Position numbers and translations under genes: made by a program
Assembly (NCBI GenBank): GCA_964598005.1
Contig: CAZRAL010000028.1
Coordinates: forward strand, 1-34,059
DNA length: 34,059 bases
Origin: an uncultured Burkholderiales bacterium
GTDB taxonomy: Bacteria; Pseudomonadota; Gammaproteobacteria; Burkholderiales; Usitatibacteraceae
Reading direction: 5' to 3'
Shown: positions 1-34,059 of the stretch, piece by piece
How the letters are laid out: the number at the start of each line of letters is the position of its first letter
How positions within the stretch are numbered: the first letter of the stretch is position 1
Notes under the pieces: model-generated
What the model was told of the DNA's origin: nothing
Databases searched by the model: none
What the model saw: only the letters and a program-made list of their open reading frames with translations

Positions 1-67
1 ACCGGACAGGTCGCGTGCTATAAATCCGGACAACTTAAAAACTCGCAACAAATTTTCATAAAAACGA

Positions 68-96
68 TTGACAATAAAACGATCGGGCAATATGAT
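68..96 (+). promoter_or_regulatory. Near-consensus sigma70 promoter: TTGACA (68-73), 17-nt spacer, TATGAT (91-96)
   Basis: Read directly: ttgaca ataaaacgatcgggcaa tatgat. Predicted TSS near 103-104. Feeds the short terminator-bounded unit below. Confidence 0.5.
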
Positions 97-103
97 ACGC
101 GCC

Positions 104-292
104 ATGAATATTTTTCAATCCATAATAATTACTTGCGATCCAGGTGCGCATTTCGCTGTCAAGCGGCGTGCTTATCGACTGGATCCAGACTCAGGCTTTG
201 GGAAGGCTGAAAATTGACTGAATAGGTTGATAACAGGTCAGCAGTTTCCAAAGCCCGGAATACTCGATAAGAGCTCCGGGCTTTGTGTTTTT
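104..292 (+). ncRNA. Candidate small RNA or small-protein transcript (about 190 nt) between the consensus promoter and an intrinsic terminator. Contains a 37-codon ORF (108-221) with no Shine-Dalgarno sequence.
   Basis: Promoter at 68-96 and hairpin plus T-run at 250-292. No long ORF inside. Strand assigned by the T-run following the stem. Confidence 0.3.
250..292 (+). terminator. Rho-independent terminator: stem aaagcccgga/tccgggcttt followed by gtgttttt
   Basis: Perfect 10-bp inverted repeat (250-259 / 275-284) followed by a T-rich run. Confidence 0.6.
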
Positions 293-312
293 AAACATTT
301 GTAGTTTATTGA

Positions 313-398
313 TCCGGAACGATTAACTTTTGAATTTGTTCAGGTAATTCACCTCTGGTTCAATATGCAGCGTAGAGACTTCATCGTTCCGAATTAAT
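313..398 (+). repeat. Copy 1 of a conserved ~90-nt leader module (CGGAACGATTAA ... TAGAGACTTCATCGTTCC) upstream of the DUF1266 gene
   Basis: Aligns with 1141-1227 at roughly 75% identity. Contains an internal 8-bp inverted repeat GGAACGAT/ATCGTTCC separated by about 55 nt. Confidence 0.55.
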
Positions 399-410
399 AA
401 AAGAAAAAAA

Positions 411-1124
411 ATGAAACTTCCCTCCCATTTTGAATGGATTATTTACGCTGTATTGGGTGGTATCGGCCTTTACGTGACTTACCCCTATCTCAGGCGGCTG
501 GTAAGATTCAAGCCCTATAACGTTGGTGAAATCGATTGGAATAAGCCCGAAGTGCGCAAGCTCGCGACCGGCTGTCACATGAACGCCCAATGCTATTTGC
601 GCTGGGATACCTTGCGTTCCGGCGATTCGCCACGTTTCGATGGCCTCCGCAGTTGGTGGGGCATTCGCGATCGGGGCTCAGCAATTGAAGTACTGAATTG
701 GTTGCGCGATGAAGGCCACCGAGCTGACTGGCAGGATACCGTATTGCATCATGCTCAATATGTTGGAGAAGATGTAGACGAGACATTGGCCCACGCCGAG
801 AAATTTTTGCTGAAGCACGGATTGATAAAAAGCCGTGCAGACTTTCAGGCCGGTGTATCGGCATGGGATTGGGGCCGTCTGGTGACGCTCAGTCGATGGT
901 GTTACGACCGCAAATATATAACGGAAGCCGAAGCTTGGCAGTACATCAACCATGCCACACAGCAAAGCCGGGCCGGATTTTCTTCATGGGAAACATATTC
1001 GCAAAGTTACATGATCGGGCAGTTTCTGTGGAACCCCGATCCGTCCGAAAATGAACCCATGGTCACGTTTGTTAAGGATTTGCTGAAAAGTGAAAAAAGC
1101 CCGCTGAAACGTATTCGCTGGTAA
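411..1124 (+). CDS. DUF1266 (YbeU/YbeR-like) family protein, 237 aa
   Basis: Intact ORF. C-terminal motif AWDWGRLVTLSRWCYDRKYITEAEAWQYI resembles DUF1266 from memory. N-terminal hydrophobic segment. A-rich leader with no clear SD. Confidence 0.4.
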   Translation: MKLPSHFEWIIYAVLGGIGLYVTYPYLRRLVRFKPYNVGEIDWNKPEVRKLATGCHMNAQCYLRWDTLRSGDSPRFDGLRSWWGIRDRGSAIEVLNWLRDEGHRADWQDTVLHHAQYVGEDVDETLAHAEKFLLKHGLIKSRADFQAGVSAWDWGRLVTLSRWCYDRKYITEAEAWQYINHATQQSRAGFSSWETYSQSYMIGQFLWNPDPSENEPMVTFVKDLLKSEKSPLKRIRW

Positions 1125-1140
1125 AAAGTGTGTCTATTCC

Positions 1141-1227
1141 TTCGGAACGATTAAGGTGCGAATTTATGCGGATAATCTTCGCTTGGTCTCAATAAACAGC
1201 ATAGAAACTTCATCGTTCCAGATCAAT
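1141..1227 (+). repeat. Copy 2 of the conserved leader module (TTCGGAACGATTAA ... TAGAAACTTCATCGTTCC) upstream of a small ORF
   Basis: Same motif order and spacing as 313-398. ATG of the small ORF is 16 nt downstream, mirroring copy 1 (18 nt). Confidence 0.55.
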
Positions 1228-1242
1228 GTACGGTTTACTGAA

Positions 1243-1458
1243 ATGAATTCGAAATCCAATTTAATGTTGCATAGCGCTCCGATGAAGCCTCGTAAAGGCC
1301 GGATTGCCCCAGCACGTATAGTGCGGCTCAAGCCGGCACAACACATTGCGTATGGTTACGATATGCACTGGCATGGACTGTCGCTTCACCTCGCCGATAC
1401 TTATACAAACTTTAAAGATCGACCGCAATACGCACTCCGGGAACGGTTCATGATGTGA
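1243..1458 (+). CDS. Small hypothetical protein, 71 aa (MNSKSNLMLHSAPMKPRKGRIAPARIVRLKP...)
   Basis: Start chosen at ATG 1243 by analogy with the position of the DUF1266 start relative to the shared leader. The track ORF 1156-1458 would start inside the leader. Followed by an intrinsic terminator. Confidence 0.35.
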   Translation: MNSKSNLMLHSAPMKPRKGRIAPARIVRLKPAQHIAYGYDMHWHGLSLHLADTYTNFKDRPQYALRERFMM

Positions 1459-1501
1459 ACCGTTTTACAAGAACCGAAAATGTTTTTGAAAACCCGGAGT
1501 G

Positions 1502-1540
1502 CCGAAAGGTCTTCGGGTTTTTTTGTTTTTGGATGGTTGG
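1502..1540 (+). terminator. Rho-independent terminator (cccggag..cttcggg stem, then T7 gttttt)
   Basis: GC-rich hairpin followed by ttttttt gttttt directly after the small ORF stop. Confidence 0.6.
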
Positions 1541-1624
1541 CCGAGTGATCGAAGACGGGTTCGATGACATGCGGCGAATGTCATGAAACATTTGCCGCCG
1601 TCAAAAATTTTCATGATTGTTTAT

Positions 1625-1698
1625 GGTGATCTTGGTGTAGTGATAGCACATCGCGCTGTGAACGCGAAAGCCTCGGTTTGATTCCGACGATCACCCCA
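1625..1698 (+). tRNA. tRNA-His (anticodon GTG)-like
   Basis: Perfect 7-bp acceptor stem GGTGATC/GATCACC and discriminator C. Perfect 5-bp anticodon stem TCGCG/CGCGA with canonical loop CTGTGAA. T-arm is CTCGG TTTGATT CCGAC. Oddities: T at position 56 (TTTGATT rather than TTCGATT), weak 3-bp D-stem, no G19, no encoded G-1. Confidence 0.5.
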
Positions 1699-1700
1699 AT

Positions 1701-1775
1701 TAGTGTATAACTCAACAGGAAGAGTAGGAGACTCTTAATCTCAATGTTGTGGGTTTGAGTCCCATTGTACCAACC
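1701..1775 (+). tRNA. tRNA-like sequence, anticodon loop CTCTTAA (Lys-CTT-like). Likely degenerate or pseudo.
   Basis: D-arm ACTC/GAGT. Anticodon stem GGAGA/TCTCA with a G:A mismatch. T-arm GTGGG TTTGAGT CCCAT (T56). Encoded 3' ...TGTACCA A CCA. Acceptor 5' strand TAGTGTA pairs poorly (1 mismatch, 2 wobbles). Paralog of the next tRNA-like sequence. Confidence 0.3.
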
Positions 1776-1939
1776 ATTATTTGCTATATTCATCAGTATT
1801 CGATCCACGCGAAAGCGCAGATCAAAAAGAATTCGTTGTAGAACGTATTGCAGCGGGTGAGGCTCGTGAGTCCTCCCTGGTGCGCTATCCCTGAAAATCG
1901 GGAGGGCGTATACCGCGATGCGGAAAGCAGCGGATGTTG

Positions 1940-2011
1940 GGTAATTTAGCTCAGTGGTAGAGCACAGACCTAATCCGTCTGAGGTCGTGGGTTCGAGTCC
2001 CATATTTACCA
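1940..2011 (+). tRNA. tRNA-like sequence with non-canonical anticodon loop CTAATCC (nominal anticodon AAT, C at position 37). Likely pseudo-tRNA, body Ile-GAT-like.
   Basis: Canonical D-arm TAGCTCAGTGGTAGAGC. Perfect anticodon stem CAGAC/GTCTG. T-arm GTGGG TTCGAGT CCCAT. Acceptor GGTAATT/ATTTACC with one T:T mismatch. No encoded CCA. Confidence 0.35.
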
Positions 2012-2012
2012 T

Positions 2013-2086
2013 GTTTCCATAGCTCATTTGGGTAGAGCAATCGGTTCCCAATCGATGGGTAGCGGGTTCGACTCCCGTTGGAAAAG
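2013..2086 (+). tRNA. tRNA-Gly (CCC)-like
   Basis: D-arm GCTC ATTTGGGT AGAGC. Anticodon stem ATCGG/TCGAT with loop TTCCCAA. T-arm GCGGG TTCGACT CCCGT. Acceptor GTTTCCA/TGGAAAA with a G1:A72 mismatch. Only 1 nt from the preceding tRNA-like sequence. Confidence 0.4.
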
Positions 2087-2353
2087 CAAGGTCTCTGTAA
2101 AAGACCATTTAACTGTAGTACCCGGGCCGGCTCCGGTGAAATGTGCCGTTGTTGTTTGATGCATTTCACACCGCCCACCTCGCTTGTGCGCTGCTCGCGC
2201 GCCTATGCGAGACAGTTCAAACCGCTTGTTGCGGGCTAAGGTTATTTGCTGTTTGGAATAACTGAAACCTGTCGGCAAGTGGTGCGGCTGCTCTCCCGTA
2301 TGCGCAACACTGCGTCCGCTGGGTGGCCGGGGGGCCGGACCACATTTACAAGA

Positions 2354-2360
2354 AAGGAAG
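2354..2360 (+). promoter_or_regulatory. Shine-Dalgarno AAGGAAG, 7 nt upstream of ATG 2368
   Basis: Read directly: agaaaggaag aattacg atg. Confidence 0.6.
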
Positions 2361-2367
2361 AATTACG

Positions 2368-3510
2368 ATGTTAAAAATGTTTCATATTAAAAAAGACGAA
2401 CGTGGCTTGCTGTTAAAACAAGGCGACTTCGCTGCAATTTTGACTGCAGGGGAATATACTTTTTTTGATCCGCTGGCTCGCTTGAGGCTGGAAAAATTTT
2501 CCCTCAGCAAAACGCAATTTGATCACCCGTTGGCGGACTATCTGTTGAAAGCCGAGCTGGAAGTTGTTCGACGCGAATTCCACGTGATTCAGCTGGGGCC
2601 AACCGAGGTCGGGTTGCGTTACGAGAACGGTGTGCTGGCCGAATTGCTGGCGCCCAATACCCGCCTTCTATACTGGAAGGGTTACATCGATCTCAAGTTC
2701 GAGGTAGTCAACATCGCTGAGGAATTTGCGGTAACAAGCAAACTTGTTCCGCAAATCTTTACCAATGCACGTACCAAGATCAGCGGGATTGAAGGTGTGT
2801 TTACTGTGCAGGTGCCGCAGTACCACGTAGCGGTGCTGTATGTGGATGGCAAGGTGGCGAAATTATTGGAGCCGGGTGTTTCAGCATTCTATAAGTTCAC
2901 CCGCGATTTGCGTGCCGATATCGTCGATCTGCGCTTGCAGGTGCTGGAGGTGGCTGGGCAGGAAATTTTGACCAGAGATAAGGTCTCGTTACGCGTCAAC
3001 TTGACAGCTGGCTACCGGATCAGCGATGTACTGGCGGCTTATGCCAAACAAGCCAAACCGGTCGACTTCCTGTACAAGGAGTTGCAGTTTGGGCTGCGCG
3101 CTGCCGTAGGTACCCGTACGCTCGATGAATTGCTGGAAAACAAGCATGTCATCGATGAGGTGGTGAACGAGCATATCAAGCGCCGGTTAACCGGCAAGGA
3201 TGGAGGCTACGGCCTCGAAGTCGAGTCAGTTGGAGTAAAGGACATCATCCTGCCGGGCGAGATGAAGGCTATTCTGGCTAAAGTAGTAGAGGCCGAAAAG
3301 GTGGCGCAGGCCAACGTGATTCGTCGTCGTGAAGAAACCGCGGCTACCCGCTCTTTGCTCAACACCGCTCGTGTGATGGAAGACAACCCGACCGCGCTGC
3401 GTTTGAAAGAGCTGGAAACGCTGGAAAAGGTCACCGAGAAGATCGACAAGATCTCCGTATTCGGCGGCCTCGACGGAGTGCTGAAGGATCTGGTGAAAAT
3501 CCGTCCGTAG
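2368..3510 (+). CDS. SPFH/band-7 (stomatin/prohibitin/flotillin/HflKC) domain protein, about 380 aa
   Basis: Long intact ORF. Internal ATG with a strong RBS preferred over the track start at 2323. Band-7-type core followed by an Ala/Glu/Lys-rich C-terminal coiled-coil region (AEKVAQANVIRRREETAATRSLLN). Confidence 0.6.
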   Translation: MLKMFHIKKDERGLLLKQGDFAAILTAGEYTFFDPLARLRLEKFSLSKTQFDHPLADYLLKAELEVVRREFHVIQLGPTEVGLRYENGVLAELLAPNTRLLYWKGYIDLKFEVVNIAEEFAVTSKLVPQIFTNARTKISGIEGVFTVQVPQYHVAVLYVDGKVAKLLEPGVSAFYKFTRDLRADIVDLRLQVLEVAGQEILTRDKVSLRVNLTAGYRISDVLAAYAKQAKPVDFLYKELQFGLRAAVGTRTLDELLENKHVIDEVVNEHIKRRLTGKDGGYGLEVESVGVKDIILPGEMKAILAKVVEAEKVAQANVIRRREETAATRSLLNTARVMEDNPTALRLKELETLEKVTEKIDKISVFGGLDGVLKDLVKIRP

Positions 3511-3537
3511 GCAAGTAGAAGTAGAAAAATAGGTGGC

Positions 3538-3570
3538 CAGTCTCTCGGAGGCTGGCTGCCATTTATTCAG
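3538..3570. terminator. Hairpin between convergent genes (ggccagtctc tcggag gctggc), possibly a bidirectional terminator
   Basis: Imperfect inverted repeat located between the SPFH gene stop (3510) and the gtrA-like stop (3599). Confidence 0.35.
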
Positions 3571-3598
3571 CATTCAGTGACTTTGGCACCTTATCAGC

Positions 3599-3976
3599 CT
3601 AGCGAAATGCCCACCGTTGTGAACTTATAAAATTAATGCTCAGCCCAGCAATGGAGCCTGCAGCCACCCCTAACCAAGGATACTGCTGTACTTCGCTGAA
3701 AGTGACAATGACGATTACAAAAACGGCATAATTTACCAGTGCCCCTAGGATCATCAAGGCAAGGTAACGTGACCATTCGTTGTATCCAGCAGGCTGCTTT
3801 ACATTGAAGGTATAGCGCCGATTCAGAAACCAGGTTGCACTGGCTGCCGCTATAAATGAAATAATGCGTCCCAGATATAAATTCAGTCCGGCTTTGGATA
3901 CCAGAATTTGCAGGCCCCCAGCATCGATGACAAAACCCAGCGTACCCACCAGGCAAAAACGCAATAGTTGGCTCAA
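3599..3976 (-). CDS. gtrA: GtrA-family small membrane protein (flippase-associated), about 125 aa from a TTG start overlapping the upstream stop
   Basis: LLRFCLVGTLGFVIDAGGLQILV ... FIAAASATWFLNRRYTF is the GtrA signature. 3-4 TM helices. Start inferred as TTG 3976 overlapping TGA 3975-3973 (TTGA coupling), because the track ORF N-terminus (MPEH...) is antisense shadow of the upstream gene. Confidence 0.6.
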   Translation of the reverse strand: MSQLLRFCLVGTLGFVIDAGGLQILVSKAGLNLYLGRIISFIAAASATWFLNRRYTFNVKQPAGYNEWSRYLALMILGALVNYAVFVIVIVTFSEVQQYPWLGVAAGSIAGLSINFISSQRWAFR

Positions 3977-4911
3977 AGCGAAGCCTGGGACGACTTGATT
4001 TGCAGATAAATCATGCGCTTCATTTCGTGTCGGCCGCGCGAGACGGTATCCAGAATCAATCCGCAGGCCAGGGATAAAAATGCCAGCAGCGTCATTCCGG
4101 TTACCAAAATTGCAGTCGGAAATCTCGGTACTAACCCGGTTTCGGCATAAGTCAAGAATAGCGGAACGGCCAGTATCAATGCAGCCAAACCAAGCAGCAT
4201 GCTCAGGCAACCGAAAAATGCCAGAGGGCGCTCCTGCTTGAACAGTTTCACAATGGTTATCAGGATGCGCATGCCATCACGATAGGTATTGAGCTTGCTC
4301 ACCGAGCCCTCCGGGCGGGATTGGTACGGGGTATCAATTTCATCGATGGGCATGCGCAATTCAAGGGCATGGACCGTCAATTCCGTTTCAATTTCGAAGC
4401 CGTTGGATAAAGCGGGAAACGATTTCACAAAGCGCCGCGAAAATACCCGATAGCCGGAAAGAATGTCGGTAAATGCCCGTCCGAATAACAATCCAACACA
4501 TCCCGTCAATACACGATTCCCTGCACGATGCCCTTTGCGGTAGGCGGCCTGTTCCTCGGTGACTCACTTCCCCACCACCATATCAAGATTTTCGTTAATG
4601 AGCCGGGCGACCATTTTTTCCGCGCTTGTGGCGTGGTAGGTATCATCGCCATCCACCAGCACATAGACATCGGCCTCGACATCTGCAAACATGCGGCGTA
4701 CGACATTGCCTTTGCCTTGCAACGTTACCCGGCGAACCTGTGCCCCTGCCTGCGTAGCGACTTCGATGGTTCGATCACGCGAATTGTTGTCAAAAACATA
4801 AATTTCCGCATGCGGCAATGCGGCGCGAAAATCGCGGACAACCGAACCAATAGCGATTTCTTCGTTGTAACAGGGAATTAATACCGCTACCCGAAATGTT
4901 GAACCAGTCAT
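3973..4911 (-). pseudogene. gtrB: GtrB/ArnC-like family-2 glycosyltransferase (polyprenyl-phosphate sugar transferase) interrupted by an in-frame TGA at 4566-4564
   Basis: Track ORFs 4564-5259 (N part: VAVLIPCYNEE, VFDNNSRDRT, VLVDGDD, DMVVGK*) and 3973-4509 (C part: SGYRVF motif plus 2 C-terminal TM helices) are in the same reading frame. They are separated only by a TGA, giving the read-through sequence ...DMVVGK*VTEEQAAYRKGHRAGNRVLTGCVGLLFG. The ATG at 4911 overlaps the upstream TGA (ATGA). Confidence 0.65.
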
Positions 4912-6593
4912 TTTTTTCCCAAAAAACCAAAGAAGCCGAATACTACAGCAGGAATCAGGGCCATTGCCAAAGGGACAACTGGCGATAAATAGAGCATGTT
5001 GTTGCTGGGAATGGAAGTGGCTTCGAGCAACCCCAGCAACACTACGCGACTGGCCACCGCCGCAACCAAAGCGGAAGCTATAGCCAGCATGGCACTGGCA
5101 CGGCGTTTCCATATTGCTACCGCCACCCACACCCCCCACAAGAAGAGTGCAACCGGAATGCCATATTGTGAAATCCCGGCTTCTGCCGTTGCCAGAAATC
5201 GGGCGATATTGATGCGATTGACCAACTTGAAGCAATCCTGATTGGGCGGGTTCAGGCACATTTCATCGACCGAATATCCCGACACTGCAACCGGCCCGTT
5301 GGTCATCCAGGTCACAAAGGCCAATTGTTCGGGCGACCCGAGGCTAGGCACAACGCCCACTGGGGCGCCATCAAGGGTAAGCAGCGTGGTGAATACTTCC
5401 TTGCTTGCTGCCAGTGTGTCCGCCCAATAATGGTCGCGCCAGGGCGGCACCATTGTGTCGCGGCGGGGCAGGCATTCGCCTGCATGCTGCTTGCAGGCCT
5501 CGTCAATTTCCCGCGCCAGCCGCAAATAAAATGCTTTGGCTGCCTTCGCATTCCGGTAGTGGCCAGCCGCCGCTACGGCGTCGCGCAAAGCCCACATAAA
5601 CCACCCCGATAAAATTTCCGGACAAGATTCGATGTGCAAGTGTTTACAACCGATATCCCGCCACGTCGTTCCAATTTCTCCCTCAAAATAGGGTTTTAAT
5701 TCGCGTGCTGCGGCACTGAATCGATAGGCGCGTTCGCGGGCATCTTTGGGGAATACCACATAACGTTGCCAATGGTCATGCCTGATTCGGCTCAAGGCGC
5801 CATAACCGGCCTGAAAGTCAGCCGAGTGGAAATCGTTGTTACGAAATACCCTATATTTCTGATAATTGTGCGTATTGACGATCCCGATGAGCAACGATGC
5901 TGAAATGACCGGCAACGCCATGAAATATAGTAGCTGCCGATAAGAACGTAACATCGATCGATGCGCTATCAGCCAGTAGCCAAGCAAAATCGCGAGGGGA
6001 GGGAAAAGCCAGGCTCCCTCTTCGCGGGTCAACCAGTAAATGCCCCCGGTAATCCCCAGAGTAAAAAGCAGTGGCCTTTTTTGGTCAATTTCTTCCTTTA
6101 GCGTTGCATTTTTTTGTTCTACCCAGCAGCGAATGGCCAGCGCCAGCAAAAAGAGCGTCAAACTGACATAAAGCCCTTCGCGCACCACTCTCCCCCCTAC
6201 GCCGTGTGTCCATGCGGTCGGGATAAAGGCCAGCAGTATAAAGGTACTCAACGCAATCCACTTGTTTGCGCCAACCCGCGCAACCACAGTGGAAAAATAC
6301 ATGGCTGCGAATAAATACAGAATGTGCTCGGTGAGTTTGAGCGGCAACCCGCTGAAATGATTAAGCAGGAGAAAAACAGGATAAGCCACTCCCTTGGCAT
6401 GGGTTAAATTGTTATAGTCCCCGAGCCAGTGGCCGCCCCCTATTTCCGCTGCCAATTTGACGAATAACATATCGTCGTAGCCCGCGCCGCCCACCGCAAA
6501 AATCGGGAAGGCTGCCCGAATAAACAGGGAAAGCAAAAATATCAGGACTATTAAGGCGTAGTACCCGTTGATTCTAATGTGTGTGTGTTTCAT
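4908..6593 (-). CDS. Large integral-membrane glycosyltransferase (GT-C fold, Gtr type-specific / ArnT-like), 561 aa
   Basis: N-terminal multi-TM block, central soluble (periplasmic-type) domain of about 200 aa, and C-terminal TM helices. Third gene of a gtrA-gtrB-gtrX-type arrangement. Confidence 0.5.
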   Translation of the reverse strand: MKHTHIRINGYYALIVLIFLLSLFIRAAFPIFAVGGAGYDDMLFVKLAAEIGGGHWLGDYNNLTHAKGVAYPVFLLLNHFSGLPLKLTEHILYLFAAMYFSTVVARVGANKWIALSTFILLAFIPTAWTHGVGGRVVREGLYVSLTLFLLALAIRCWVEQKNATLKEEIDQKRPLLFTLGITGGIYWLTREEGAWLFPPLAILLGYWLIAHRSMLRSYRQLLYFMALPVISASLLIGIVNTHNYQKYRVFRNNDFHSADFQAGYGALSRIRHDHWQRYVVFPKDARERAYRFSAAARELKPYFEGEIGTTWRDIGCKHLHIESCPEILSGWFMWALRDAVAAAGHYRNAKAAKAFYLRLAREIDEACKQHAGECLPRRDTMVPPWRDHYWADTLAASKEVFTTLLTLDGAPVGVVPSLGSPEQLAFVTWMTNGPVAVSGYSVDEMCLNPPNQDCFKLVNRINIARFLATAEAGISQYGIPVALFLWGVWVAVAIWKRRASAMLAIASALVAAVASRVVLLGLLEATSIPSNNMLYLSPVVPLAMALIPAVVFGFFGFLGKK

Positions 6594-6729
6594 TGTTTCA
6601 GGAACGGTTACTCATGATGCGAAAGACGAAATAAAGATTGGCAAAATTGAAGTTGCCTTGGTTTTTCGCCTACTTCAACGGGTGGGCATAATAGCACACG
6701 CTAGCCGCAACTTAATCTGACAGACATAG

Positions 6730-7060
6730 TTAGACCAAAGCGGCTAAAGAAGTAACTGTCAGAGCTGTCCGATCCAGCCGCTTGTTTTGCGCCAGGGTTT
6801 TGCTATCCAGGAAAGTCCGCCACGGTGTTTTGCCAAAGCAGTACTTGCCTGAACGCGTTCTGCTGCGATTGTAAAAGTCGAGCCACTCGTCCACGTACGT
6901 CTGTAACTGCGCAAGGCAAGTGTACATCTTGCGTCTGAAGGCAGTAGCGTAGAACTCGTTTTGAATCGTCTGGTGGAATCGCTCGCGGATGCCGTTGGTC
7001 TGCGGGTTCTTGGCCTTGGTTCGGGTGTGTTCGATACCCTCCAAGTCCAAGTAACAGTGG
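6730..7060 (-). mobile_element. IS481-family (rve integrase core) transposase C-terminal remnant
   Basis: LDLEGIEHTRTKAKNPQTNGIRERFHQTIQNEFY ... YNRSRTRSGKYCFGKTP is the conserved C-terminal region of IS481-type DDE transposases. Upstream frames are unrelated, so only about 105 aa remain. Confidence 0.6.
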
Positions 7061-7100
7061 GAGAGTAGAGGACAGGCTCTCGCCTGCCCTCTGCTCTCCC
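7059..7100. repeat. Strong hairpin: GGGAGAGTAGAGG - 16-nt loop - CCTCTGCTCTCCC (12/13 bp stem)
   Basis: Inverted repeat read directly, located at the truncation edge of the transposase remnant. Confidence 0.5.
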
Positions 7101-7231
7101 AGATGAGCCTTCTTGAACGCTATTACCGCTGCTGCAAGATGGCGCATTACCTAAAAATATCTCTTTCTTGGTCATGGGGCAAAAAGAGGTGATGCTGTGC
7201 GTCAACGCGATTGAGGACACTACTATTAGTT

Positions 7232-8317
7232 TTATATATCGTCACTATTTTTGGCGGAAAATATACGCATTCCCGTAGTCATGACGTCTTGCCCGCGAAA
7301 AGCGCGAATCATGCCGAGGTGATATACAAAAAACAACAAGACGAACCCTGCGAACAATAGGGGCTCAGGAATATGCAAGCGCCATCCTGCTATACCGATA
7401 CCGGCGCAGACAAGTGTAGCAATAACAATTGTCGCTTGCGTCTGGGAAACGGTCATTCCGCGACCCAGGAGGAAATGATGCAGATGCTGGCGATCAGCCC
7501 GCAAAGGGCTTTTGCCGACCCTTAACCGCCTGACCATCAATGATACGCAATCGCAAAGCGGAATAACAACTACCCAGAGTGCACAAATAGGCGGGAAAGT
7601 CCGGCCCATCCCTTGAGTCAGATCGATGGCATACCAGGCGATAATGAAACCCAGCAACATGCTGCCCGTATCGCCCAGAAAAATTCGCACCCGCTGCTGC
7701 CAGGGGAAGCGTATGTTTAGTATCAAAAATCCCACAACCGTACCAAGCAAAATCAGTAATAGGTAAAAATGGAATGGCAAATTACTGGCATACGCAACAT
7801 AGGCATAGGCGGCCAGCACGACGGCAGAAACACTGCCTGCCAAACCGTCAATTCCATCCATCATATTGATGGAATTGATCACGCCGAGTACAGCGAATAT
7901 GCTAATAGGGACGGCGAGAATGCTCGTGCCGATTGAGCCGAGCCCCACTAAATTTCCCACACTGCGCAGTACTACGCCCCCGGCAAGAGCCATTACCGTT
8001 GCTGCGGCTGCTTGAAGCAGGAATTTTGGCAGCGGCGCGATCTCCAGAAAATCGTCAACTATGCCCGCTACCAAAATAATGCTGGCCGCGCCGAGGAAAA
8101 CAAGATACTCGTCCGGAAAGCCAGCAACCAATCCTATGCCCGTTGCGGATAAATAGATTGCTAGTCCCCCTACAACCGGCGTGGCATGGGCATGGTCTTT
8201 GCGGCCACCAGGGTGATCGATAAGGCCTATGTACGGTGCTAGACGCGCCAATACCAGTGCGCAGGCAAGAGCGGTGATTACACTCGTAGAAAAAAGAATT
8301 TTGGTGCTCAAGAACAT
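7232..8317 (-). CDS. wecA: Undecaprenyl-phosphate N-acetylhexosamine-1-phosphate transferase (GT4 MraY/WecA/WbpL family), the initiating transferase
   Basis: Polytopic membrane protein with motifs DDxxE-like (VDDFLEI) and NMMDGIDGLAG. Likely start at MFLSTK (8317), which avoids overlap with the upstream gene. Confidence 0.8.
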   Translation of the reverse strand: MFLSTKILFSTSVITALACALVLARLAPYIGLIDHPGGRKDHAHATPVVGGLAIYLSATGIGLVAGFPDEYLVFLGAASIILVAGIVDDFLEIAPLPKFLLQAAAATVMALAGGVVLRSVGNLVGLGSIGTSILAVPISIFAVLGVINSINMMDGIDGLAGSVSAVVLAAYAYVAYASNLPFHFYLLLILLGTVVGFLILNIRFPWQQRVRIFLGDTGSMLLGFIIAWYAIDLTQGMGRTFPPICALWVVVIPLCDCVSLMVRRLRVGKSPLRADRQHLHHFLLGRGMTVSQTQATIVIATLVCAGIGIAGWRLHIPEPLLFAGFVLLFFVYHLGMIRAFRGQDVMTTGMRIFSAKNSDDI

Positions 8318-8321
8318 CGCA

Positions 8322-9608
8322 TTACAAACGCCATACGGTATAACCTGCTGTTGCAAGAGCAACACGGTCAAGTGCAGACTTTACGTCAATCACACAACCG
8401 GAAATTTTAACTTTGGTGGTCAATTCTGCTCGTGACATGGCAAGATATTCACGGTGCGATACGGCAAGGATCAGAGCATCGGCTACCGGAAGCTGCTCCC
8501 ATGGCGTTAACGTTACTCCATATTCTGCTTGAGCCTCGTGCATAGCGGCCTGTGGGTCATGCACGTGAACATTGAGACCATATTCCTGCAATTCGCGAAT
8601 GATATCGATTACCTTGCTATTACGCAGGTCGGAACAATTTTCTTTGAAGGTGAGACCAAGCACATTGATTGTTCCTCCACTGAAAGTGCCGCGCGCCTTA
8701 ACAAGTGTTTTGACGGTTTGTTCGGCTATGTATTTACCCATACTATCGTTAATGCGGCGGCCTGCAAGAATAACCTCGGGATGATGACCAAATTTTTCAG
8801 CTTGATAGGTAAGATAATAGGGATCCACACCGATACAGTGTCCGCCTACCAAACCAGGTTTGAATTTCAAAAAATTCCATTTTGTTCCCGCAGCTTCCAG
8901 TATTTCGGCGGTATCCAGTCCCATACGATTGAAGATGATTGCAAGCTCGTTCATAAAAGCGATGTTCAAATCGCGCTGTGAATTTTCAATGACCTTGGCG
9001 GCTTCTGCTACGCGAATGCTGGAAGCTTTGAAAATGCCTGCCGTCACGACTGTTCCATAGACATGGGCAAGCGTAGAAAGCGTGGCGGGTGTATCACCAG
9101 CCACTATTTTTACAATACGAGTAAGGGTATGTTCTTTGTCTCCGGGATTAATACGTTCAGGGGAATAACCGACAAAGAATCCCTCTTTCCACTTCAGACC
9201 AGAAACACGCTCCAACTCTGGGATACAGATTTCTTCTGTTGCGCCCGGGTAAACCGTCGATTCGTAAACAACAATGGATCCCTGTTTCAAATGCGGGCCG
9301 ATCGCACGACTCGCGCTTAGCAAGGGTTCAAAATCAGGTAAACGCGCATCATTGACAGGGGTAGGCACTGCGACGATAACAATATCCGCCTCGGTCAATA
9401 CTTTTTTATCGGTACTGACTTCAAGTAGTCGAGCAGCACGCAGATCTTCGGATGAAACTTCGCCAGTTGGGTCGATATATCTGCGGTACGCAGCAATTTT
9501 CTCTGCCGATAAATCGTAGCCGATGGTACGAAAGCATTTGCCGAATTCGACTGCAAGTGGCAAGCCTACATAACCTAATCCAACAACCGCGATAATTTGT
9601 TGTGCCAA
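8322..9608 (-). CDS. wbpO: UDP-N-acetyl-D-glucosamine 6-dehydrogenase (TviB/WbpO/WbpA-type nucleotide-sugar dehydrogenase)
   Basis: N-terminal GLGYVGLPLAVEFGK Rossmann motif. VVYESTVYPG, VGYSPERINPGDK, AEAAKVIENSQRDLNIAFMNELAIIFNR, GLVGGHCIGVDPYYLT and ILAGRR closely match TviB/WbpO. Confidence 0.85.
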   Translation of the reverse strand: MAQQIIAVVGLGYVGLPLAVEFGKCFRTIGYDLSAEKIAAYRRYIDPTGEVSSEDLRAARLLEVSTDKKVLTEADIVIVAVPTPVNDARLPDFEPLLSASRAIGPHLKQGSIVVYESTVYPGATEEICIPELERVSGLKWKEGFFVGYSPERINPGDKEHTLTRIVKIVAGDTPATLSTLAHVYGTVVTAGIFKASSIRVAEAAKVIENSQRDLNIAFMNELAIIFNRMGLDTAEILEAAGTKWNFLKFKPGLVGGHCIGVDPYYLTYQAEKFGHHPEVILAGRRINDSMGKYIAEQTVKTLVKARGTFSGGTINVLGLTFKENCSDLRNSKVIDIIRELQEYGLNVHVHDPQAAMHEAQAEYGVTLTPWEQLPVADALILAVSHREYLAMSRAELTTKVKISGCVIDVKSALDRVALATAGYTVWRL

Positions 9609-9782
9609 CTATATTCTCCCTGAAGGAATTTTTGAATCATGCTCCCTTCGTTTTACGTTTGTCGAAATAGAGGGGCTACTGGTTCAAAATAATGTGAAAA
9701 ATATAAAACACTAGAACTGACGCGCTTTCTGGATATTTTTCGCTCTAAAAACCGCATGGATAAACACCCTAGCTATGCAGTT

Positions 9783-10790
9783 TCAAATGCGATAATACTC
9801 TCGATACCAGGTTACAAATCGCTGAATGCCATCCTCTACCTTGGTTTGCGGGCGAAAATCTACCCAGGCTTGTAAATGTGATACATCGGCGTTGGTCGAT
9901 GCGACATCGCCGGGTTGCATGGGCAACATGTTCATTTTGGCTTTTATTCCCAAACAATTTTCAAGCGCCTGGATATAGCGCATCAGTTCTATAGGATGAT
10001 TATTGCCGATGTTAAAAATGCGATAGGGAGCTTGGCTGGTTGCTGGATTGGGATGGGCACCTGACCAGGCCAAATCAGGCGTAGCAGGCTTGTCGATCAC
10101 TCGCACGACACCCTCGACAATATCATCCACGTAGGTGAAATCGCGCACCATCTTGCCATGGTTGAATACATCGATCGGCTCTCCGGCAAGAATTGCTTTG
10201 GTGAAAAGAAAAAGCGCCATGTCCGGCCGACCCCATGGGCCGTATACCGTAAAAAAACGCAAACCGGTACAAGGCAAACCGAATAGGTGTGCATAACTGT
10301 GCGCCATGAGTTCGTTGGCTTTTTTGGTGGCGGCATAGAGTGATACGGGATGATCAACACTATCGTGCTCTACAAGCGGCAGCCGCGTATTCAAGCCATA
10401 TACCGAACTGGAAGAAGCAAATACTAAATGTTTCACCTTGGAATGGCGTGCGCCTTCGAGAACATTGGTGAATCCAACCAGATTCGCATCGATATAAGCT
10501 TGTGGATTAGTGAGCGAGTACCGTACTCCAGCTTGAGCCGCTAGATTCATCACCGCATCAAAATAGTTCTGCTGAAAAAGAATTGCCATCCCTTCGCGAT
10601 CGCAAAGGTCAAGTTTCTGAAAGGTGAAATTGGCATGTTGCTTCAATTTGGAAAGTCGGGCTTCCTTAAGTGTGGGATCGTAATAATCGTTAAGGTTGTC
10701 GATACCAACAACTGTATCCCCTCGAGTCAATAATTTGAGGGAAAGCGTGTAACCAATAAAGCCGGCAGCGCCGGTCACAAGAATTTTCAT
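9783..10790 (-). CDS. NAD-dependent nucleotide-sugar 4-epimerase, UDP-glucuronate 4-epimerase family (extended SDR)
   Basis: [13 protein letters not shown], YxxxK (YAATKKANE) and [12 protein letters not shown] motifs typical of Gla/Cap1J-type UDP-uronate 4-epimerases. Confidence 0.7.
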
Positions 10791-10891
10791 TGAGGTGTTC
10801 CAAAAAACTGGATCATGCTCACGCTATTTTCGCATGCCATGCATCAAACTACCGAATTCGCATGAATCATTTTATTGTTCTTTGTGACAGC

Positions 10892-12001
10892 TCATTTGTT
10901 CAGAAAAATGTCCACGATTTTTGCAATTCGCGCCGCCGCATGTCCATCCCAAAGTGCTGGAATCCCGCCTGATTTGGCATTGCCTCTAAGCACTTTAATA
11001 GCTGATTCGGTAATGAGGTGGGGATCAGTACCAACGATTATATTGGTGCCTTCTGAAATGGTAATGGGCCGCTCGGTGTTGTCACGTGCGGTCAGGCAGG
11101 GCACGCCGAGTGCCGTAGTTTCCTCCTGAAGGCCGCCGCTGTCTGTCAATACAAATGCCGCATCTTTCCAGAGGTTTAGAAACTCCATATAAGGTAAAGA
11201 TGGCAACAAGTGTATCGATGCAGGTAGCGGAACCTGAAATTCAGCAATACGCGCTCGGGTACGAGGATGAACGGGGAAAATGAGGGGAATCGATTGGCTA
11301 ATGTTACTAAGCGCAGAGAAAATACGCCTAAGTATACTTTGATCATCTACATTCGAAGGGCGGTGTAATGTGACTACTCCGTACCGTCCAAGTTTTGCTT
11401 TGAGAGCAGCATATAAAAACTGTTCCGAATTCATTTTGGAAAGCTGTTTGAGTTGAAAATAAAGGTTATCGATCATCACGTGACCGACAAAATGAATCTT
11501 TGTTTGATCTTTCCCTTCCGCAAGAAGATTTTTTTTGCCTTCCAGTTCAGTTACAAAATAAAGATCAGAAATTGAGTCCGTTATAATGCGGTTGATCTCT
11601 TCTGGCATCGTCATATCGTTGCTTCGTAAGCCCGCTTCTACATGGGCCACAGAGACATTTAATTTTTTGGCGACCAACGAACAGGCAACGGTTGAATTGA
11701 CATCGCCAACAACGATAACCAAAGCAGGATTCTCCTGCACGCATACTTGTTCATAAGTCATCATGATGCGGGCAGTTTGTACGGCGTGAGAGCCGCTGCC
11801 TACATCCAGGTGAGTATCAGGTACGGGAATACCCAGTTCCTCAAAAAAAACATCGCTCATCTCGCGATCATAATGCTGCCCAGTGTGGATAAGCCGACAT
11901 TCGAGCGTGTGATGCTCACGCATCGCCCGCATAATCGGAGCGACCTTCATAAAATTCGGACGCGCACCAGCAATCAAGTGGATGATTTTCTTTGTGGTCA
12001 T
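10892..12001 (-). CDS. wecB: UDP-N-acetylglucosamine 2-epimerase (non-hydrolysing; WecB/FnlC family)
   Basis: IHTGQHYD motif, VVGDVNSTVACSLVAKK, and the DSGG/GT-B epimerase core. Confidence 0.8.
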   Translation of the reverse strand: MTTKKIIHLIAGARPNFMKVAPIMRAMREHHTLECRLIHTGQHYDREMSDVFFEELGIPVPDTHLDVGSGSHAVQTARIMMTYEQVCVQENPALVIVVGDVNSTVACSLVAKKLNVSVAHVEAGLRSNDMTMPEEINRIITDSISDLYFVTELEGKKNLLAEGKDQTKIHFVGHVMIDNLYFQLKQLSKMNSEQFLYAALKAKLGRYGVVTLHRPSNVDDQSILRRIFSALSNISQSIPLIFPVHPRTRARIAEFQVPLPASIHLLPSLPYMEFLNLWKDAAFVLTDSGGLQEETTALGVPCLTARDNTERPITISEGTNIIVGTDPHLITESAIKVLRGNAKSGGIPALWDGHAAARIAKIVDIFLNK

Positions 12002-12061
12002 ATGAAAGAGCGAGCCCTAAAAACTAATTTTAAACGCCCAGCCTTTTAACTACTAAAATTA

Positions 12062-13297
12062 TTATTTCCTTTTGTTGTCGTTATTTACTTGCTGTAAAGC
12101 TCGCAACATATTGACAGCTAAGCGGTCCCGATCAAAATATATTTCAACAAAAGTACGTCCAGTATTTCCCATATCTGCTGCTTCTGCTGGATTATTCACC
12201 AGACGTAAGATTGCTGCAACCAGTTCAGACGTATCCTCAGGTGTTATAGCGATTCCGGCGTTTGCGCGTTCGAGAATATTTTTGCTTTCACCGCGCACTC
12301 CAAGAATAATAGGCTTAGCGGTGCCCATTGCTTCAAACATCTTGGATGGAATCACATGGGCGAACAACGGTATATCGCGCAATAAAACCAAGGCAACATC
12401 AGCGAGGCGCCAGTACTGTTTAACCGTTTCTTTATCAACTGCGCCAACAAAATAAACATTTTCAAGTCCGTCCATCCGGGCTCGTTCGATCAATTGCGTG
12501 CGTTCAGCACCCGCTCCAACAAGAACAAACGCAATTTTTTCATGATCGCGAAGCACTTTTGCGGTGTTGAGAAGGGTGCCGAGTCCATGTGCCATTCCTA
12601 ATGTACCAACATAGGCAGCGATGAATTTTCCCTCCAGTTTCCATTGGGCCAGCAATTCTGGCGGGCGAGCTCCAGGTTTAAATTCCTCTGTATCTACACC
12701 ATTCGGGATGACCACGATTTTGTTGGCAGTGATGCCGTTTTTTACGAGAATGTCCTTGAATGAATTGGTGACGCTGACAATCAAGGTCGCTCGGCGGTAC
12801 AGGAAATACTCGATACGCCGTAACAGTTTGATGAGTAGAGTATCCCCCATTGCCCCTACTGCCACGATTGAATCTGGCCAAAGGTCGCGAAGTTCAAATA
12901 CAAAAGGGCGCCACTTGAGAATCGAGAGTAAATATCCCCCGATGGCTGCAAAAAATTGAGGCGATGTCGCAATAATAACATCCGGGCGTTTTAAAAAAAG
13001 TCCCGCAATAATGGCAGCAACCATAAAACTGATGTAATCCAATGAGCGTCGCAAAAATCCCTCATTAGCCGTGATATAGGTCCATACCCGGATTACTTCT
13101 ATGCCAGCAATTTTTTCCCGCTGGATAAGACGATTACGGTAACCGCTAAATACTTGGCCCCCTGGAAAATTAGGGACACAAGTAATGATTGTTACGCGAT
13201 GCCCTGCAGTAACCCAACGCCTGGCATGTTCAAAAGTTCGGGTTGCAGGCGCGTTTGTTTCCGGTGGAAAATTATCAGTAAGAAACAGGATATGCAC
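12062..13297 (-). CDS. wbuB: Glycosyltransferase family 4, WbuB-like
   Basis: N-terminus MHILFLTDNFPPETNAPATRTFEHARRWVTAGHRVTIIT is typical of WbuB. C-terminal GT4 motif present (EAMGTAKPII). Confidence 0.75.
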   Translation of the reverse strand: MHILFLTDNFPPETNAPATRTFEHARRWVTAGHRVTIITCVPNFPGGQVFSGYRNRLIQREKIAGIEVIRVWTYITANEGFLRRSLDYISFMVAAIIAGLFLKRPDVIIATSPQFFAAIGGYLLSILKWRPFVFELRDLWPDSIVAVGAMGDTLLIKLLRRIEYFLYRRATLIVSVTNSFKDILVKNGITANKIVVIPNGVDTEEFKPGARPPELLAQWKLEGKFIAAYVGTLGMAHGLGTLLNTAKVLRDHEKIAFVLVGAGAERTQLIERARMDGLENVYFVGAVDKETVKQYWRLADVALVLLRDIPLFAHVIPSKMFEAMGTAKPIILGVRGESKNILERANAGIAITPEDTSELVAAILRLVNNPAEAADMGNTGRTFVEIYFDRDRLAVNMLRALQQVNNDNKRK

Positions 13298-13331
13298 GAA
13301 AAGTAATAAGGCTAAAAGATAAAACTAAAAA

Positions 13332-14963
13332 TCACCAGGAAATTCGAGTCGTTAATATATTGGATGAAAATAATGTCCTCAACCTTGTTGCAGATTGAGT
13401 TTCGCCAAAGGAAGGGTGCCATGTGGCGCTGTCCAGATTTAGATCTTCGCTTACTACTTCAATATGCTTCGATTGTCGGGGAGCCAGCAATTTTACCCGG
13501 GAGTGACTTGATTTTTCGACTTGAATAACAGGGTGAATCAGCAACCGCGCCTCCGCAATTCTAGGATGCCCCTCTAATACATCTTGTATTTCCAAAGCGT
13601 TTCCGCTTAGTCGCCATTCTCGCCAATGGGTAACTCGACCGGGTAATCGACAATATCCGTCATGTGCACCCCGCAACCAAATGAACTCTATGTCATTGCC
13701 CCAGGCGACATCATGGACGCGCGCACGCCTAGCAACGCGAAAACTGCCCCAGACTTCGGATGAATTTTGCCCATCTACTATAACCGTATTATGTGCTGCG
13801 GTACCGCGCTGAAACAACCGCTCTGATGATACGTTGTATGTAGACGTACCTGTATCAATAATGACTCTTTGATCATGCAAGGATAATTCGAAACTCAACG
13901 TATCCGCATGGGCATGGCCGGGTAGATAATCTGGCCCAATAGGTCCCACATCGGCAATGAGCACTGCCTCAGCAGTTTGCAAACGAACATAACCTGATTC
14001 AGGCAAGGCATGTAAGGGGCCGCTGAGATTCAAATCAACGTCCACTTCGAGCAACTGGGCCCAGCCAGCCAGGGTTTTCAATCGTGGCGCAACCCCGAAG
14101 GCAGAATCATTAAACAGGGCAATATCGCCATCGGGATGGGTCATAATTGCTAACCAACGTAACATACGAGAGGCTGTTGAATGCCAAACAGAGATATCTT
14201 GATCCGGTAGGGCGCAAGGAAATACATGCGATAGCGCTAGTAATTCCAAAAGATCCGCTAAAACGATGGCATGATACATAGGGCTACGCTCGAAATGCCC
14301 GCCATCCATCAATATCTGTTCGTCAAGCTCGCGCCGTATTAATTTCAATCCCCTTGTACGCCATTGCAATGCTTCAGGCCCATCAAAAAATACCCCGGCA
14401 AAAACCAGTGCCTTGGCATTAGCCCACAAGTGGTTACCCAGCAAATGGTATTCCAGTTTTTTAGATAATAGGCGGATCTGAATAGCAAGGCTATGAGTAG
14501 CTTGTGGAGAAAGAATATGTTCCCGGAGGGTCCACGTAATCCAGTTTACTATCCGCAGCGAAAGGGGATAGGGCTCCCATCCATTACCGTAGCCGGGAGG
14601 GTTTTCGTTGATCCAACGTTCGATGATTCCTAAGTGCCAAGCTTGGCGTAGCTCACCATTAAGTGCATTCAAGTCGTCGAAATAATGAAGGTTATAAAGC
14701 CAAAGCTTGTCAACAACAGGATCGTTCCAATACGTTTTTTCCTGAACATTTTTTTCGACTCCGAGAAAACGAAACGTAATTGGCCCCATCATGACTGGGG
14801 AACGCCAAGGTGACAGATTCCAAGTTGAATCAGACTGCCTGCGTTGCGGGGCAGCAGAAAAATCAATGTGTGGCCGGTAAAATTTGTGCCAGAATCGAGC
14901 CCAGATTTGTGGGGACCGCAACCATCGCACGGTCTGCCACAAACGAAAAAACTTGTTGAGCAT
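13332..14963 (-). CDS. Heparinase II/III-like family protein, 543 aa
   Basis: Length and conserved blocks (WLYNLHYFDDL, GNHLWANAKALVFAG, HPDGDIALFNDSA, PGHAHADTLSFEL) match heparinase II/III-like proteins found in LPS/O-antigen clusters. Confidence 0.7.
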   Translation of the reverse strand: MLNKFFRLWQTVRWLRSPQIWARFWHKFYRPHIDFSAAPQRRQSDSTWNLSPWRSPVMMGPITFRFLGVEKNVQEKTYWNDPVVDKLWLYNLHYFDDLNALNGELRQAWHLGIIERWINENPPGYGNGWEPYPLSLRIVNWITWTLREHILSPQATHSLAIQIRLLSKKLEYHLLGNHLWANAKALVFAGVFFDGPEALQWRTRGLKLIRRELDEQILMDGGHFERSPMYHAIVLADLLELLALSHVFPCALPDQDISVWHSTASRMLRWLAIMTHPDGDIALFNDSAFGVAPRLKTLAGWAQLLEVDVDLNLSGPLHALPESGYVRLQTAEAVLIADVGPIGPDYLPGHAHADTLSFELSLHDQRVIIDTGTSTYNVSSERLFQRGTAAHNTVIVDGQNSSEVWGSFRVARRARVHDVAWGNDIEFIWLRGAHDGYCRLPGRVTHWREWRLSGNALEIQDVLEGHPRIAEARLLIHPVIQVEKSSHSRVKLLAPRQSKHIEVVSEDLNLDSATWHPSFGETQSATRLRTLFSSNILTTRISW

Positions 14964-14968
14964 TAGCT

Positions 14969-15682
14969 CTACGGTTTGCGTAGTATGCCAACAAGCAATA
15001 TGCGGAACGGTGCCAAAAAATGGAAGAAATTGACAGTACGTTCATAAATTATTCCAATGATATAAGTTAACCACATAAAACGAAGATACTCTGGGCGCCC
15101 TTCAATCAATTTAATTTTTTCAACTAGTAACCCGGCCGTAGTTGCATGACGTTTCACTGTCACCATCGTATTAGCTAAATATTGTGTTGGAAACGTATCT
15201 ATTTCTGCACGGCCACGTTTGCGATTAACCCATTGATGAAAACTGTAGGGTGTTATACGTGCAATTGTGGGCATGTAATGCCACTTGTTTGGAGTTTTAA
15301 ATATGAAGACGCCGCCAGGTTTTAAGACACGCTGAATTTCACAGAATACTGTTACAGGATCCGGGAGATGTTCTACGACATTATCTGCAAATACAACATC
15401 AAAATAAGCACTATCATAGGGGATGCTGTTAGCATTAGCTATACGACCTTCATCAAGCATAGGATTATTCAGTACTCGCGGGTCTAAATCAACCCCACAA
15501 ACACGTTTAACCAACCCCTTGAAATTCATTTGTTCGACAATGCCTGCTCCTGCACCTAAATCTAAAATCACACTATCGTCACATAAGTACTGAAGCAACG
15601 TATCCCTAAACAATTGATCATCCCAGTTTCGATCAAAATGCGGATACCATGCCTTATCAATTCGTGTAATCAAAGTGTTCAT
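14969..15682 (-). CDS. Class I SAM-dependent methyltransferase
   Basis: ILDLGAGAG (motif I), VFADNVVEHL, and LKPGGVFIF (motif III). Confidence 0.65.
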   Translation of the reverse strand: MNTLITRIDKAWYPHFDRNWDDQLFRDTLLQYLCDDSVILDLGAGAGIVEQMNFKGLVKRVCGVDLDPRVLNNPMLDEGRIANANSIPYDSAYFDVVFADNVVEHLPDPVTVFCEIQRVLKPGGVFIFKTPNKWHYMPTIARITPYSFHQWVNRKRGRAEIDTFPTQYLANTMVTVKRHATTAGLLVEKIKLIEGRPEYLRFMWLTYIIGIIYERTVNFFHFLAPFRILLVGILRKP

Positions 15683-17802
15683 TTTAAAGCTTCCTCAAGC
15701 TTTATAGAGACGCGACTGACTTCAATCAATTCACTTGGTTTGATGAGCAGTTCGTTACCTTTACGGATGGCATCCACAAACATCTGTACACAGGCTTGTA
15801 CACCTTTGTCTTGTCGCCAAAGATTCATCTTATTGAATTTTTTCCAGCCCCAGCCTTTTAGTTTTATAAAATTATCAAGCTGTAATACTCGTCCTGCACA
15901 AAAAACTTCCAGTCGTTCCTTGGGGAAACTTTGATGGCCATTAGCTAAATAATGAATGGCTCCCACGCTGCCATTTTCAAATTGCAATATTATTATTACT
16001 TTATCAGCAGTTATTTGCAGAGAAGGGTGACGTCCTAACATAACCGCGGAATAGTGCATAATTGGGGCACCAGCTAAATGACGTAAAAGATCGACAAAGT
16101 GACAAGCCTCCCCGATGATTCGGCCACCGCCAATAGCCTTATCTTGCGTCCAATGGATTGGAGGAATCGCTCCGGCGTTAACGGTGACTATGAAATTCTT
16201 AGGCTCAATTACGGTATCAAGCAACGCTTTCATTTTTATTACTTGGGGGGCAAAGCGGCGGTTAAAACCAACCATTAAATGCTGTTTTGGACATGTCGCC
16301 AGTATCGATTCAATTTTTCCAAGTTCTTGCATATTTAAGCAGAGCGGTTTTTCTACAAACACATGTTTACCCGCGCGCAGAGCTTGCAATACCAAATTGG
16401 CATGACTATCGTGCCTTGTGGCGATTACTACAGTATTTATCGCCTTATTAGTGAGCATCGCATTGAGGTCAGTTGACATTTGTATAAAATCAAACTTATC
16501 CCCATAGTGGAGCCCATTGATTCCCCCGGTTGTTACCACCGTATGCAATGTTGCGCCTGCTATTTTAAATGCCGGCATTAACATACGCCCTGCGTAATTG
16601 CCAGCACCAACAAAACCGGCACATACAGGTTCTGGTGTACCGGATAATGTATTGAGGACTACCGTACGCTGCATTAGCAGGTCAGTAAGTTGCTTTGCTG
16701 TATAAATTATTAGGATACCTAGCGACTGGGTTGGGCTACTTAATAATGAATATGCTTTTTCCGCATCGTCCAAATTGAAACGATGGGAGATTAGCGGTTC
16801 AACATCAATCGCACCAGTTGCCATTAGGTCCAGTACAGCTTCGAAATTACGCTGTTCAGTCCAACGCACAAATCCTATTGGGTAATCATGCCCGCCTTCT
16901 TCATAAGCAGGGTCGTATCGGCCAGGACCATATGAGCAGGAAACTTGAAAACTCAATTCCTTTTCATAAAAATCAGCGCGCGACAACTCAAGGCCCGTAA
17001 CACCAACCAATACAATGCGTCCTCGCTGCCGGCACATTTTGGCCGCCTGGCTTACGGGGTCATTGCTTTTGGTTGAAGCCGTAATAATGACTGCATCTAC
17101 CCCTCGCCCCCGCGAAAATGCGACTGCCATATCCAGGGGATTGGCCCCTTTTGAAACATCAACTATTTCGGCACCAAAACGTTGTGCGAGCGCCAAACGC
17201 GAAGCATCCAAATCAATTCCCAATACCCTGCAACCCTGTGCCTTGAGCATCTGTACGGTCAACAATCCAATTAGCCCCAAGCCTGTGACCACTACACATT
17301 CACCTAATGTGGGATTGACCAAACGAATGCCCTGCAAACCAATAGCGGCTAACACCGTGAAAGCAGCATGTTCGTCGGAAACGACGTCTGGAATACATGC
17401 ACACAGATTCTGAGGTACACAGACTATCTCGGCATGTTTACCGTTAGATACGACTCGATCACCAAGTGTAAAATCACTGACACCGCTGCCAATTTCAGCA
17501 ACAACACCGACATTGCAATAGCCCAATGCGAGTGGTTGGTCGAGTTTGCTCTGCACTGCTTCCAATGTGGTTAACAGCCCATCTGTACGAATCTTGTCGA
17601 GCACTTGGCGTACTTTGTCGGGTTGTTGTCGTGCTTTGTCCAATAAATTGGCTTTGCCAAATTCAACCAGCATTCGTTCAGTCCCTGCAGACACAAGCGT
17701 CCGAGATGTTTGGATTAGGAGTTGGCCAGGCTTTACATTCGGCACCGAAATTTCAGCCACTTCCGTGGTGCCGGTTTTGAGGCTTTGTAATATCTGTTTC
17801 AT
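15679..17802 (-). CDS. Bi-domain oxidoreductase: N-terminal zinc/MDR-type alcohol dehydrogenase fused to C-terminal Gfo/Idh/MocA NAD(P)-oxidoreductase
   Basis: N-terminal half has the GroES-like fold plus VVVTGLGLIGLL Rossmann motif. C-terminal half has GFVGAGNYAGRMLMPAF ... EKP ... GFNRRF of Gfo/Idh/MocA. ATG 17802 (MKQILQS) preferred. The track start at 17826 is a TTG lying inside the IS inverted repeat. Confidence 0.75.
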   Translation of the reverse strand: MKQILQSLKTGTTEVAEISVPNVKPGQLLIQTSRTLVSAGTERMLVEFGKANLLDKARQQPDKVRQVLDKIRTDGLLTTLEAVQSKLDQPLALGYCNVGVVAEIGSGVSDFTLGDRVVSNGKHAEIVCVPQNLCACIPDVVSDEHAAFTVLAAIGLQGIRLVNPTLGECVVVTGLGLIGLLTVQMLKAQGCRVLGIDLDASRLALAQRFGAEIVDVSKGANPLDMAVAFSRGRGVDAVIITASTKSNDPVSQAAKMCRQRGRIVLVGVTGLELSRADFYEKELSFQVSCSYGPGRYDPAYEEGGHDYPIGFVRWTEQRNFEAVLDLMATGAIDVEPLISHRFNLDDAEKAYSLLSSPTQSLGILIIYTAKQLTDLLMQRTVVLNTLSGTPEPVCAGFVGAGNYAGRMLMPAFKIAGATLHTVVTTGGINGLHYGDKFDFIQMSTDLNAMLTNKAINTVVIATRHDSHANLVLQALRAGKHVFVEKPLCLNMQELGKIESILATCPKQHLMVGFNRRFAPQVIKMKALLDTVIEPKNFIVTVNAGAIPPIHWTQDKAIGGGRIIGEACHFVDLLRHLAGAPIMHYSAVMLGRHPSLQITADKVIIILQFENGSVGAIHYLANGHQSFPKERLEVFCAGRVLQLDNFIKLKGWGWKKFNKMNLWRQDKGVQACVQMFVDAIRKGNELLIKPSELIEVSRVSIKLEEALK

Positions 17803-17809
17803 ATTAAAC

Positions 17810-18552
17810 AGGGTCTTAGGAAGCAAACATGTGATTGATACATGCTAACTTCTTGAGATGATTGAGAAAAACAGGTACCTCACACGTTCCAAAATCAGTG
17901 AGGCTAAGTTTCGACAGATTGTGCGCCATTTTTCTCTTGATTTGACCGCCAATGAATGCGCAGCATTGACGGGTATTTCCGTGCGTAGCATCAATTCGAT
18001 TTACCTGCGCATGCGTCAGCGTACGGTGACTTAGTGCACTGAGCATTCGCCTTTTTCTGGCGAGCGTGAAGCCGATGAGTCTTACTTTGGTGCTCGTCGT
18101 GTGCGTGGTAAACGGGGCCGTGGAGCGGCTGGCAAAACGATCGTCTTTGGTCTGCTCAAACGCGGCGATCATGTCTACACAGAGATCGTGCCTAATGCCT
18201 CCAAAGCCACGTTGCAAACCATTATTAGAGGTAAAGTTGACCCTCACATCCATACTGACAGCTGGCGTGGTTATGACGGGTGGGTCGATATTGGCTTTGA
18301 TAAGCATTTTCGGGTCAATCACGGCAACAATGAATTCGTCAAAGGCTCCAATCATGTCAACGGCATTGAGTCTTTCTGGAGTTTTGCCAAGCGCAGATTG
18401 GCCAAATTCAATGGTATTGCCAAACACACTTTTGCTTTGCATTTGAAAGAGTGTGAGTTCCGCTTCAACCATCGTCATGACAACCTCTATCTGGCCCTGC
18501 TAAGGTTATTTAGAAATAACCCTCTATAATCAAGTTTGCTTCCTAAGACCCT
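17810..18552 (+). mobile_element. IS1595-family (IS1016-group) insertion sequence, 743 bp, with perfect 19-bp terminal inverted repeats AGGGTCTTAGGAAGCAAAC
   Basis: 17810-17828 equals the reverse complement of 18534-18552. IRs extend imperfectly to about 27 bp. Flanked by AAAC on both sides (17806-17809 / 18553-18556). Encodes an IS1016-like transposase. Confidence 0.8.
17858..18529 (+). pseudogene. IS1016-like (IS1595 family) transposase interrupted by an in-frame TAG at 18032-18034
   Basis: N part 17858-18031 (MIEKNRYLTRSKISEAKFRQIVRHFSLDLTANECAALTGISVRSINSIYLRMRQRTVT*) and C part (..EHSPFSGEREADESYFGARRVRGKRGRGAAGKTIVFGLLKRG ... WRGYDG ... GIESFWSFAKRRLAKFNGI ... HLKECEFRFNHR) are in one frame (18032-17858 = 174 = 58x3). 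Matches IS1016 transposase from memory. Confidence 0.7.
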
Positions 18553-18559
18553 AAACGGT

Positions 18560-19327
18560 TTAGCTGGGCAGTAAAGCTTCTTTTCCTGCGCGGTTGGGGT
18601 AATTAATCAACACTGCACGATACTTACCCTTAAAAACAAAAAGGCTCCCAGCGGCAGCGCCAATAATACCGTAACGATTGATCAGTTCTTTTAAATCATC
18701 AAATGAACCTGCTCCGCCGAGCACAGTCAGTGGCAGATGAACCGCCTGCCGAACCAGCTCAACCAAGTCCAGGTCATAACCTTTCATCTTGCCATCCCGA
18801 TCCACCGAGTTGACCACTATCTCGCCTGCGCCTAACTCCGCCATTTGACGCGCGAATTCAACAGGATTAAGCCCTGTTCGGCGAGAACCATTGTGCGTTA
18901 CCACTTCGTAGCGACGAAGCAAACTCGTTTTCTTAATATCAATTACTACGACCACGCTCTGACTACCAACCCGCGAGGCAGCATCAGAAATGAGTTTCGG
19001 GTTCTCCACCGCCGCCGAACTGACGGCAACCTTTTCGACGCCAAGACTGATGATCTTCTCTATCTGCGCCACCGTACGTACGCCACCTCCATAACAAAGC
19101 GGCGCCCTGCATTCCGAGGCAAGGTGTGAAATCATCTGGTAGTCTGGTTCGGCACCCTTGACTGTAGCATCAATATCGACCACCACCAGTTCATCAACCT
19201 CTTTCTCATTGTAAATCCGAACCGCATTGATCGGATCCCCCACGTACTTCGGGTTGCCAAAATTAACGGTCTTGACGAGGCCGCTGTTGTGAACTAACAA
19301 ACAGGGTATCAGTCGGGGACGTAGCAT
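18560..19327 (-). CDS. wbuZ: HisF-like cyclase subunit (imidazole-glycerol-phosphate-synthase paralog; WbuZ-type)
   Basis: MLRPRLIPCLLV ... VDELVVVDIDA ... GGGVRT ... VSSAAVENP match the HisF (beta/alpha)8 signature. Start ATG 19327 overlaps the hisH-like stop. Confidence 0.75.
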   Translation of the reverse strand: MLRPRLIPCLLVHNSGLVKTVNFGNPKYVGDPINAVRIYNEKEVDELVVVDIDATVKGAEPDYQMISHLASECRAPLCYGGGVRTVAQIEKIISLGVEKVAVSSAAVENPKLISDAASRVGSQSVVVVIDIKKTSLLRRYEVVTHNGSRRTGLNPVEFARQMAELGAGEIVVNSVDRDGKMKGYDLDLVELVRQAVHLPLTVLGGAGSFDDLKELINRYGIIGAAAGSLFVFKGKYRAVLINYPNRAGKEALLPS

Positions 19328-19941
19328 CAGCCAAGCTCCGCGAAATTCTTCAACAGGCGGACACCCCACTGGTGGCTTTTTTCCGGATGGAATTGCGTTC
19401 CATATACATTTCTGGAGCGTACCGCTGAAGTGAATATCAAGCCATAGTTGGAAGTAGCCAGGATATTTTCTTCGTGGTCCGGTTTCATATAATAGGAATG
19501 CAAAAAATAGTAGCGGGGTGCGTCCAACCCAGAAAAAAGGCTGTCAGTTCTTAAGGGGGTCGCATCGTTCCACCCCATATGCGGAAGGTGGGTCTTGCCC
19601 TCAAGCAAACGGGTATCGAATTTGACGACCGTTGCATCAATCCACCCCAAACCCGGCAGCCTTCCCTCTTCACTAGAGCGAGCCATCATCTGCATACCCA
19701 CGCAAATGCCCAATACCGGTTTCCCCCCCCCAAGGACTTCTTCGTCCAGGGCTTCACGCAAGCCCGATTCCTGGAGACGGGTCATTGCCCAGTCAAATGC
19801 GCCGACGCCAGGAAGAATGATCCGGGAAGCCCTGTGTAAATCATTCTCGGTACGTGCCGCCCATGCCTCAATTCCGAGATGTCGATAAATATTGGCAAAA
19901 GCCTGAATGTTGCCTAGGCCATAATCAACCAGCGCAATCAT
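19327..19941 (-). CDS. wbuY: HisH-like class-I glutamine amidotransferase subunit (WbuY-type)
   Basis: MIALVDYGLGNIQAF ... LPGVGAF ... GICVGMQ (catalytic Cys) ... HLPHMGWN ... SYY. Confidence 0.8.
   Translation of the reverse strand: MIALVDYGLGNIQAFANIYRHLGIEAWAARTENDLHRASRIILPGVGAFDWAMTRLQESGLREALDEEVLGGGKPVLGICVGMQMMARSSEEGRLPGLGWIDATVVKFDTRLLEGKTHLPHMGWNDATPLRTDSLFSGLDAPRYYFLHSYYMKPDHEENILATSNYGLIFTSAVRSRNVYGTQFHPEKSHQWGVRLLKNFAELG
19723..19731. repeat. Homopolymeric C9 (G9 on the coding strand) inside the hisH-like gene, currently in frame (encodes GGG in EEVLGGGKPVL)
   Basis: Read directly: ggtttcccccccccaagg. Longest G/C homopolymer seen in the window. Confidence 0.9.
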
Positions 19942-21083
19942 CGCTTGCCGCCAATTTCCAGGCCCATAGCCCGCATTACCCGTGCGCCGTAATCATAAAG
20001 CTGCCGCTGATTTTTGTAATCCTTGTAGGTTTTGTGAGGTAGCTTCATGTAGCTGTTAAGCTCATCCACAGTGATGCCCAGCTTGTTCGCCACAAACTCG
20101 ATTTCCTGAGCAATCGTGGTTTCATCGTAACTAGGCTTCTTGAGGAGCTCGATGGCTTCTTCGCGGGCCATCTGCCCGGTAACAATCAGGCTGGAATACT
20201 GAATGCGGCGAACATCGTATCCAAACCGCTTAGGCAGCCAGTAACTCTCGTAGAATTTCGTAAAACGGGACTCGAAGTGCTTTTGTGAATAAGGCTGCCA
20301 CCCAAAACGATCAATCAAAAGCTGCTTGGCCTCTTCCTTGATGTAGGGCACCATATTCAGCGGGCGGACAACCTTGATACCTTTGAAATATGGCAGCCAC
20401 ACCTTATGCCACAGAATTGATGTCACTGGGAAGGTCTTGAGTGGCCGAGCGCCGAATTGGCGGTGAATATCTCGAAGTTGGCGCGAATCAGATTGGTAAT
20501 ACATCCACTCGATAGGATTGCGAATGCATTCAGTCGACAGATTCGCGCCGGTGAGGATGTATTTGACCTTATGCTGCGTCGCAAATTTGTACATTGTGGC
20601 GAAGAATGCATGATCCTGTGGCGTGTCAATGTGCGGAACGCCGGACTTAAAAAAAGCCAGCTGCAAATCACGCATCTCTTGCCAATCAATTACCTCGGTG
20701 AACAGATCGAGCCCTAGTCCATCGATCAGACGCTCGATGTTATTAACCGCAATTTGCGAGTTCCAGCCTGCATCGACATGGAACACCAGCGGACGCAACC
20801 CCATCTTTTCCTTTGCGATGTAAGTCAGATATGAGCTATCAATTCCGCCGCTCATGCCGATGATGCAGTCAAAATCCTTTCCTCTCCCATCATGTTTGAT
20901 AGCCTCAACTAAGCTGGCAAGCTTTGCTCCACCGCCAACTCCGGTATCCCAGCTAGGCAGAGTGACATTTTTGAAAGTGTTGCAGTGATCACAAACTCCC
21001 TGATCATCAAAAATAATCATTGAGTCCGTCGTGTCCATGACACACGAAGTGCAAATTTGGTAGTTGCGGTCAGTCATATGCAT
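19938..21083 (-). CDS. wbuX: N-acetyl sugar amidotransferase (PP-loop ATP pyrophosphatase; WbuX/PseA-like LPS biosynthesis protein)
   Basis: N-terminal Cys cluster (CTSC ... CDHC) and the GMSGGIDSS PP-loop. Co-located with hisH/hisF-like genes as in the wbuXYZ acetamidino-sugar modules. Confidence 0.75.
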   Translation of the reverse strand: MHMTDRNYQICTSCVMDTTDSMIIFDDQGVCDHCNTFKNVTLPSWDTGVGGGAKLASLVEAIKHDGRGKDFDCIIGMSGGIDSSYLTYIAKEKMGLRPLVFHVDAGWNSQIAVNNIERLIDGLGLDLFTEVIDWQEMRDLQLAFFKSGVPHIDTPQDHAFFATMYKFATQHKVKYILTGANLSTECIRNPIEWMYYQSDSRQLRDIHRQFGARPLKTFPVTSILWHKVWLPYFKGIKVVRPLNMVPYIKEEAKQLLIDRFGWQPYSQKHFESRFTKFYESYWLPKRFGYDVRRIQYSSLIVTGQMAREEAIELLKKPSYDETTIAQEIEFVANKLGITVDELNSYMKLPHKTYKDYKNQRQLYDYGARVMRAMGLEIGGKR

Positions 21084-22265
21084 CTAGCCATGAGTATGTT
21101 TGTAGGTGTCAGCGAGAAACGACCAGGTTTCCCGCGCACATCGTTCCCAAGAATAGCGGGTGGCCAGAATTTTGGCACGCAGGGCCAGCCGTCGCCGCAA
21201 ATCCGGATCGTCAATCAACTTGCGAAGTGCGTTGGCGATAGACTCGGGCACTTCGGGATCAAAATATTCGCCAGCATCTTCCAGAACCTCCGGCATAGGG
21301 CCGCGCCAAGAGCAGGCAATCGGCAATCCCGCAGCCATGGCCTCCACCAGCGTATTGGGCATGTTTTCACAACTGGAAGCGAACACAAAAATATCAGCCT
21401 CAGCCAGATAACCGGGCAAATCCGCCTGCGGAACAAATTTTTCTTGGGTTACAAATTCTCCTCGGAGGTCTGAAAGTGTCATTTGCTGGCGTAACTTCCG
21501 CTGTGCAGGGCCACTTCCGCCTCCAACCAAAGTCAAAGTGGCATTGATCCCCTCGATCCTCAACTGCTCAACCGCACGAATCACCATCCATTGGTGCTTG
21601 TACCAAGCGGCATTGGAAATGTAGAGGAATCTGATTGGTCGCTCTCCATTAACGGGCCAGGGCAACGTATGTGTTAATTCTTGGAAATTCTGGCCGACAC
21701 CGTGCGGAATAAACGCTACACGTCGAAGTGGACCACAAGATTGCTGAATCAGTCGTGCCGCGTGTTTAGTCAGGAACACCGCACCATCTGCCCGGCGCAA
21801 CGATCGATTCTGCACATAACGCAAGAGGACCAAGCGCAGCCGGGCCTTGCTCCACCCATACCGCTCAAGCTCGCCAGGTTCATACGACAGCATGTCACGA
21901 CTCATGGTTACCGATGGACTGACGCTGGACATCGTGCCCGCATCCGTATTGAGCATGATGTCGCAGCCGGCATCACGCACCTCTGCTGGAAGTTGAAAAA
22001 TCTGCCAGAGAACTTGTTGAACAAGAGATTTTTCTAACGCAGGCGGGTTATGCTTAATCAGCCACGATTGGTCAGGTACCGCATCCAGAAGCGATTTATA
22101 AGCCCAAAGATGGACTTGCCGAATACCGTGATCATGAGGATTGCCTCGCGCAATCAACCCGATCAAATGCGCTTTGGCACCGCCGGAGCGGTTTCTGGAT
22201 GCATCAACTCCGACAACAATACCTCCCGGAGTTGTTTTACTGATCTCTGGCATCATCAAATTCAT
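21084..22265 (-). CDS. Glycosyltransferase family 4 (GT-B, RfaG-like)
   Basis: C-terminal FVFASSCENMPNTLVEAMAAGLPIACS E-x7-E-type motif. Start overlaps the upstream stop (ATGA). Confidence 0.7.
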   Translation of the reverse strand: MNLMMPEISKTTPGGIVVGVDASRNRSGGAKAHLIGLIARGNPHDHGIRQVHLWAYKSLLDAVPDQSWLIKHNPPALEKSLVQQVLWQIFQLPAEVRDAGCDIMLNTDAGTMSSVSPSVTMSRDMLSYEPGELERYGWSKARLRLVLLRYVQNRSLRRADGAVFLTKHAARLIQQSCGPLRRVAFIPHGVGQNFQELTHTLPWPVNGERPIRFLYISNAAWYKHQWMVIRAVEQLRIEGINATLTLVGGGSGPAQRKLRQQMTLSDLRGEFVTQEKFVPQADLPGYLAEADIFVFASSCENMPNTLVEAMAAGLPIACSWRGPMPEVLEDAGEYFDPEVPESIANALRKLIDDPDLRRRLALRAKILATRYSWERCARETWSFLADTYKHTHG

Positions 22266-23263
22266 TGAGTTGGCTTACGTCCTCGAGTCACAAGATGACC
22301 AGCTTTGAGCACCTCAATTTGCTCTATCTGCGCCTGCTCCATGTAAGACCGCGCTGATTTATTAGTTTGCGGGCTGTCATACGTAGGAGGAAACCAGTCG
22401 AAGGTATCCAACAAGGTCCACTCTCTCAATTGTTTTTCGCTAGGCGGCAAGATCCCGTCATAGTTCGCCACGGGTATTGCGCACTTGAGGAGTTTGCCCA
22501 CTGCGAGGATTCGTCCAAGCGTGCAGCTTACAGGGAGTAAGATAGATACGATCGTTTCAAGCAGAGGAAATAACTTTTGTTTTGACATGTCCTTGGTAAA
22601 TGGACATAACCAGTATTTTGGAAGCAGAAGATTTTTAAAAGACTTTTCGTAATAATCGACACAAAGATATCCCCCTGCCCGCACAATCGGTGGAAGCACT
22701 GCAAAAGCCTTGGCTACATTTGGCGTACGTTGAAGTACCCCTAGGAAATAGACGAAGGAGAAAGTATCCGGGGCAAATGGCAAAGAATAAATATCGCCTT
22801 GAATTACATGCAGATTCGGATGGTGGCGCAGATTTGCGTAACAAGCATCCACGGCGCTAGAGTAATCCAGTGCCACAACCTGGGCACCGCTACTAAGGGC
22901 GACTTCTGCAAACCTACCGGATCCACAGCCTACGCCTTTATCCTTCATTTCTGCCGGATTCCACCCTGTGGCTTCCCAAAACCGATCAGCAGAAATGCTA
23001 TTTCCCGAATGACCATCGAGCTGAGTTTTCGCGAAGTAATTCCATTGCATACCAAAGTTGTCAGCATAGTTGGATTCCGGCACGAAGCGAGGAATGCCAT
23101 ATCGTATCGAATAGCGATGCTCACTAACTTTACTGATAAGCCAGCCATCCATAATCTCTACATCAGGGCTGGAATCTGACAGTGATGCCTCAGGCACCGT
23201 TTCTAGCACAAGGCTCTGCCCGCTTTGCGGACAACGTAGATGCTGAAGAAGAGCTAGTTTCAT
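22262..23263 (-). CDS. SAM-dependent methyltransferase with an N-terminal Trm112-like zinc-ribbon segment
   Basis: LLQHLRCPQSGQSL (Trm112p-like CP motif) and GVGCGSGRFAEVAL (motif I). Confidence 0.6.
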   Translation of the reverse strand: MKLALLQHLRCPQSGQSLVLETVPEASLSDSSPDVEIMDGWLISKVSEHRYSIRYGIPRFVPESNYADNFGMQWNYFAKTQLDGHSGNSISADRFWEATGWNPAEMKDKGVGCGSGRFAEVALSSGAQVVALDYSSAVDACYANLRHHPNLHVIQGDIYSLPFAPDTFSFVYFLGVLQRTPNVAKAFAVLPPIVRAGGYLCVDYYEKSFKNLLLPKYWLCPFTKDMSKQKLFPLLETIVSILLPVSCTLGRILAVGKLLKCAIPVANYDGILPPSEKQLREWTLLDTFDWFPPTYDSPQTNKSARSYMEQAQIEQIEVLKAGHLVTRGRKPTQ

Positions 23264-23299
23264 TGAAATAGTAATCTTTAAATGTACCCATTAAAACCA

Positions 23300-25162
23300 T
23301 TAAAGTCTAGCGCCATAAATTTTCCGCCACAACTCAAACTGCACCAGAGAAAACAAACGCTCTCCGTTGCTTCGCCCTTGATCCTGACCTTTCAGCAATG
23401 AATGTACCGTAGAGGTATCGAACAGGCAGTCTCGGCTCGACAAGGTATCCCAGAACAGTTCCCGGAACGGTCCGGCCTTGAGCCACTCAGCCAATGGAAT
23501 TGAGAAACCCTGCTTTCGCTGTGAATCAAACTCGGGCGGTAGCACCCGCGCAGCAAGCCGTTTAAGTAGTATTTTCCTTTTGCTGACTGTTGCTTTCAGA
23601 TGGGAAGGCACTTGCCCAAAGGCGAACTCGATGATCCGAAGGTCGAGCAACGGTGCCCGCACCTCCAAAGAATTAAGCATGCTGGCCCGATCTACCTTCA
23701 CCAGAATGTCTTCCGCTAAGTAGTCTTGGAAATCCATCCGCGTCGACCGCTGTAGCAAATCTGGTTGGCTTGGAACGCGACCTGCGCAGATGGCCTCGGC
23801 GACAATTGGGTGTCCCGGATGGCCTCGCATCAATCGACTGCGTGTAGTTGCATCGAAATAGTTGGCAATCAAGGGCAGACTGTGGCCTAAGTCCATGTCC
23901 AACCCTTGCAGGTAGTTTCTTCCCTTTAGACCGACTGGCAGCCATTGCTCGGCCACTGCCGAAACACTGTGTCGTAACCAGCTTGGAATATGCGCCAACT
24001 GCTGCTGCATCCACAGTAATCGGCTGTGATGTTTATAGCCACCAAACAGTTCATCGCCGCCATCACCGCCCAAGGCAACGCTGCAGTGCTGGCGTACCAG
24101 ACTACTGACTAGCCAAGTAGGAAACATGGAGGAATCCACCATGGGTTCATCGAACTGGCGCGCAAGAGTAGGCAACAGGTCGACGGTAGTGGGTTCAGCC
24201 ATCATTTCTATATGCTCGGTTCCAAAAAAGCGAGCAATCAGCCGTGCGTGTGGGGTTTCGTCCAGATTGCCGTGTCCAGGAAAACCGATGCTGAAAGTGC
24301 GTACTTGACGTGATCTGCGTACAGCCATAGCTGTGATCAGACTAGAATCGACCCCACCGCTTAGGAGAACACCTACTGGCACATCCGCTACCAACTGCCG
24401 ACCCACTGCATCTTCCAACAGGGACTCCAGTTCATCGAGCAGGGAGGCCTCATTGATTGCTCCCGCAACGGATTGCAACTCCGGCAACTGCCAATAGCGC
24501 CAGACCTTGGTCACACCCTGATGCAGATCAAAAGTCATGGCATGCGCCGGTGGCAGCTTGTGATAACCCAGCAGGATGCACCGATCTCCAGGGACAAAGC
24601 CCATGGTCAAGTAGCAGTCCATGGCCTCCGGGTCGATGCGCCTAGGCAAGCCTGGGTGTGCTAGCAGTGCCTTTAACTCCGAAGCATAGAAAAGCCTTCC
24701 GCGATCAAGTCGATAAAACAGCGGCTTCTCTCCCGTCCGATCACGGGCAAGAAAGAGTCGCTGGTGGCGAGTATCGTAAATGGCAAAGGCAAACATTCCA
24801 TTAAGATGCGAAAGGCAATCTGTACCCCACTCGGCGTAGGCAGCTAAAAGCACTTCGGTATCGCTGTGGGAACGAAATCCATGTCCGCAAAGTTCGAGTT
24901 CATTACGTAACTCAGCGAAGTTGTATATCTCACCATTAAAGACGATGACAATATTCCGAGAATAAAAATGCATAGGCTGATGCCCAAGTGGAGATAAATC
25001 CAAAATGGACAATCTACGATGAGCCATGCCCACACGGGAATCCTCGGACCACCACTCCCCGGCATCATCTGGGCCACGATGTTTCATGGTGTCGCGACCG
25101 ATGCGCAACCAAGAACGATTAGTTTGCCGGTCTATGGAAGCGACACCAACTATACCGCACAT
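23300..25162 (-). CDS. Asparagine synthetase B-like glutamine-dependent amidotransferase (WbpS-type), paralog 1
   Basis: MCGIVG N-terminal nucleophile Cys2. SGGVDSS PP-loop. About 620 aa. Start placed at MCGIVG (25162) rather than the track's 25195. Confidence 0.8.
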   Translation of the reverse strand: MCGIVGVASIDRQTNRSWLRIGRDTMKHRGPDDAGEWWSEDSRVGMAHRRLSILDLSPLGHQPMHFYSRNIVIVFNGEIYNFAELRNELELCGHGFRSHSDTEVLLAAYAEWGTDCLSHLNGMFAFAIYDTRHQRLFLARDRTGEKPLFYRLDRGRLFYASELKALLAHPGLPRRIDPEAMDCYLTMGFVPGDRCILLGYHKLPPAHAMTFDLHQGVTKVWRYWQLPELQSVAGAINEASLLDELESLLEDAVGRQLVADVPVGVLLSGGVDSSLITAMAVRRSRQVRTFSIGFPGHGNLDETPHARLIARFFGTEHIEMMAEPTTVDLLPTLARQFDEPMVDSSMFPTWLVSSLVRQHCSVALGGDGGDELFGGYKHHSRLLWMQQQLAHIPSWLRHSVSAVAEQWLPVGLKGRNYLQGLDMDLGHSLPLIANYFDATTRSRLMRGHPGHPIVAEAICAGRVPSQPDLLQRSTRMDFQDYLAEDILVKVDRASMLNSLEVRAPLLDLRIIEFAFGQVPSHLKATVSKRKILLKRLAARVLPPEFDSQRKQGFSIPLAEWLKAGPFRELFWDTLSSRDCLFDTSTVHSLLKGQDQGRSNGERLFSLVQFELWRKIYGARL

Positions 25163-25194
25163 ATTTTTTACAATTCTTAATTGGTCGGCTATCA

Positions 25195-26223
25195 CTACTC
25201 TTCAATCGCTTTACGAAAGCCTGCAATCATGCGATCGAGAGTTCGATTCCGCGAATATTGAATATATGCATTATGGCCTAATACCTGTACTAGACTTGGA
25301 TTGTTACAAACCCACTCAAGTGCAGTAGTTAGATCATTTTCACTTTCAAGAATAAGTGCATTGTGATTGTGATCCAAATTCATAAACTCAGGACCGTGGC
25401 GTCCTTCGCGCAAGGTTACAACAGGTACACCGTATGCAAAGCTGTGTAACACTCCGAGCCCAACTGGACCTGGGGATATATAAGCATATGCACGGGAGAA
25501 AAGGGTTGCTAACATGGCATGATCCTGAACTGAACCATGAAAAGTAATCTTCTGCGCAACGCCAAGTTCACTTGCAAGCTGTCGAAGCTCACCCTCAAGC
25601 ACACCTCCCCCTACAATATCAAGCACAATATGATCAGCGATACGTCCCTGTAATTCTAAGAATGTGCGAATGATTAAATCAATACGTTTTCTGGACTGCA
25701 ACCTCCCGACAAATAGCAAGCTGCATTTATCTGCATTACTCGTGTCGGAATGATTGGGAACGTGGATCGTATTTGGCGCTACGACGACCTTTGATAGATC
25801 AACCCCACGCTCGGACATGCGAGCAATCTCTTCTTCCCCATACAACAAAATTCGATCTGCCTTCTTCATTAAGAAATCACGAGTTCTATTAGCAAGCCCG
25901 TTAGCACTATAGCGATGACCCCACAAAATCCACTTAGCGTGGCGTTGTCCAACAAAGGGCAGAATATATGCAGGCCACCTCAGATCAAACATTGAGATTA
26001 CAGCGTCAAAATGCTGTCGTGCTTTATAGATCGAAGCAATATTTTGCAAATGAAACGGTCCAACTTTCACTTGTGGAATAATAATTTCAGCATAGTGGCT
26101 GAATATCGCCTCCCCCTCCTTGTTGGCATGCATTACTGTAACTAGATAATGCTTCGTCAATTCATTTATTACTGGGCGACGGTACTCTGTTAAGGCGTCT
26201 TGCAGGATCAAGATCGACTTCAT
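25195..26223 (-). CDS. Glycosyltransferase family 4, about 342 aa
   Basis: GT4 C-terminal domain (LLFVGRLQSRKRIDLI ... GVPVVTLREG). Start at MKSILIL (26223) with AAGGG 7 nt upstream preferred. Track ORF extends to 26331, overlapping the upstream gene. Confidence 0.65.
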   Translation of the reverse strand: MKSILILQDALTEYRRPVINELTKHYLVTVMHANKEGEAIFSHYAEIIIPQVKVGPFHLQNIASIYKARQHFDAVISMFDLRWPAYILPFVGQRHAKWILWGHRYSANGLANRTRDFLMKKADRILLYGEEEIARMSERGVDLSKVVVAPNTIHVPNHSDTSNADKCSLLFVGRLQSRKRIDLIIRTFLELQGRIADHIVLDIVGGGVLEGELRQLASELGVAQKITFHGSVQDHAMLATLFSRAYAYISPGPVGLGVLHSFAYGVPVVTLREGRHGPEFMNLDHNHNALILESENDLTTALEWVCNNPSLVQVLGHNAYIQYSRNRTLDRMIAGFRKAIEE

Positions 26224-26305
26224 TATGGAACCCTTACTTATCAGAATTCCAGATTGTGGCAGCGAGCATCGAATTGTGCATTTCAGATGAACGGTCTCAT
26301 AAAGT

Positions 26306-28228
26306 CTATGCTGTGTCACCTGAAGGTACATCTAGGAACCGCCTAAACCACAATTCCGTACTCAACAAGCGAAACAGCAGTGTGCTATGGTCTCGCTTGC
26401 CCTGACGGTGCGTATCAATGAGTCTTCGCAGGCCAGACTTATCAAATAGTCCACGCTCAAGACTGCGTGTGCTCAGAAGAATATCGACTGCACTTTTGGC
26501 TCCTGTAAACTTCTTGCGGAATTGTGATGTAATCGGTGAGTTGAAACCGAATTTGGTACGGTTATAAAGAATCCAATCGGGCACAAGTCCACACATTGCT
26601 TGTCTGTGGATATATTTGCCTACTCCAAGCTTGATTTTGAAATCACTAGGCAGACTCCATACAAATTCGACCAGCCGGTGATCCAAGAATGGCATACGCG
26701 ACTCAATGCTGTTCGCCATTGAAATGGCATCACCATAATGCAAAAGATTCACCAGACCACCAGAATGTTGACGCCGTAGCGTTTCCGTAACCCACCCTTT
26801 ATCTTCCTCATCTGGCAGTGGCGGATAGTCGCGCATTCGGTCATAGTCACGTAGTGCAGGGCCAAAGGCCTCTGACACTCCTGTCAATTGCTGGTATAGC
26901 ATGGATAACCAAGGAAGGCGATTACTCGCCCCACGTAGCGCCATAAATACACTGTAACGAAGCTTATAGGTTTTGCTATATTCCTCAACTGATGCAAAAG
27001 CTTCTCGGTATCTCCCAGCAGCAATCAGGTCACCGAAACTTTGCCAGATTATGTTGGCGACATAGCCGCCAAGAAGTTCGTCGGCACCTTGCCCTTCAAG
27101 CAACACTGTCACGTGCTTTCGTGCTTTTCTGAGCAGCTGCATCAATGGAAAGACAGCAGGCGAACTGTTCCCACTCTCCAGATGCCAGACGATATGTGAG
27201 AGCTGATTGACAAACTCTGAATAGTCAGTATCGACGACATGTGAGTGGAGCTTTAGTTCATGCGCTACGCGACAAACAGAAGTCGACTCATCAATCGTGT
27301 TGCCGGCCTCAACATATATCGAACGGTTCTGAATGAGTCCCTCTTCCGATGAGAAACGTGATGTGAAGCAATGATGCGGTGCAGGATCAATGTGTTGCAT
27401 CGCATAAACGATCGAGGAAGAATCAAGGCCAGAAGAAAGCGTAACACCTAGCGGTACATCGCTGCGCATCCGAATGTATACAGCATCATGGAACAGTCTC
27501 GCATATTCTTGACGCGCATCTTCGAATGATAGATTTTTAATTATCTGCTGTGGATAATGCCAATAACGTGAAATGTAGATTTTGCCACTACGAATCGAAA
27601 GATTATGCCCAGGCTGAAGACGTTTGACCTTCTTAAACCAAGTTTCGGGGTGTTGCGCGCCAACTGAAGTCCTGCAAAAATTAGAAATTATGTTGTAGTC
27701 AGGTTCTGCGAGTTGGGGAGCATAGGCCAAGATTGCCTTGATTTCTGATGCGAAATAGAACTTCCCGTCGAGCAAAGCATAGTTAAAAGGCTTCTCGCCA
27801 TAACGATCACGGGAGCAAAATAGCGTTCGCTCCAGTCGGTCGTAAATCGCGAAGCCCCACATGCCATTGAAGCGCTGCACACATGCTTCTCCCCAGCGTA
27901 TGTAGGCCTGGAGCAGAACTTCTGCATCACCTAAGGTGTGAAAGGCCACACCAGCGGCAATTAGTTCAGAGCGAAGCTCTAAGTAATTAAATATTTCACC
28001 GTTGAAGACAAGCCAGTAGCGATTATGCGCGATGATCGGCTGGTTGCTGGCATCACTAAGGTCTATAATAGATAATCGAGTGTGGCCGAATAACGCATCG
28101 TTTCCAACTTGCTTCCAGGCCTGTGCATCGGGGCCGCGATGCTTAAGTGCTTCCAGCGCTCGTTTGACTCGACGTTCGTCAAATGATCCAACTCCATCTA
28201 TATTTATAATTCCAAAAATTCCGCACAT
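26306..28228 (-). CDS. Asparagine synthetase B-like glutamine-dependent amidotransferase (WbpS-type), paralog 2, 640 aa
   Basis: MCGIFGI N-terminus. SSGLDSS PP-loop. AsnB C-terminal domain. Confidence 0.85.
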   Translation of the reverse strand: MCGIFGIINIDGVGSFDERRVKRALEALKHRGPDAQAWKQVGNDALFGHTRLSIIDLSDASNQPIIAHNRYWLVFNGEIFNYLELRSELIAAGVAFHTLGDAEVLLQAYIRWGEACVQRFNGMWGFAIYDRLERTLFCSRDRYGEKPFNYALLDGKFYFASEIKAILAYAPQLAEPDYNIISNFCRTSVGAQHPETWFKKVKRLQPGHNLSIRSGKIYISRYWHYPQQIIKNLSFEDARQEYARLFHDAVYIRMRSDVPLGVTLSSGLDSSSIVYAMQHIDPAPHHCFTSRFSSEEGLIQNRSIYVEAGNTIDESTSVCRVAHELKLHSHVVDTDYSEFVNQLSHIVWHLESGNSSPAVFPLMQLLRKARKHVTVLLEGQGADELLGGYVANIIWQSFGDLIAAGRYREAFASVEEYSKTYKLRYSVFMALRGASNRLPWLSMLYQQLTGVSEAFGPALRDYDRMRDYPPLPDEEDKGWVTETLRRQHSGGLVNLLHYGDAISMANSIESRMPFLDHRLVEFVWSLPSDFKIKLGVGKYIHRQAMCGLVPDWILYNRTKFGFNSPITSQFRKKFTGAKSAVDILLSTRSLERGLFDKSGLRRLIDTHRQGKRDHSTLLFRLLSTELWFRRFLDVPSGDTA

Positions 28229-28245
28229 AGCATTGAATCTCGATT

Positions 28246-29094
28246 TTAGGATGCGGGCTTGCGTAGGATCAGTGCAAGCGAAGCTGGGCCGAATCGTTCG
28301 ATAAGATTAGTGCGGTGATATTTTGTATTGAAGGCAAAAAGCAAAGATAATAGCCGATCAACACGGGTGGCTAAAGGGTTGGTGAAGGCAGGTGTTCCCA
28401 ATTCGGCCATGACCCGAGTAAAGGGCGCGAAATCGAAAAAGGCGGAATGATCTATCCGGAAGCCTACATTGATTACTATCATTTTCAAAAGTCTATAAGG
28501 AATGCCACGCTCATTTTTAGTTAATCCTCGCCGTGGGTACCGCCAGTCCCCTTGGGTCACTATTGGTTCACGGATTAACATGCAACCTCCAGGGGCGAGA
28601 CAGCGATGGAATTCGCGCAGCACCGTTGAGACATTTGCAATATGGTGCAATGCCCCCATTGAAGTTGCCAACTGGAAATGGTTGTCTGGAAAATCCAGCT
28701 TCCCATTGAGGGCAGGTTTTCGATATTCCAAAGGGGTTCCGTTCAAGACTTTATGTTCGGAAAATTTGTCCGATGGCTCGATAATCGTGATCTTGCTCAG
28801 CTGGTCGGCGATGGGAATGAATTCGTCGCCATACGCACTGCCAAGACCGATTGCATGGGCTCCTTGCGGAATATTCACATGCTTAAAGAGATGAAATAGA
28901 TTCAATTCATGATAATGATACCGATAAACGTCTTGCTGAGATAAAACCACCCCTGAGTACCCTTCTTTTTCTTCCTCATACCATACGTGAAGTTGCTCTT
29001 CTGTGAAATCATCTCCGTACAATCGATTTCCCAAAAAGAATTCCTCGATTGAAATGGATTTCGATGTTGTATCTTTCAATGGATTTAATCTCAT
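28246..29094 (-). CDS. Class I SAM-dependent methyltransferase
   Basis: GLGSAYGDE (motif I region), DNHFQL, and GGCMLIREP (motif III). Confidence 0.55.
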   Translation of the reverse strand: MRLNPLKDTTSKSISIEEFFLGNRLYGDDFTEEQLHVWYEEEKEGYSGVVLSQQDVYRYHYHELNLFHLFKHVNIPQGAHAIGLGSAYGDEFIPIADQLSKITIIEPSDKFSEHKVLNGTPLEYRKPALNGKLDFPDNHFQLATSMGALHHIANVSTVLREFHRCLAPGGCMLIREPIVTQGDWRYPRRGLTKNERGIPYRLLKMIVINVGFRIDHSAFFDFAPFTRVMAELGTPAFTNPLATRVDRLLSLLFAFNTKYHRTNLIERFGPASLALILRKPAS

Positions 29095-29101
29095 CTTGAG
29101 C

Positions 29102-30367
29102 CTAGATAATAATTTTGCGCCAATTATGGCGAAGGAAAATTACCAACAGTAGTGCAAATTGAAGTAAATAGCTAATTCCGATCGCCCACACACAACCGTG
29201 AAGTCCATATAAAGGAATGAGTGCAAACAACATGACGACTGACAGTACGGCAGACATCGCATTACCAATCAATATAGACCTGCTGCTACCATGTGCTAAC
29301 AGAATCCCATTCAAAACGGCGATGACATTAAAAATGGAAATTACAATGCCAATACTAAATAAATAGTCACTCACAATTGCGTATTTCTCAGAAAGAAGCA
29401 CAGCAGTAATCAGGTCGCCGAGGGCATAAAATAAAGCTGCGCCTATAAAAGATAAAGAGATAATACTGAAGAGCCAAATAAATTTGATGCGTCCAGCTTC
29501 GTGTGAGTTATTCTTGGCGATTGCTTCAACATAGGCCGGCAGCATTGTCACATAACCAATATCGGACAGCATGCCGAAAGGGCGTTTCACCAATCCATAA
29601 GCTGCAACGAAAGCCCCCGCGTGGTGCAAGCTGAGCATTGCCGTGATAATATAGCGACTGCTCATCTCTGAAACATTCGCAAAAATGTTTGACGGAACAA
29701 TAGGCCAAGCAATTTGCAATATTTCTTTGCTTATTTTCTCACGGGCATCGCGGTCTATTGAACTAGCGCCCAGACTGGCACTGGAACGAGTCATTACTAG
29801 TAATGAAGTCAGCACAATCAGTGCGCCAAATAAATTACCAGCAACAGCAACATAGGCAGATGTTCCAAGGCCTTCCAGGAACAGCCACAAAAATATAAGC
29901 CGAATACTCACATCACCAACGCTAACCATGGCTACCGAGTGCTGATTTCGGCCAGCAGCGAGTAGCGTTTGCTCAAAGCATCTTCTCGCGTCGATAACAA
30001 ACAATCCAGTGACTAATAACGGCGTAGACCAATGTAGATCGAGCAAATGACATACAGGGACGCCAATCAGAACAATTGCAAAGACGCACATTACGGCGGC
30101 TCTTGTGATAACAGCCAAGCATACGACTCTGAACTCCTTTTCCTTCCCGGCCTCAGCATAAATGGAATATCGAACAAGCATTGCCCGTACGACTGGATCA
30201 ACCACAATTCCTGCAAGAATCGATGCGGTTGAAATGATAATTGCCATGAGTCCTAATTCAGCCGGCGTTAGATAAACAGCCCATACTTTGAGTGTGAGAA
30301 GTGCTACAGCAACATTTATGACTTGGCCTGCTGAGGCCCATGATACTTCTCGAAATAGCTGTTTCAT
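29102..30367 (-). CDS. wzx: Wzx-type polysaccharide flippase (MOP superfamily polysaccharide biosynthesis protein)
   Basis: 421 aa with about 12 predicted TM helices and typical RfbX-like hydropathy. Sits inside the glycan cluster next to a polymerase-like gene. Confidence 0.6.
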   Translation of the reverse strand: MKQLFREVSWASAGQVINVAVALLTLKVWAVYLTPAELGLMAIIISTASILAGIVVDPVVRAMLVRYSIYAEAGKEKEFRVVCLAVITRAAVMCVFAIVLIGVPVCHLLDLHWSTPLLVTGLFVIDARRCFEQTLLAAGRNQHSVAMVSVGDVSIRLIFLWLFLEGLGTSAYVAVAGNLFGALIVLTSLLVMTRSSASLGASSIDRDAREKISKEILQIAWPIVPSNIFANVSEMSSRYIITAMLSLHHAGAFVAAYGLVKRPFGMLSDIGYVTMLPAYVEAIAKNNSHEAGRIKFIWLFSIISLSFIGAALFYALGDLITAVLLSEKYAIVSDYLFSIGIVISIFNVIAVLNGILLAHGSSRSILIGNAMSAVLSVVMLFALIPLYGLHGCVWAIGISYLLQFALLLVIFLRHNWRKIII

Positions 30368-30422
30368 CGCAATACTACGAGGGATGTATCTTTAACGGAG
30401 CTTTCGAAATATGGCGCATTCT

Positions 30423-31883
30423 TCATGATGTTGGTACATTCTCAACGCGCATATTCAACATACGTGCGCGGATCGCCTGATAACTGCGCCCATAGAGATA
30501 GACCAAAAGAAAATGCAAGGGCCATCCGCCGGACAATAAAACCCGAAAAAAGGATGTATCTGCAAGCATCCAGATGCAGCCAAGTGAAGATAAACACAGT
30601 AGGCGAAGATTAGTTTTTCTCGACCAGCTATTGAATATTGCCAAAGCGATTCCAAGAATCACCCCGATTAGTACGACACCGAAATAACCGGCCGCTGCTA
30701 TTCCATCAGTCGACCAAAATCCACCGGACATATCATATGTATAAAAACCTGCCTGAAAGTGTCCAACAATCTGTCCAATACTAAATTTTTCGTATGGGTA
30801 ATCTATAAACCAGCTGACAGGCCCAAGGTGGGAATAAAATGTGAATGGGTTTTGGTTGTTAACAAAAAAGTCATAGTAATTACCAAGGGTCATCCCGTTT
30901 ATTGAGAAGGCTCTCTTGACTACCTGAGAGAGAACAAGACCGACCAATTCCTCTACTTCTTGACCATAAATTTCTATAAGAAGCAACACGGCTATTATTA
31001 TTATGGCAAAAAGTTTCCCGATATCTTCGGCTAAGATCTTTTCCTTCTTTAGAACAAAATAATGCACTGCATACATGAGCGGAATCAGAAAAACAATAAA
31101 CTTCGATCCGGTAATAAAGAAGCCCATAAGAAACCCCAAAAATCCAAAGTAAAGAATGTGTCTTTGTTTATACATCATGCCGATCGCAACCATTAATGGC
31201 GATATCACCCGAATCAACCATTGGAGTATATAAGCTGGAAGCGTCCTATTTGGGGAGTATTCCGATACGATATCTCTTTGGTCGTAGACATTTGTGATTT
31301 CCACAATCGTAATCACACTCGCGTAAAATATAAAAAGAAAGGCTGATATAAAAAGAAAAATCAAAATTAAATTGATCTCAAATTTTGAGTTCAAGTATCT
31401 TATGCCGGAAGTGAGTCTGTTGTTCAGTGCTAAGATTAGTTCATGACGATATGTCACATGCTTCCATTTTGCGTTCGCTAGACTTTCTGGAATGAATGCA
31501 ATGAGGTAAAGCGAGACGGTCAGGCAGGCTATCAGAAAATACCCGGCATCTGAGGGGAAACCCTGCATTGCGACGATTATTACCGAAGGAACAAAGACGA
31601 AAAAGAAAAGAAACCAAACCACAAATCGCGAATAAAATACTATCGCTCGTGGGTAGGTCGCCGAAAACATGATGCAGCATAGGCTTGCCAAAATCAGGGG
31701 CCCTAAGCTTCGATCGCTATTGAATTCTGGAAACCCTTGATAGCCCCATACCGGAGTCAAGTAATAGTAGTAATTGTAAATATTAACCAGAATATAAATC
31801 AGCGTGATTGCAACCAGCAGCAATCTGCCTTTTTGAATTACGAGGTTCCCCCGGTTTTTCGTCTGCAAAAAAGCGAGATTCAT
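30423..31883 (-). CDS. wzy: Wzy-like O-antigen/EPS polymerase (polytopic membrane protein). The 5' 14 codons are supplied by the adjacent IS3 inverted repeat.
   Basis: Very AT-rich and hydrophobic. At least 10 TM helices with a large loop. Poorly conserved, as expected for Wzy. The ORF start (MNLAFLQTKNRGNL) lies inside IS sequence 31842-31883. Confidence 0.4.
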   Translation of the reverse strand: MNLAFLQTKNRGNLVIQKGRLLLVAITLIYILVNIYNYYYYLTPVWGYQGFPEFNSDRSLGPLILASLCCIMFSATYPRAIVFYSRFVVWFLFFFVFVPSVIIVAMQGFPSDAGYFLIACLTVSLYLIAFIPESLANAKWKHVTYRHELILALNNRLTSGIRYLNSKFEINLILIFLFISAFLFIFYASVITIVEITNVYDQRDIVSEYSPNRTLPAYILQWLIRVISPLMVAIGMMYKQRHILYFGFLGFLMGFFITGSKFIVFLIPLMYAVHYFVLKKEKILAEDIGKLFAIIIIAVLLLIEIYGQEVEELVGLVLSQVVKRAFSINGMTLGNYYDFFVNNQNPFTFYSHLGPVSWFIDYPYEKFSIGQIVGHFQAGFYTYDMSGGFWSTDGIAAAGYFGVVLIGVILGIALAIFNSWSRKTNLRLLCLSSLGCIWMLADTSFFRVLLSGGWPLHFLLVYLYGRSYQAIRARMLNMRVENVPTS

Positions 31884-32779
31884 GCGACCTGTTTTTCCTG
31901 AGACTGCACTGGCGACTTGTAACCGAGGCTCGAATGCCGCTTCTTGCGGTTGTAAAAAACCTCAATATACTCGAAGCTGGCGGCCTTTATGTCGGCATGA
32001 GTGGCATAGCGAATTCCATGTATCCACTCGTTCTTCAAGCTATTAAACCAGCTCTCCGTCGGCGCATTATCCCAACAGTTGCCTTTCCGACTCATCGAGC
32101 AAGTCATGCCATAGGCCTTGAGCTTATCCTGAAAGGCATGAATGGCGTACTGGCTACCCCGGTCAGAATGGTGCATCAGCCCCGCTATCGGCCGTTTCCT
32201 GAACCAGGCTATAGTTAGCGTATCGATCACGAGGTCCGCTGTCATGTGCGGTTTCAGCGACCAGCCGACTATTTCGCAGTTGAACAGGTCAAGCACGATA
32301 GCCAGATACAGCCAGCCTTCATCGGTCCACAGGTAGGTTATGTCCGATTCCCAGACCTGATTCGGCACCGACGGCGTGAAGTTCCTGTCCAGCAGGTTCT
32401 CCGCCACCGGCAGGCCATATTTCGAGTCCGTCGTCATTTGGTAGCGCCGCTTGTGGCAGGCACGAATGCTGTTGTCGCGCATCAATCGCTCAACCCGTTC
32501 CTTTGCCGGTCGGATATACCCGGCCACGCAGCTCGCACACCATACGCGGGCTGTCGTAAGCGCCTTTGACTTCGCTATGAATGGATTCGATCAGCGCCAG
32601 CATTTGCTGGTCAGAGAGTCGCTTGCGATTAGGTGTGCCACCACGCATCCATGTACGATAACCACTGATGCTGACATTGAGCACGTCACACATTTCAGCT
32701 AGCGAGTATGATTGGCTTTGCTCGGCAATCTAGGCGTACCTCACAGTACACCTCTTGCAAAGTACGCCGTCGCTTTTTT
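31880..32779 (-). pseudogene. IS3-family transposase OrfB, frame-disrupted beyond the programmed -1 site
   Basis: Three frames are needed: -1 frame from the slippery site stops after 11 codons (ATAYFARGVL*); N-terminal OrfB segment IAEQSQSYSLAEMCDVLNVSISGY ... ELRGR lies in the +1 frame (32729-32490); DDE core (RVERLMR ... VWESDITY ... HSDRGSQY ... NAPTESWF) lies in the -1 frame (32527-31880). Confidence 0.65.
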
Positions 32780-33030
32780 AGGATTTCATTCCCCCGCTTC
32801 AACCGCAGATTTTCACCGCGCAGCCTTGAAAGCATCATTTCATCCGGGGTCACGATTGGGCCACCAGGCCCGCTGAGTCTGCCTTTCGCCGCCGCCTTGA
32901 TCCAGTTGTGCAAAGTCTGGTCGCTCAGCCCCACTTCTTTGCATACCCTGCTGACGTTTTGTCCATCATGGATCCGCTTGCCCGCCAGTTCCTTGAATTC
33001 AATTGTGTATGATTGCCTCGGTATTTTCAT
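32695..33030 (-). CDS. IS3-family transposase OrfA (HTH)
   Basis: QSYTIEFKELAGKRIHDGQNVSRVCKEVGLSDQTLHNWIK HTH. Slippery heptamer A AAA AAG at 32779-32773 near the 3' end. The -1 frame after it reads ATAYFAR, the conserved OrfAB junction. Confidence 0.8.
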   Translation of the reverse strand: MKIPRQSYTIEFKELAGKRIHDGQNVSRVCKEVGLSDQTLHNWIKAAAKGRLSGPGGPIVTPDEMMLSRLRGENLRLKRGNEILKKRRRTLQEVYCEVRLDCRAKPIILAS

Positions 33031-33098
33031 GTTCTGCCTTTCATTTGTGATGTCAATTTTAGATCACCCTTGGCAGACGAAAAACCGGGGGAACCTCA

Positions 33099-33361
33099 AA
33101 ATACGACCGAAGCGCTTTTTGTCGATTGCTTTCTTTAGGAGTTGAAGAATTGGATTTAGTCGATTTTGTTTGACAACAAAAAGGAATACGCCCACTTTGT
33201 CACAAGCCTCGACCATACGAAGGTCACCCTGCCAATATATTACCACGGGCTTTTCTGTCATCACATGAAAAACAGCTGTAGCGGCTTGAATAGTTTGCTT
33301 AGAATGTAAACCAGATGGTGTAGCAAGAACGATGACATCGGCTTCTATGCTTGAAGCATTT
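33099..33361 (-). pseudogene. Internal fragment of a Gfo/Idh/MocA-family NAD-dependent sugar oxidoreductase (WbpB-like), truncated at both ends by IS elements
   Basis: DVIVLATPSGLH ... HVMTEKP ... LRMVEACDKVGVFLFVVKQNRLNPILQLLKKAIDKKRFGRIL is a conserved block that normally spans roughly residues 60-150 of such proteins. Upstream it is stopped by TGATGA at the edge of the second IS. Downstream it abuts the IS3 end at 33098. Confidence 0.6.
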
Positions 33362-33431
33362 CATCAAAATGTGAAGTTGAAGTCACCCCCATTTCACGGA
33401 CACCTTATTGTTCTTTCAGAAGGAGTCCGAA

Positions 33432-34043
33432 ATGTCCAAACCGTACATCCGCAAACCGCCCTATCCGGCGCAATTTCGAGAACAGATGATTGAGCTGGTT
33501 CGCGCGGGGTGCAAGCCCGGCGAATTGACCAAGGAGTATGGCTGCCATGTCACCAGTATCCTGAACTGGATAGGCCAGGCCGATGGAGCGACCGGTGTCG
33601 TGCCAACCCAGGCCAGTGCGCTCAGTGCCAGTGAACGCCAGGAGCTCATCGAGCTGCGTCCCCAGTTGCGCCAAGTCCAGATGGAACAAGATATCCTTGC
33701 AAAGGCTACGGCCTGGTTTGCCAACAACGGCGACAACACGTTCACCCCCGTCTACGCGGAGCTGCAAGACGCAGGCATGGTGGCCAGCCGCAAGCGCATT
33801 GCCCGTTTGATGCGACACGAGCAGATGCGTGGAGTCAGTCGCAGGCGCAGCTTCTGCGTGACTGAGCGAGATGTCCGGCATCGCCCGGCACCGGACTTGG
33901 TGAATCGTGAGTTTGTGGCCACCGACATCAACCAGTTGTGGGTGGCCGACATGACCTACATCCCGACCTGGACGGGATTGCTGTACCCGGCCATGGTTAT
34001 TGATCCGAGATTTTCCATTAGGCTGGTCCCATTGCAGAGCTAA
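33432..34043 (+). CDS. IS3-family transposase with OrfA and OrfB fused in one frame (internal deletion derivative). C-terminus anomalous or partial.
   Basis: AGGAG RBS 7 nt before ATG 33432. OrfA HTH (MSKPYIRKPPYPAQFREQMIELVRAGCKPGELTKEYG), ATAWFA junction motif, then directly KRIARLMR ... DINQLWVADMTYIP (first catalytic Asp). The OrfB N-terminal segment of about 50 aa expected between them is absent. Ends ...VIDPRFSIRLVPLQS* at 34043, deviating from the conserved VIDLFSRxVVGW. Confidence 0.55.
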   Translation: MSKPYIRKPPYPAQFREQMIELVRAGCKPGELTKEYGCHVTSILNWIGQADGATGVVPTQASALSASERQELIELRPQLRQVQMEQDILAKATAWFANNGDNTFTPVYAELQDAGMVASRKRIARLMRHEQMRGVSRRRSFCVTERDVRHRPAPDLVNREFVATDINQLWVADMTYIPTWTGLLYPAMVIDPRFSIRLVPLQS

Positions 34044-34059
34044 GGCGAGTAAATGGGCT

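Follow-up and report, generated by a model that had tools for sequence, protein, structure and literature searches.

Two copies of a short element with inverted-repeat ends flank a DUF1266 gene in an uncultured Burkholderiales bacterium: a possible composite insertion

Why do two unrelated neighboring genes carry the same leader? In a contig of an uncultured Burkholderiales bacterium (the window, i.e., the whole stretch of 34,059 nucleotides that was analyzed), a gene for a DUF1266 protein is followed by a gene for a 71-aa conserved small protein, and each is preceded by one copy of a module with an internal inverted repeat. An initial annotation regarded the module as a riboregulator or thermosensor, as a pair of half-sites for a looping regulator, or as a duplicated mobile promoter module. 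Here the copies are compared with each other and with the orthologous locus of related genomes, and the readings are weighed.

The element and its surroundings

The duplication was borne out by alignment, by a repeat search, and by blastn (Table 1). Positions 290-425 and 1118-1258 align with 80% mean column identity, the repeat search of the window lists the pair as families D5 and D7, and the sole blastn match of 293-410 in the whole window is 1132-1227 (72.9% over 96 nt, E 2.6e-10). The module has truly been duplicated, and its copies lie in the same orientation before two unrelated genes. The two copies are direct repeats of one 76-nt element with inverted 11-nt arms, GGAACGATTAA and TTCATCGTTCC. 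Homology between them is essentially limited to the arm-to-arm stretch: 25/25 positions are identical in the arms and their neighboring bases, 33/52 in the interior, and 21/45 (~47%) in the flanks. At the interior rate, the 25/25 identity of the arms has a probability of ~1e-5.

Table 1. Features of the locus (positions in the window)
Feature	Start	End	Strand	Remarks
Sigma-70 promoter TTGACA-17-TATGAT	68	96	+	Score 15.4; conserved in relatives; probable source of read-through across the locus
Intrinsic terminator of upstream small ORF/RNA	250	292	+	Directly 5' of the insertion; conserved in relatives
GATC, left member of possible 4-bp target-site duplication around the 906-bp unit 315-1220	311	314	.	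GATC in L122
Element copy 1	316	390	+	75 nt; 40% GC; limits are its two arms
5' arm, copy 1	316	326	+	GGAACGATTAA; same letters in copy 2 and in L122
Promoter-like motif TTAATT-N17-TACGCT	369	397	-	17-nt spacer includes the 3' arm
3' arm, copy 1	380	390	+	TTCATCGTTCC; 10/11 complementary to the 5' arm
DUF1266 gene, 237 aa, hydrophobic N-terminal segment	411	1124	+	Pfam PF06889, E 1.5e-36
Element copy 2	1144	1219	+	76 nt
5' arm, copy 2	1144	1154	+	GGAACGATTAA
Promoter-like motif TTGATC-N17-TATGCT	1198	1226	-	Same register in copy 2
3' arm, copy 2	1209	1219	+	TTCATCGTTCC; kept in L122 at 882-892
GATC, right member of possible target-site duplication	1221	1224	.	AATC in L122
71-aa conserved small protein gene	1243	1458	+	Ancestral resident of the locus; tblastn matches in L122-L128
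Intrinsic terminator after 71-aa ORF	1492	1530	+	Abuts tRNA-Tyr remnant at 1531

The inverted repeat had been described as 8 bp long. It is present, but it extends over 11 nt, in which 8 + 2 pairs form and one T.C mismatch remains. Both this mismatch and the unpaired bases beside the arms are conserved, which points to sequence-specific recognition and not to pairing alone. The exact arms have no other site in the 34 kb, where four arm matches with at most one mismatch are observed against 0.55 expected. An inverted repeat of at least 10/11 with 40-70 nt spacing is found in 0.6% of shuffled 120-mers. The terminal inverted repeats (11 nt, 10/11 complementary) are present in all three full copies of this short non-coding element, which is AT-rich (40% GC versus 48% for the window). 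No third copy was detected in the window by an nhmmer profile of the copies.

The arms end 20 nt (copy 1) and 23 nt (copy 2) before the ATG, and the module ends 12 and 15 nt before it instead of the 16-18 nt initially given. The linkers around the DUF1266 gene are 20 and 19 nt. A Shine-Dalgarno (SD) sequence is absent before both genes, as had been noted, and the reported run of eight A's before the first ATG consists of seven, or eight if the A of the ATG is counted. Terminators were thought to accompany each gene; those before copy 1 and after the 71-aa ORF exist, but none follows the DUF1266 gene when the sequence, terminators, and promoters are inspected.

The DUF1266 assignment is right according to Pfam. 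Relative to the close relative L122, differences in this gene by codon position are 6/5/19, a sign of purifying selection. The corresponding counts for the 71-aa gene are 6/4/7, which suggests relaxed constraint, and its tblastn homologues in six related contigs identify it as a real gene. The literature on DUF1266 yielded no paper relevant to regulation. The only protein homologues within reach of a word-index search, for DUF1266 as for the 71-aa protein, are in L122, and so the element is known from two genomes only. Two independent Logan assemblies match the window exactly and L122 comes from a different study; therefore, an assembly artefact is ruled out. The orientation is identical in all five assemblies of the element (the window, L120, L121, and both L122 copies).

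An insertion absent from related genomes

The element is found only in the source genome and in L122. In L122, copy 1 is intact at 62-136 and is 90% identical to copy 1 of the window (interior 47/53, arms 22/22), while the coding surroundings are 92-96% identical. Copy 2 of L122 is missing 73 nt that match window positions 1126-1198, namely the 5' 55 nt of the copy and its 18-nt left flank. In five less closely related genomes (L123, L124, L126, L127, and L128), the orthologous locus is without DUF1266 and gave no nhmmer match to the module. These relatives have kept the promoter, small ORF, terminator, 71-78-aa gene, second terminator, and tRNA array, and the spacer between the first terminator and the 71-78-aa gene is an element-free stretch of 35-45 nt, i.e., an empty site. 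Since the unit is absent from this orthologous spacer, element-DUF1266-element is, on comparative grounds, a lineage-specific insertion in which DUF1266 was recently acquired. The idea of a duplicated mobile promoter module thus fits the comparative data as far as mobility is concerned, but no conserved plus-strand sigma-70 promoter accompanies it. The copy count suggested by the initial annotation, made by blastn and profile search, gives two copies in the window and copy 1 plus a partial copy 2 in L122, and none in the loci of the other relatives.

Further copies were sought more widely. None was found in ~85 kb of the relatives' loci. In JGI metagenome contigs, a strict pattern gave no match and an arms-only pattern gave one, by chance inside a cold-shock protein gene (L125). 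IMG/VR gave no full match and eight half-pattern matches, all of them chance, and blastn against plasmid and phage collections gave no match. A scan of a genome collection with the pattern GGAACGATNAAN{45,60}TTNATCGTTCC gave no module-like sequence among the matches listed, at least 123 in number. These matches are dominated by a hairpin repeat of Acidobacteriota, unrelated to the module and composed of GAACGAT heptamers.

The left boundary of the insertion can be placed. Positions 293-315, which flank copy 1 on the left, are homologous to the spacer of the relatives, with p values of 0.0025-0.04 in three of the four cases, so that the insertion begins at the 5' arm. Whole-spacer alignments favored an ancestral leader before DUF1266, with only copy 1 inserted. 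Once the A-rich composition is controlled, similarity to the relatives is not significant for either right flank, and the right-hand boundary is either 391 or 1220. Insertion of the whole unit in a single event, with the ancestral leader before the 71-aa gene, is preferred here on parsimony only.

The outer junctions of the whole unit read GATC/C-GGAACG ... CGTTCC-A/GATC, with one base between arm and GATC on each side. The inner junctions are without such a repeat (AATT at 392-395, CCTT at 1139-1142). Accordingly, no target duplication surrounds a single copy: GATC and AATT stand to the left and right of copy 1, CCTT and GATC to the left and right of copy 2. Transposition of the composite would be expected to leave just this pattern, with a direct repeat at the outer junctions and none at the inner ones. 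Four bases carry little statistical weight: by our own estimate, which considers the offsets and units inspected, the GATC repeat would arise by coincidence with a probability of roughly 3-4%, and it is imperfect in L122. The outer ends in L122, T-GGAACGATTAA ... TTCATCGTTCC-A, form a 12-nt inverted repeat.

Transcription of the locus seems to run through from the promoter at 68-96, since the relatives offer no room for a promoter before the 71-78-aa gene and their tRNA array starts right behind the second terminator.

Regulatory, RNA, and recombination readings

If the module were a duplicated cis-regulatory DNA cassette, it would contain a promoter, its arms would be bound by one looping regulator, and DUF1266 and the 71-aa gene would form a small regulon. 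The layout agrees with this: the copies share their orientation, stand at a near-equal distance from the ATG, and occupy intergenic regions of exactly 118 nt in both cases, and copy 1 takes up all the space between the terminator and DUF1266. The arms are better conserved than the interior, and their centers are 64 bp apart in one copy and 65 bp in the other, ~6 helical turns. DUF1266, being under purifying selection, must also be expressed. However, the best plus-strand sigma-70 PWM score is 5.9, about the chance level for ~600 candidate sites scored over a 127-nt region, compared to 15.4 for the control promoter, and the best-scoring sites differ in place between the copies. The candidate -10 box GGTAAT belongs to a block, GGTAAT/GATAAT, that the initial annotation called conserved; this is correct for the window copies, but the block is GGTAAC in L122, the closest relative, where the last T is lost. 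Dimeric operators are usually palindromic, and no arm is palindromic alone. The 5' arm and interior of copy 2 are deleted in L122, and the relatives' 71-aa gene begins 35-45 nt past the terminator, which leaves no room for a promoter. The regulatory cassette is judged unlikely, and the observations decide neither for nor against a looping regulator as such. Inspection for sigma-54, sigma-32, sigma-28, and ECF (GGAAC-N16/17) promoters gave readings that each fit at most one copy.

In the transcript, the arms could pair as a 10-bp long-range stem before each cistron, acting as an RNase III site or a 5' stabilizer. Such an RNA element has a precedent in the Correia elements (PMC2649163). Co-transcription from the promoter at 68-96 is likely, and the stem is predicted both for the consensus and in the minimum free energy (MFE) fold of each copy. 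Yet the fold z-scores (-1.35 and 0.01) are no better than those of shuffles, the interior is without conserved substructure, and pairing leaves the conserved mismatch and the unpaired neighbors of the arms unexplained. The covariation check proposed earlier gave no compensatory change, all 10 stem pairs being invariant among three sequences, a number with little power. Moreover, the stem is clear of the translation start region, and copy 2 of L122 lacks one arm. We consider this reading quite unlikely.

The more specific idea of a riboregulator or thermosensor fares no better, given the ordinary folding energy, the lack of covariation, and the position of the stem away from the start codons. 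Rfam 15, searched at the gathering threshold and at E up to 10, returned noise only (11.8-14.8 bits against thresholds of 50-90). Masking of the start by a riboswitch or thermometer was rejected on account of the distance from stem to ATG and of the missing SD sequence, which leaves nothing to sequester. No alternative terminator or antiterminator was seen downstream of the stem. The length of 75-76 nt, the paired ends, and the neighboring tRNA array raised the possibility of a tRNA pseudogene, but neither ARAGORN nor the tRNA model of Rfam reports one at 316-390 or 1144-1219, even at E up to 10. The element contains a T-loop-like GGTTCAATA, in the wrong register for a tRNA. Pairing of the upstream RNA (97-292) with the module was likewise discarded, as duplex energies are no better than those of shuffles, in a method that is not meaningful at such length.

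A neutral local duplication would need no present function: the capture of DUF1266 would have been accompanied by copying of the leader, and the arms would be identical by coincidence or through a mutational cold spot. The carriers are two genomes only, the loss of two-thirds of copy 2 in L122 is tolerated, and, compared with L122, copy 1 is conserved no better than its surroundings. Against it, the contrast between 25/25 in the arms and 33/52 in the interior is expected at ~1e-5 under uniform decay, and we regard the reading as very unlikely. A template/variable repeat pair of a diversity-generating retroelement (DGR) was dismissed by inspection; the copies differ at positions other than adenines and neither is coding.

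The blocks around the 3' arm resemble a minus-strand sigma-70 promoter, TT(A/G)AT(T/C)-N17-TA(C/T)(G/A)(C/T)(T/C), and their register is shared by the four 3'-arm copies. As a leftward promoter unit they would produce antisense RNA, from copy 1 toward the upstream terminator and from copy 2 against the 3' end of DUF1266. The PWM scores are 6.0, 8.2, 10.7, and 4.6; the highest falls in the 0.005% tail for the window. In the -10 box, T1 and A2 never vary, and three of the four copies keep T6. But the four copies are homologous, so that their matches are not independent evidence, and such a match is not rare in an AT-rich repeat. No conserved terminator or structure comes afterwards, and the transcribed part is deleted in copy 2 of L122. 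The motif is a lead only, and an antisense function appears highly improbable. An inverting promoter switch does not agree with the constant orientation in all five assemblies, and the 53 bp between the arms are very short for inversion.

Also highly improbable is the footprint of site-specific recombination, in which a promoterless DUF1266 cassette would have been integrated between att-like or cassette-type sites comparable to integron attC sites or dif modules. The direct repeats are very tight around a single acquired ORF, the inverted ends are conserved and the center is variable, and the genes are without SD sequences and without promoters of their own. attC sites measure 57-141 nt, a range that includes 76 nt. 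The ends of the element are YYGGAAC and GTTCCRR, however, compared to the attC core sites RYYYAAC and GTTRRRY, and the arms, being 53 nt apart, do not form a Xer/dif or lox-type core site. The sole recombinase-type gene in the window is the rve transposase of an IS3-family element 31 kb away, the relatives' spacer has no resident site, and only two sites are present. The slimmest chance of all belongs to an unrecognized gene-cassette system that recombines at the 76-nt element, a site that integron integrases would not recognize; DUF1266 would then be a single cassette captured into a read-through unit before the tRNA array.

A proposed composite insertion and its known counterparts

The best explanation, held tentatively and at somewhat less than even chances, is a composite, transposon-like insertion of two MITE-like elements around DUF1266 as the passenger gene. 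A MITE end, which the initial annotation had listed against its own proposal, comes close to this reading. Each module would be a small non-coding 76-bp DNA element with inverted-repeat ends, and the two elements with the bracketed gene would form one 906-bp composite unit (window 315-1220) that landed in the short spacer between the terminator and the resident 71-aa gene. A transposase or recombinase supplied in trans may recognize the arms; such recognition would keep the arm sequence, unpaired positions included, beyond what complementarity requires. At the time the unit moved, the two copies were probably distinct representatives of a single element family. At present the element would be transcribed passively in the read-through transcript from the promoter at 68-96. 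Any effects on DUF1266 or the 71-aa gene, through the RNA stem or the minus-strand promoter-like site, would be secondary, as in other bacterial MITEs.

The composite predicts GTTTATTGATCAATGTACGG / GTAGTTTATTGATCAATGTACGGTTTACTG as the empty site of the unit, and the cognate transposase or recombinase gene would carry TGGAACGATKAA in its own ends. The IS3-family element of the window (31837-33102) has 33-nt ends unrelated to the arms. No transposase or parent IS/Tn with matching ends was found, GGAACGATTAA being unlike the IS ends compared. The layout itself speaks against a composite in two ways. The two known copies share one locus and one orientation and stand at near-equal distances from the ATG, which also fits a local duplication of a regulatory leader, and the tight packing of the passenger is more typical of gene cassettes. 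MITE copy number can be as low as 1-22 per genome, and passenger-moving composites of two MITEs are documented (PMC10969869, PMC4133298, PMC13367494).

If true, this would be a compact case, in an uncultured betaproteobacterium, of a very small transposase-less element that carried one gene, whose function is unknown, to a conserved locus of the chromosome, and an unusually short element family would be added to the sparse catalogue of bacterial MITEs. For annotation, a leader common to two unrelated genes need not be a regulatory RNA; here, as the relatives show, it came in along with one of them. The finding opens no long-standing question and is of modest interest. Its value lies mainly in the sharp limits of the insertion, for which the raw reads of SRR12762285, SRR12762283, and ERR12350087 offer a direct test.

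Among known systems, the Correia elements of Neisseria presumably share the heptamer GATTAAC with the present element, and no further sequence relationship is established. They too are found in Betaproteobacteria, are intergenic with inverted-repeat ends, and lie just upstream of genes; they can be co-transcribed, pair as an RNase III substrate, and create promoters at their ends (PMC2649163). Correia elements are ~105-155 bp long, with 26-bp repeats, a TA duplication, and hundreds of copies, none of which holds here.

The gal, lac, and ara promoters with two operators are similar in having two identical sites on the same face (64-65 bp here) around an AT-rich segment upstream of a gene. In promoters of this type, the promoter is bracketed by two operators and one repressor holds both. 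In the present element, by contrast, each site is a non-palindromic half, no recognizable promoter lies between, and no regulator gene is at hand. Integron attC sites and gene cassettes likewise combine an imperfect inverted repeat, conserved at its ends and variable in its center, with compact promoterless ORFs beside it. They differ in their core sites, which the arms do not match, and here there is no integron integrase or attI, and two sites only.

The closest counterparts of the proposed composite are MITEs. At 76 bp, the element is shorter than any bacterial MITE family known to us. Other differences from MITEs are that two copies are known here, that no cognate transposase or parent IS/Tn was found, and that single copies are without a target duplication of their own. 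Like bacterial MITEs and TIME-COMPs (PMC4133298, PMC13367494; reviewed in PMC10969869), the element is small, non-coding, and AT-rich with terminal inverted repeats, and, as in TIME-COMPs, two copies enclose a passenger, the outer repeats are the limits of the unit, a candidate short direct repeat marks the junctions, and relatives have an empty site.

The repeat element and its uniqueness

Two intergenic regions, each exactly 118 nt long (window 293-410 and 1125-1242), carry one copy of the repeat element apiece. The core of both copies starts with GGAACGATTAA and finishes with TTCATCGTTCC. These arms form an 11-nt inverted repeat with a single, conserved T.C mismatch. The second region is the sole match of the first (blastn against the whole window, E 2.6e-10), the arm words are absent elsewhere in the 34-kb window, and a window search with a profile built from both copies found no third one. 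Equally good inverted repeats with 40-70 nt separation are found in 0.6% of shuffled 120-mers. The duplicated module reported in the initial annotation is thus real and in its noted place, its distances and A-run needing slight correction. The sequence over this stretch is identical in two independent Logan assemblies, and the element is therefore not an assembly artefact.

The two copies are identical at 25/25 positions in the arms and their immediate neighbours, 33/52 in the interior, and 21/45 in the flanks. At the interior rate, 25 consecutive identities have a probability of about 1e-5. The invariant arm positions include the T.C mismatch and bases unable to pair, implying that the arm sequence itself, not complementarity alone, was kept or was needed when the copies arose.

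Features of the window discussed in the text
Feature	Position	Remarks
Strong sigma-70 promoter	68-96	TTGACA-17-TATGAT
Upstream ORF	104-217
Terminator	250-292	directly 5' of copy 1
Element copy 1, core	316-390	75 nt, arm to arm
DUF1266 gene	411-1124 (+)	3' of copy 1; 237 aa
Element copy 2, core	1144-1219	76 nt, arm to arm
71-aa gene	1243-1458 (+)	3' of copy 2
Terminator	1492-1530	3' of the 71-aa gene
tRNA array	1531-2087	directly after the terminator
tRNA-Tyr stump	1531-1555	25 nt
Rfam-only tRNA	1701-1773
Slipin (Band_7) gene	2368-3510
Polysaccharide-biosynthesis cluster	~3600-31900 (-)	adjoins both transposase-type features
Family-2 glycosyltransferase	3973-5259
IS3-family insertion sequence	31837-33102	33-nt inverted ends, 91% complementary
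rve-domain transposase	31880-32527	within the insertion sequence
Second transposase-like ORF	33408-34043	reaches contig end

The locus in related genomes

The DUF1266 protein is recognized by Pfam (E 1.5e-36). The 71-aa ORF has no match in Pfam or NCBIfam searches, but its tblastn homologues in six related contigs indicate a real gene. Its product belongs to a small conserved family of 71-78 aa with the motif MKP..GRIAPAR, for which neither database has a model. Neither gene is preceded by a Shine-Dalgarno sequence.

Relatives, named Betaproteobacteria MAGs in their sources, were reached via the slipin gene. The closest (contig L122, DNA identity 92-96%) has an intact copy 1 before the DUF1266 gene. 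Of copy 2 it keeps just the 3' arm plus a few adjacent bases; 73 nt (window 1126-1198) are gone, with TAAA microhomology at the edges. Because 37% of positions in the copy 2 interior do not match copy 1, this difference must, on sequence grounds, be a loss in L122 and not a gain in the window. Differences in the 71-aa gene between window and L122 are split 6/4/7 by codon position, which suggests that constraint has relaxed since the insertion.

Five more distant relatives (L123, L124, L126, L127, and L128; slipin identity 78-83%) share one arrangement: a divergent HTH_26 gene, a TTGAC(A/T)-N17-TA(T/A/G)GAT promoter, a small ORF or RNA of ~190 nt, a terminator, a 35-45-nt spacer, the 71-78-aa gene, a second terminator, a tRNA array beginning right after its T-run, and the slipin gene. 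DUF1266 is found at this locus in none of the five, and no trace of the module is found in any of them, indicating that the element and the DUF1266 gene arrived in the spacer in the ancestor shared by the window genome and L122. In the relatives, the small gene follows the first terminator, and the first tRNA the second terminator, too closely for a promoter to fit in either gap; transcription of the locus thus apparently runs through from the strong upstream promoter. The module is probably transcribed.

Window 68-292 is itself a conserved unit of that promoter, a leaderless-type ORF, a conserved CCGGGAGG block, and the terminator. It recurs in L123 (7230-7480), L124 (7200-7460), L126 (2285-2500), and L127 (2685-2900), with the HTH_26/Xre gene divergent from it in relatives. 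The ORF (37-50 aa in this unit) is probably leaderless, since its ATG lies just 6-8 nt past the -10. Rfam gave a weak RsmY-like match alone (186-284, 17.8 bits, E 0.19); the unit may encode a small protein or an sRNA, or may act as an attenuator of downstream genes. AAACGAT occurs twice around the -35 (window 62-86; AAAACGATTGACA and AAAACGATCGGG), overlapping the arm word AACGAT. The relatives do not conserve this pair, which is probably due to chance.

The tRNA array holds 14 tRNAs in L123 (7810-9730) and six in L122 (1201-2245). The window retains only His, Ile(AAT), Gly(CCC), and the Rfam-only tRNA; 557 bp (L122 1225-1781) were lost, leaving the tRNA-Tyr stump. Several array tRNAs have A34 anticodons, unusual in bacteria (Ile AAT, Asn ATT), and in L124 and L127 RtcB is encoded upstream, a few genes away. 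The family-2 glycosyltransferase is a single 312-aa gene in L122 (4127-5065), and in the window's Logan twin gene calling splits it into pieces of 178 and 115 aa, so the window gene may be frameshifted or interrupted.

Insertion boundaries

Similarity to the relatives' spacer is significant for the left flank of copy 1 (293-315), which puts the start of foreign DNA at the 5' arm of copy 1. Direct reading of the outer junctions gives GATC (311-314), one base, the copy 1 5' arm, ~900 bp, the copy 2 3' arm, one base, and GATC (1221-1224), and no GATC-like repeat at the inner junctions. The unit in L122 has outer ends that match as a 12-nt inverted repeat (TGGAACGATTAA ... TTCATCGTTCCA), with AATC in place of the right-hand GATC. 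This is the signature expected if an element-DUF1266-element composite had moved via its outer inverted repeats and duplicated a 4-bp target. We estimate the chance of the 4-bp coincidence at 3-4%, counting alternatives inspected. Whole-spacer alignments favoured insertion of copy 1 only, the A-rich leader of the DUF1266 gene being ancestral. However, that signal vanished once base composition was controlled, leaving no statistically preferred right-hand boundary, and this model would need an in-frame fusion of DUF1266 to the old start codon.

A composite, transposon-like insertion is the most economical account, though a tentative one, judged at somewhat below even chances. Two members of a family of very small, inverted-repeat-ended elements would bracket DUF1266 as a passenger gene, and the arms would be sites on which a trans-supplied transposase or recombinase once acted. 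Above all, this account predicts that other parts of the genome carry more copies or a parent element; searches of metagenome, viral, plasmid, and phage sequences did not find the module.

Regulatory and other readings

A duplicated operator cassette is unlikely, if the best of the rivals. The arms are spaced 64-65 bp apart and would share one helix face, but neither is palindromic on its own. No sigma-70 promoter stands out on the plus strand: the top weight-matrix score across both copies is 5.9 (15.4 for the control promoter), about chance level for the ~600 candidate sites scored over the 127-nt region. The best sites lie at different places in the two copies, and the GGTAAT/GATAAT block has lost its last T in L122; a promoter module is not supported on this strand. 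By inspection, sigma-54, sigma-32, sigma-28, and ECF promoters each fit at most one copy.

The riboregulator or thermosensor also proposed for the module is unsupported, as is a riboswitch. Rfam returned nothing for the module, whether at gathering thresholds or with E values allowed up to 10, single-sequence folds (plus strand) are no stabler than shuffles (z -1.35 and 0.01), the interior has no shared substructure, and the stem stops 20-23 nt 5' of the start codons. When the three full copies are folded to a consensus, compensatory pairs are absent and each of the ten stem pairs is unchanged throughout, an invariance that is neutral as to pairing. A passive or secondary RNA role, for example an RNase III site like that of Correia elements (PMC2649163), would fit probable transcription of the module by read-through but is improbable.

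Neutral duplication is slightly less probable still. Two further readings are given very little weight. One is a leftward promoter: each of the four 3' arms is surrounded on the minus strand, in one shared register, by the promoter-like TT(A/G)AT(T/C)-N17-TA(C/T)(G/A)(C/T)(T/C) (scores 4.6-10.7), which is a lead and not a finding. The other, a cassette-type recombination site, is opposed by mismatched attC core sites and the lack of an integron integrase in the window.

Other families were rejected. No tRNA model detects the element, in spite of its 75-76 nt, paired ends, and adjoining tRNA array. Copy differences are not adenine-specific as in DGR repeats, orientation is identical in all assemblies (no invertible switch), and the ends of the IS3-family element are unrelated to the arms. 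A hairpin repeat built from the heptamer GAACGAT in inverted runs (e.g., GGAACGATGAACGATGAAC ... GTTCATCGTTCATCGTTCC), abundant at several copies per contig in loci L002-L119 from Pyrinomonadaceae and other Acidobacteriota MAGs, is unrelated and has just the arm word in common with the module, by chance.

Under every reading, the feature is confined to a single shallow lineage, with half of it already decaying in the sister genome L122. As for the composite insertion, other MITEs are documented to form such passenger-carrying composites (PMC4133298, PMC13367494), and MITEs with low copy numbers are also known (PMC10969869).

What the first reader, a model, noticed from the sequence alone, without database searches (positions are those of the whole stretch)
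1611..2100. Tandem array of four tRNA-like genes with non-canonical features (T56, G1:A72, anticodon loop CTAATCC)
Two tightly spaced pairs (1625-1775 and 1940-2086, separated by 1-2 nt within pairs and about 160 bp between pairs) encode tRNA-like sequences. The first is His-GTG-like with a perfect acceptor stem but TTTGATT in the T-loop. The second has a CTT anticodon, a poor acceptor stem, and an encoded CCA. The third has an otherwise good cloverleaf but anticodon loop CTAATCC, meaning a nominal AAT anticodon that bacteria do not use and a pyrimidine at position 37. The fourth is Gly-CCC-like with a G1:A72 mismatch. The second and third share a near-identical T-arm and 3' region, so they are diverged duplicates. 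The array sits at the boundary between an accessory glycan island full of IS elements and ordinary genes. The pattern resembles horizontally acquired tRNA arrays or decaying integration-site duplicates rather than core tRNA genes.
Basis: seen in the sequence. Interest (0 to 1): 0.6.

Follow-up and report, generated by a model that had tools for sequence, protein, structure and literature searches.

The report
tRNA-array relic plus tRNA-shaped leader RNA
Two of the four tRNA-like genes are leftovers of a larger accessory tRNA gene array; the other two are most likely not decoding tRNAs but tRNA-shaped parts of an apparently undescribed structured RNA of about 0.5 kb that sits in front of one stomatin-like gene in many beta- and gammaproteobacteria.

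Summary

They are two different things.

(1) tRNA1 (His-GUG) and tRNA2 (Lys-CUU) are remnants of an accessory tRNA array. Relatives carry 6-20 genes at the same site. A 24-nt tRNA-Tyr stub at 1531-1554 marks a deletion of about 560 bp. The His gene is conserved. The Lys gene is decaying and is absent from the closest relative.

(2) tRNA3 ("A") and tRNA4 ("B") are tRNA-shaped domains of a conserved structured RNA. Its order is a three-way-junction domain S (1831-1935), A, B, a hairpin (2090-2106), then a domain L of about 210 nt (2129-2336). B lies 244-670 nt upstream of the same SPFH/slipin gene (2368-3510) in 76 loci found through the protein. It was also present in all 64 testable loci found through the S motif, and all 50 loci with enough downstream DNA had the slipin. 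S and L show strong compensatory covariation and match no Rfam family. B keeps C32, U33, A37 and A38, but its "anticodon" takes 35 different triplets. A's loop is often a GNRA tetraloop.

I found no integrase or att repeat. The mechanism is inferred: cis processing or regulation of the slipin transcript.

The parts
1502..1530 (+). Intrinsic-terminator-like hairpin with a T-run that closes the upstream unit. It is conserved at the 5' border of the array in L003 and L004.
   Evidence: stem 1502-1516 followed by GTTTTTTTGT; alignment.
1531..1554 (+). 5' stub (24 nt) of a tRNA-Tyr gene, left by a deletion of about 560 bp that removed the rest of Tyr plus Leu-TAG and Phe-GAA.
   Evidence: identical to L003 1201-1224, and the window sequence resumes at L003 1783. 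Searches show Tyr, Leu and Phe present in L003.
1625..1698 (+). tRNA1: array-type tRNA-His(GUG). It has G-1:C73 and an encoded CCA, and a non-canonical elbow (no G18G19, U56) with a 4-bp T-stem. It is conserved and probably functional as a supernumerary tRNA.
   Evidence: It is nearly identical in L003, L004 and L009. Across the array His genes, a non-canonical D-loop and a non-canonical T-loop occur together.
1701..1776 (+). tRNA2: decaying positional orthologue of the array tRNA-Lys(CUU). It has an AT-rich acceptor stem with mismatches and an encoded CCA.
   Evidence: 47.1 bits, 40% G+C; not called by ARAGORN; absent from L003; 66-70% identical to the Lys genes of relatives.
1831..1935 (+). 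Domain S: a conserved three-way-junction RNA domain immediately 5' of A. Its helices are 1831-1839/1927-1935, 1845-1847/1919-1921, 1853-1856/1913-1916, the hairpin 1859-1875, and the hairpin 1880-1911.
   Evidence: 96.4% of cells are paired against 90.6% when shuffled; 14 pairs carry compensatory change; 0/500 shuffles reach the observed score. There is no Rfam match.
1940..2011 (+). It derives from a CAU (Met/Ile2-type) tRNA and its loop is unconstrained across relatives.
2013..2086 (+). Only a 4-bp acceptor stem is conserved across the family. The anticodon-loop frame is canonical but the triplet is free to vary (CCC here).
2090..2106 (+). Small hairpin GGTCT-CTGTAAA-AGACC directly after B. 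Its position is conserved, its sequence covaries, and it is often capped by a GNRA-type loop and followed by a few T residues.
2129..2336 (+). Domain L: a multi-helix leader domain of about 210 nt, closed by the helix 2129-2133/2332-2336. Inner helices include 2172-2183/2318-2329 and 2199-2216/2287-2305.
   Evidence: 91.3% of cells are paired against 78.9% when shuffled; 29 of 37 pairs carry compensatory change; 0/500 shuffles reach the observed score. There is no Rfam match.
2368..3510 (+). The SPFH/stomatin-like 'slipin' gene (380 aa, no transmembrane segment evident by eye, N-terminal beta-rich extension). It is the invariable downstream partner of S-A-B.

Best explanation
The region combines two features.

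(1) Array relic. tRNA1 and tRNA2 are relics of a lineage-specific, same-strand accessory tRNA array of the kind described as long tRNA arrays (L-arrays). Relatives have 6-20 genes at this site. This genome lost most of them by deletion, keeps a conserved non-canonical tRNA-His, and keeps a degenerating tRNA-Lys(CUU).

(2) tRNA-shaped domains of a larger RNA. tRNA3 (A) and tRNA4 (B) are probably not decoders. They are two abutting tRNA-shaped domains inside a conserved structured RNA of about 0.5 kb, ordered S - A - B - hairpin - L, that lies directly upstream of the slipin gene on the same strand. Selection keeps their L-shape: the D-arm, the T-arm, the anticodon stem and the loop frame. It has released the anticodon triplet (35 different triplets in B) and even the whole loop in A, which is often a GNRA tetraloop. 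This explains the 'impossible' AAT/C37 loop and the Gly-like CCC without Gly identity elements.

Inferred mechanism (not shown). The array, S-A-B, L and the slipin gene are transcribed as one unit, as tRNAs and tufB are in the E. coli thrU-tufB operon. A and B would act in cis as tRNA mimics that recruit tRNA-processing enzymes (RNase P at the A/B junction, RNase Z or RNase E). This would detach the tRNA part and define or stabilise the slipin mRNA. L may additionally act as an attenuator-like switch.
For: Shown by tool results:
- Four cloverleaf matches.
- Relatives carry arrays of up to about 20 tRNAs at the same site.
- The tRNA-Tyr stub and the deletion junction.
- tRNA2 is orthologous to the array Lys gene and is lost in L003.
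- B is found in 76 of the loci recovered through the slipin protein, always 244-670 nt before the slipin ATG.
- Reverse test through the S motif alone: 64/64 loci have B and 50/50 have the slipin gene.
- B cloverleaf covariation: the anticodon stem and a 4-bp acceptor stem covary; the D-stem is invariant.
- B loop statistics: 133/148 loops are 7 nt; C32, U33, A37 and A38 are each 91-94% conserved; positions 34-36 have entropies of 1.4-1.9 bits and 35 different triplets.
- A loops include CGAAAG, GGCAAC, TGAAAG and other 6- or 8-nt loops.
- A and B abut or overlap by 0-2 nt.
- S and L covary far beyond the shuffled and slid controls.
- No Rfam family matches S or L.
- No terminator-like site was found between tRNA2 and A.

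From established knowledge: tRNA-mRNA co-transcripts processed by RNase P and RNase E are known, for example the thrU-tufB operon.
Against: - There are no expression or end-mapping data, so co-transcription and processing are inferred.
- No sigma-70-like promoter was recognised.
- The hairpin after B, with its short T-run, could terminate the tRNA transcript, which would make L a separate 5' UTR.
- A pure processing role does not obviously explain why B keeps a canonical U33/A37 anticodon-loop frame.
- B has only a 4-bp conserved acceptor stem and usually no CCA, which makes it a poor canonical RNase P/Z substrate.
- The L domain of Xanthomonadales (Dyella) looks different, and the S profile detects only 55 of about 80 loci.
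- Whether the array tRNAs are supernumerary could not be checked, because the window is a 34-kb MAG contig.
Confidence: 0.6

Rival explanations
1. S-A-B-(hairpin)-L is a stand-alone non-coding RNA that works in trans with the slipin protein as a ribonucleoprotein. The tRNA-shaped domains would be protein- or enzyme-binding handles, as in bacterial Y RNA (YrlA)-Rsr or in vault RNA with the SPFH-shouldered major vault protein.
For: - RNA and gene are strictly linked in both search directions, while the neighbouring AAA gene is present in only 14/79 loci.
- By my reading of the alignment, 16 of 26 L domains are followed by a run of at least 4 T. Terminator-like hairpins sit at the 3' end of L in L027 and L026.
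- The slipin has no transmembrane segment evident by eye and has a confidently modelled N-terminal beta-rich extension.
- Foldseek aligns major vault protein over 420-429 columns (E 1.7e-9).
- There is a weak YrlA-like hit across the A/B junction (23.8 bits, E 0.025).
Against: - The YrlA hit is far below the gathering score of 69.
- No RNA-binding domain was identified.
- The T-runs lie in an AT-rich region before the ribosome-binding site, and the window itself has only TTT there.
- There is no direct evidence of binding.
Confidence: 0.2
2. All four are functional decoding tRNAs of a horizontally acquired array. They would simply supply extra or unusual decoding capacity, including rare anticodons.
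For: - All four exceed the Rfam tRNA gathering score.
- B keeps a canonical 7-nt loop with U33 and A37.
- Some relatives have A with a CAU anticodon, a full acceptor stem and CCA.
- In a few Steroidobacteraceae-type loci B has a full acceptor stem and CCA, for example L063.
- L-array tRNAs of Anabaena are aminoacylated in vivo (PMC8421152).
Against: - B's triplet differs between close relatives on the same body, for example CCC, ATT, GAT and GAA.
- Only 4 acceptor pairs are conserved, there is no CCA, and B overlaps A's 3' end.
- tRNA4 lacks the Gly identity set (U73, G1:C72, C2:G71, G3:C70), as read from the sequence.
- tRNA3 has A34 and C37.
- Many A loops are 6-nt GNRA-capped.
- A and B persist in genomes that have no array (L046, L047, Dyella).
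Confidence: 0.08
3. The genes are pseudo-tRNAs or att-site duplications left by integrating mobile elements at the edge of the glycan island.
For: - tRNA2 is clearly degenerating and a tRNA-Tyr stub exists.
- The genes downstream of the slipin differ between relatives: a glycan cluster here, and AAA or other genes elsewhere.
- IS3 elements are present in the contig.
Against: - There is no tyrosine or serine integrase in the window.
- The tRNA 3' halves have no direct repeat anywhere in the window.
- The S motif gives 0 hits in viral contigs.
- A and B are conserved with covariation across two proteobacterial classes, which a pseudogene would not be.
Confidence: 0.04
4. B (and perhaps A) is a decoy or sensor for anticodon-loop-targeting nucleases from toxins, colicins or phage defence. 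Its variable triplet would track whichever tRNA is attacked in each lineage, and cleavage would switch on the slipin gene.
For: - B has a canonical, conserved loop frame combined with a highly variable triplet.
- It is associated with arrays of non-canonical back-up tRNAs.
Against: - The triplet variability is only modestly above that of other unpaired positions and is centred on GAT with mostly one- or two-step neighbours. This fits neutral drift.
- No nuclease gene is conserved in the neighbourhood.
- PADLOC finds no defence family for the slipin.
Confidence: 0.06

Closest known systems
[quoted passage not shown]
   Same: Many same-strand, densely packed tRNA genes. Content varies between relatives. 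Members include non-canonical and pseudogene-like genes. Many members encode their CCA.
   Different: The window keeps only two array genes plus a stub. The array sits at a fixed chromosomal site, always upstream of S-A-B and one slipin gene. The L-array papers I read do not mention this link. No homing endonuclease or ICE context was seen.
tRNA-mRNA co-transcription units such as E. coli thrU-tyrU-glyT-thrT-tufB (from my own knowledge)
   Same: tRNA genes lie directly upstream of a protein gene on the same strand with no strong terminator between them. tRNA-processing RNases would release the mRNA.
   Different: In the tufB operon the tRNAs are ordinary decoders. Here the last two have lost decoding constraints and are embedded between two additional covarying RNA domains.
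Bacterial Y RNA-like YrlA (Rfam RF02553) with Rsr
   Same: A non-coding RNA with a tRNA-like domain encoded next to its partner protein gene.
   Different: The match is only 23.8 bits against a gathering score of 69. No Rsr/TROVE gene was found. There are two complete cloverleaf modules instead of one partial tRNA-like domain.
T-box leader RNAs
   Same: A long structured 5' leader whose logic involves a tRNA shape. A possible terminator alternative sits at its 3' end.
   Different: The tRNA shape is in cis, not a trans ligand. No triplet in L covaries with B's anticodon. No T-box Rfam hit was found. The hosts are Proteobacteria.
Eukaryotic vault particle (major vault protein plus vault RNA)
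   Same: A cage-forming protein with an SPFH-like shoulder paired with a small structured RNA. Foldseek aligns MVP over nearly the whole slipin model.

Membership tests
Canonical decoding bacterial tRNA | Cloverleaf that scores above the Rfam RF00005 gathering threshold. | tested here: met
   46.3, 47.1, 63.6 and 50.6 bits against a threshold of 29. ARAGORN calls three of the four.
Canonical decoding bacterial tRNA | A 7-bp acceptor stem kept among orthologues, with a 3' end that can be released (CCA or a free 3' trailer). | tested here: not met
   In B only 4 acceptor pairs are conserved or covary across 74 loci. A and B abut or overlap by 0-2 nt. tRNA3 and tRNA4 encode no CCA. tRNA2 has an A2.C71 mismatch plus two G.U pairs.
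Canonical decoding bacterial tRNA | A 7-nt anticodon loop with U33 and a purine at 37, and an anticodon conserved among orthologues. | tested here: not met
   tRNA3 has the loop CTAATCC with C37. A loops are 4-9 nt in relatives. B keeps the loop frame but carries 35 different triplets. tRNA1 and tRNA2 do meet this feature.
Canonical decoding bacterial tRNA | Identity elements that match the anticodon (His: G-1:C73; Gly: U73 with G1:C72, C2:G71, G3:C70). | tested here: inconclusive
   Read from the sequence. tRNA1 has G-1:C73, so it meets the His set. tRNA4 has G73, G1.A72, U2:A71 and U3:A70, so it does not meet the Gly set. The identity rules come from general knowledge of E. coli-type synthetases.
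L-array / tRNA array unit | At least 20 tRNA genes at a density of at least 2 per kb (definition in PMC4758250), all on one strand. | tested here: not met
   The window has 4 genes plus a stub. Relatives reach 19-21 same-strand genes within about 5 kb (L023, L029, L049). The window therefore holds a relic of such an array, not an array.
L-array / tRNA array unit | Supernumerary to a housekeeping tRNA set, with patchy presence among relatives. | tested here: inconclusive
   Presence is patchy: arrays range from 0 to about 20 genes among slipin loci of 65-77% identity. Redundancy with a housekeeping set could not be tested on a 34-kb contig.
tRNA-linked integration site (att duplication) | An adjacent integrase and a direct repeat of the tRNA 3' end. 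| tested here: not met
   There is no phage-type integrase. The 3' halves of tRNA3 and tRNA4 are unique in the window at up to 3 mismatches.
T-box-like tRNA-sensing leader | A specifier triplet in the leader complementary to the tRNA anticodon. | tested here: not met
   the best column window has 5 matches against a null mean of 5.6 (fraction of permutations at or above the observed value 0.88).
Any curated RNA family (Rfam 15) for S or L | A covariance-model match. | tested here: not met
   (E up to 5), 19 and 68: only tRNA hits. The YrlA hit scores 23.8 bits against a threshold of 69.
RNase P / RNase Z cis substrate (tRNA-mimic processing signal) | Cleavage at the tRNA-like 5' or 3' ends in vivo or in vitro. 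| not testable with these tools
   Needs end mapping or an in vitro RNase P assay. The conserved elbow (G18G19 and the T-loop) that such enzymes recognise is present in B.
Known anti-phage defence systems (PADLOC) | A profile match of the linked protein. | tested here: not met
   the slipin has no hit. The facultative AAA neighbour gives only P-loop-level hits.

The most novel reading that the evidence does not exclude
S-A-B-L is the dedicated RNA subunit of a cytoplasmic, vault-like or Y-RNA-like ribonucleoprotein. The particle would be built by the soluble SPFH (slipin) cage protein, with two tRNA-shaped domains as handles. It might store, chaperone or survey tRNAs, which would explain why accessory tRNA arrays accrete at this locus.
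Probability: 0.12. Interest if true: 0.9.

Novelty: new variant of a known kind. Interest (0 to 1): 0.7.

Why it matters
For annotation. 'tRNA' genes called at this locus, such as Ile-AAT, Gly-CCC, Stop-TTA, SeC-TCA, Asn-ATT or '???', should not be read as decoding capacity, suppressors or genetic-code variants. ARAGORN makes such calls at this locus in dozens of genomes, including cultured Dyella and Rhodanobacter.

For biology. This is a large covarying RNA of about 0.5 kb with two embedded tRNA-shaped domains. It is absent from Rfam and strictly linked to one SPFH protein across two proteobacterial classes. It is a new and tractable example of tRNA mimicry in bacterial gene organisation, and it offers a functional handle on an uncharacterised, apparently soluble stomatin-like protein. 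It also shows that long accessory tRNA arrays can be anchored to a fixed chromosomal site and grow or shrink there.

Tried and rejected
- Phage origin. A blastn search of the region against phage genomes gave only generic tRNA similarity. Viral-contig scans gave 0 hits for the CTAATCC arm and 0 hits for the S motif. A B-core pattern hit only ordinary tRNA-Thr(UGU) genes in two phage tRNA arrays, with no slipin or S nearby.
- Specifier-like pairing between B's anticodon and the leader. No enrichment.
- Integration-site model. No integrase and no repeats.
- tRNA2 as a duplicate of tRNA3. Rejected in favour of orthology with the array Lys gene.
- Defence-system membership. No PADLOC hit for the slipin.
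- The AAA ATPase as an obligate partner. Rejected: it is present in only 14/79 loci.
- N-terminal domain of the slipin. No Pfam hit even at E up to 10. Fold searches give SPFH first and MVP only weakly.
- Promoter scans found nothing convincing.
- Literature searches for tRNA-like with slipin or SPFH found nothing relevant. One search failed on a syntax error.
- The minus-strand ORF 1611-2108 (165 aa), which gene callers also call in L001 and L003, is an artefact that overlaps the tRNA genes.
- tRNAscan-SE was not available, so Rfam's tRNA model and ARAGORN were used instead.
Full report
OBSERVATION

The sequence, ARAGORN and the Rfam tRNA model agree that four tRNA-shaped genes lie on the + strand.
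- tRNA1: 1625-1698, His-GUG, 46.3 bits.
- tRNA2: 1701-1776, Lys-CUU, 47.1 bits, not called by ARAGORN.
- tRNA3: 1940-2011, loop CTAATCC, 63.6 bits.
- tRNA4: 2013-2086, CCC, 50.6 bits.

I add some details.
- tRNA1 has G-1:C73 followed by CCA. Its D-loop has no GG, its T-stem has only 4 bp, and U7 is unpaired.
- tRNA2 has 40% G+C and also carries a G27.A43 mismatch.
- tRNA3 and tRNA4 encode no CCA.
- tRNA4 lacks the bacterial Gly identity set.

GENOMIC SETTING

The window is a complete 34-kb contig of a betaproteobacterial (Burkholderiales-like) MAG. Upstream of the tRNAs lie a DUF1266 gene, a small ORF and a terminator. Downstream lies a 380-aa SPFH/Band_7 'slipin' gene at 2368-3510. After that comes a polysaccharide-synthesis cluster on the opposite strand (3.6-31.9 kb), and IS3-type transposase genes appear only at 31.9-34 kb. 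There is no phage-type integrase. The tRNA 3' ends have no repeat in the window.

THE FIRST PAIR IS A RELIC OF A VARIABLE tRNA ARRAY

I fetched the DNA around slipin homologues and compared the site.
- The 94%-identical locus L003 has Tyr, Leu-TAG, Phe, His, A and B, but no Lys.
- The 82%-identical locus L004 has 14 tRNAs.
- Other Burkholderiales MAGs have up to about 20 tRNAs, all on the slipin strand.

Window 1531-1554 is identical to the first 24 nt of the L003 tRNA-Tyr gene. The window sequence then resumes at L003 position 1783. A deletion of about 560 bp therefore removed the rest of Tyr plus Leu and Phe.

tRNA1 is almost invariant between the window, L003, L004 and L009. Across the array His genes, a non-canonical D-loop always goes with a non-canonical T-loop, and a canonical one with a canonical one. 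This suggests a co-adapted elbow and a gene that still works.

tRNA2 aligns without gaps at 66-70% identity to the Lys-CUU gene that follows His in relatives. Its acceptor stem has become AT-rich and mismatched, and the gene is gone from L003. It is decaying.

The 18/20 identity between the T-arms of tRNA2 and tRNA3 does not make them duplicates.

Such arrays correspond to the long tRNA arrays described in the literature (PMC8421152, PMC4758250). In related loci the array tRNAs score 31-68 bits, against 61-73 bits for non-array tRNAs on the other strand.

THE SECOND PAIR IS SOMETHING ELSE

In nearly every slipin locus ARAGORN reports a last pair, or a single gene, of abutting tRNA-like genes about 270-500 nt before the slipin ATG. 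The reported anticodons are bizarre and inconsistent: ATT, GAT, TAT, GCA, TTA 'stop', TCA 'SeC', AAT, and two-base 'anticodons'.

Distribution of B. A profile of the tRNA4 type ('B') finds it in 76 loci from Beta- and Gammaproteobacteria, including cultured Dyella and Rhodanobacter. It is always 244-670 nt upstream of the slipin gene. The few loci without it are cut off too close to the gene.

Distribution of A. The tRNA3 type ('A') abuts or overlaps B by 0-2 nt in most Burkholderiales and Xanthomonadales loci.

Fold of B. RNAalifold on 74 B sequences gives a cloverleaf with these properties:
- an invariant D-stem;
- a near-invariant T-arm;
- a strongly covarying anticodon stem;
- only a 4-bp covarying acceptor stem.

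Loop of B. Over 148 loci, 133 B loops are 7 nt long, with C32, U33, A37 and A38 each at 91-94%. Positions 34-36 have entropies of 1.90, 1.74 and 1.38 bits and carry 35 different triplets. GAT is the commonest.

Loop of A. A has the loop CTCATAA (CAU) in roughly a third of loci. Elsewhere it has 4-9-nt loops, several of them GNRA tetraloops closed by a pair, such as CGAAAG, GGCAAC and TGAAAG.

These patterns show selection for the tRNA shape but not for an anticodon. The window's 'AAT/C37' and 'CCC' are two states of unconstrained loops.

A LARGER STRUCTURED RNA

The 163-nt spacer before A and the 280-nt leader after B are conserved among relatives, in places better than the array tRNAs.

Domain S (window 1831-1935).
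- It is found immediately 5' of A, or of B where A is missing, in about 40 loci with a single-sequence search and in 55 with a profile. These include loci with no array and a few gammaproteobacterial loci.
- It folds as a three-way junction. There are 31 pairs, 14 of them with compensatory changes. 96.4% of cells are paired, against 90.6% in shuffles and 34-51% when the partners are slid. No shuffle out of 500 reaches the observed covariation.

Hairpin. After B comes a short covarying hairpin (window 2090-2106).

Domain L (window 2129-2336).
- It is closed by a long-range helix.
- There are 37 pairs, 29 of them with compensatory changes. 91.3% of cells are paired, against 78.9% in shuffles and 27-48% when slid. 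No shuffle out of 500 reaches the observed score.

Neither S nor L matches any Rfam 15 family, even at E up to 5.

Independent test of the linkage. I scanned metagenome contigs with a 22-nt S motif alone and recovered 111 stretches, of which 80 were fetched. All 64 with enough downstream DNA contain B at the expected place. All 50 with at least 900 nt downstream contain the slipin gene. Viral contigs contain none. The neighbouring AAA ATPase gene seen in L004 is present in only 14/79 loci. The conserved unit is therefore the RNA plus the slipin gene.

MECHANISM

Shown:
- the anatomy of the unit;
- the covariation of S, B and L;
- the strict RNA-gene linkage;
- the release of the anticodon from constraint.

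Inferred: the array, S-A-B, L and the slipin gene form one transcription unit. No terminator-like site lies between tRNA2 and A. A and B would act as cis tRNA mimics for tRNA-processing enzymes, as in tRNA-mRNA operons such as thrU-tufB (my own knowledge).

Two leads point elsewhere.
- In several loci the 3' strand of the L closing helix can instead form a local hairpin followed by a T-run. Examples are L027 (CGGGAGGCCGGATTCCCG followed by ATTTTTTT) and L026. By my reading of the alignment, 16 of 26 L domains are followed by at least 4 T. This fits either an attenuator or the 3' end of a stand-alone RNA.

An RNP reading therefore remains possible but unproven.

A T-box-like pairing between B's triplet and L was tested and not found. 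PADLOC gives no defence assignment.

COMPARISON AND NOVELTY

Accessory tRNA arrays and tRNA-like domains in other RNAs (tmRNA, YrlA, viral TLS) are known. I found no record of this S-A-B-L unit or of its link to a slipin gene, either in Rfam or in my full-text searches.

I classify the finding as a new variant of a known kind: tRNA mimicry within a leader or non-coding RNA, next to an L-array relic. If the RNP reading were true it would be categorically new.

LIMITS

- All evidence is comparative.
- Nearly all the sequences come from MAGs and metagenomes.
- No expression data or tRNAscan-SE scores were available.
- Redundancy with housekeeping tRNAs could not be checked.
- The L domain appears to differ in Xanthomonadales.

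Noticed in passing
window 1831-1935 and 2129-2336: Two covarying structured RNA domains (S and L) flank the second tRNA-like pair. Neither matches any Rfam family.
   Followed up: yes
[not shown]
   Followed up: partly
window 3973-5259 (- strand); compare L003 4127-5065: The family-2 glycosyltransferase gene that is a single 312-aa ORF in L003 is split in the window into ORFs of 178 aa and 231 aa (178 and 115 aa as called in L001). This is probably a frameshifted or disrupted gene.
   Followed up: no
L005 4714-4950; also L022, L024, L031, L032 and L038, between L and the slipin gene: Some relatives carry a LuxR/GerE-type HTH ORF of about 78 aa inserted between the L domain and the slipin gene.
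   Followed up: partly
L027 6928-6955; L026 6940-6963: A terminator-like hairpin with a T-run overlaps the 3' strand of the L closing helix. The two structures would be mutually exclusive, as in an attenuator or riboswitch expression platform.
   Followed up: partly
L014 5157-5328; L048 8225-8397; L057 12193-13386; L069 2707-2864: In some lineages tRNA genes also follow the slipin gene, so the gene is embedded within tRNA clusters.
   Followed up: no
Array tRNA-His genes in the window, L003, L004, L007, L008, L009, L015, L027 and L054, compared with L018, L019 and L069: In the array His genes, loss of the G18G19 D-loop motif always goes with a non-canonical T-loop (TTTGATT or GTGCGAS). Copies with GG have TTCGA. 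This points to a co-varying, altered tRNA elbow.
   Followed up: partly
window 1983-2038: A weak Y-RNA-like (YrlA, RF02553) hit of 23.8 bits (E 0.025) spans the A/B junction. It is far below the gathering score and probably reflects generic tRNA-likeness.
   Followed up: partly
window 23300-25195 and 26306-28228 (- strand); 13332-14963: The polysaccharide cluster contains two asparagine-synthase-like (AsnB) paralogues, three methyltransferases and a heparinase II/III-like gene. IS3 transposase genes (rve, HTH_Tnp_1) lie at 31.9-33.0 kb, and another IS fragment sits at the contig end.
   Followed up: no
window 1611-2108 (- strand); L001 1586-1987; L003 1487-2161: A long minus-strand ORF, called as a gene in public assemblies, overlaps the tRNA-like genes. 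It is almost certainly spurious.
   Followed up: partly
L197 4394-4468; L198 10889-10964 (IMG/VR contigs): Ordinary tRNA-Thr(UGU) genes in two phage tRNA arrays share the B core sequence. B therefore probably descends from a Thr/Ile-type tRNA.
   Followed up: partly

Follow-up and report, generated by a model that had tools for sequence, protein, structure and literature searches.

What separates wbuZ from the oxidoreductase gene in a polysaccharide operon of an uncultured Burkholderiales bacterium, and what does this DNA do to the eight genes behind it, from the oxidoreductase gene to wecA? We analyzed the locus in contig CAZRAL010000028.1, the 34,059 nt of which are referred to as the window. 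The reading that we consider very likely is that of a single IS1016-group insertion into the wbuZ-oxidoreductase spacer, with intact ends, a dead or crippled transposase and a predicted polar effect. The features are as follows.

17811..18551, plus strand (the transposase strand): complete IS1016-group (IS1595-family) insertion sequence, 741 bp (termini common to relatives)
17811..17828, plus strand: left terminal inverted repeat, GGGTCTTAGGAAGCAAAC (repeat search and 18-mer count)
18534..18551, minus strand: right terminal inverted repeat, perfect complement of the left one (repeat search and 18-mer count)
17858..18529, plus strand: transposase pseudogene, 223 codons (225 in relatives; ORF, profile matches and alignment)
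17805..17810, no strand: left flank TAAACA, possible decayed target-site duplication (match to right flank)
18552..18557, no strand: right flank TAAACG, counterpart of the left flank in the possible duplication (match to left flank)
18560..19327, minus strand: wbuZ, HisF-like acetamidino-sugar gene, last gene upstream of the insertion (profile matches)
15679..17802, minus strand: intact gene for a bi-domain oxidoreductase of 707 aa, first gene downstream of the insertion (ORF and gene order in relatives)

The transposase matched the NCBIfam IS1595 transposase model NF033547 with 162 bits over model positions 1-215 (cut-off, 75 bits) and the Pfam family DDE_Tnp_IS1595 (PF12762) with 87 bits over residues 67-204 (cut-off, 27 bits). 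The Pfam scan reported PF12762 alone and thus no Zn_Tnp_IS1595 zinc finger, the N-terminal domain that transposases of the IS1016 group lack (PMC8101967). Furthermore, the parts of the IS1016 catalytic signature E-DESYFG(53)VYTD----Y(24)HINGIENFWSQAK(14)LFIKECEFRFN (PMC12561309) were found in order as EADESYFG, IHTDSWRGY, HVNGIESFWSFAK and LHLKECEFRFN, with spacings of 52, 26 and 15; the motifs are DESYFG (D73), HTD (D134) and NGIESFWSFAK (E171, K178). The profile matches, the missing zinc finger and this signature confirmed the family and group named in an earlier note on this DNA. Homologues numbered 8000; of the 120 listed, 119 are 225 to 228 aa long.

The earlier note had described an element of 743 bp with perfect 19-bp inverted repeats. 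Positions 17810-17831 and 18531-18552 are indeed 95% complementary over 22 nt, and their first 19 nt are perfect. However, all seven full-length relatives (738 to 747 bp) begin with GGG and end with CCC, and therefore the true element spans 17811-18551 (741 bp), its repeats measure 18 bp, and the additional A/T pair is flanking DNA. The perfect 18-bp repeats enclose one sense ORF, which is the layout of the IS1595 family. In ISfinder, a small size (~700 to 745 bp) and GGG termini characterize the IS1016 group, in agreement with the 741 bp and the GGG/CCC ends found here. Within the window, the 18-mer GGGTCTTAGGAAGCAAAC is confined to 17811-17828 (plus) and 18534-18551 (minus), with a chance expectation of 0.02 matches. 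Other genomes contain this 18-mer in no fewer than 119 stretches, where it mostly sits at the ends of contigs. The elements that this inverted repeat bounds elsewhere occupy many unrelated genomic sites, in line with mobility of the family. The nearest relatives among the matches listed are two metagenome contigs (L002 and L003), with 91% identity to the element over its whole length. The genome scan gave no match above 91% identity among the matches listed, the plasmid collection contained none above 72%, and no record matched the 58-aa or the 142-aa transposase fragment exactly. These searches revealed no second copy of exactly this element.

The product of wbuZ matched the NCBIfam models AglZ_HisF2 (382 bits) and WbuZ (301 bits), and the exact product is on record. 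The wbuZ stop TAA (18560-18562, minus strand) and the oxidoreductase ATG (17800-17802, minus strand) each lie 8 bp from the element if the family boundaries are used; the gaps of 7 and 8 bp given earlier become 7 and 7 bp with the boundaries of that note itself. Related metagenome loci, about 30 in number, have the oxidoreductase gene immediately after wbuZ, with a spacer of mostly 10 to 26 nt (12 nt in L125 and L126). Since the junction is empty in these loci, the element has inserted between two closely spaced genes. Together with the repeats at unrelated sites elsewhere, this comparison upheld the insertion proposed by the earlier note. The closest oxidoreductase homologues, P0122 and P0126 (75 to 76% identity), have different gene contexts, and the WbuZ relatives were used instead to find the empty site. 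An IS1016-group copy would thus have transposed into a spacer of 10 to 12 nt between wbuZ and the oxidoreductase gene of the minus-strand polysaccharide operon, and would have landed antisense to the operon. The earlier note had missed this antisense orientation of the transposase.

Target-site duplications in this group normally comprise 7 to 9 bp (~8 bp in the IS1595 family). The flanks TAAACA and TAAACG are equal at five of six positions, which is at odds with a clean picture. Among the relatives, A/T-rich duplications are clean in L065 (7 bp), L035 (8 bp) and L064 (7 bp); L074 has a partial match, and L003 and L114 have none.

Two lesions were located in the transposase frame.

18032..18034, plus strand: in-frame amber TAG in place of W59 (TGG) of the closest relatives, a single G-to-A change at 18033 (alignment and second run)
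18245..18250, plus strand: site of a 6-bp in-frame deletion (TGTGTC of L003 is missing between 18247 and 18248)

The TAG is the sole in-frame stop within 17858-18529, and the closest homologues have W at its position. The locus was recovered from two Logan runs, and contig L205 from the second sequencing run is 100% identical over 1310 bp. Since the TAG is present, base for base, in the contig of this independent run, it is no one-off assembly error. The amber codon reported earlier is therefore real, and the sequencing error that the earlier note had allowed for is contradicted, but that note understated the damage by missing the deletion and two substitutions. The deletion costs two residues and lies one residue upstream of HTD, which holds the second catalytic Asp. 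The substitutions, L70R and L142W, affect columns that are at least 95% conserved in 120 relatives. Because of the amber codon, the deletion, L70R and L142W, this copy is very probably non-autonomous; the uninterrupted frame with a conserved core required of an autonomous IS is not present. Such a copy could move only if an intact relative supplied transposase in trans. The dN/dS ratio versus L003 was 0.115 at a dS of 0.30; most of the divergence from L003 therefore arose under selection.

The lack of a clean target duplication would also be expected if recombination between IS copies had joined two polysaccharide modules, with the element marking the junction. In line with this, WbuZ shares 85 to 92% protein identity with its counterparts in L125-L129 and the oxidoreductase only ~69%, and among L125-L129 the oxidoreductase is conserved as much as WbuZ. 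However, nucleotide identity to L125/L126/L129, which is 81 to 83% in wbuZ, stays at 79 to 83% over the initial 150 nt of the oxidoreductase gene before it falls to 61 to 67%, and the trend is reversed for L123/L124 (63 to 65%, then 69 to 73%). This places the exchange approximately 150 nt inside the oxidoreductase gene, near 17650, and means that the DNA on either side of the element belongs to one L125/L126/L129-like lineage. A recombination junction at the element, which we consider very unlikely, was rejected on the basis of this breakpoint. Least likely of all is a full-length transposase, made because the TAG is unreal or does not stop translation (sequencing error, suppressor tRNA or reassigned code). 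Four tRNA or tRNA-like genes are present in the contig at 1625-2087, but their anticodons are His-GTG, Lys-CTT-like, Ile-AAT and Gly-CCC, and none is CTA. Moreover, 5 of 19 cluster genes use TAG as their normal stop, and amber suppression was rejected on these two grounds. The identical contig of the independent run speaks against an error, and the deletion, L70R and L142W would persist even with read-through. Thus, insertion of a copy with a damaged transposase remains the preferred explanation, and it leaves one further frame within the element to be accounted for.

17816..18478, minus strand: open frame of 220 codons on the strand opposite to the transposase, codirectional with the operon; judged a by-product and no gene (ORF and relatives)

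The public gene call at this site is the 220-aa antisense ORF. Its ATG at 18478 is preceded by GAGG 5 nt upstream and lies 81 nt after the wbuZ stop; its TAA falls within the inverted repeat and leaves 13 nt to the oxidoreductase ATG, a distance near the native stop-to-start spacing of 10 to 12 nt. The frame is codon-aligned with the transposase and open in L003, L114 and L065, and few synonymous shuffles reached the observed open length (0.15% for the window and L003; 2.8% for L114). Such a frame in operon direction could mean that the element has been co-opted as a source of an outward promoter or of a working antisense gene for the downstream genes. Against this, the differences from L003 are distributed 10/9/37 over the sense codon positions, protein identity to L003 is 80% for the antisense versus 92% for the sense frame, L074, L035 and L064 do not keep the frame open, and no Pfam family is on record for the ORF. 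A consensus scan of the operon strand inside the element revealed no promoter-like or terminator-like site, matches being no commoner than in shuffled sequence; the promoter scan is crude, and a weak outward or hybrid promoter could escape it. The substitution pattern and the loss in three relatives led us to reject the antisense ORF as a real gene, and the public gene call is almost certainly wrong. Co-option is consequently even less probable than the recombination junction, though not as improbable as an intact transposase. Doubtful, but less so than any of these alternatives, is a nearly silent insertion, in which ribosomes on the antisense frame would shield C-rich stretches from Rho and restore termination-reinitiation to the oxidoreductase gene. 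If true, translation of the antisense frame would explain eight intact genes behind an insertion, and if this were general, IS1016-type insertions in operons would show an orientation bias.

With an inserted, damaged element as the preferred reading, some consequences for the operon can be proposed. The 741-bp insert would abolish the tight coupling between wbuZ and the oxidoreductase gene and would add mostly untranslated RNA with C-rich stretches to the operon transcript. The C/G ratio inside the element reaches 1.9, compared to an operon 90th percentile of 1.39. Rho-dependent polarity probably reduces, but would not abolish, expression of the oxidoreductase gene and some genes behind it, since the insert has no predicted intrinsic terminator and the eight downstream genes, the number of which had been stated correctly before, are intact and without internal stops. 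Polarity on all eight genes is plausible, and the polar effect expected by the earlier note is a reasonable proposal. Internal promoters could lie in the gaps of 100 to 170 nt that occur later in the operon.

Like IS1016 of Haemophilus and Neisseria and ISApl4 of Actinobacillus pleuropneumoniae, the element has one transposase gene for a protein of ~217 to 225 aa without zinc finger and with the signature DESYFG / TD----Y / NGIE.FWS.AK / KECEFRFN (PMC12561309). A total length of ~710 to 750 bp and short terminal inverted repeats are also shared, as are, in the relatives, A/T-rich duplications of 7 to 8 bp. In contrast, the inverted-repeat sequence and the motif spacings differ (between DESYFG and (I/V)xTD, close relatives have 54 residues, ISApl4 has 53 and the window transposase 52), the window transposase is inactivated and the possible target duplication decayed, and the nearest listed match is 91% identical. 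Single IS1016 copies with premature stop codons were described in Moraxella ovis and M. bovoculi and were read as old acquisitions that were inactivated later (PMC12561309). The window copy resembles them as a lone IS1016-type tnp gene shortened by an early stop, but it differs in host and sequence and lies inside an operon. Insertion sequences are also found in O-antigen or capsule clusters, as in Escherichia coli K-12, where IS5 resides in wbbL (rfb-50). In both cases, an IS interrupts a surface-polysaccharide operon, and loss or change of the polymer would be expected. Unlike IS5 in wbbL, the window insertion lies between genes and leaves every coding sequence undamaged, and any effect would come via polarity or lost translational coupling.

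In this strain, an acetamidino-sugar surface polysaccharide may be produced in smaller amounts or in a changed form. As a new but ordinary addition to a known IS group, the element represents routine bacterial genome damage and no new system. This is a matter of local biology, with no open question made testable by the element. The main value lies in the annotation: the region should be recorded as an IS1016-group element of the IS1595 family that carries a transposase pseudogene.

The ongoing pseudogenization suggested by the earlier note fits two further findings in the same contig. The in-frame TGA in the gtrB-like gene, to which that note had pointed, is real (4564-4566), and a frame-broken IS3 copy is present. 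The contig shows an ordinary load of insertion sequences and gene decay.

Surface-polysaccharide genes on the minus strand make up the cluster at the center of the window, itself an entire contig of 34,059 bp, and insertion sequences in polysaccharide operons are commonplace. The element between wbuZ and the bi-domain oxidoreductase gene is an unnamed yet typical IS1016-group member with an inactivated transposase, located inside this operon. Its transposase is oriented antisense to the operon, a point absent from the earlier note. That note had placed the element 7 bp past the end of wbuZ and 8 bp ahead of the oxidoreductase ATG; the first gap is in fact 8 bp, and the second stands.

Features at and around the element
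Upstream of the element, minus strand: GT4 glycosyltransferase, wbuX, hisH, wbuZ
Start 19327, stop TAA 18560-18562, minus strand: wbuZ, its start overlapping the hisH stop in ATGA
17816-18478, minus strand: antisense ORF of 220 codons, in exact codon register with the transposase of the opposite strand
17802-17800, minus strand: oxidoreductase ATG
Downstream of the element, minus strand: bi-domain oxidoreductase, methyltransferase, heparinase II/III-like protein, WcaI-like glycosyltransferase
Further downstream, minus strand: wecB, epimerase/dehydratase, TviB-like dehydrogenase, wecA

Inverted repeats of 22 nt (95%), perfect over the first 19 nt, lie at 17810-17831 and 18531-18552. In the whole window, the 18-mer GGGTCTTAGGAAGCAAAC occurs only at 17811-17828 (plus) and 18534-18551 (minus), with 0.02 chance matches expected. 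Because all seven full-length relatives start with GGG and end with CCC, the element proper is 17811-18551 (741 bp); of the 743 bp with 19-bp repeats described before, the perfect 19 nt held, and the outer A/T pair proved to be flanking DNA. The flanks, TAAACA and TAAACG, are equal at 5 of 6 positions, a match shorter and less clean than the 7- to 9-bp target duplication of IS1016 elements (PMC12561309). They can be read as a decayed target duplication and are the weakest part of the case for insertion.

With the stop masked, the transposase matched Pfam DDE_Tnp_IS1595 (87 bits) and, over the whole model, the NCBIfam "IS1595 family transposase" (162 bits; cutoff, 75). Assignment to the IS1016 group was borne out: the N-terminal Zn_Tnp_IS1595 zinc finger, which the group lacks (PMC8101967), was not detected in the Pfam scan of the window transposase, and the size and GGG termini of the element also fit the group. 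The IS1016 catalytic signature is E-DESYFG(53)VYTD----Y(24)HINGIENFWSQAK(14)LFIKECEFRFN, and IS1016 copies with premature stops have already been described (PMC12561309). The window protein has, in signature order, EADESYFG, IHTDSWRGY, HVNGIESFWSFAK, and LHLKECEFRFN.

The frame between the repeats (17858-18529, plus) has 223 codons and a single in-frame TAG at 18032-18034. Among the best 120 of 8000 homologs, 119 are 225 to 228 aa long, and the closest have Trp at the TAG position; TGG in L003, one of the nearest relatives, differs from the TAG by one G-to-A change at 18033. Between 18247 and 18248, six bases (TGTGTC in L003) are gone, and with them two residues, at a distance of one residue upstream of the HTD motif, which contains the second catalytic Asp. 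The window protein departs from columns at least 95% conserved among the 120 relatives five times (relatives' median, one), and L70R and L142W are among such changes. Differences from L003 fall mainly in third codon positions (10/9/37), with a dN/dS of 0.115 at a dS of 0.30; therefore, selection acted on the lineage through most of its history, and the lesions that disable the transposase arose comparatively recently.

The earlier note had left room for the TAG being a sequencing error. Over window 17552-18861, which takes in the TAG and the deletion as well as both junctions, a Logan contig of the same locus (L205, 1310 bp, run SRR12762282) shows 100% identity; a contig from SRR12762283 (L001), which ends inside the element, does so over 22104-18447. 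Of 19 cluster genes, 5 have TAG as their normal stop, and no CTA anticodon was found among the contig's four tRNA or tRNA-like genes (GTG, CTT, AAT, CCC). An artifact or a suppressed codon is therefore unlikely. The tRNA set (1625-2087, plus) forms two adjacent pairs: His-GTG, Lys-CTT-like (Rfam only), Ile-AAT, and Gly-CCC. The AAT anticodon of the Ile tRNA (loop CUAAUCC) is unusual, and a spurious 165-aa ORF overlaps the set on the opposite strand.

At least 119 stretches from other genomes contain the repeat GGGTCTTAGGAAGCAAAC (genome-contig scan, L004-L122); these genomes include Ventosimonas gracilis, Polaromonas, Ottowia, Dyella, Geothrix, and several uncultured Beta- and Deltaproteobacteria. 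Among the matches listed, the majority sit at the end of a contig, as repeats present in many copies usually do. Of the full relative copies, three are flanked by clean duplications rich in A/T (TTAACAA, ATATTCAA, and TTTCTTT). The element's family is clearly mobile. The repeat is kept across elements just 66 to 75% identical overall and in very distant phyla (Proteobacteria, Acidobacteriota [Geothrix], and Bacteroidota MAGs); V. gracilis CV58 alone has at least 20 contig-end copies.

A WbuZ scan of metagenome contigs yielded 80 loci, 40 of them with an oxidoreductase homolog downstream of wbuZ. The empty-site comparison proposed earlier is provided by about 30 loci in which oxidoreductase directly follows wbuZ, its start mostly 10 to 26 nt past the stop. 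In the two closest, L125 and L126 (WbuZ 91 to 93% identical), the spacer is TAA-GTGAATTTTGAA-ATG, in agreement with the gap of ~11 bp predicted for the genes without the element. A recombination junction at the element was also considered, the WbuZ of the window being 85 to 92% identical (protein) to that of L125-L129 and the oxidoreductase just about 69%; within these loci, the two proteins are equally conserved. Over its first 150 nt, the oxidoreductase gene is 79 to 83% identical to L125, L126, and L129, and beyond that 61 to 67%, whereas the trend is opposite against the metagenome loci L123 and L124 (63 to 65%, then 69 to 73%). This crossover therefore places the exchange near 17650, within the coding sequence of the oxidoreductase (15679-17802, minus), and a junction at the element was rejected as unlikely. 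The 5' part of the gene resembles the lineage of the upstream wbuX-hisH-wbuZ module (L125, L126, L129), and the remainder is nearer L123/L124. With both flanks from one lineage, simple transposition is favored.

A consensus scan of the operon strand inside the element revealed no terminator-like or promoter-like site, matches in this region being no commoner than in shuffled sequence. The operon-strand RNA of the element has two C-over-G stretches (18051-18167 and 18246-18349), in which the C/G ratio reaches 1.9 versus an operon 90th percentile of 1.39. Rho-dependent polarity would be plausible if this RNA is untranslated. Internal stops are absent from all eight downstream genes; either the insertion would be recent, or these genes are presumably still expressed and under selection.

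The public gene call at the element is the 220-aa antisense ORF, with no Pfam family on record. The ORF is open in the relatives L003, L114, and L065 and closed in L074, L035, and L064; synonymous-codon shuffles reached the observed open length in 0.15% (window and L003) or 2.8% (L114). Since its product is less conserved against L003 than the sense protein (80% versus 92% identity) and substitutions track the sense frame, we treat the ORF as a codon-usage by-product and its public call as most likely a mis-annotation. GAGG lies 5 nt before its ATG, which is 81 nt past the wbuZ stop, and its own stop is 13 nt ahead of the oxidoreductase ATG. Fortuitous translation might thus blunt polarity, with low probability.

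Other genes in the contig are also decayed. The TGA reported before in gtrB was recovered as one in-frame stop (4564-4566; VVGK*VTEEQ) in a GtrB/AglJ-like family-2 glycosyltransferase gene (3973-4911, minus), whose 312-aa product, with the stop masked, gives a full-length match to TIGR04182; next comes a GtrA-domain ORF. Two IS3-family elements lie at the cluster head. The first (31880-33030, minus), with orfB broken into two pieces (67 and 215 aa) that lie in different frames, is probably also defective, and the second (33408-34043, plus) runs into the contig end.

What the first reader, a model, noticed from the sequence alone, without database searches (positions are those of the whole stretch)
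18560..29094. Three separate amidotransferase systems plus three methyltransferases in one glycan locus
Within about 10 kb the locus encodes a WbuX/WbuY/WbuZ trio (N-acetyl-sugar amidotransferase with HisH/HisF paralogs, which elsewhere make acetimidoylamino sugars). It also encodes two full-length AsnB-like amidotransferases (23300-25162 and 26306-28228) separated by a single GT4. The paralogs are clearly divergent rather than recent duplicates, and WbpS-type enzymes amidate uronic acids. Add three class-I SAM methyltransferases, one with a Trm112-like zinc ribbon. Upstream lie a TviB/WbpO-type UDP-GlcNAc 6-dehydrogenase and a 4-epimerase. The predicted product is a highly decorated polymer of 2-acetamido uronic acids or uronamides carrying acetamidino and methyl groups. 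Two AsnB-like enzymes bracketing one glycosyltransferase may act on two different uronic acid residues, or one may act as a non-catalytic partner.
Basis: inference. Interest (0 to 1): 0.6.

Follow-up and report, generated by a model that had tools for sequence, protein, structure and literature searches.

The report
Surface-sugar operon with three amidotransferase systems
This is a real but fairly ordinary gene cluster for building a decorated bacterial surface polysaccharide. Its two asparagine-synthetase-like enzymes and its acetamidino-forming trio are separate, widely shared modules that have been seen together in other bacteria.

Summary
One minus-strand operon (about 31883 to 7232) encodes a Wzy-like polymerase, Wzx, MT1, AsnB-1, GT4a, AsnB-2, MT2 with a Trm112-like N-terminus, GT4b and WbuX/HisH/HisF2. 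It continues with a two-domain oxidoreductase, MT3, a heparinase II/III-like protein, GT4c, WecB, a uronate-type 4-epimerase, a TviB-like dehydrogenase and a WecA-like initiator.

Both AsnB-like proteins start with MCGI and carry a PP-loop. They keep 142/142 and 133/134 of their families' invariant residues. dN/dS is about 0.1.

They are only 30% identical and belong to separate old clades. Each clade has its own conserved neighbours and usually occurs alone, so a heterodimer or a dead partner is unlikely. Neither is a housekeeping AsnB: the residue matching E. coli Glu348 is Gln in AsnB-1 and Asp in AsnB-2.

The same cassette recurs at 62-92% identity in other metagenomes. Multiple amidotransferases in one glycan locus are already published for Bordetella wbm and Sphingomonas LM7.

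New details:
- An IS1595 element splits the operon.
- MT2 has lost three residues of its SAM motif I.
- MT2 relatives are often fused to glycosyltransferases.

Verdict: a new member of a known kind, of modest interest.

The parts
30423..31883 (-). Wzy-like repeat-unit polymerase, a multi-pass membrane protein
   Evidence: TIGR04370 35 bits, just under the cutoff of 40. Orthologs at 72-78% identity occupy the same position in L002 and L092.
29102..30367 (-). Wzx flippase
   Evidence: PF01943 36.7 bits against a cutoff of 28.2.
28246..29094 (-). MT1, a class I SAM methyltransferase
   Evidence: Methyltransf_11 3.3e-11. MT1 homologs lie within about 3 kb of AsnB-1 orthologs in L002, L013, L015, L016 and L021.
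26306..28228 (-). AsnB-1, a glutamine-dependent AsnB-like amidotransferase of the Gln type
   Evidence: Starts MCGI. PP-loop is SSGLDSS. The motif EGQGADE places Gln380 at the position of E. coli Glu348. It keeps 142/142 family-invariant residues. dN/dS is 0.108.
25195..26223 (-). GT4a glycosyltransferase, lying between the two AsnB genes
   Evidence: Glycos_transf_1 7.8e-17. The same gene is called at 342 aa in L090. It is conserved next to AsnB-1 orthologs in L002, L092, L010, L014 and L028.
23300..25162 (-). AsnB-2, a glutamine-dependent AsnB-like amidotransferase of the Asp type, closest to the family that holds WbpS
   Evidence: TIGR03108 508 bits over its full length, below the cutoff of 817. 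Starts MCGI, has SGGVDSS and GGDGGDE. Asp sits at the Glu348 position in 80/80 orthologs. It keeps 133/134 invariant residues.
22262..23263 (-). MT2: a Trm112-like N-terminal domain plus a class I methyltransferase, possibly damaged
   Evidence: It has a 3-residue deletion in SAM motif I and differs at 10 of 115 ortholog-invariant positions, against 0-5 in controls. The sequence is identical in two other assemblies. Family members are fused to GT4, GT2 or Bac_transf domains.
21084..22265 (-). GT4b glycosyltransferase, the partner of MT2
   Evidence: Glycos_transf_1 1.3e-23. It overlaps MT2 by 4 bp. A GT4b homolog lies within 3.5 kb downstream of AsnB-2 orthologs in 20 of 37 loci.
19938..21083 (-). 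[quoted passage not shown]
   Evidence: TIGR03573 311 bits against a cutoff of 203. The SGGIDSS motif is present.
19327..19941 (-). HisH-like glutaminase subunit (WbuY)
   Evidence: TIGR01855 218 bits and PF00117. The motifs GICVGMQ and FHPE are present.
18560..19327 (-). HisF2/WbuZ/AglZ-type subunit
   Evidence: NF038364 382 bits against a cutoff of 310.
17810..18552 (+). IS1595-family insertion in the spacer between wbuZ and the oxidoreductase gene; its transposase gene is broken by a stop codon
   Evidence: 22-nt terminal inverted repeats. DDE_Tnp_IS1595 5e-21. Matches IS1595 transposases on plasmids. Absent from L002, where the spacer is 14 bp.
15679..17802 (-). Two-domain oxidoreductase (ADH_zinc_N plus Gfo/Idh/MocA)
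   Evidence: It directly follows WbuX-HisH-HisF in L002, L016, L017, L078 and L092.
14969..15682 (-). MT3, a class I methyltransferase, probably added recently
   Evidence: Methyltransf_11 8e-18. It lies in the lowest-GC kilobase of the window, 0.394. No MT3 homolog was found in L002 or L092.
13332..14963 (-). Heparinase II/III-like protein of unknown role in synthesis
   Evidence: PF07940 1.9e-54. Best solved structures are heparinase III.
12062..13297 (-). GT4c, a WcaI-family glycosyltransferase
   Evidence: NF007640 179 bits, below its cutoff of 276.
10892..12001 (-). Non-hydrolysing UDP-GlcNAc 2-epimerase (WecB family)
   Evidence: TIGR00236 307 bits against a cutoff of 210.
9783..10790 (-). 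SDR 4-epimerase of the UDP-uronate (Gla/Uge) type
   Evidence: It is paired with TviB-like genes in L004, L006, L008, L010, L130, L156 and L166.
8322..9608 (-). TviB/WbpO-like UDP-HexNAc 6-dehydrogenase
   Evidence: NF011729 462 bits, below the cutoff of 592. WecC-type models score only about 192 bits.
7232..8317 (-). WecA/WbpL-like initiating HexNAc-1-P transferase
   Evidence: PF00953 119 bits. TIGR02380 258 bits, below the cutoff of 326.
31880..33030 (-). Degraded IS3-family element abutting the wzy start; it marks the upstream edge of the cassette
   Evidence: HTH_Tnp_1 and rve domains lie in separate, truncated frames.

Best explanation
The window carries a Wzx/Wzy-dependent heteropolysaccharide operon (O-antigen or exopolysaccharide). 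The organism is uncultured and probably a betaproteobacterium. The operon is assembled from mobile sugar-modification modules.

Sugar supply (inferred from family membership):
- The TviB-like dehydrogenase and the uronate-type 4-epimerase make UDP-GlcNAcA and UDP-GalNAcA.
- WecB makes UDP-ManNAc.

Assembly (inferred): the WecA-like enzyme starts the unit on undecaprenyl phosphate, and three GT4 enzymes extend it.

AsnB-1 and AsnB-2 (inferred): these are two independent, catalytically competent glutamine amidotransferases.
- The Cys1 glutaminase domain releases ammonia.
- The PP-loop domain adenylates a sugar carboxylate.
- The product is a primary uronamide, as shown genetically for WbpS, WbqG and PGN_1234.
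- Each acts on a different residue or substrate together with its own conserved neighbours: AsnB-1 with MT1 and GT4a, AsnB-2 with MT2 and GT4b.

WbuX/HisH/HisF2 (inferred): the trio converts an acetamido group to an acetamidino group. The sugar is most likely the one made by the adjacent block of two-domain oxidoreductase, heparinase-like protein and WecB, and transferred by GT4c.

MT2 (inferred): it is a glycan methyltransferase that works with GT4b.

What is shown here: gene content, motifs, conservation and synteny. All chemistry is inferred.
For: Both AsnB paralogs look catalytically intact:
- Both have the MCG start, the Arg/Asn/Asp glutaminase residues and a PP-loop.
- Both keep their family invariants, 142/142 and 133/134.
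- dN/dS against the L002 orthologs is 0.108 and 0.089.

They are separate clades at 30% identity.

Each has its own conserved context:
- AsnB-1 orthologs at about 60% identity sit directly beside TviB-like and epimerase genes in L004, L006 and L010.
- AsnB-2 orthologs are followed immediately by MT2 in 24 of 56 loci and by GT4b in 20 of 37.
- MT2-family proteins are fused to GT4, GT2 or Bac_transf domains and never to AsnB.

WbuX-HisH-HisF is followed directly by the two-domain oxidoreductase in five independent loci.

The whole cassette recurs in L002/L003 and L092.

Genetic evidence that AsnB-like WbpS, WbqG and PGN_1234 make uronamides is given in PMC7468200.
Against: - There is no biochemical evidence for either clade.
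- Both score below the TIGR03108 equivalog cutoff, 508 and 355 bits against 817.
- Glu348, which by my recollection of E. coli AsnB mutagenesis controls acyl-adenylate formation, is replaced by Gln or Asp.
- Only 5 of 26 AsnB-2 loci with at least 12 kb of flank show a TviB-like dehydrogenase. This is weak evidence, because in the window itself that gene lies about 14 kb from AsnB-2, beyond a 10-kb flank.
- One amidotransferase serves two GalNAcAN residues in Francisella (from memory), so two enzymes are not strictly needed.
- The IS1595 insertion and the MT2 motif I deletion may mean the pathway is partly inactive in this strain.
Confidence: 0.6

Rival explanations
1. One or both AsnB-like enzymes do something other than make a uronamide. 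Examples are amidating a carboxylate on a non-uronic substituent, or adenylating an amide oxygen to make an amidine, as other PP-loop enzymes do.
For: The Glu348 position is Gln or Asp, and Glu appears in only 2 of 104 glycan-locus AsnB-likes. L009/L097 carries an AsnB-2 ortholog with no NDP-sugar 6-dehydrogenase within 10 kb on either side, in a locus that appears to make 6-deoxy sugars. The best solved-structure relative is the hydroxyamidotransferase 7YLZ, which shows that the fold supports varied chemistry.
Against: The locus does encode a TviB-like dehydrogenase and a uronate 4-epimerase. AsnB-1 orthologs lie next to such genes. TIGR03108, which according to PMC7468200 includes WbpS and WbqG, is the top model for AsnB-2. 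Acetamidino formation is already covered by WbuX/HisH/HisF.
Confidence: 0.2
2. The two AsnB-like proteins work as a heterodimer, or one is a non-catalytic partner of the other.
For: The two genes lie close together, with only one GT4 between them. E. coli AsnB is a dimer (from memory).
Against: Both keep every catalytic motif and essentially all family-invariant residues. Both are under purifying selection. In the scan seeded on AsnB-1-like proteins, 71 of 80 genome loci lack a second AsnB-like gene within 10 kb. In the AsnB-2 scan, 16 of 26 loci with long flanks lack one, and where a second copy is present it usually belongs to yet another clade with Ala, Thr or Asp at the Glu348 position.
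Confidence: 0.05
3. The locus is decaying and no longer makes the full decorated polymer in this organism.
For: - An IS1595 element sits 7 bp upstream of the oxidoreductase start codon, ahead of all downstream genes including TviB, the epimerase and WecA.
- MT2 has a motif I deletion and 10 substitutions at invariant positions.
- A neighbouring GtrB-like GT2 gene has an in-frame stop.
- IS3 and rve fragments lie at 6730-7050, 31880-33030 and 33408-34043.
Against: All the other open reading frames are intact. Both AsnB genes, and MT2 as a whole, show strong purifying selection. An IS element can supply an outward-reading promoter. The MT2 allele is identical in three assemblies, so it is fixed in the population and not an assembly error.
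Confidence: 0.15

Closest known systems
WbpS (P. aeruginosa O6), WbqG (E. coli O121) and PGN_1234 (P. gingivalis): AsnB-like uronic acid amidotransferases
   Same: They share the two-domain AsnB-like architecture with an N-terminal Cys glutaminase and a PP-loop synthetase. They are encoded in glycan loci alongside a UDP-HexNAc 6-dehydrogenase and a 4-epimerase. TIGR03108 is the best-scoring model for AsnB-2.
   Different: Both window proteins score below the TIGR03108 cutoff. AsnB-1 belongs to a distinct clade with a Gln-type motif and an SSG PP-loop. I could not obtain the sequences of the characterised enzymes, so no direct phylogeny was made.
Bordetella bronchiseptica wbm O-antigen locus (wbmC, wbmI, wbmZ)
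   Same: Several glutamine-dependent amidotransferase genes lie in one O-antigen locus that makes uronamide residues (PMC2615507).
   Different: That polymer is a homopolymer of L-GalNAc3NAcA(N). It is also deamidated in the periplasm by WbmE, and no WbmE equivalent was seen here. Which wbm gene does the amidation is itself unresolved.
Sphingomonas sp. LM7 cluster B (cell-associated polysaccharide)
   Same: One locus holds an exosortase-associated AsnB-like amidotransferase, WbuX, AglZ/HisF2 and HisH, a nucleotide-sugar dehydrogenase, GT4 enzymes and Wzy (PMC11340318). AsnB-1's nearest named relatives are sphingomonads at 60% identity.
   Different: That locus has one AsnB-like gene and the full WbpB/E/D-type set (MviM dehydrogenase, aminotransferase, acetyltransferase). 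The window lacks those genes.
WbpG/HisH/HisF (P. aeruginosa O5), WbuXYZ (E. coli O145), AglXYZ (Methanococcus maripaludis), PseA, and Legionella NASAT (PDB 8WEX)
   Same: WbuX and HisF2 pass their NCBIfam cutoffs, and the three genes are contiguous. The family makes acetamidino sugars (PMC10607449, plus general knowledge).
   Different: The substrate here is unknown. There are no FnlABC genes, no WbpB/E/D genes and no nonulosonic-acid genes in the window. Instead the trio is linked to a block of two-domain oxidoreductase, heparinase-like protein and WecB.
E. coli asparagine synthetase B (PDB 1CT9)
   Same: Same fold, the same Cys1, Arg, Asn and Asp glutaminase residues, and a PP-loop.
   Different: NF006949 scores are 227 and 261 bits against a cutoff of 499. 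Glu348 is replaced by Gln or Asp. The genomic context is a glycan locus, not housekeeping genes.

Membership tests
AsnB-like class II glutamine amidotransferase (PF13537 plus PF00733) | N-terminal Cys nucleophile directly after the initiator Met | tested here: met
   MCGIFG in AsnB-1 and MCGIVG in AsnB-2. Cys2 is invariant across alignment A1.
AsnB-like class II glutamine amidotransferase (PF13537 plus PF00733) | PP-loop ATP pyrophosphatase motif SGGxDS | tested here: met
   AsnB-2 has SGGVDSS. AsnB-1 has the variant SSGLDSS, which is shared by its close clade.
Uronic acid amidotransferase WbpS/WbqG (TIGR03108, eps_aminotran_1) | Score above the curated equivalog cutoff of 816.9 bits | tested here: not met
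   AsnB-2 scores 508 bits over its full length. AsnB-1 scores 355 bits in two stretches.
Uronic acid amidotransferase WbpS/WbqG (TIGR03108, eps_aminotran_1) | Encoded with a UDP-HexNAc 6-dehydrogenase and a 4-epimerase in a glycan locus | tested here: met
   The TviB-like gene is at 8322-9608 and the epimerase at 9783-10790, in the same operon. The same pairing is seen for orthologs in L004, L006, L008, L010, L130 and L156.
Uronic acid amidotransferase WbpS/WbqG (TIGR03108, eps_aminotran_1) | Converts a uronic acid residue to a uronamide | not testable with these tools
   This needs an enzyme assay or the glycan structure.
Housekeeping asparagine synthetase B | Score above the NF006949 cutoff of 499 bits | tested here: not met
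   227 and 261 bits. Both proteins do pass the broader TIGR01536 model, with 410 and 462 bits against 267.
Housekeeping asparagine synthetase B | Glutamate at the position of E. coli Glu348 in the SGEGSDE motif | tested here: not met
   AsnB-1 has EGQGADE, so Gln. AsnB-2 has GGDGGDE, so Asp.
WbuX/WbuY/WbuZ acetamidino system | WbuX-family PP-loop amidotransferase above the TIGR03573 cutoff | tested here: met
   311 bits against 203.
WbuX/WbuY/WbuZ acetamidino system | HisF2/AglZ-type subunit above its cutoff, with an adjacent HisH-like glutaminase | tested here: met
   NF038364 382 bits against 310, TIGR03572 301.2 against 299.7, and HisH TIGR01855 218 bits. The genes are contiguous and overlapping.
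WbuX/WbuY/WbuZ acetamidino system | The product carries an acetamidino group | not testable with these tools
   This needs NMR or mass spectrometry of the glycan.
Wzx/Wzy-dependent polysaccharide locus | Flippase, polymerase and a polyprenyl-phosphate initiating transferase | tested here: inconclusive
   Wzx passes the Pfam threshold. The Wzy-like protein scores 35 bits against a cutoff of 40. The WecA-like protein passes PF00953 but is below the TIGR02380 cutoff. There is no Wzz in the window, although one is present in L002.
Trm112-like domain fused to a class I methyltransferase (MT2) | Trm112p-like N-terminal domain | tested here: inconclusive
   In the window protein NF038101 scores 26 bits against a cutoff of 77, Pfam gives no hit, and there is only one Cys. 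Pfam PF03966 passes its threshold in family members P0381 and P0433.
Trm112-like domain fused to a class I methyltransferase (MT2) | Intact SAM-binding motif I (hh[D/E]hGxGxG) | tested here: not met
   Orthologs read W(V/I)LD(V/I/A)GCG, whereas the window reads K---GVGCG: three residues are missing and the Asp is replaced by Gly.

The most novel reading that the evidence does not exclude
Two of the modules may encode sugar chemistry that has not yet been described.

The first is AsnB-2 with MT2 and GT4b. It is conserved at 65-87% identity from betaproteobacteria to a cyanobacterium.

The second is the block WbuX-HisH-HisF, two-domain oxidoreductase, heparinase-like protein and WecB.

In this reading, the glycan-locus AsnB-likes that carry Gln or Asp in place of Glu348 would not simply make UDP-uronamides. 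They might act on lipid-linked intermediates together with their partner glycosyltransferase, or form a different nitrogen-containing group. The heparinase-like protein might act as a C5-epimerase that makes an L-configured acetamidino-uronic acid.
Probability: 0.12. Interest if true: 0.55.

Novelty: new member of a known kind. Interest (0 to 1): 0.27.

Why it matters
If the model is right, this organism displays a polymer in which acidic sugars are neutralised to amides, or made cationic with amidino groups, and are also methylated. Such changes alter surface charge, phage and antibody recognition, and resistance to cationic peptides.

The wider value lies in the modules rather than in this one locus. 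AsnB-2 with MT2 and GT4b, and WbuXYZ with the two-domain oxidoreductase, are widespread, highly conserved, horizontally shared and biochemically uncharacterised.

The systematic loss of Glu348 in glycan-locus AsnB-likes gives a simple sequence marker. It separates sugar amidotransferases from true asparagine synthetases, which annotation pipelines currently give the same name.

Tried and rejected
- **Housekeeping AsnB.** Rejected on the NF006949 scores, the residue at the Glu348 position and the synteny of orthologs.
- **Heterodimer or dead partner.** Rejected as the main reading on motif integrity, leave-one-out conservation, dN/dS and the fact that each clade mostly occurs alone.
- **Direct comparison with E. 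coli O121 wbqG or O145 wbuX.** A distant-mode DNA search of the E. coli genomes with the AsnB-2 gene found nothing.
- **Organism name.** The cluster look-up returned no names. The genome scan's best hit was only 60% identical. The flanking slipin/SPFH protein is 80-82% identical to proteins from betaproteobacterial MAGs.
- **Literature on the oxidoreductase and heparinase-like block.** Four searches gave nothing relevant, and two further attempts failed on syntax.
- **Solved structures.** Searches for MT1, MT2, the heparinase-like protein and the oxidoreductase gave only generic relatives.
- **The 220-aa minus-strand ORF at 17816-18478.** Rejected as a gene. It is the antisense strand of an IS1595 element.
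- **A nonulosonic acid as the WbuX substrate.** NeuB co-occurs with WbuX only in L002/L003, whereas the two-domain oxidoreductase follows the trio in five independent loci. This idea is kept only as a minor possibility.

Full report
**Observation**

ORF listing and HMM scans show one long minus-strand operon running from about 31883 down to 7232. In the direction of transcription the genes are:

| Coordinates | Gene |
|---|---|
| 30423-31883 | Wzy-like polymerase |
| 29102-30367 | Wzx |
| 28246-29094 | MT1 |
| 26306-28228 | AsnB-1 |
| 25195-26223 | GT4a |
| 23300-25162 | AsnB-2 |
| 22262-23263 | MT2 (Trm112-like N-terminus plus class I methyltransferase) |
| 21084-22265 | GT4b |
| 19938-21083 | WbuX |
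| 19327-19941 | HisH |
| 18560-19327 | HisF2/WbuZ |
| 17810-18552 | IS1595 element (plus strand) |
| 15679-17802 | two-domain ADH/Gfo-Idh-MocA oxidoreductase |
| 14969-15682 | MT3 |
| 13332-14963 | heparinase II/III-like protein |
| 12062-13297 | GT4c, WcaI family |
| 10892-12001 | WecB |
| 9783-10790 | SDR 4-epimerase |
| 8322-9608 | TviB-like dehydrogenase |
| 7232-8317 | WecA-like initiator |

Scores are far beyond chance. WbuX scores 311 bits against a cutoff of 203, HisF2 scores 382 against 310, and the Asn_synthase domain gives 1e-70 and 3e-83.

The corrections are minor:
- The third methyltransferase lies outside the stated span.
- The dehydrogenase and epimerase are downstream, not upstream.
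- The epimerase is of the uronate (Gla/Uge) type rather than the WbpP/TviC type.
- The Trm112-like domain has one cysteine, so it is not a zinc-binding ribbon.

**Are both AsnB-like proteins catalytic, and is either a housekeeping enzyme?**

The two are 30% identical.

Both begin with MCGI. Alignment to E. coli AsnB (1CT9) and to the hydroxyamidotransferase 7YLZ shows the glutaminase Arg, Asn and Asp residues and a PP-loop. The PP-loop is SGGVDSS in AsnB-2 and SSGLDSS in AsnB-1.

At the position of E. coli Glu348 (motif SGEGSDE), AsnB-1 has Gln (EGQGADE) and AsnB-2 has Asp (GGDGGDE). This is a property of the families, not decay:
- Gln is invariant in 32 AsnB-1 relatives.
- Gln is present in 86 of 104 AsnB-like proteins from the loci held after the genome scan.
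- Asp is present in 80 of 80 AsnB-2 orthologs.
- Glu appears in only 2 of 104.

From my memory of the E. coli AsnB literature, Glu348 governs formation of the aspartyl adenylate. Its replacement therefore fits a substrate that is not aspartate.

In leave-one-out tests, the window's AsnB-1 keeps 142 of 142 family-invariant positions. AsnB-2 keeps 133 of 134, the one change being Phe to Tyr. dN/dS against the L002 orthologs is 0.108 and 0.089.

The housekeeping AsnB model NF006949 gives 227 and 261 bits against a cutoff of 499. TIGR03108 is the top hit for AsnB-2 at 508 bits, below its cutoff of 817. According to PMC7468200, TIGR03108 is the family that includes WbpS and WbqG.

So both proteins look like active enzymes, and neither is a canonical asparagine synthetase.

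**Context elsewhere**

The same cassette occurs in two other places:
- L002/L003 carry it at 57-86% protein identity.
- L092 carries it in the order TviB, epimerase, Wzy, Wzx, AsnB-1 (62%), GT4a, AsnB-2 (84%), MT2, GT4b, WbuX (92%), HisH, HisF, oxidoreductase, WecB, heparinase-like.

AsnB-1 orthologs at about 60% identity sit directly next to TviB-like and epimerase genes in a Sphingopyxis genome, a Sphingomonas MAG and a 3-Mb metagenomic genome.

AsnB-2 is unusually conserved. It is 72-77% identical to proteins from Candidatus Symbiobacter mobilis, Spirulina subsalsa, Pseudohongiella and others.

In 80 metagenomic loci seeded on AsnB-2:
- An MT2 homolog lies immediately downstream in 24 of 56 loci with enough sequence.
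- A GT4b homolog lies within 3.5 kb in 20 of 37.
- A second AsnB-like gene is present in 10 of 26 loci with at least 12 kb of flank.
- WbuX is present in 2 of 26.

In 80 genome loci seeded on AsnB-1:
- 9 carry a second AsnB-like gene.
- 6 carry the WbuX trio.
- One, a Melioribacter MAG (L017), carries both.

Each clade therefore usually works alone, and having two AsnB-like genes in one locus is common. This argues against an obligate heterodimer.

**The methyltransferases**

A HMMER search of 1.8 billion representative proteins with MT2 found several long relatives. Pfam shows these are fusions:
- MT2 fused to GT4: four proteins, in the same order as the overlapping MT2 and GT4b genes here.
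- GT4 fused to MT2: two proteins.
- GT2 fused to MT2: one protein.
- MT2 fused to Bac_transf: one protein.
- None is fused to AsnB.

MT2 is therefore best read as a glycan methyltransferase that works with a glycosyltransferase.

In this window, however, MT2 has lost three residues of SAM motif I. Orthologs read W(V/I)LD(V/I/A)GCG and the window reads K---GVGCG. It also differs at 10 of 115 positions that are invariant in orthologs, against 0-5 in controls. The allele is identical in two other assemblies. MT2 may be inactive here.

MT1 homologs recur near AsnB-1 orthologs. MT3 lies in the lowest-GC kilobase of the window and is absent from L002 and L092, so it was probably added recently.

**The WbuX trio**

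WbuX-HisH-HisF is followed directly by the two-domain oxidoreductase in five independent loci from different phyla. NeuB co-occurs with WbuX only in L002/L003.

The acetamidino sugar is therefore more likely a product of the oxidoreductase, heparinase-like and WecB block, transferred by the WcaI-family GT4c, than a nonulosonic acid. The chemistry of that block is unknown. Solved-structure relatives are only generic dehydrogenases and heparinase III.

**Signs of mobility and decay**

- A 743-bp IS1595-family element with 22-nt inverted repeats sits in what is a 14-bp spacer in L002. Its transposase gene is broken by a stop codon. It lies 7 bp from the oxidoreductase start codon.
- A degraded IS3 element abuts the wzy start. 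Further IS fragments lie at 6730-7050 and 33408-34043.
- A neighbouring GtrB-like GT2 gene has an in-frame stop.

**Mechanism**

- Shown here: gene content, motifs, conservation, synteny and domain fusions.
- Inferred from family knowledge: TviB-like dehydrogenase plus 4-epimerase give UDP-GlcNAcA and UDP-GalNAcA. The two AsnB-like enzymes each hydrolyse glutamine at Cys1, adenylate a sugar carboxylate and form a primary amide on different residues. WbuX/HisH/HisF2 converts an acetamido group to an acetamidino group. The methyltransferases add methyl groups. WecA-like enzyme, three GT4s, Wzx and Wzy assemble and polymerise a unit of about four sugars.
- Confidence in this model is about 0.6.

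**Comparison with known systems, and novelty**

- The Bordetella bronchiseptica wbm locus already has three glutamine-dependent amidotransferase genes for a uronamide polymer (PMC2615507).
- Sphingomonas LM7 cluster B has an AsnB-like amidotransferase together with WbuX, HisF2 and HisH (PMC11340318).
- WbpS, WbqG and PGN_1234 link AsnB-like proteins to uronamides genetically (PMC7468200).

The finding is therefore a correct and careful annotation of a new member of a known kind. It is not a new system.

The more interesting by-products are three:
- the conserved and uncharacterised AsnB-2/MT2/GT4b module;
- the conserved and uncharacterised block of WbuXYZ with the two-domain oxidoreductase;
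- the Glu348 marker that separates sugar amidotransferases from true asparagine synthetases.

The organism is an uncultured bacterium, probably a betaproteobacterium. The flanking slipin protein is 80-82% identical to proteins from betaproteobacterial MAGs.

Noticed in passing
window 17810-18552: An IS1595-family element has inserted between wbuZ and the oxidoreductase gene. It is 743 bp long, has 22-nt inverted repeats, and its transposase gene is interrupted by a stop at 18032-18034. The 220-aa minus-strand ORF at 17816-18478 is its antisense strand, not a gene. The insertion may be polar on all downstream genes.
   Followed up: yes
window 22262-23263 (MT2), about residues 105-112: A 3-residue in-frame deletion removes part of SAM motif I, and the motif's Asp is replaced by Gly. 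The protein also has 10 substitutions at positions that are invariant in orthologs. The allele is identical in three assemblies, so this methyltransferase may be inactive.
   Followed up: yes
proteins P0380, P0381, P0433, P0450, P0396, P0445, P0505 and P0435 (relatives of MT2): MT2-family methyltransferases are repeatedly fused to GT4, GT2 or Bac_transf glycosyltransferase domains. This is domain-fusion evidence that the family methylates glycans together with a transferase.
   Followed up: yes
AsnB-like proteins in loci L001-L171; window residues Gln380 (AsnB-1) and the Asp of GGDGGDE (AsnB-2): AsnB-like proteins from glycan loci almost never keep the glutamate matching E. coli AsnB Glu348. 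It is Gln in 86 of 104, Asp in 80 of 80 AsnB-2 orthologs, and Ala, Thr, Leu or Val in others. This could serve as a marker to separate them from true asparagine synthetases, which annotation pipelines name identically.
   Followed up: partly
window 10892-17802 and 18560-21083; also L002, L016, L017, L078, L092: The gene order WbuX-HisH-HisF followed directly by the two-domain ADH/Gfo-Idh-MocA oxidoreductase is conserved across phyla, and a heparinase II/III-like gene and/or WecB follows in several of these loci. No literature on its chemistry was found. The heparinase-like protein might be a C5-epimerase, but that is speculation.
   Followed up: partly
window 3599-6593: A gtr-like set lies beside the operon: a 561-aa multi-pass membrane protein with no Pfam hit (4908-6593), a GtrB-like GT2 gene (about 3973-4900) interrupted by an in-frame stop at 4564-4566, and a GtrA-family protein (about 3599-3960).
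   Followed up: partly
window 31880-33030, 33408-34043 and 6730-7050: Degraded IS3-family pieces (HTH_Tnp_1, HTH_21, rve and rve_3 fragments) flank the glycan operon. In relative L002 a different IS, of the DDE_Tnp_1 type, sits at the same place just upstream of wzy. This suggests a junction where cassettes are exchanged.
   Followed up: partly
window 14969-15682 (MT3): This methyltransferase lies in the lowest-GC kilobase of the window (0.394). No MT3 homolog was found in L002 or L092, which otherwise share the gene order, so it was probably acquired recently.
   Followed up: partly
AsnB-2 orthologs, for example P0129 and P0144: AsnB-2 is 72-77% identical to proteins from a betaproteobacterium, a cyanobacterium (Spirulina subsalsa) and gammaproteobacteria. 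That is far more conserved than its neighbouring genes, which implies strong constraint and horizontal spread.
   Followed up: partly

Follow-up and report, generated by a model that had tools for sequence, protein, structure and literature searches.

Homopolymeric phase variation of LOS, LPS and capsule is classically known from Neisseria (lgtA, lgtC, lgtD and lgtG), Helicobacter (futA and futB), Haemophilus and Bordetella. These tracts are poly-G/C runs within the reading frame of a surface-glycan gene, so placed that the gain or loss of one nucleotide truncates the product. Their length differs between the strains in which they recur, their genomes are enriched in them, and rates of switching have been measured. 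The nearest functional parallel to the tract described below is found in the poly-G genes of Campylobacter jejuni flagellar glycosylation (Cj1295; pseD of strain 12661), where an intragenic tract of about nine G lies in a gene for an acetamidino-type glycan (PMC3068675, PMC7099621). C. jejuni has many tracts per genome, with documented read-level variation, and the affected genes are transferase or maf genes. The pseD tract is confined to strain 12661, and its number of G residues varied among reads, yet no phenotypic phase variation was found (PMC7099621). Single homopolymeric runs located in ordinary genes, some of them for polysaccharides or biofilms, have been followed in mutation-accumulation work on mismatch-repair-proficient Vibrio, Escherichia coli and Pseudomonas, where longer runs had higher rates of single-base indels and mismatch repair kept these rates low (PMC5854121).

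Acetamidino modules have been described as WbuX/WbuY/WbuZ (E. coli O145 type), as hisH2-hisF2-wbpG in the wbp cluster of Pseudomonas aeruginosa O5 and as AglX/AglY/AglZ in Methanococcus maripaludis. To our knowledge, a homopolymeric tract has not been reported in any of these three modules. The locus described here shares the three protein families with them as well as the grouping of overlapping genes in a polysaccharide cluster, and the proposed roles are alike, namely a glutaminase, a HisF-like partner and a PP-loop amidotransferase (NCBIfam names; PMC2952790). It differs in a run of nine G inside the glutaminase gene. Like the classical LOS, LPS and capsule tracts, this run is a poly-G/C tract in a surface-glycan reading frame that a change of one nucleotide truncates, but neither recurrence across strains nor enrichment was found for it. 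Like the C. jejuni 12661 tract it is strain-specific; in contrast to C. jejuni, there is one tract in 34 kb, it is seen only as a consensus G9, and the affected gene encodes a glutaminase subunit of an uncultured environmental host. As in the mutation-accumulation studies it is a single run, although indel rates were measured in those bacteria, whereas the present tract is known from sequence alone (PMC5854121).

The window, i.e. the whole stretch of DNA that was analysed (34,059 nucleotides), carries a long, co-oriented cluster that probably directs the synthesis of an O-antigen or EPS type polysaccharide in an uncultured organism, probably a betaproteobacterium. It encodes a WecA-like initiating transferase, WecB- and WecC-like enzymes, GT4 glycosyltransferases, a Wzx-like flippase, a Wzy-like polymerase, two Asn-synthase-type amidotransferases and several methyltransferases. 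The wbuX, hisH and wbuZ genes are contiguous and co-oriented within it, in an order identical in relatives. The nearest module lies in a Sulfuritalea MAG, which, together with the slipin and IS3 matches given below, is the basis for placing the host among the betaproteobacteria. The wbuX stop and hisH start codons overlap as ATGA, and the hisH stop and hisF start codons as TGATG. A preliminary description of this DNA had assigned the HisH-like gene to a wbuXYZ-type module, which was borne out by all three proteins scoring above curated cut-offs (Table 1). The HisF-like protein also passed the WbuZ profile TIGR03572 (301 bits against a cut-off of 300), and its gene was likewise called as 255 aa in Logan contig L001. 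In an alignment of 50 homologues, Cys80 (GICVGMQ), His185 and Glu187 (FHPEKS) and PGVG (residues 44-47) were invariant, and the solved HisH structures 1jvn, 4gud and 1gpw were matched by the window protein. Judged by the invariant catalytic residues and the alignment to solved HisH chains, the acetamidino module wbuX-hisH-wbuZ is intact, with all features of membership that can be read from sequence present. The window also encodes a 715-aa fusion of zinc-ADH-like and Gfo/Idh/MocA-like oxidoreductase domains and, as two separate genes, the Asn-synthase-type glutamine amidotransferases; together these suggest that, besides the wbuXYZ step, the polysaccharide receives several amide or amidino decorations.

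Table 1. Features of the window and their positions
Feature	Position	Strand	Remarks
G9 homopolymer (C9 on the + strand)	19723..19731	-	hisH codons 71-73; same G9 in Logan contig L001
Premature stops after slippage	19673..19690	-	G8/G11 frame at about 19688-19686; G10/G7 frame at about 19675-19673
Cys80 codon (TGC), catalytic nucleophile	19702..19704	-	18 nt downstream of the tract
hisH-like / wbuY glutaminase gene	19327..19941	-	204 aa, intact; TIGR01855, 218 bits against a cut-off of 105
wbuX-type N-acetyl sugar amidotransferase gene (PP-loop)	19938..21083	-	381 aa; TIGR03573, 311 bits against a cut-off of 203
wbuZ / AglZ / HisF2-type gene	18560..19327	-	255 aa from the ATG at 19327; NF038364, 382 against 310
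hisF Shine-Dalgarno sequence (GGAG)	19336..19339		eight nucleotides upstream of the ATG
Oxidoreductase fusion gene	15679..17826	-	715 aa
Asn-synthase-type amidotransferase gene, first	23300..25195	-	
Asn-synthase-type amidotransferase gene, second	26306..28228	-	
WecB-like UDP-GlcNAc 2-epimerase gene	10892..12001	-	
A8 run (coding strand) in the WecB-like gene	11529..11536		codon 156, GKKN
T8 run (coding strand) in the WecB-like gene	11843..11850		codon 51, VFFE
G6 run	2329..2334		
G6 run	16245..16250		
tRNA array	1626..2087	+	four tRNAs
tRNA His-GTG	1625..1697		ARAGORN
tRNA, fourth of the array	1701..1773		Rfam match, missed by ARAGORN
tRNA Ile-AAT	1940..2011		ARAGORN; odd assignment
tRNA Gly-CCC	2013..2087		ARAGORN
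Slipin/band-7 protein gene	2323..3510	+	
IS1595-family transposase fragment	18101..18529	+	profile positions 85-215 of 215
IS3-family transposase piece	31880..32527	-	rve domain
IS3-family transposase piece	33408..34043	+	rve domain

Reading of the sequence placed the tract exactly at the positions listed in Table 1. The + strand around it reads ...CCGGTTT CCCCCCCCC AAGGAC..., and hisH codons 67-80 on the - strand are GAA GAA GTC CTT GGG GGG GGG AAA CCG GTA TTG GGC ATT TGC, in which codons 70-75 (CTT GGG GGG GGG AAA CCG) translate as L G G G K P. Lying in frame, the run encodes Gly71-Gly72-Gly73, with Cys80 of the GICVGMQ block six codons downstream. The preliminary description of the tract was accurate throughout, including its ranking as the longest G/C homopolymer of the window; the second-ranked G/C runs are 6 nt long, among them the G6 runs of Table 1, and the A/T maximum is 8 nt. 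Two runs of that maximal length, an A8 and a T8, lie in frame in the WecB-like UDP-GlcNAc 2-epimerase gene and are usable as internal slippage controls. Besides G9, simple repeats of the contingency type were not found within the 34-kb window of polysaccharide genes.

The window is an entire metagenome-type contig, and the long-read-style assemblies L167 and L168 contain evident miscalls at homologous A-run sites. Both points were considered in favor of a sequencing or assembly artefact, in which two-colour Illumina poly-G or a homopolymer-length error would mask a site that is in reality GAKK-like or of another length. Such an artefact is nevertheless very improbable. The run is internal, both of its flanks match family coding sequence and the frame of the 204-aa protein is kept exactly. 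The same G9 is reproduced in the separately assembled contig L001 (run SRR12762283), which is 100% identical over 3658 nt (window 18447-22104). Dark-cycle poly-G artefacts are much longer and are located at read or contig ends. A poly-G artefact was rejected because the run lies in the interior, preserves the frame and recurs in a second assembly.

The consequences of slippage were followed by editing the tract in silico. Tracts of G8 and G11 yield products of 84 and 85 aa that end in ...GGGNRYWAFAWVCR, while G10 and G7 yield products of 89 and 88 aa that end in ...ETGIGHLRGYADDGSL. All products of the +1 and -1 frames are devoid of Cys80, His185 and Glu187, and G6 and G12 keep the frame. The truncation of HisH that had been proposed to follow the gain or loss of one G is therefore correct, with products of 89 aa and 84 aa, respectively, from which the catalytic triad is gone. 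As the rate of indels grows with run length, G9 would certainly be a slippage hot spot relative to ordinary sequence. A true contingency locus would be one in which selection keeps G9 as a slipped-strand ON/OFF switch, the glutaminase is reversibly lost, WbuZ is lowered via lost coupling and the acetamidino decoration becomes mixed, for example in the escape from phages or grazers. The length of G9 is within the range of known switches, and the location of the tract (35% into the ORF, with both alternative frames ending within 11-16 codons and thus ahead of the catalytic residues) is also in line with this interpretation, as is the precedent of C. jejuni 12661 pseD with its strain-specific G9 and read-level length variation (PMC7099621). 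On the whole of the evidence given below, selection for such a switch is considered unlikely.

The preliminary description had extended the effect of a truncation to HisF by polarity and coupling, and this part of the claim was only partly sustained. The TGATG overlap and an early stop about 350 nt upstream of hisF are in its favor and count towards a contingency locus, since hisF is coupled through this overlap. However, hisF keeps its own Shine-Dalgarno sequence, and polarity is not assured for this reason. Coupling via TGATG would be lost on early termination, and reduced HisF is plausible but not assured. Experimental work on M. maripaludis bears on the expected phenotype. Deletion of the WbuX-like gene MMP1081 removed the acetamidino group, and the flagellin was shifted on deletion of this gene and of the HisF-like gene MMP1083 but not on deletion of the HisH-like gene MMP1082 (PMC2952790). 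The null effect for MMP1082 fits a replacement of the glutaminase by free ammonia. The aglY phenotype of M. maripaludis is said to appear only under ammonia limitation. As the HisH-like deletion was without visible glycan shift, the OFF state of hisH may be phenotypically silent, with no change of the surface, which speaks against a selected switch. The loss of acetamidino modification that had been claimed for OFF variants is uncertain by this analogy. The precedent of the C. jejuni pseD G9, itself without phenotypic phase variation, points in the same direction (PMC7099621).

The tract was compared with the homologous site of relatives. Among the 120 closest homologues (77-100% amino acid identity, all of about 204 aa), GGGK is found in the window protein only. 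The consensus at the site is VLGAKKPVLGIC, all 119 other homologues (77-90% amino acid identity) carry GAKK or a variant of it, and Lys73 is conserved in at least 90% of close homologues. At the DNA level, about 130 genome and metagenome loci were readable at the site and contained G5 at most, often with an A-run of 5 to 8. L162, the closest DNA relative (84% nucleotide identity), reads GGG GCA AAA AAA, and other near relatives read GGA GCA AAG AAA or GGG GCA AAA AAG, the general form being GGN GCN AAR AAR. Orthologues that encode the three glycines with interrupted codons had been named in the preliminary description as evidence that would speak against a switch; the observed difference is stronger, as 119 of 119 are without Gly-Gly-Gly. 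The tract is thus missing from every orthologue examined, which counts against a contingency locus. The tract differs from the nearest relative by five contiguous changes to G. These were considered as a sign of directional tract growth, and this argument was rejected as circular because the site had been picked for being a G run.

Gly is common at position 73 in more distant homologues, and ESGKP of yeast His7 aligns to GGGKP. In an AlphaFold model (mean pLDDT of 87.6, about 95 locally) residues 62-71 form a helix, 72-75 a loop and 76-79 a strand running into the Cys80 elbow. From the residues of relatives and the modelled loop, the tract occupies a permissive helix cap and turn and is derived, lineage-specific and unconserved. 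Homopolymers of another base were observed at the same place (window 19720-19734) in three relatives, L167 (about 1700-1720), L168 (about 1710-1725) and L169 (about 620-640), which contain poly-A (A7/A9/A10) encoding Lys-Lys-Lys and in which the hisH-like gene is frameshifted exactly at the poly-A. L167 and L168 are long-read-style assemblies with many split genes, so that their poly-A frameshifts are probably errors; the A10 sequence, L169, comes from a short megahit contig. The site itself is a homopolymer that recurs in the family.

The number of G/C runs of at least nine nucleotides that is expected in the 34-kb window is 0.14 under an iid or order-1 model and 0.05-0.11 by extrapolation from orders 2-4, compared to the one observed. 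Resampling of synonymous codons with the proteins fixed gave an expectation of 0.08 per window. GGG accounts for 19% of the Gly codons in the window, and three in succession would be found in about 0.007 of tripeptides (0.19 cubed); all six other Gly-Gly-Gly tripeptides of the window use mixed codons. In the related loci (168 contigs, 874 kb), 4 G/C runs of at least nine and 11 of at least eight nucleotides were detected, where an order-3 model predicts 2.9 and 10.8 and an iid model 18.7 and 60.7, respectively. The empirical rate of runs of at least nine is thus about 0.16 per 34 kb. With 4 runs observed against 2.9 (order 3) and 18.7 (iid) expected, long G/C runs in related clusters are at or below the rate predicted by composition, and they are not over-represented. 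G9 is only mildly unusual by comparison with chance. Both this agreement with compositional expectation and the finding that G9 is the sole tract in 34 kb of surface-polysaccharide genes argue against a contingency locus.

Unrelated MAGs also contain in-frame runs of G8 to G10 or C10 in neighbouring genes of the module, located on Gly or Pro motifs. The motifs concerned are CYGGGV and LGGAG of WbuZ and PPP or GGG of the homologue of the 715-aa oxidoreductase. Examples are a G10 (L014, 4852-4861) and a G8 (L109, 2355-2362) on the WbuZ CYGGGV motif and a C10 on PPP (L032, 7482-7491), and further runs in relatives are located in L038 (5220-5227), L143 (2519-2526) and L067 (7402-7409).

Length variants were sought in consensus sequences from very few samples, L001 being the only other assembly of the strain. 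A flank-anchored pattern, GAAGAAGTCCTT-N{5,14}-AAACCGGTATTGGGC, returned 0 matches in JGI metagenome contigs. Exact look-ups of the WbuX and HisF proteins, made to find a broken hisH beside them, returned the same contigs only. A collection of 5.8 billion proteins was searched with a chimeric query composed of the N-terminal 73 aa and both frameshift tails, and a same-strain OFF product of 84 or 89 aa was not among the results of this search, which listed short proteins only, without P0001 itself, and is of uncertain sensitivity. The search did turn up frameshifted homologues at the homologous poly-A site, and two of the three that were fetched came from long-read-style assemblies. These results (G9 in both assemblies, 0 pattern matches and neither an OFF product nor an alternative neighbour context) are further points against a contingency locus. 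Taken with the absence of the tract from orthologues, its composition-level frequency and its solitary occurrence, they leave the proposed phase-variation switch without support, while the anatomy and mechanics of the tract stand as they had been described.

We consider it likely, if well short of certain, that G9 is an incidental, lineage-specific homopolymer that is prone to slip and is located in a permissive loop of a functional hisH gene. Gly71-Gly73 would cap the C-terminal end of a helix and make the turn into the nucleophile strand of HisH/WbuY. This turn would be permissive to sequence in the family, with a Lys-Lys A-run in most relatives. In the present lineage Ala72 and Lys73 would have changed to Gly, the three codons all becoming GGG by happenstance. 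A slip of one G would then lead to the 84- or 89-aa product without the catalytic residues and a second slip would restore the gene. With a slippage hot spot and a reversible truncation, OFF cells would arise at a raised but probably low rate, and the sequence most likely produces them incidentally rather than as the outcome of a selected contingency switch. We infer that the tract is neutral. Some observations count against an incidental origin. The threefold GGG is improbable under local codon usage, given that the six other tripeptides are mixed, and the modification of a surface glycan is typical of the gene class in which contingency tracts are found. The run was made by non-synonymous changes and locally improbable codons, which favors a contingency locus. 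Its construction cost a Lys73 that at least 90% of close homologues retain, and this could be a hint that the tract itself was selected. The IS fragments strewn through the cluster, a further sign of its diversification, have also been counted on the side of a switch.

A more far-reaching proposal is that the acetamidino glutaminase of a free-living, uncultured betaproteobacterium is controlled by a poly-G contingency tract, so that the decoration would be both phase-variable and dependent on nitrogen status, as free ammonia substitutes for the glutaminase. This would amount to bet-hedging against phages or grazers outside of the classical host-adapted pathogens, and the frameshifted A7-A10 of relatives would represent the same device in another base. 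We regard this combination as quite improbable. RNA polymerase slippage can occur on long homopolymers, and the coding strand has two more GGG triplets in the 35 nt downstream of the tract. A regulatory element acting at the level of RNA or DNA could be envisaged that tunes hisH-hisF expression by transcriptional slippage, programmed ribosomal frameshifting or a G-quadruplex. The alternative frames end within a few codons and do not offer an alternative product, the loops of a quadruplex would need about 9-13 nt, and the site is unconserved in orthologues, which together make such an element exceedingly unlikely. A search for Rfam families at the tract did not yield a match. G-quadruplex formation, transcriptional slippage and ribosomal frameshifting were thus ruled against by the lack of an alternative product, of conservation and of an Rfam match.

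If the tract does switch, homopolymer phase variation of surface glycans would be extended to environmental non-pathogens. The glutaminase of an acetamidino module would then be a new class of switched gene, none having previously been known to switch, and the tract could serve as a simple metagenome marker of phage-driven surface heterogeneity. As it stands, the locus is a cautionary example: a lone in-frame G9 that is close to compositional expectation and absent in relatives should not receive a phase-variable annotation without read-level evidence.

Several other features were noted in the window. An IS1595-family transposase fragment, truncated at its N-terminus, separates wbuZ from the downstream gene for the 715-aa oxidoreductase; these two genes are adjacent in L003 and L004, and contig L001 breaks inside the fragment, at position 18447. 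Two pieces of IS3-family transposases with rve domains are found at the far end of the cluster, and their best DNA matches (about 70%) are to IS3 copies in Cupriavidus, Burkholderia and Ralstonia replicons. Together, these pieces and the IS1595 remnant show IS traffic through the polysaccharide locus.

A homologue of the slipin/band-7 protein with 94% identity is encoded on a 9.7-kb Logan contig (P0244), and further homologues with 74-82% identity are named 'Betaproteobacteria bacterium'. A sister strain is therefore present in public data. As identity to the nearest HisH homologue reaches only about 90%, this strain probably has a different polysaccharide cluster. A tight array of four tRNAs is located beside the polysaccharide island. 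Three of them were called by ARAGORN, including the odd Ile-AAT, and the fourth was recovered by its Rfam match (Table 1).

Follow-up and report, generated by a model that had tools for sequence, protein, structure and literature searches.

What does a gene encode when its first codons belong to an insertion sequence (IS), and how did the two come to be joined? The question is raised by a 34,059-nucleotide stretch of DNA (the window, contig CAZRAL010000028.1 of assembly GCA_964598005.1, from an uncultured Burkholderiales bacterium), in which an ORF for a Wzy-like polymerase runs into an IS that is bordered on its other side by a piece of a dehydrogenase gene. The reading that we prefer, with a probability of about 0.8, is that two originally non-adjacent segments were brought together in a rearrangement involving an IS3-family element, and that this element has since decayed, leaving the wzy frame open into it. 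The features concerned are listed in Table 1, where the first IS is the element next to wzy and the second IS the one at the contig end.

Table 1. Features of the wzy-IS-dehydrogenase region, with positions in the window
Feature	Position	Strand	Details	Basis
Wzy-like ORF (oligosaccharide repeat-unit polymerase-like)	30423..31883	-	486 aa; codons 1-14 IS-derived, 15-486 native	ORF list
In-frame TTG, codon 21 of the Wzy-like ORF, candidate alternative start	31823..31825	-	immediately ahead of the first membrane helix, within native sequence	
IS-derived 14 codons of the Wzy-like ORF	31842..31883	-	MNLAFLQTKNRGNL	sequence
First IS, decayed IS3-family (IS407-like) element	31841..33098	-	1257-1258 bp	repeats, transposase profiles, alignment to intact relative L012
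Transposase-distal inverted repeat of the first IS	31841..31866	-	tip ...AACCTCG, not ...AACCTCA	
orfB of the first IS	31880..32744	-	in two frames	tblastn of intact OrfB against the window; DNA alignment
orfA of the first IS	32695..33030	-	111 aa, over-long	A6G at 32779-32773 against A7G in L012
Transposase-proximal inverted repeat of the first IS	33073..33098	-	canonical TG tip, TGAGGTTCCCCCGGTTTTTCGTCTGC	
WlbA/WbpB-like UDP-GlcNAcA 3-dehydrogenase fragment (Gfo/Idh/MocA)	33099..33371	-	273 bp; about residues 62-157 of roughly 350	
Second IS, IS3-family remnant	33372..34059 (contig end)	+	left end TGAAGTTGAAGTCACCCCC	transposase profiles, OrfA/OrfB alignment

The first IS is assigned by descent to the IS3 family from its match to the transposase model, its orfA, slippery run and orfB layout, and its terminal repeats. 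The arms of the inverted repeat (31842-31866 and 33073-33097) match at 25 of 25 positions, in agreement with the earlier note on this DNA, which had described an IS3 element with perfect 25-bp repeats, and arms extended to 33 nt are 91% complementary. Between them, on the minus strand, lie pieces of an IS3-family transposase with Pfam matches to HTH_Tnp_1 and rve (PF00665, E 1e-25); the C-terminal 215-aa piece reaches 271.5 bits with NF033516, for which the cut-off is 160, and two other pieces match the same model. The arrangement of an HTH-encoding orfA, an A-rich slippery run and an overlapping orfB is colinear with an intact relative. The element has about 70% nucleotide identity to IS3-family elements of Burkholderiales (Cupriavidus, Burkholderia and Ralstonia), and the closest intact OrfB proteins, of 296 aa, are 80-83% identical. 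The GC content is 0.406 in wzy, 0.531 in the first IS and 0.410 in the dehydrogenase fragment. Given that relatives of the element end in TGAG...CCTCA, its right end is placed at 33098. All four of the relatives compared end in CTCA, and base 31841 would be either a mutated tip or the first base of wzy; the left end is accordingly placed at 31841 if this C is a mutated tip, or at 31842 if the tip base was lost. Of the boundaries first proposed (31842-33098), the right one is retained, while the 'tta' flank given with them implies a start at 31841, a trivial inconsistency.

One A is missing from the slippery run, and orfA is therefore over-long, with orfB in the +1 rather than the -1 frame. Within orfB, TAG replaces TGG at 32732-32730, the frame changes again near 32502-32527, and 27 nt (9 codons) are deleted near 31900, although residues of the DDE region are still recognisable. 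The 33098 end carries TG, and the 31841 end carries CG where four relatives have CA. The element thus lacks an open -1-frame orfB, TG...CA at both tips and a flanking duplication, the features by which we judged competence for transposition, and on this evidence it is a fossil that can no longer move. It is bordered by TTA(C) at its left end and by AAA(T) at its right end, without a 3- or 4-bp duplication, as the first inspection of the sequence had also found. IS407-type elements usually give a 4-bp target duplication. Considering that three related copies at other sites, with tips TG...CA, likewise have no duplication, its absence here is weak evidence by itself. The loss of such duplications through IS-IS recombination or adjacent deletion has been documented (PMC11708052). 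Other copies of the element, which might have fixed its real ends and the length of its duplication, were also sought, and the nearest transposases were only 80-83% identical. A scan of a genome collection with the 25-nt repeat, aimed at an uninterrupted parental locus, returned one solo repeat-like match (L010), without a transposase.

On the other side of the left end, the Wzy-like ORF extends 14 codons into the inverted repeat (31883-31842), as had been claimed. Its ATG (31883-31881) overlaps the stop codon TGA of orfB (31882-31880), forming ATGA, and the same GCATGA with an open frame through the repeat is also present in the intact IS relative. Homologues of the Wzy-like protein (66-81% identity, 481-482 aa) start about 10 codons upstream of the junction, as in the example with MIAINDHRRA before it and SFQKGRLLLV after it, and their N-terminal tails are not conserved, except in being short and basic. 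At the DNA or protein level, wzy can be aligned with five related loci only as far as 31835-31838, which leaves 3-6 nt to the end of the IS. The comparison shows that the native 5' end of the gene has been lost and roughly its first ten codons replaced by IS sequence. The earlier note had proposed this loss, and had named as contrary evidence an intact homologue beginning at the equivalent of residue 15; the homologues instead begin about 10 codons farther upstream. Two other observations at such junctions were set aside. The wzy start in another locus (L003) is not IS-derived as well, its ATG being located some 30 nt past the IS, where the sequence is native and rich in AT, and a gapped 8-nt similarity at the junction (CGTAATTC and CGTCATTC) was rejected as microhomology, being out of frame and possibly due to chance.

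The Wzy-like assignment of the ORF was examined by profile, topology and context. TIGR04370 matches it with 35.4 bits (E 5.9e-9), under the cut-off of 40 bits, and matches 7 of 11 homologues; a Pfam scan of the ORF gave no match. A crude Kyte-Doolittle scan detected about 10-12 hydrophobic segments, in the range of a polytopic membrane protein with about 10-14 helices. The adjoining gene matches PF01943 (Wzx-type flippase), and the cluster includes GT4 glycosyltransferases and a WecA-like initiating transferase, which together form a Wzx/Wzy-type context.

The far side of the first IS is occupied by the dehydrogenase fragment, which matches positions 62-118 of 120 in PF01408 (38.7 bits against a cut-off of 24). 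It aligns to residues 72-156 of PDB 3q2i (E 1.8e-26) and 91-173 of PDB 3q2k (E 6.7e-26), which we take to be the WlbA structures of C. violaceum and B. pertussis, and to PDB 3o9z, whose chain is named wbpB, with an E value of 1.3e-3. One database homologue is named UDP-N-acetyl-2-amino-2-deoxyglucuronate dehydrogenase. WlbA and WbpB are UDP-GlcNAcA 3-dehydrogenases of the ManNAc3NAcA pathway (PMC10622841). The earlier statement that only about residues 60-150 of a Gfo/Idh/MocA dehydrogenase remain agrees with these alignments. The fragment is also internal, as stated, but this requires the second IS, which was not described there and whose end at 33372 forms the upstream cut; a disruption of the frame near 33345 had likewise gone unmentioned. 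Instead of complete N-terminal dinucleotide-binding and C-terminal substrate domains, about 95 of roughly 350 residues are left, and with the frame disruption the fragment cannot encode an enzyme. A protein search with it returned only short matches of at most 64% identity and no parental locus. It is not a copy of the Gfo/Idh/MocA domain in a 715-aa protein of the cluster, to which it is only 29% identical. In the second IS, an internal deletion fuses orfA to orfB; over 284 bp this remnant has 81% nucleotide identity to one on plasmid pBVIE02 of Burkholderia vietnamiensis G4, with homology beginning at 33372.

Since the far side of the first IS is an unrelated truncated gene, its two flanks are not contiguous, which excludes a simple insertion and requires a secondary rearrangement by deletion or recombination. 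The earlier proposal, an insertion followed by an adjacent deletion or by IS-IS recombination, is upheld in this secondary step; a former wlbA-wzy neighbourhood with a deletion in place is unsupported, given that no related locus readable here has wlbA upstream. In these loci wzy is preceded by TviB/TviC-like genes (L006, L007 and L008) or by a different IS (L003-L005), and never by wlbA, and a deletion in situ between neighbouring genes is therefore unproven. A metagenome scan with the Wzy protein for an uninterrupted parental locus found four loci, none with wlbA upstream. As to the order and mechanism of events, we infer that one of the joined segments would have been a wlbA/wbpB-like dehydrogenase gene that was severed near codon 157 and, earlier or later, also near codon 62 by the second IS, while the other would have been a module starting with wzy and wzx, in which the break fell at about codon 10-11 of wzy. 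The join could have arisen by recombination between two copies of an IS, by a deletion next to the IS or by exchange of a gene module at it, candidate mechanisms between which a single contig does not decide. The CG tip is expected from neither transposase action nor homologous recombination between ISs and needs a point mutation or an end clipped by 1 nt. The resulting scar is real and marks the promoter-proximal margin of an O-antigen or exopolysaccharide gene cluster of roughly 24 kb.

Whether the IS-wzy fusion is used, as the earlier note supposed in making polymerase expression dependent on an IS-borne start codon and IS-internal transcription, is a separate matter, and it is a tangible possibility, if short of an even chance, that it is not. 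The chimeric ORF would then be a by-product of ORF calling, with the polymerase silent, decaying or started from the TTG, and the region an accumulation of dead ISs bordering a cluster that lacks the essential precursor gene wlbA. Both ISs and the wlbA fragment are degenerate, and the cluster proteins scanned include no DegT-type aminotransferase (WbpE/WlbC-like); against this, the genome beyond this contig could hold a second copy of wlbA or another pathway. In a scan for promoters and terminators nothing rose above shuffled expectation, and the first IS gave no promoter-like site on the wzy strand; an Rfam scan of 31500-34059 found nothing. One match of the first scan, spanning the wlbA/IS junction (33125-33098, 9 of 12 positions), is not evidence. 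The TTG has a comparable Shine-Dalgarno match, with a predicted anti-SD duplex of -3.2 kcal/mol compared with -4.3 for the IS-borne ATG and -4.2 to +0.6 for the native starts of homologues. Moreover, given that in another locus (L016) the ORF call beside a related IS also starts inside the IS end, reading through into the IS is not itself evidence of use. The chance of an in-frame, stop-free run into the IS is roughly 10-30%.

The Wzy-like ORF and all downstream ORFs of the cluster are intact, and it argues against disuse that neither stops nor frameshifts interrupt the 486 codons of wzy and about 20 genes downstream of it, while the adjacent 1.26-kb IS has gained three disabling lesions. Substitutions specific to the wzy of the window comprise 46 nonsynonymous and 31 synonymous changes, fewer nonsynonymous than the roughly 3:1 expected without constraint. 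The ratio of 1.5 on this branch is nonetheless twice that of the sister lineages (0.7), which fits some relaxation of constraint and is in line with an unused fusion, although it is still well below the neutral expectation.

A rival history for the junction has no in-situ deletion between neighbouring wlbA and wzy genes; recombination at IS copies would have introduced or swapped a wzy-first module (wzy-wzx-methyltransferase-AsnB-GT and further genes), and the piece of wlbA would be a leftover, caught between two ISs, of the older cluster that the module replaced; we consider this rather unlikely, though worth serious attention. The module is found behind varied contexts, with TviB/TviC-like genes in three loci and, in the other three, an IS5-type element together with Wzz and NeuB-type genes that are divergent; ISs are met repeatedly at the module or within it (L003-L005 and L008), and two different ISs cut the wlbA fragment, one at either end. 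However, this fragment shares its low GC content (0.41, with 0.406 in wzy) and its orientation with wzy, which would also fit an origin in the same cluster, and a search for a donor or pre-exchange locus found none.

Returning to the rearrangement by an IS3-family element that we favour, the inverted repeat happens to contain no stop in the wzy frame, which stays open as far as an ATG that shares bases with the stop codon of the transposase gene. A polymerase that is still being made would have to be transcribed through or from the first IS, and its translation would have to start at the IS-borne ATG or at the TTG of codon 21; with the ATG, a basic IS tail of 14 residues would replace an unconserved native tail of about 10 basic residues. 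That the decayed IS has actually been co-opted as the 5' end of the operon, with transcription through the dead transposase gene, re-initiation at ATGA and a working Wzy protein with an IS-encoded basic tail, is unlikely, though far from negligible. In that case an essential cell-surface gene would owe its start codon to a fossil mobile element, and the stop-free frame through the terminal repeat of this IS clade (...QTKNRGNL) would make such fusions recurrent.

It is very improbable that the junctions are an artefact in which the assembler merged two copies of a repeated IS, located in wzy and in wlbA respectively, into a single one with falsely joined flanks. The window does comprise a complete contig of metagenomic origin whose end falls within another IS, and ISs are classic sites of misjoining. 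Yet when Logan contigs from three runs (SRR12762287, SRR12762283 and SRR12762281) were compared with the window, they matched it at 100% and both junctions were reproduced in three separate de Bruijn-graph assemblies. A contig of the first run spans the fragment, the first IS and wzy; one of the second spans both ends of the IS. The whole element with both flanks is crossed by a 26.7-kb Logan contig. The four contigs carrying the orfB piece of the element all have wzy downstream, and the degenerate element has no near-identical copy in the protein database, where the next best match is 83%. Identical junctions in independent assemblies and the constant position of wzy indicate that the first IS is probably single-copy and that the join is not an assembly artefact. 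Scarcely credible, finally, is a simple insertion just upstream of an intact wzy with its native start at or after the junction, for which the TTG at codon 21 could be cited: all close homologues extend about 10 codons past the junction with an ATG of their own, the position equivalent to the TTG is CTT in L006 and L007, and the other flank of the IS is an unrelated truncated gene.

The locus is an example of mobile elements remodelling the edges of surface-polysaccharide gene clusters. It is an ordinary IS-mediated rearrangement, a real but ordinary kind of genome scar that raises no new biological question. Expression of the fusion, if it occurs, would demonstrate that the start codon and N-terminus of a membrane polymerase can come from a dead IS. 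With the loss of wlbA, the pathway, and hence the cluster, may no longer be functional. For annotation, the 486-aa 'protein' has a non-native N-terminus, and this, together with the possible lack of wlbA, calls for caution in predicting serotypes or glycans from a metagenome-derived genome.

Compared with known WlbA/WbpB enzymes (PMC10622841), the dehydrogenase fragment is alike in sequence (E about 1e-26) and differs in its truncation and frame disruption. The junction itself resembles the duplication-less IS copies of the E. coli long-term evolution experiment (PMC11708052), in which a single IS likewise lies between two non-contiguous host segments and the intervening DNA is lost. Unlike those, the event here is old, considering the decay of the element, its mechanism is not reconstructable, and one non-canonical tip is unpredicted by standard models. 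With the IS407-like group of Burkholderiales, the first IS shares a length of about 1.26 kb, the order of orfA, slippery run and orfB, and TG-starting repeats of at least 25 bp; it differs in its +1-frame orfB, nonsense codon, extra frameshift, 9-codon deletion and CG tip. IS interruptions are known in O-antigen genes of E. coli K-12 and other enterobacteria, as is the IS-driven expression of neighbouring genes. As in such IS-interrupted O-antigen and capsule clusters, an IS at or in a surface-polysaccharide gene could here abolish or supply expression; the difference is that an in-frame, IS-encoded N-terminus keeps the ORF open rather than plainly interrupting it.

The element lying between the Wzy-like polymerase gene (wzy) and a fragment of a WlbA/WbpB-like dehydrogenase gene (wlbA) is a decayed IS3-family copy, here termed IS#1, that marks the site of an old rearrangement on one edge of a polysaccharide gene cluster. 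What the earlier note had observed there is confirmed, and its interpretation is partly supported.

ORF and domain searches of the window, which is a complete metagenome-derived contig (34,059 bp), placed in the cluster genes for WecA-like, TviB-like and WecB-like proteins, an epimerase, several GT4 glycosyltransferases, methyltransferases and a Wzx-type flippase. The amidotransferase and methyltransferase genes suggest a repeat unit of acidic sugar with heavy amidation or methylation. The cluster also encodes a 715-aa protein (15679–17826, minus strand) fusing a zinc-type alcohol dehydrogenase domain to a Gfo/Idh/MocA domain, which shares only 29% identity with the wlbA fragment. The most upstream cluster gene encodes a 486-aa polytopic membrane protein, which may reasonably be labelled putatively Wzy-like, given a match to TIGR04370 (oligosaccharide repeat-unit polymerase) just under the 40-bit threshold (35.4 bits, E 6e-9), matches to the same model in 7 of 11 homologues, approximately 10–12 hydrophobic segments and the adjoining flippase gene.

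Coordinates of the main features in the window
Feature	Position	Strand	Remark
Polysaccharide gene cluster	~7.2 kb to 31.9 kb	minus	
WbuX/HisH/HisF2-type sugar amidation set, two AsnB-like amidotransferases and several methyltransferases	18560–21083 and 23300–28228	minus	
Gfo/Idh/MocA dehydrogenase fragment (wlbA)	33099–33371	minus	~residues 62–157
IS#2, second IS3-family remnant	33372–34059 (contig end)	plus	internal deletion fusing orfA to orfB

The arms of IS#1 (31842–31866 and 33073–33097) form the perfect 25-bp inverted repeat that had been noticed, and enclose, on the minus strand, HTH orfA and rve/DDE orfB pieces matching the IS3-family model. Its DNA shares ~70% identity with IS3-family elements from Cupriavidus, Burkholderia and Ralstonia; a search of 5.8 billion sequences returned intact OrfB proteins of 296 aa at 80–83% identity as the nearest, and no near-identical copy of the element. 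As alignment with an intact relative (locus L012), at DNA level and by tblastn, shows, IS#1 has lost one A from the slippery run at 32779–32773 (A6G, against A7G in L012), which leaves orfB in frame +1 instead of −1; it also carries a TAG in place of a Trp codon (32732–32730), a further frame change near 32505 and a nine-codon deletion near the 3′ end of orfB. Judged from these lesions, the copy is a fossil. An isolated terminal repeat of this type (TGAGGTTCCCCCGGTTTTTCGTCTGCC-AAGGGT), without a transposase behind it, lies beside small genes at 6423–6455 of CAMDSO010000174.1 and may represent either a solo end or what is left of a related element.

The structure is not an assembly artefact, since the region recurs at 100% identity in the Logan assemblies from three sequencing runs, a single contig of 26.7 kb covers fragment, IS and wzy, another covers both ends of IS#1, wzy lies downstream in every contig with this orfB piece, and the IS has no known near-identical copy.

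As proposed, the wzy ORF extends 14 codons into the element: its ATG at 31883 overlaps the orfB stop (GCATGA), and MNLAFLQTKNRGNL is read through the repeat before native sequence begins. Homologues from other metagenomes (66–81% identity, 475–482 aa) do not start at the equivalent of residue 15, but have their own ATG ~10 codons upstream of the junction (MIAINDHRRA-SFQKGRLLLVAITL in locus L006, against ...GNL-VIQKGRLLLVAITL in the window), and homology to three of these loci (L006–L008), in DNA and translation, ends at 31835–31838. The gene has thus lost its native start together with all the sequence that preceded it, in agreement with the proposed loss of the 5′ end. The N-terminal tails of homologues are short and basic but otherwise unconserved, and the IS-encoded tail is likewise basic, so that its substitution would plausibly be tolerated.

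On the other side, the surviving dehydrogenase residues are close to the ~60–150 first estimated. The best solved relatives of the fragment (E ~1e-26) are 3q2i and 3q2k, WlbA structures from C. violaceum and B. pertussis. The fragment also matches a chain named WbpB at E 1e-3, and a homologue in the database bears the name UDP-N-acetyl-2-amino-2-deoxyglucuronate dehydrogenase (for the WlbA/WbpB pathway context, see PMC10622841). The fragment has a frame disruption of its own near 33345, and upstream it is bounded by the TG tip of IS#2. Over its first 284 bp, IS#2 shares 81% identity with a remnant carried by plasmid pBVIE02 of Burkholderia vietnamiensis G4, and its reading frame leaves transposase homology after ~34005, just short of the contig end. 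GC content is 0.53 and 0.58 in the two elements, against 0.41 in wzy and the wlbA fragment.

Regarding the origin of this arrangement, plain insertion of IS#1 is ruled out because its flanks are non-contiguous and, as already reported, lack a target-site duplication (TTAC versus AAAT), so a secondary event is needed. IS–IS recombination and adjacent deletion, the two events proposed, are documented causes of duplication-less copies (PMC11708052). The missing duplication is itself a weak criterion here, since none of 3–5 bp is recognizable at three relatives of IS#1 (L011, L012, L014) at unrelated sites with canonical TG...CA tips. In-place deletion of DNA between wlbA and wzy finds no counterpart in the related loci (L003–L008), none of which has wlbA beside wzy; a wzy-first module may instead have been exchanged at IS copies. 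Upstream contexts vary, with TviB/TviC-like genes in L006–L008 and a different IS in L003–L005, where an IS5-type (DDE_Tnp_1) element (7446–8095 in L003) ends ~30 nt upstream of the native ATG of 72%-identical wzy homologues, placing the 5′ boundary of the module repeatedly beside an IS. Within the homologous cluster of L008, another metagenome contig, there is also a segment of IS3-like transposase (~13176–13673) that shares 43% identity with the IS#1 orfB. Relatives of IS#1 terminate 5′-TGAG...CCTCA-3′; its end at 33098 is canonical, and the end beside wzy reads ...CCTCG, base 31841 being either a mutated IS tip or the first base of wzy to survive. This CG tip is not what transposase action or homologous recombination would leave, and it needs a later point mutation or an end clipped by 1 nt.

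On use of the chimeric gene, the sequence evidence points both ways. In favour of use, wzy and ~20 downstream genes are intact beside an element that has gathered three disabling lesions, and window-specific wzy substitutions (46 nonsynonymous to 31 synonymous) fall well below the ~3:1 expected without constraint. On the opposing or neutral side, the ratio in sister lineages is only half as high, wlbA is destroyed, a promoter scan found no promoter-like sites above shuffled expectation, and Shine–Dalgarno matches are similar for a TTG at codon 21 (−3.2 kcal/mol) and the IS-borne ATG (−4.3 kcal/mol).

A relative of IS#1 has a common left flank in five contigs (L014–L018), its right flank differing in L016. 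A called 202-aa gene in L016 (1602–2207) starts at an ATG ~10 codons inside the IS repeat, a second case of a truncated host ORF with an IS-borne start. With the frame through the terminal repeat stop-free in three of four relatives, this case indicates that in-frame extension into the element is a common accident, a further point against use or neutral to it. The IS–wzy junction is an event of a well-known type at a new site; its interest is low short of proof that the fusion is expressed.
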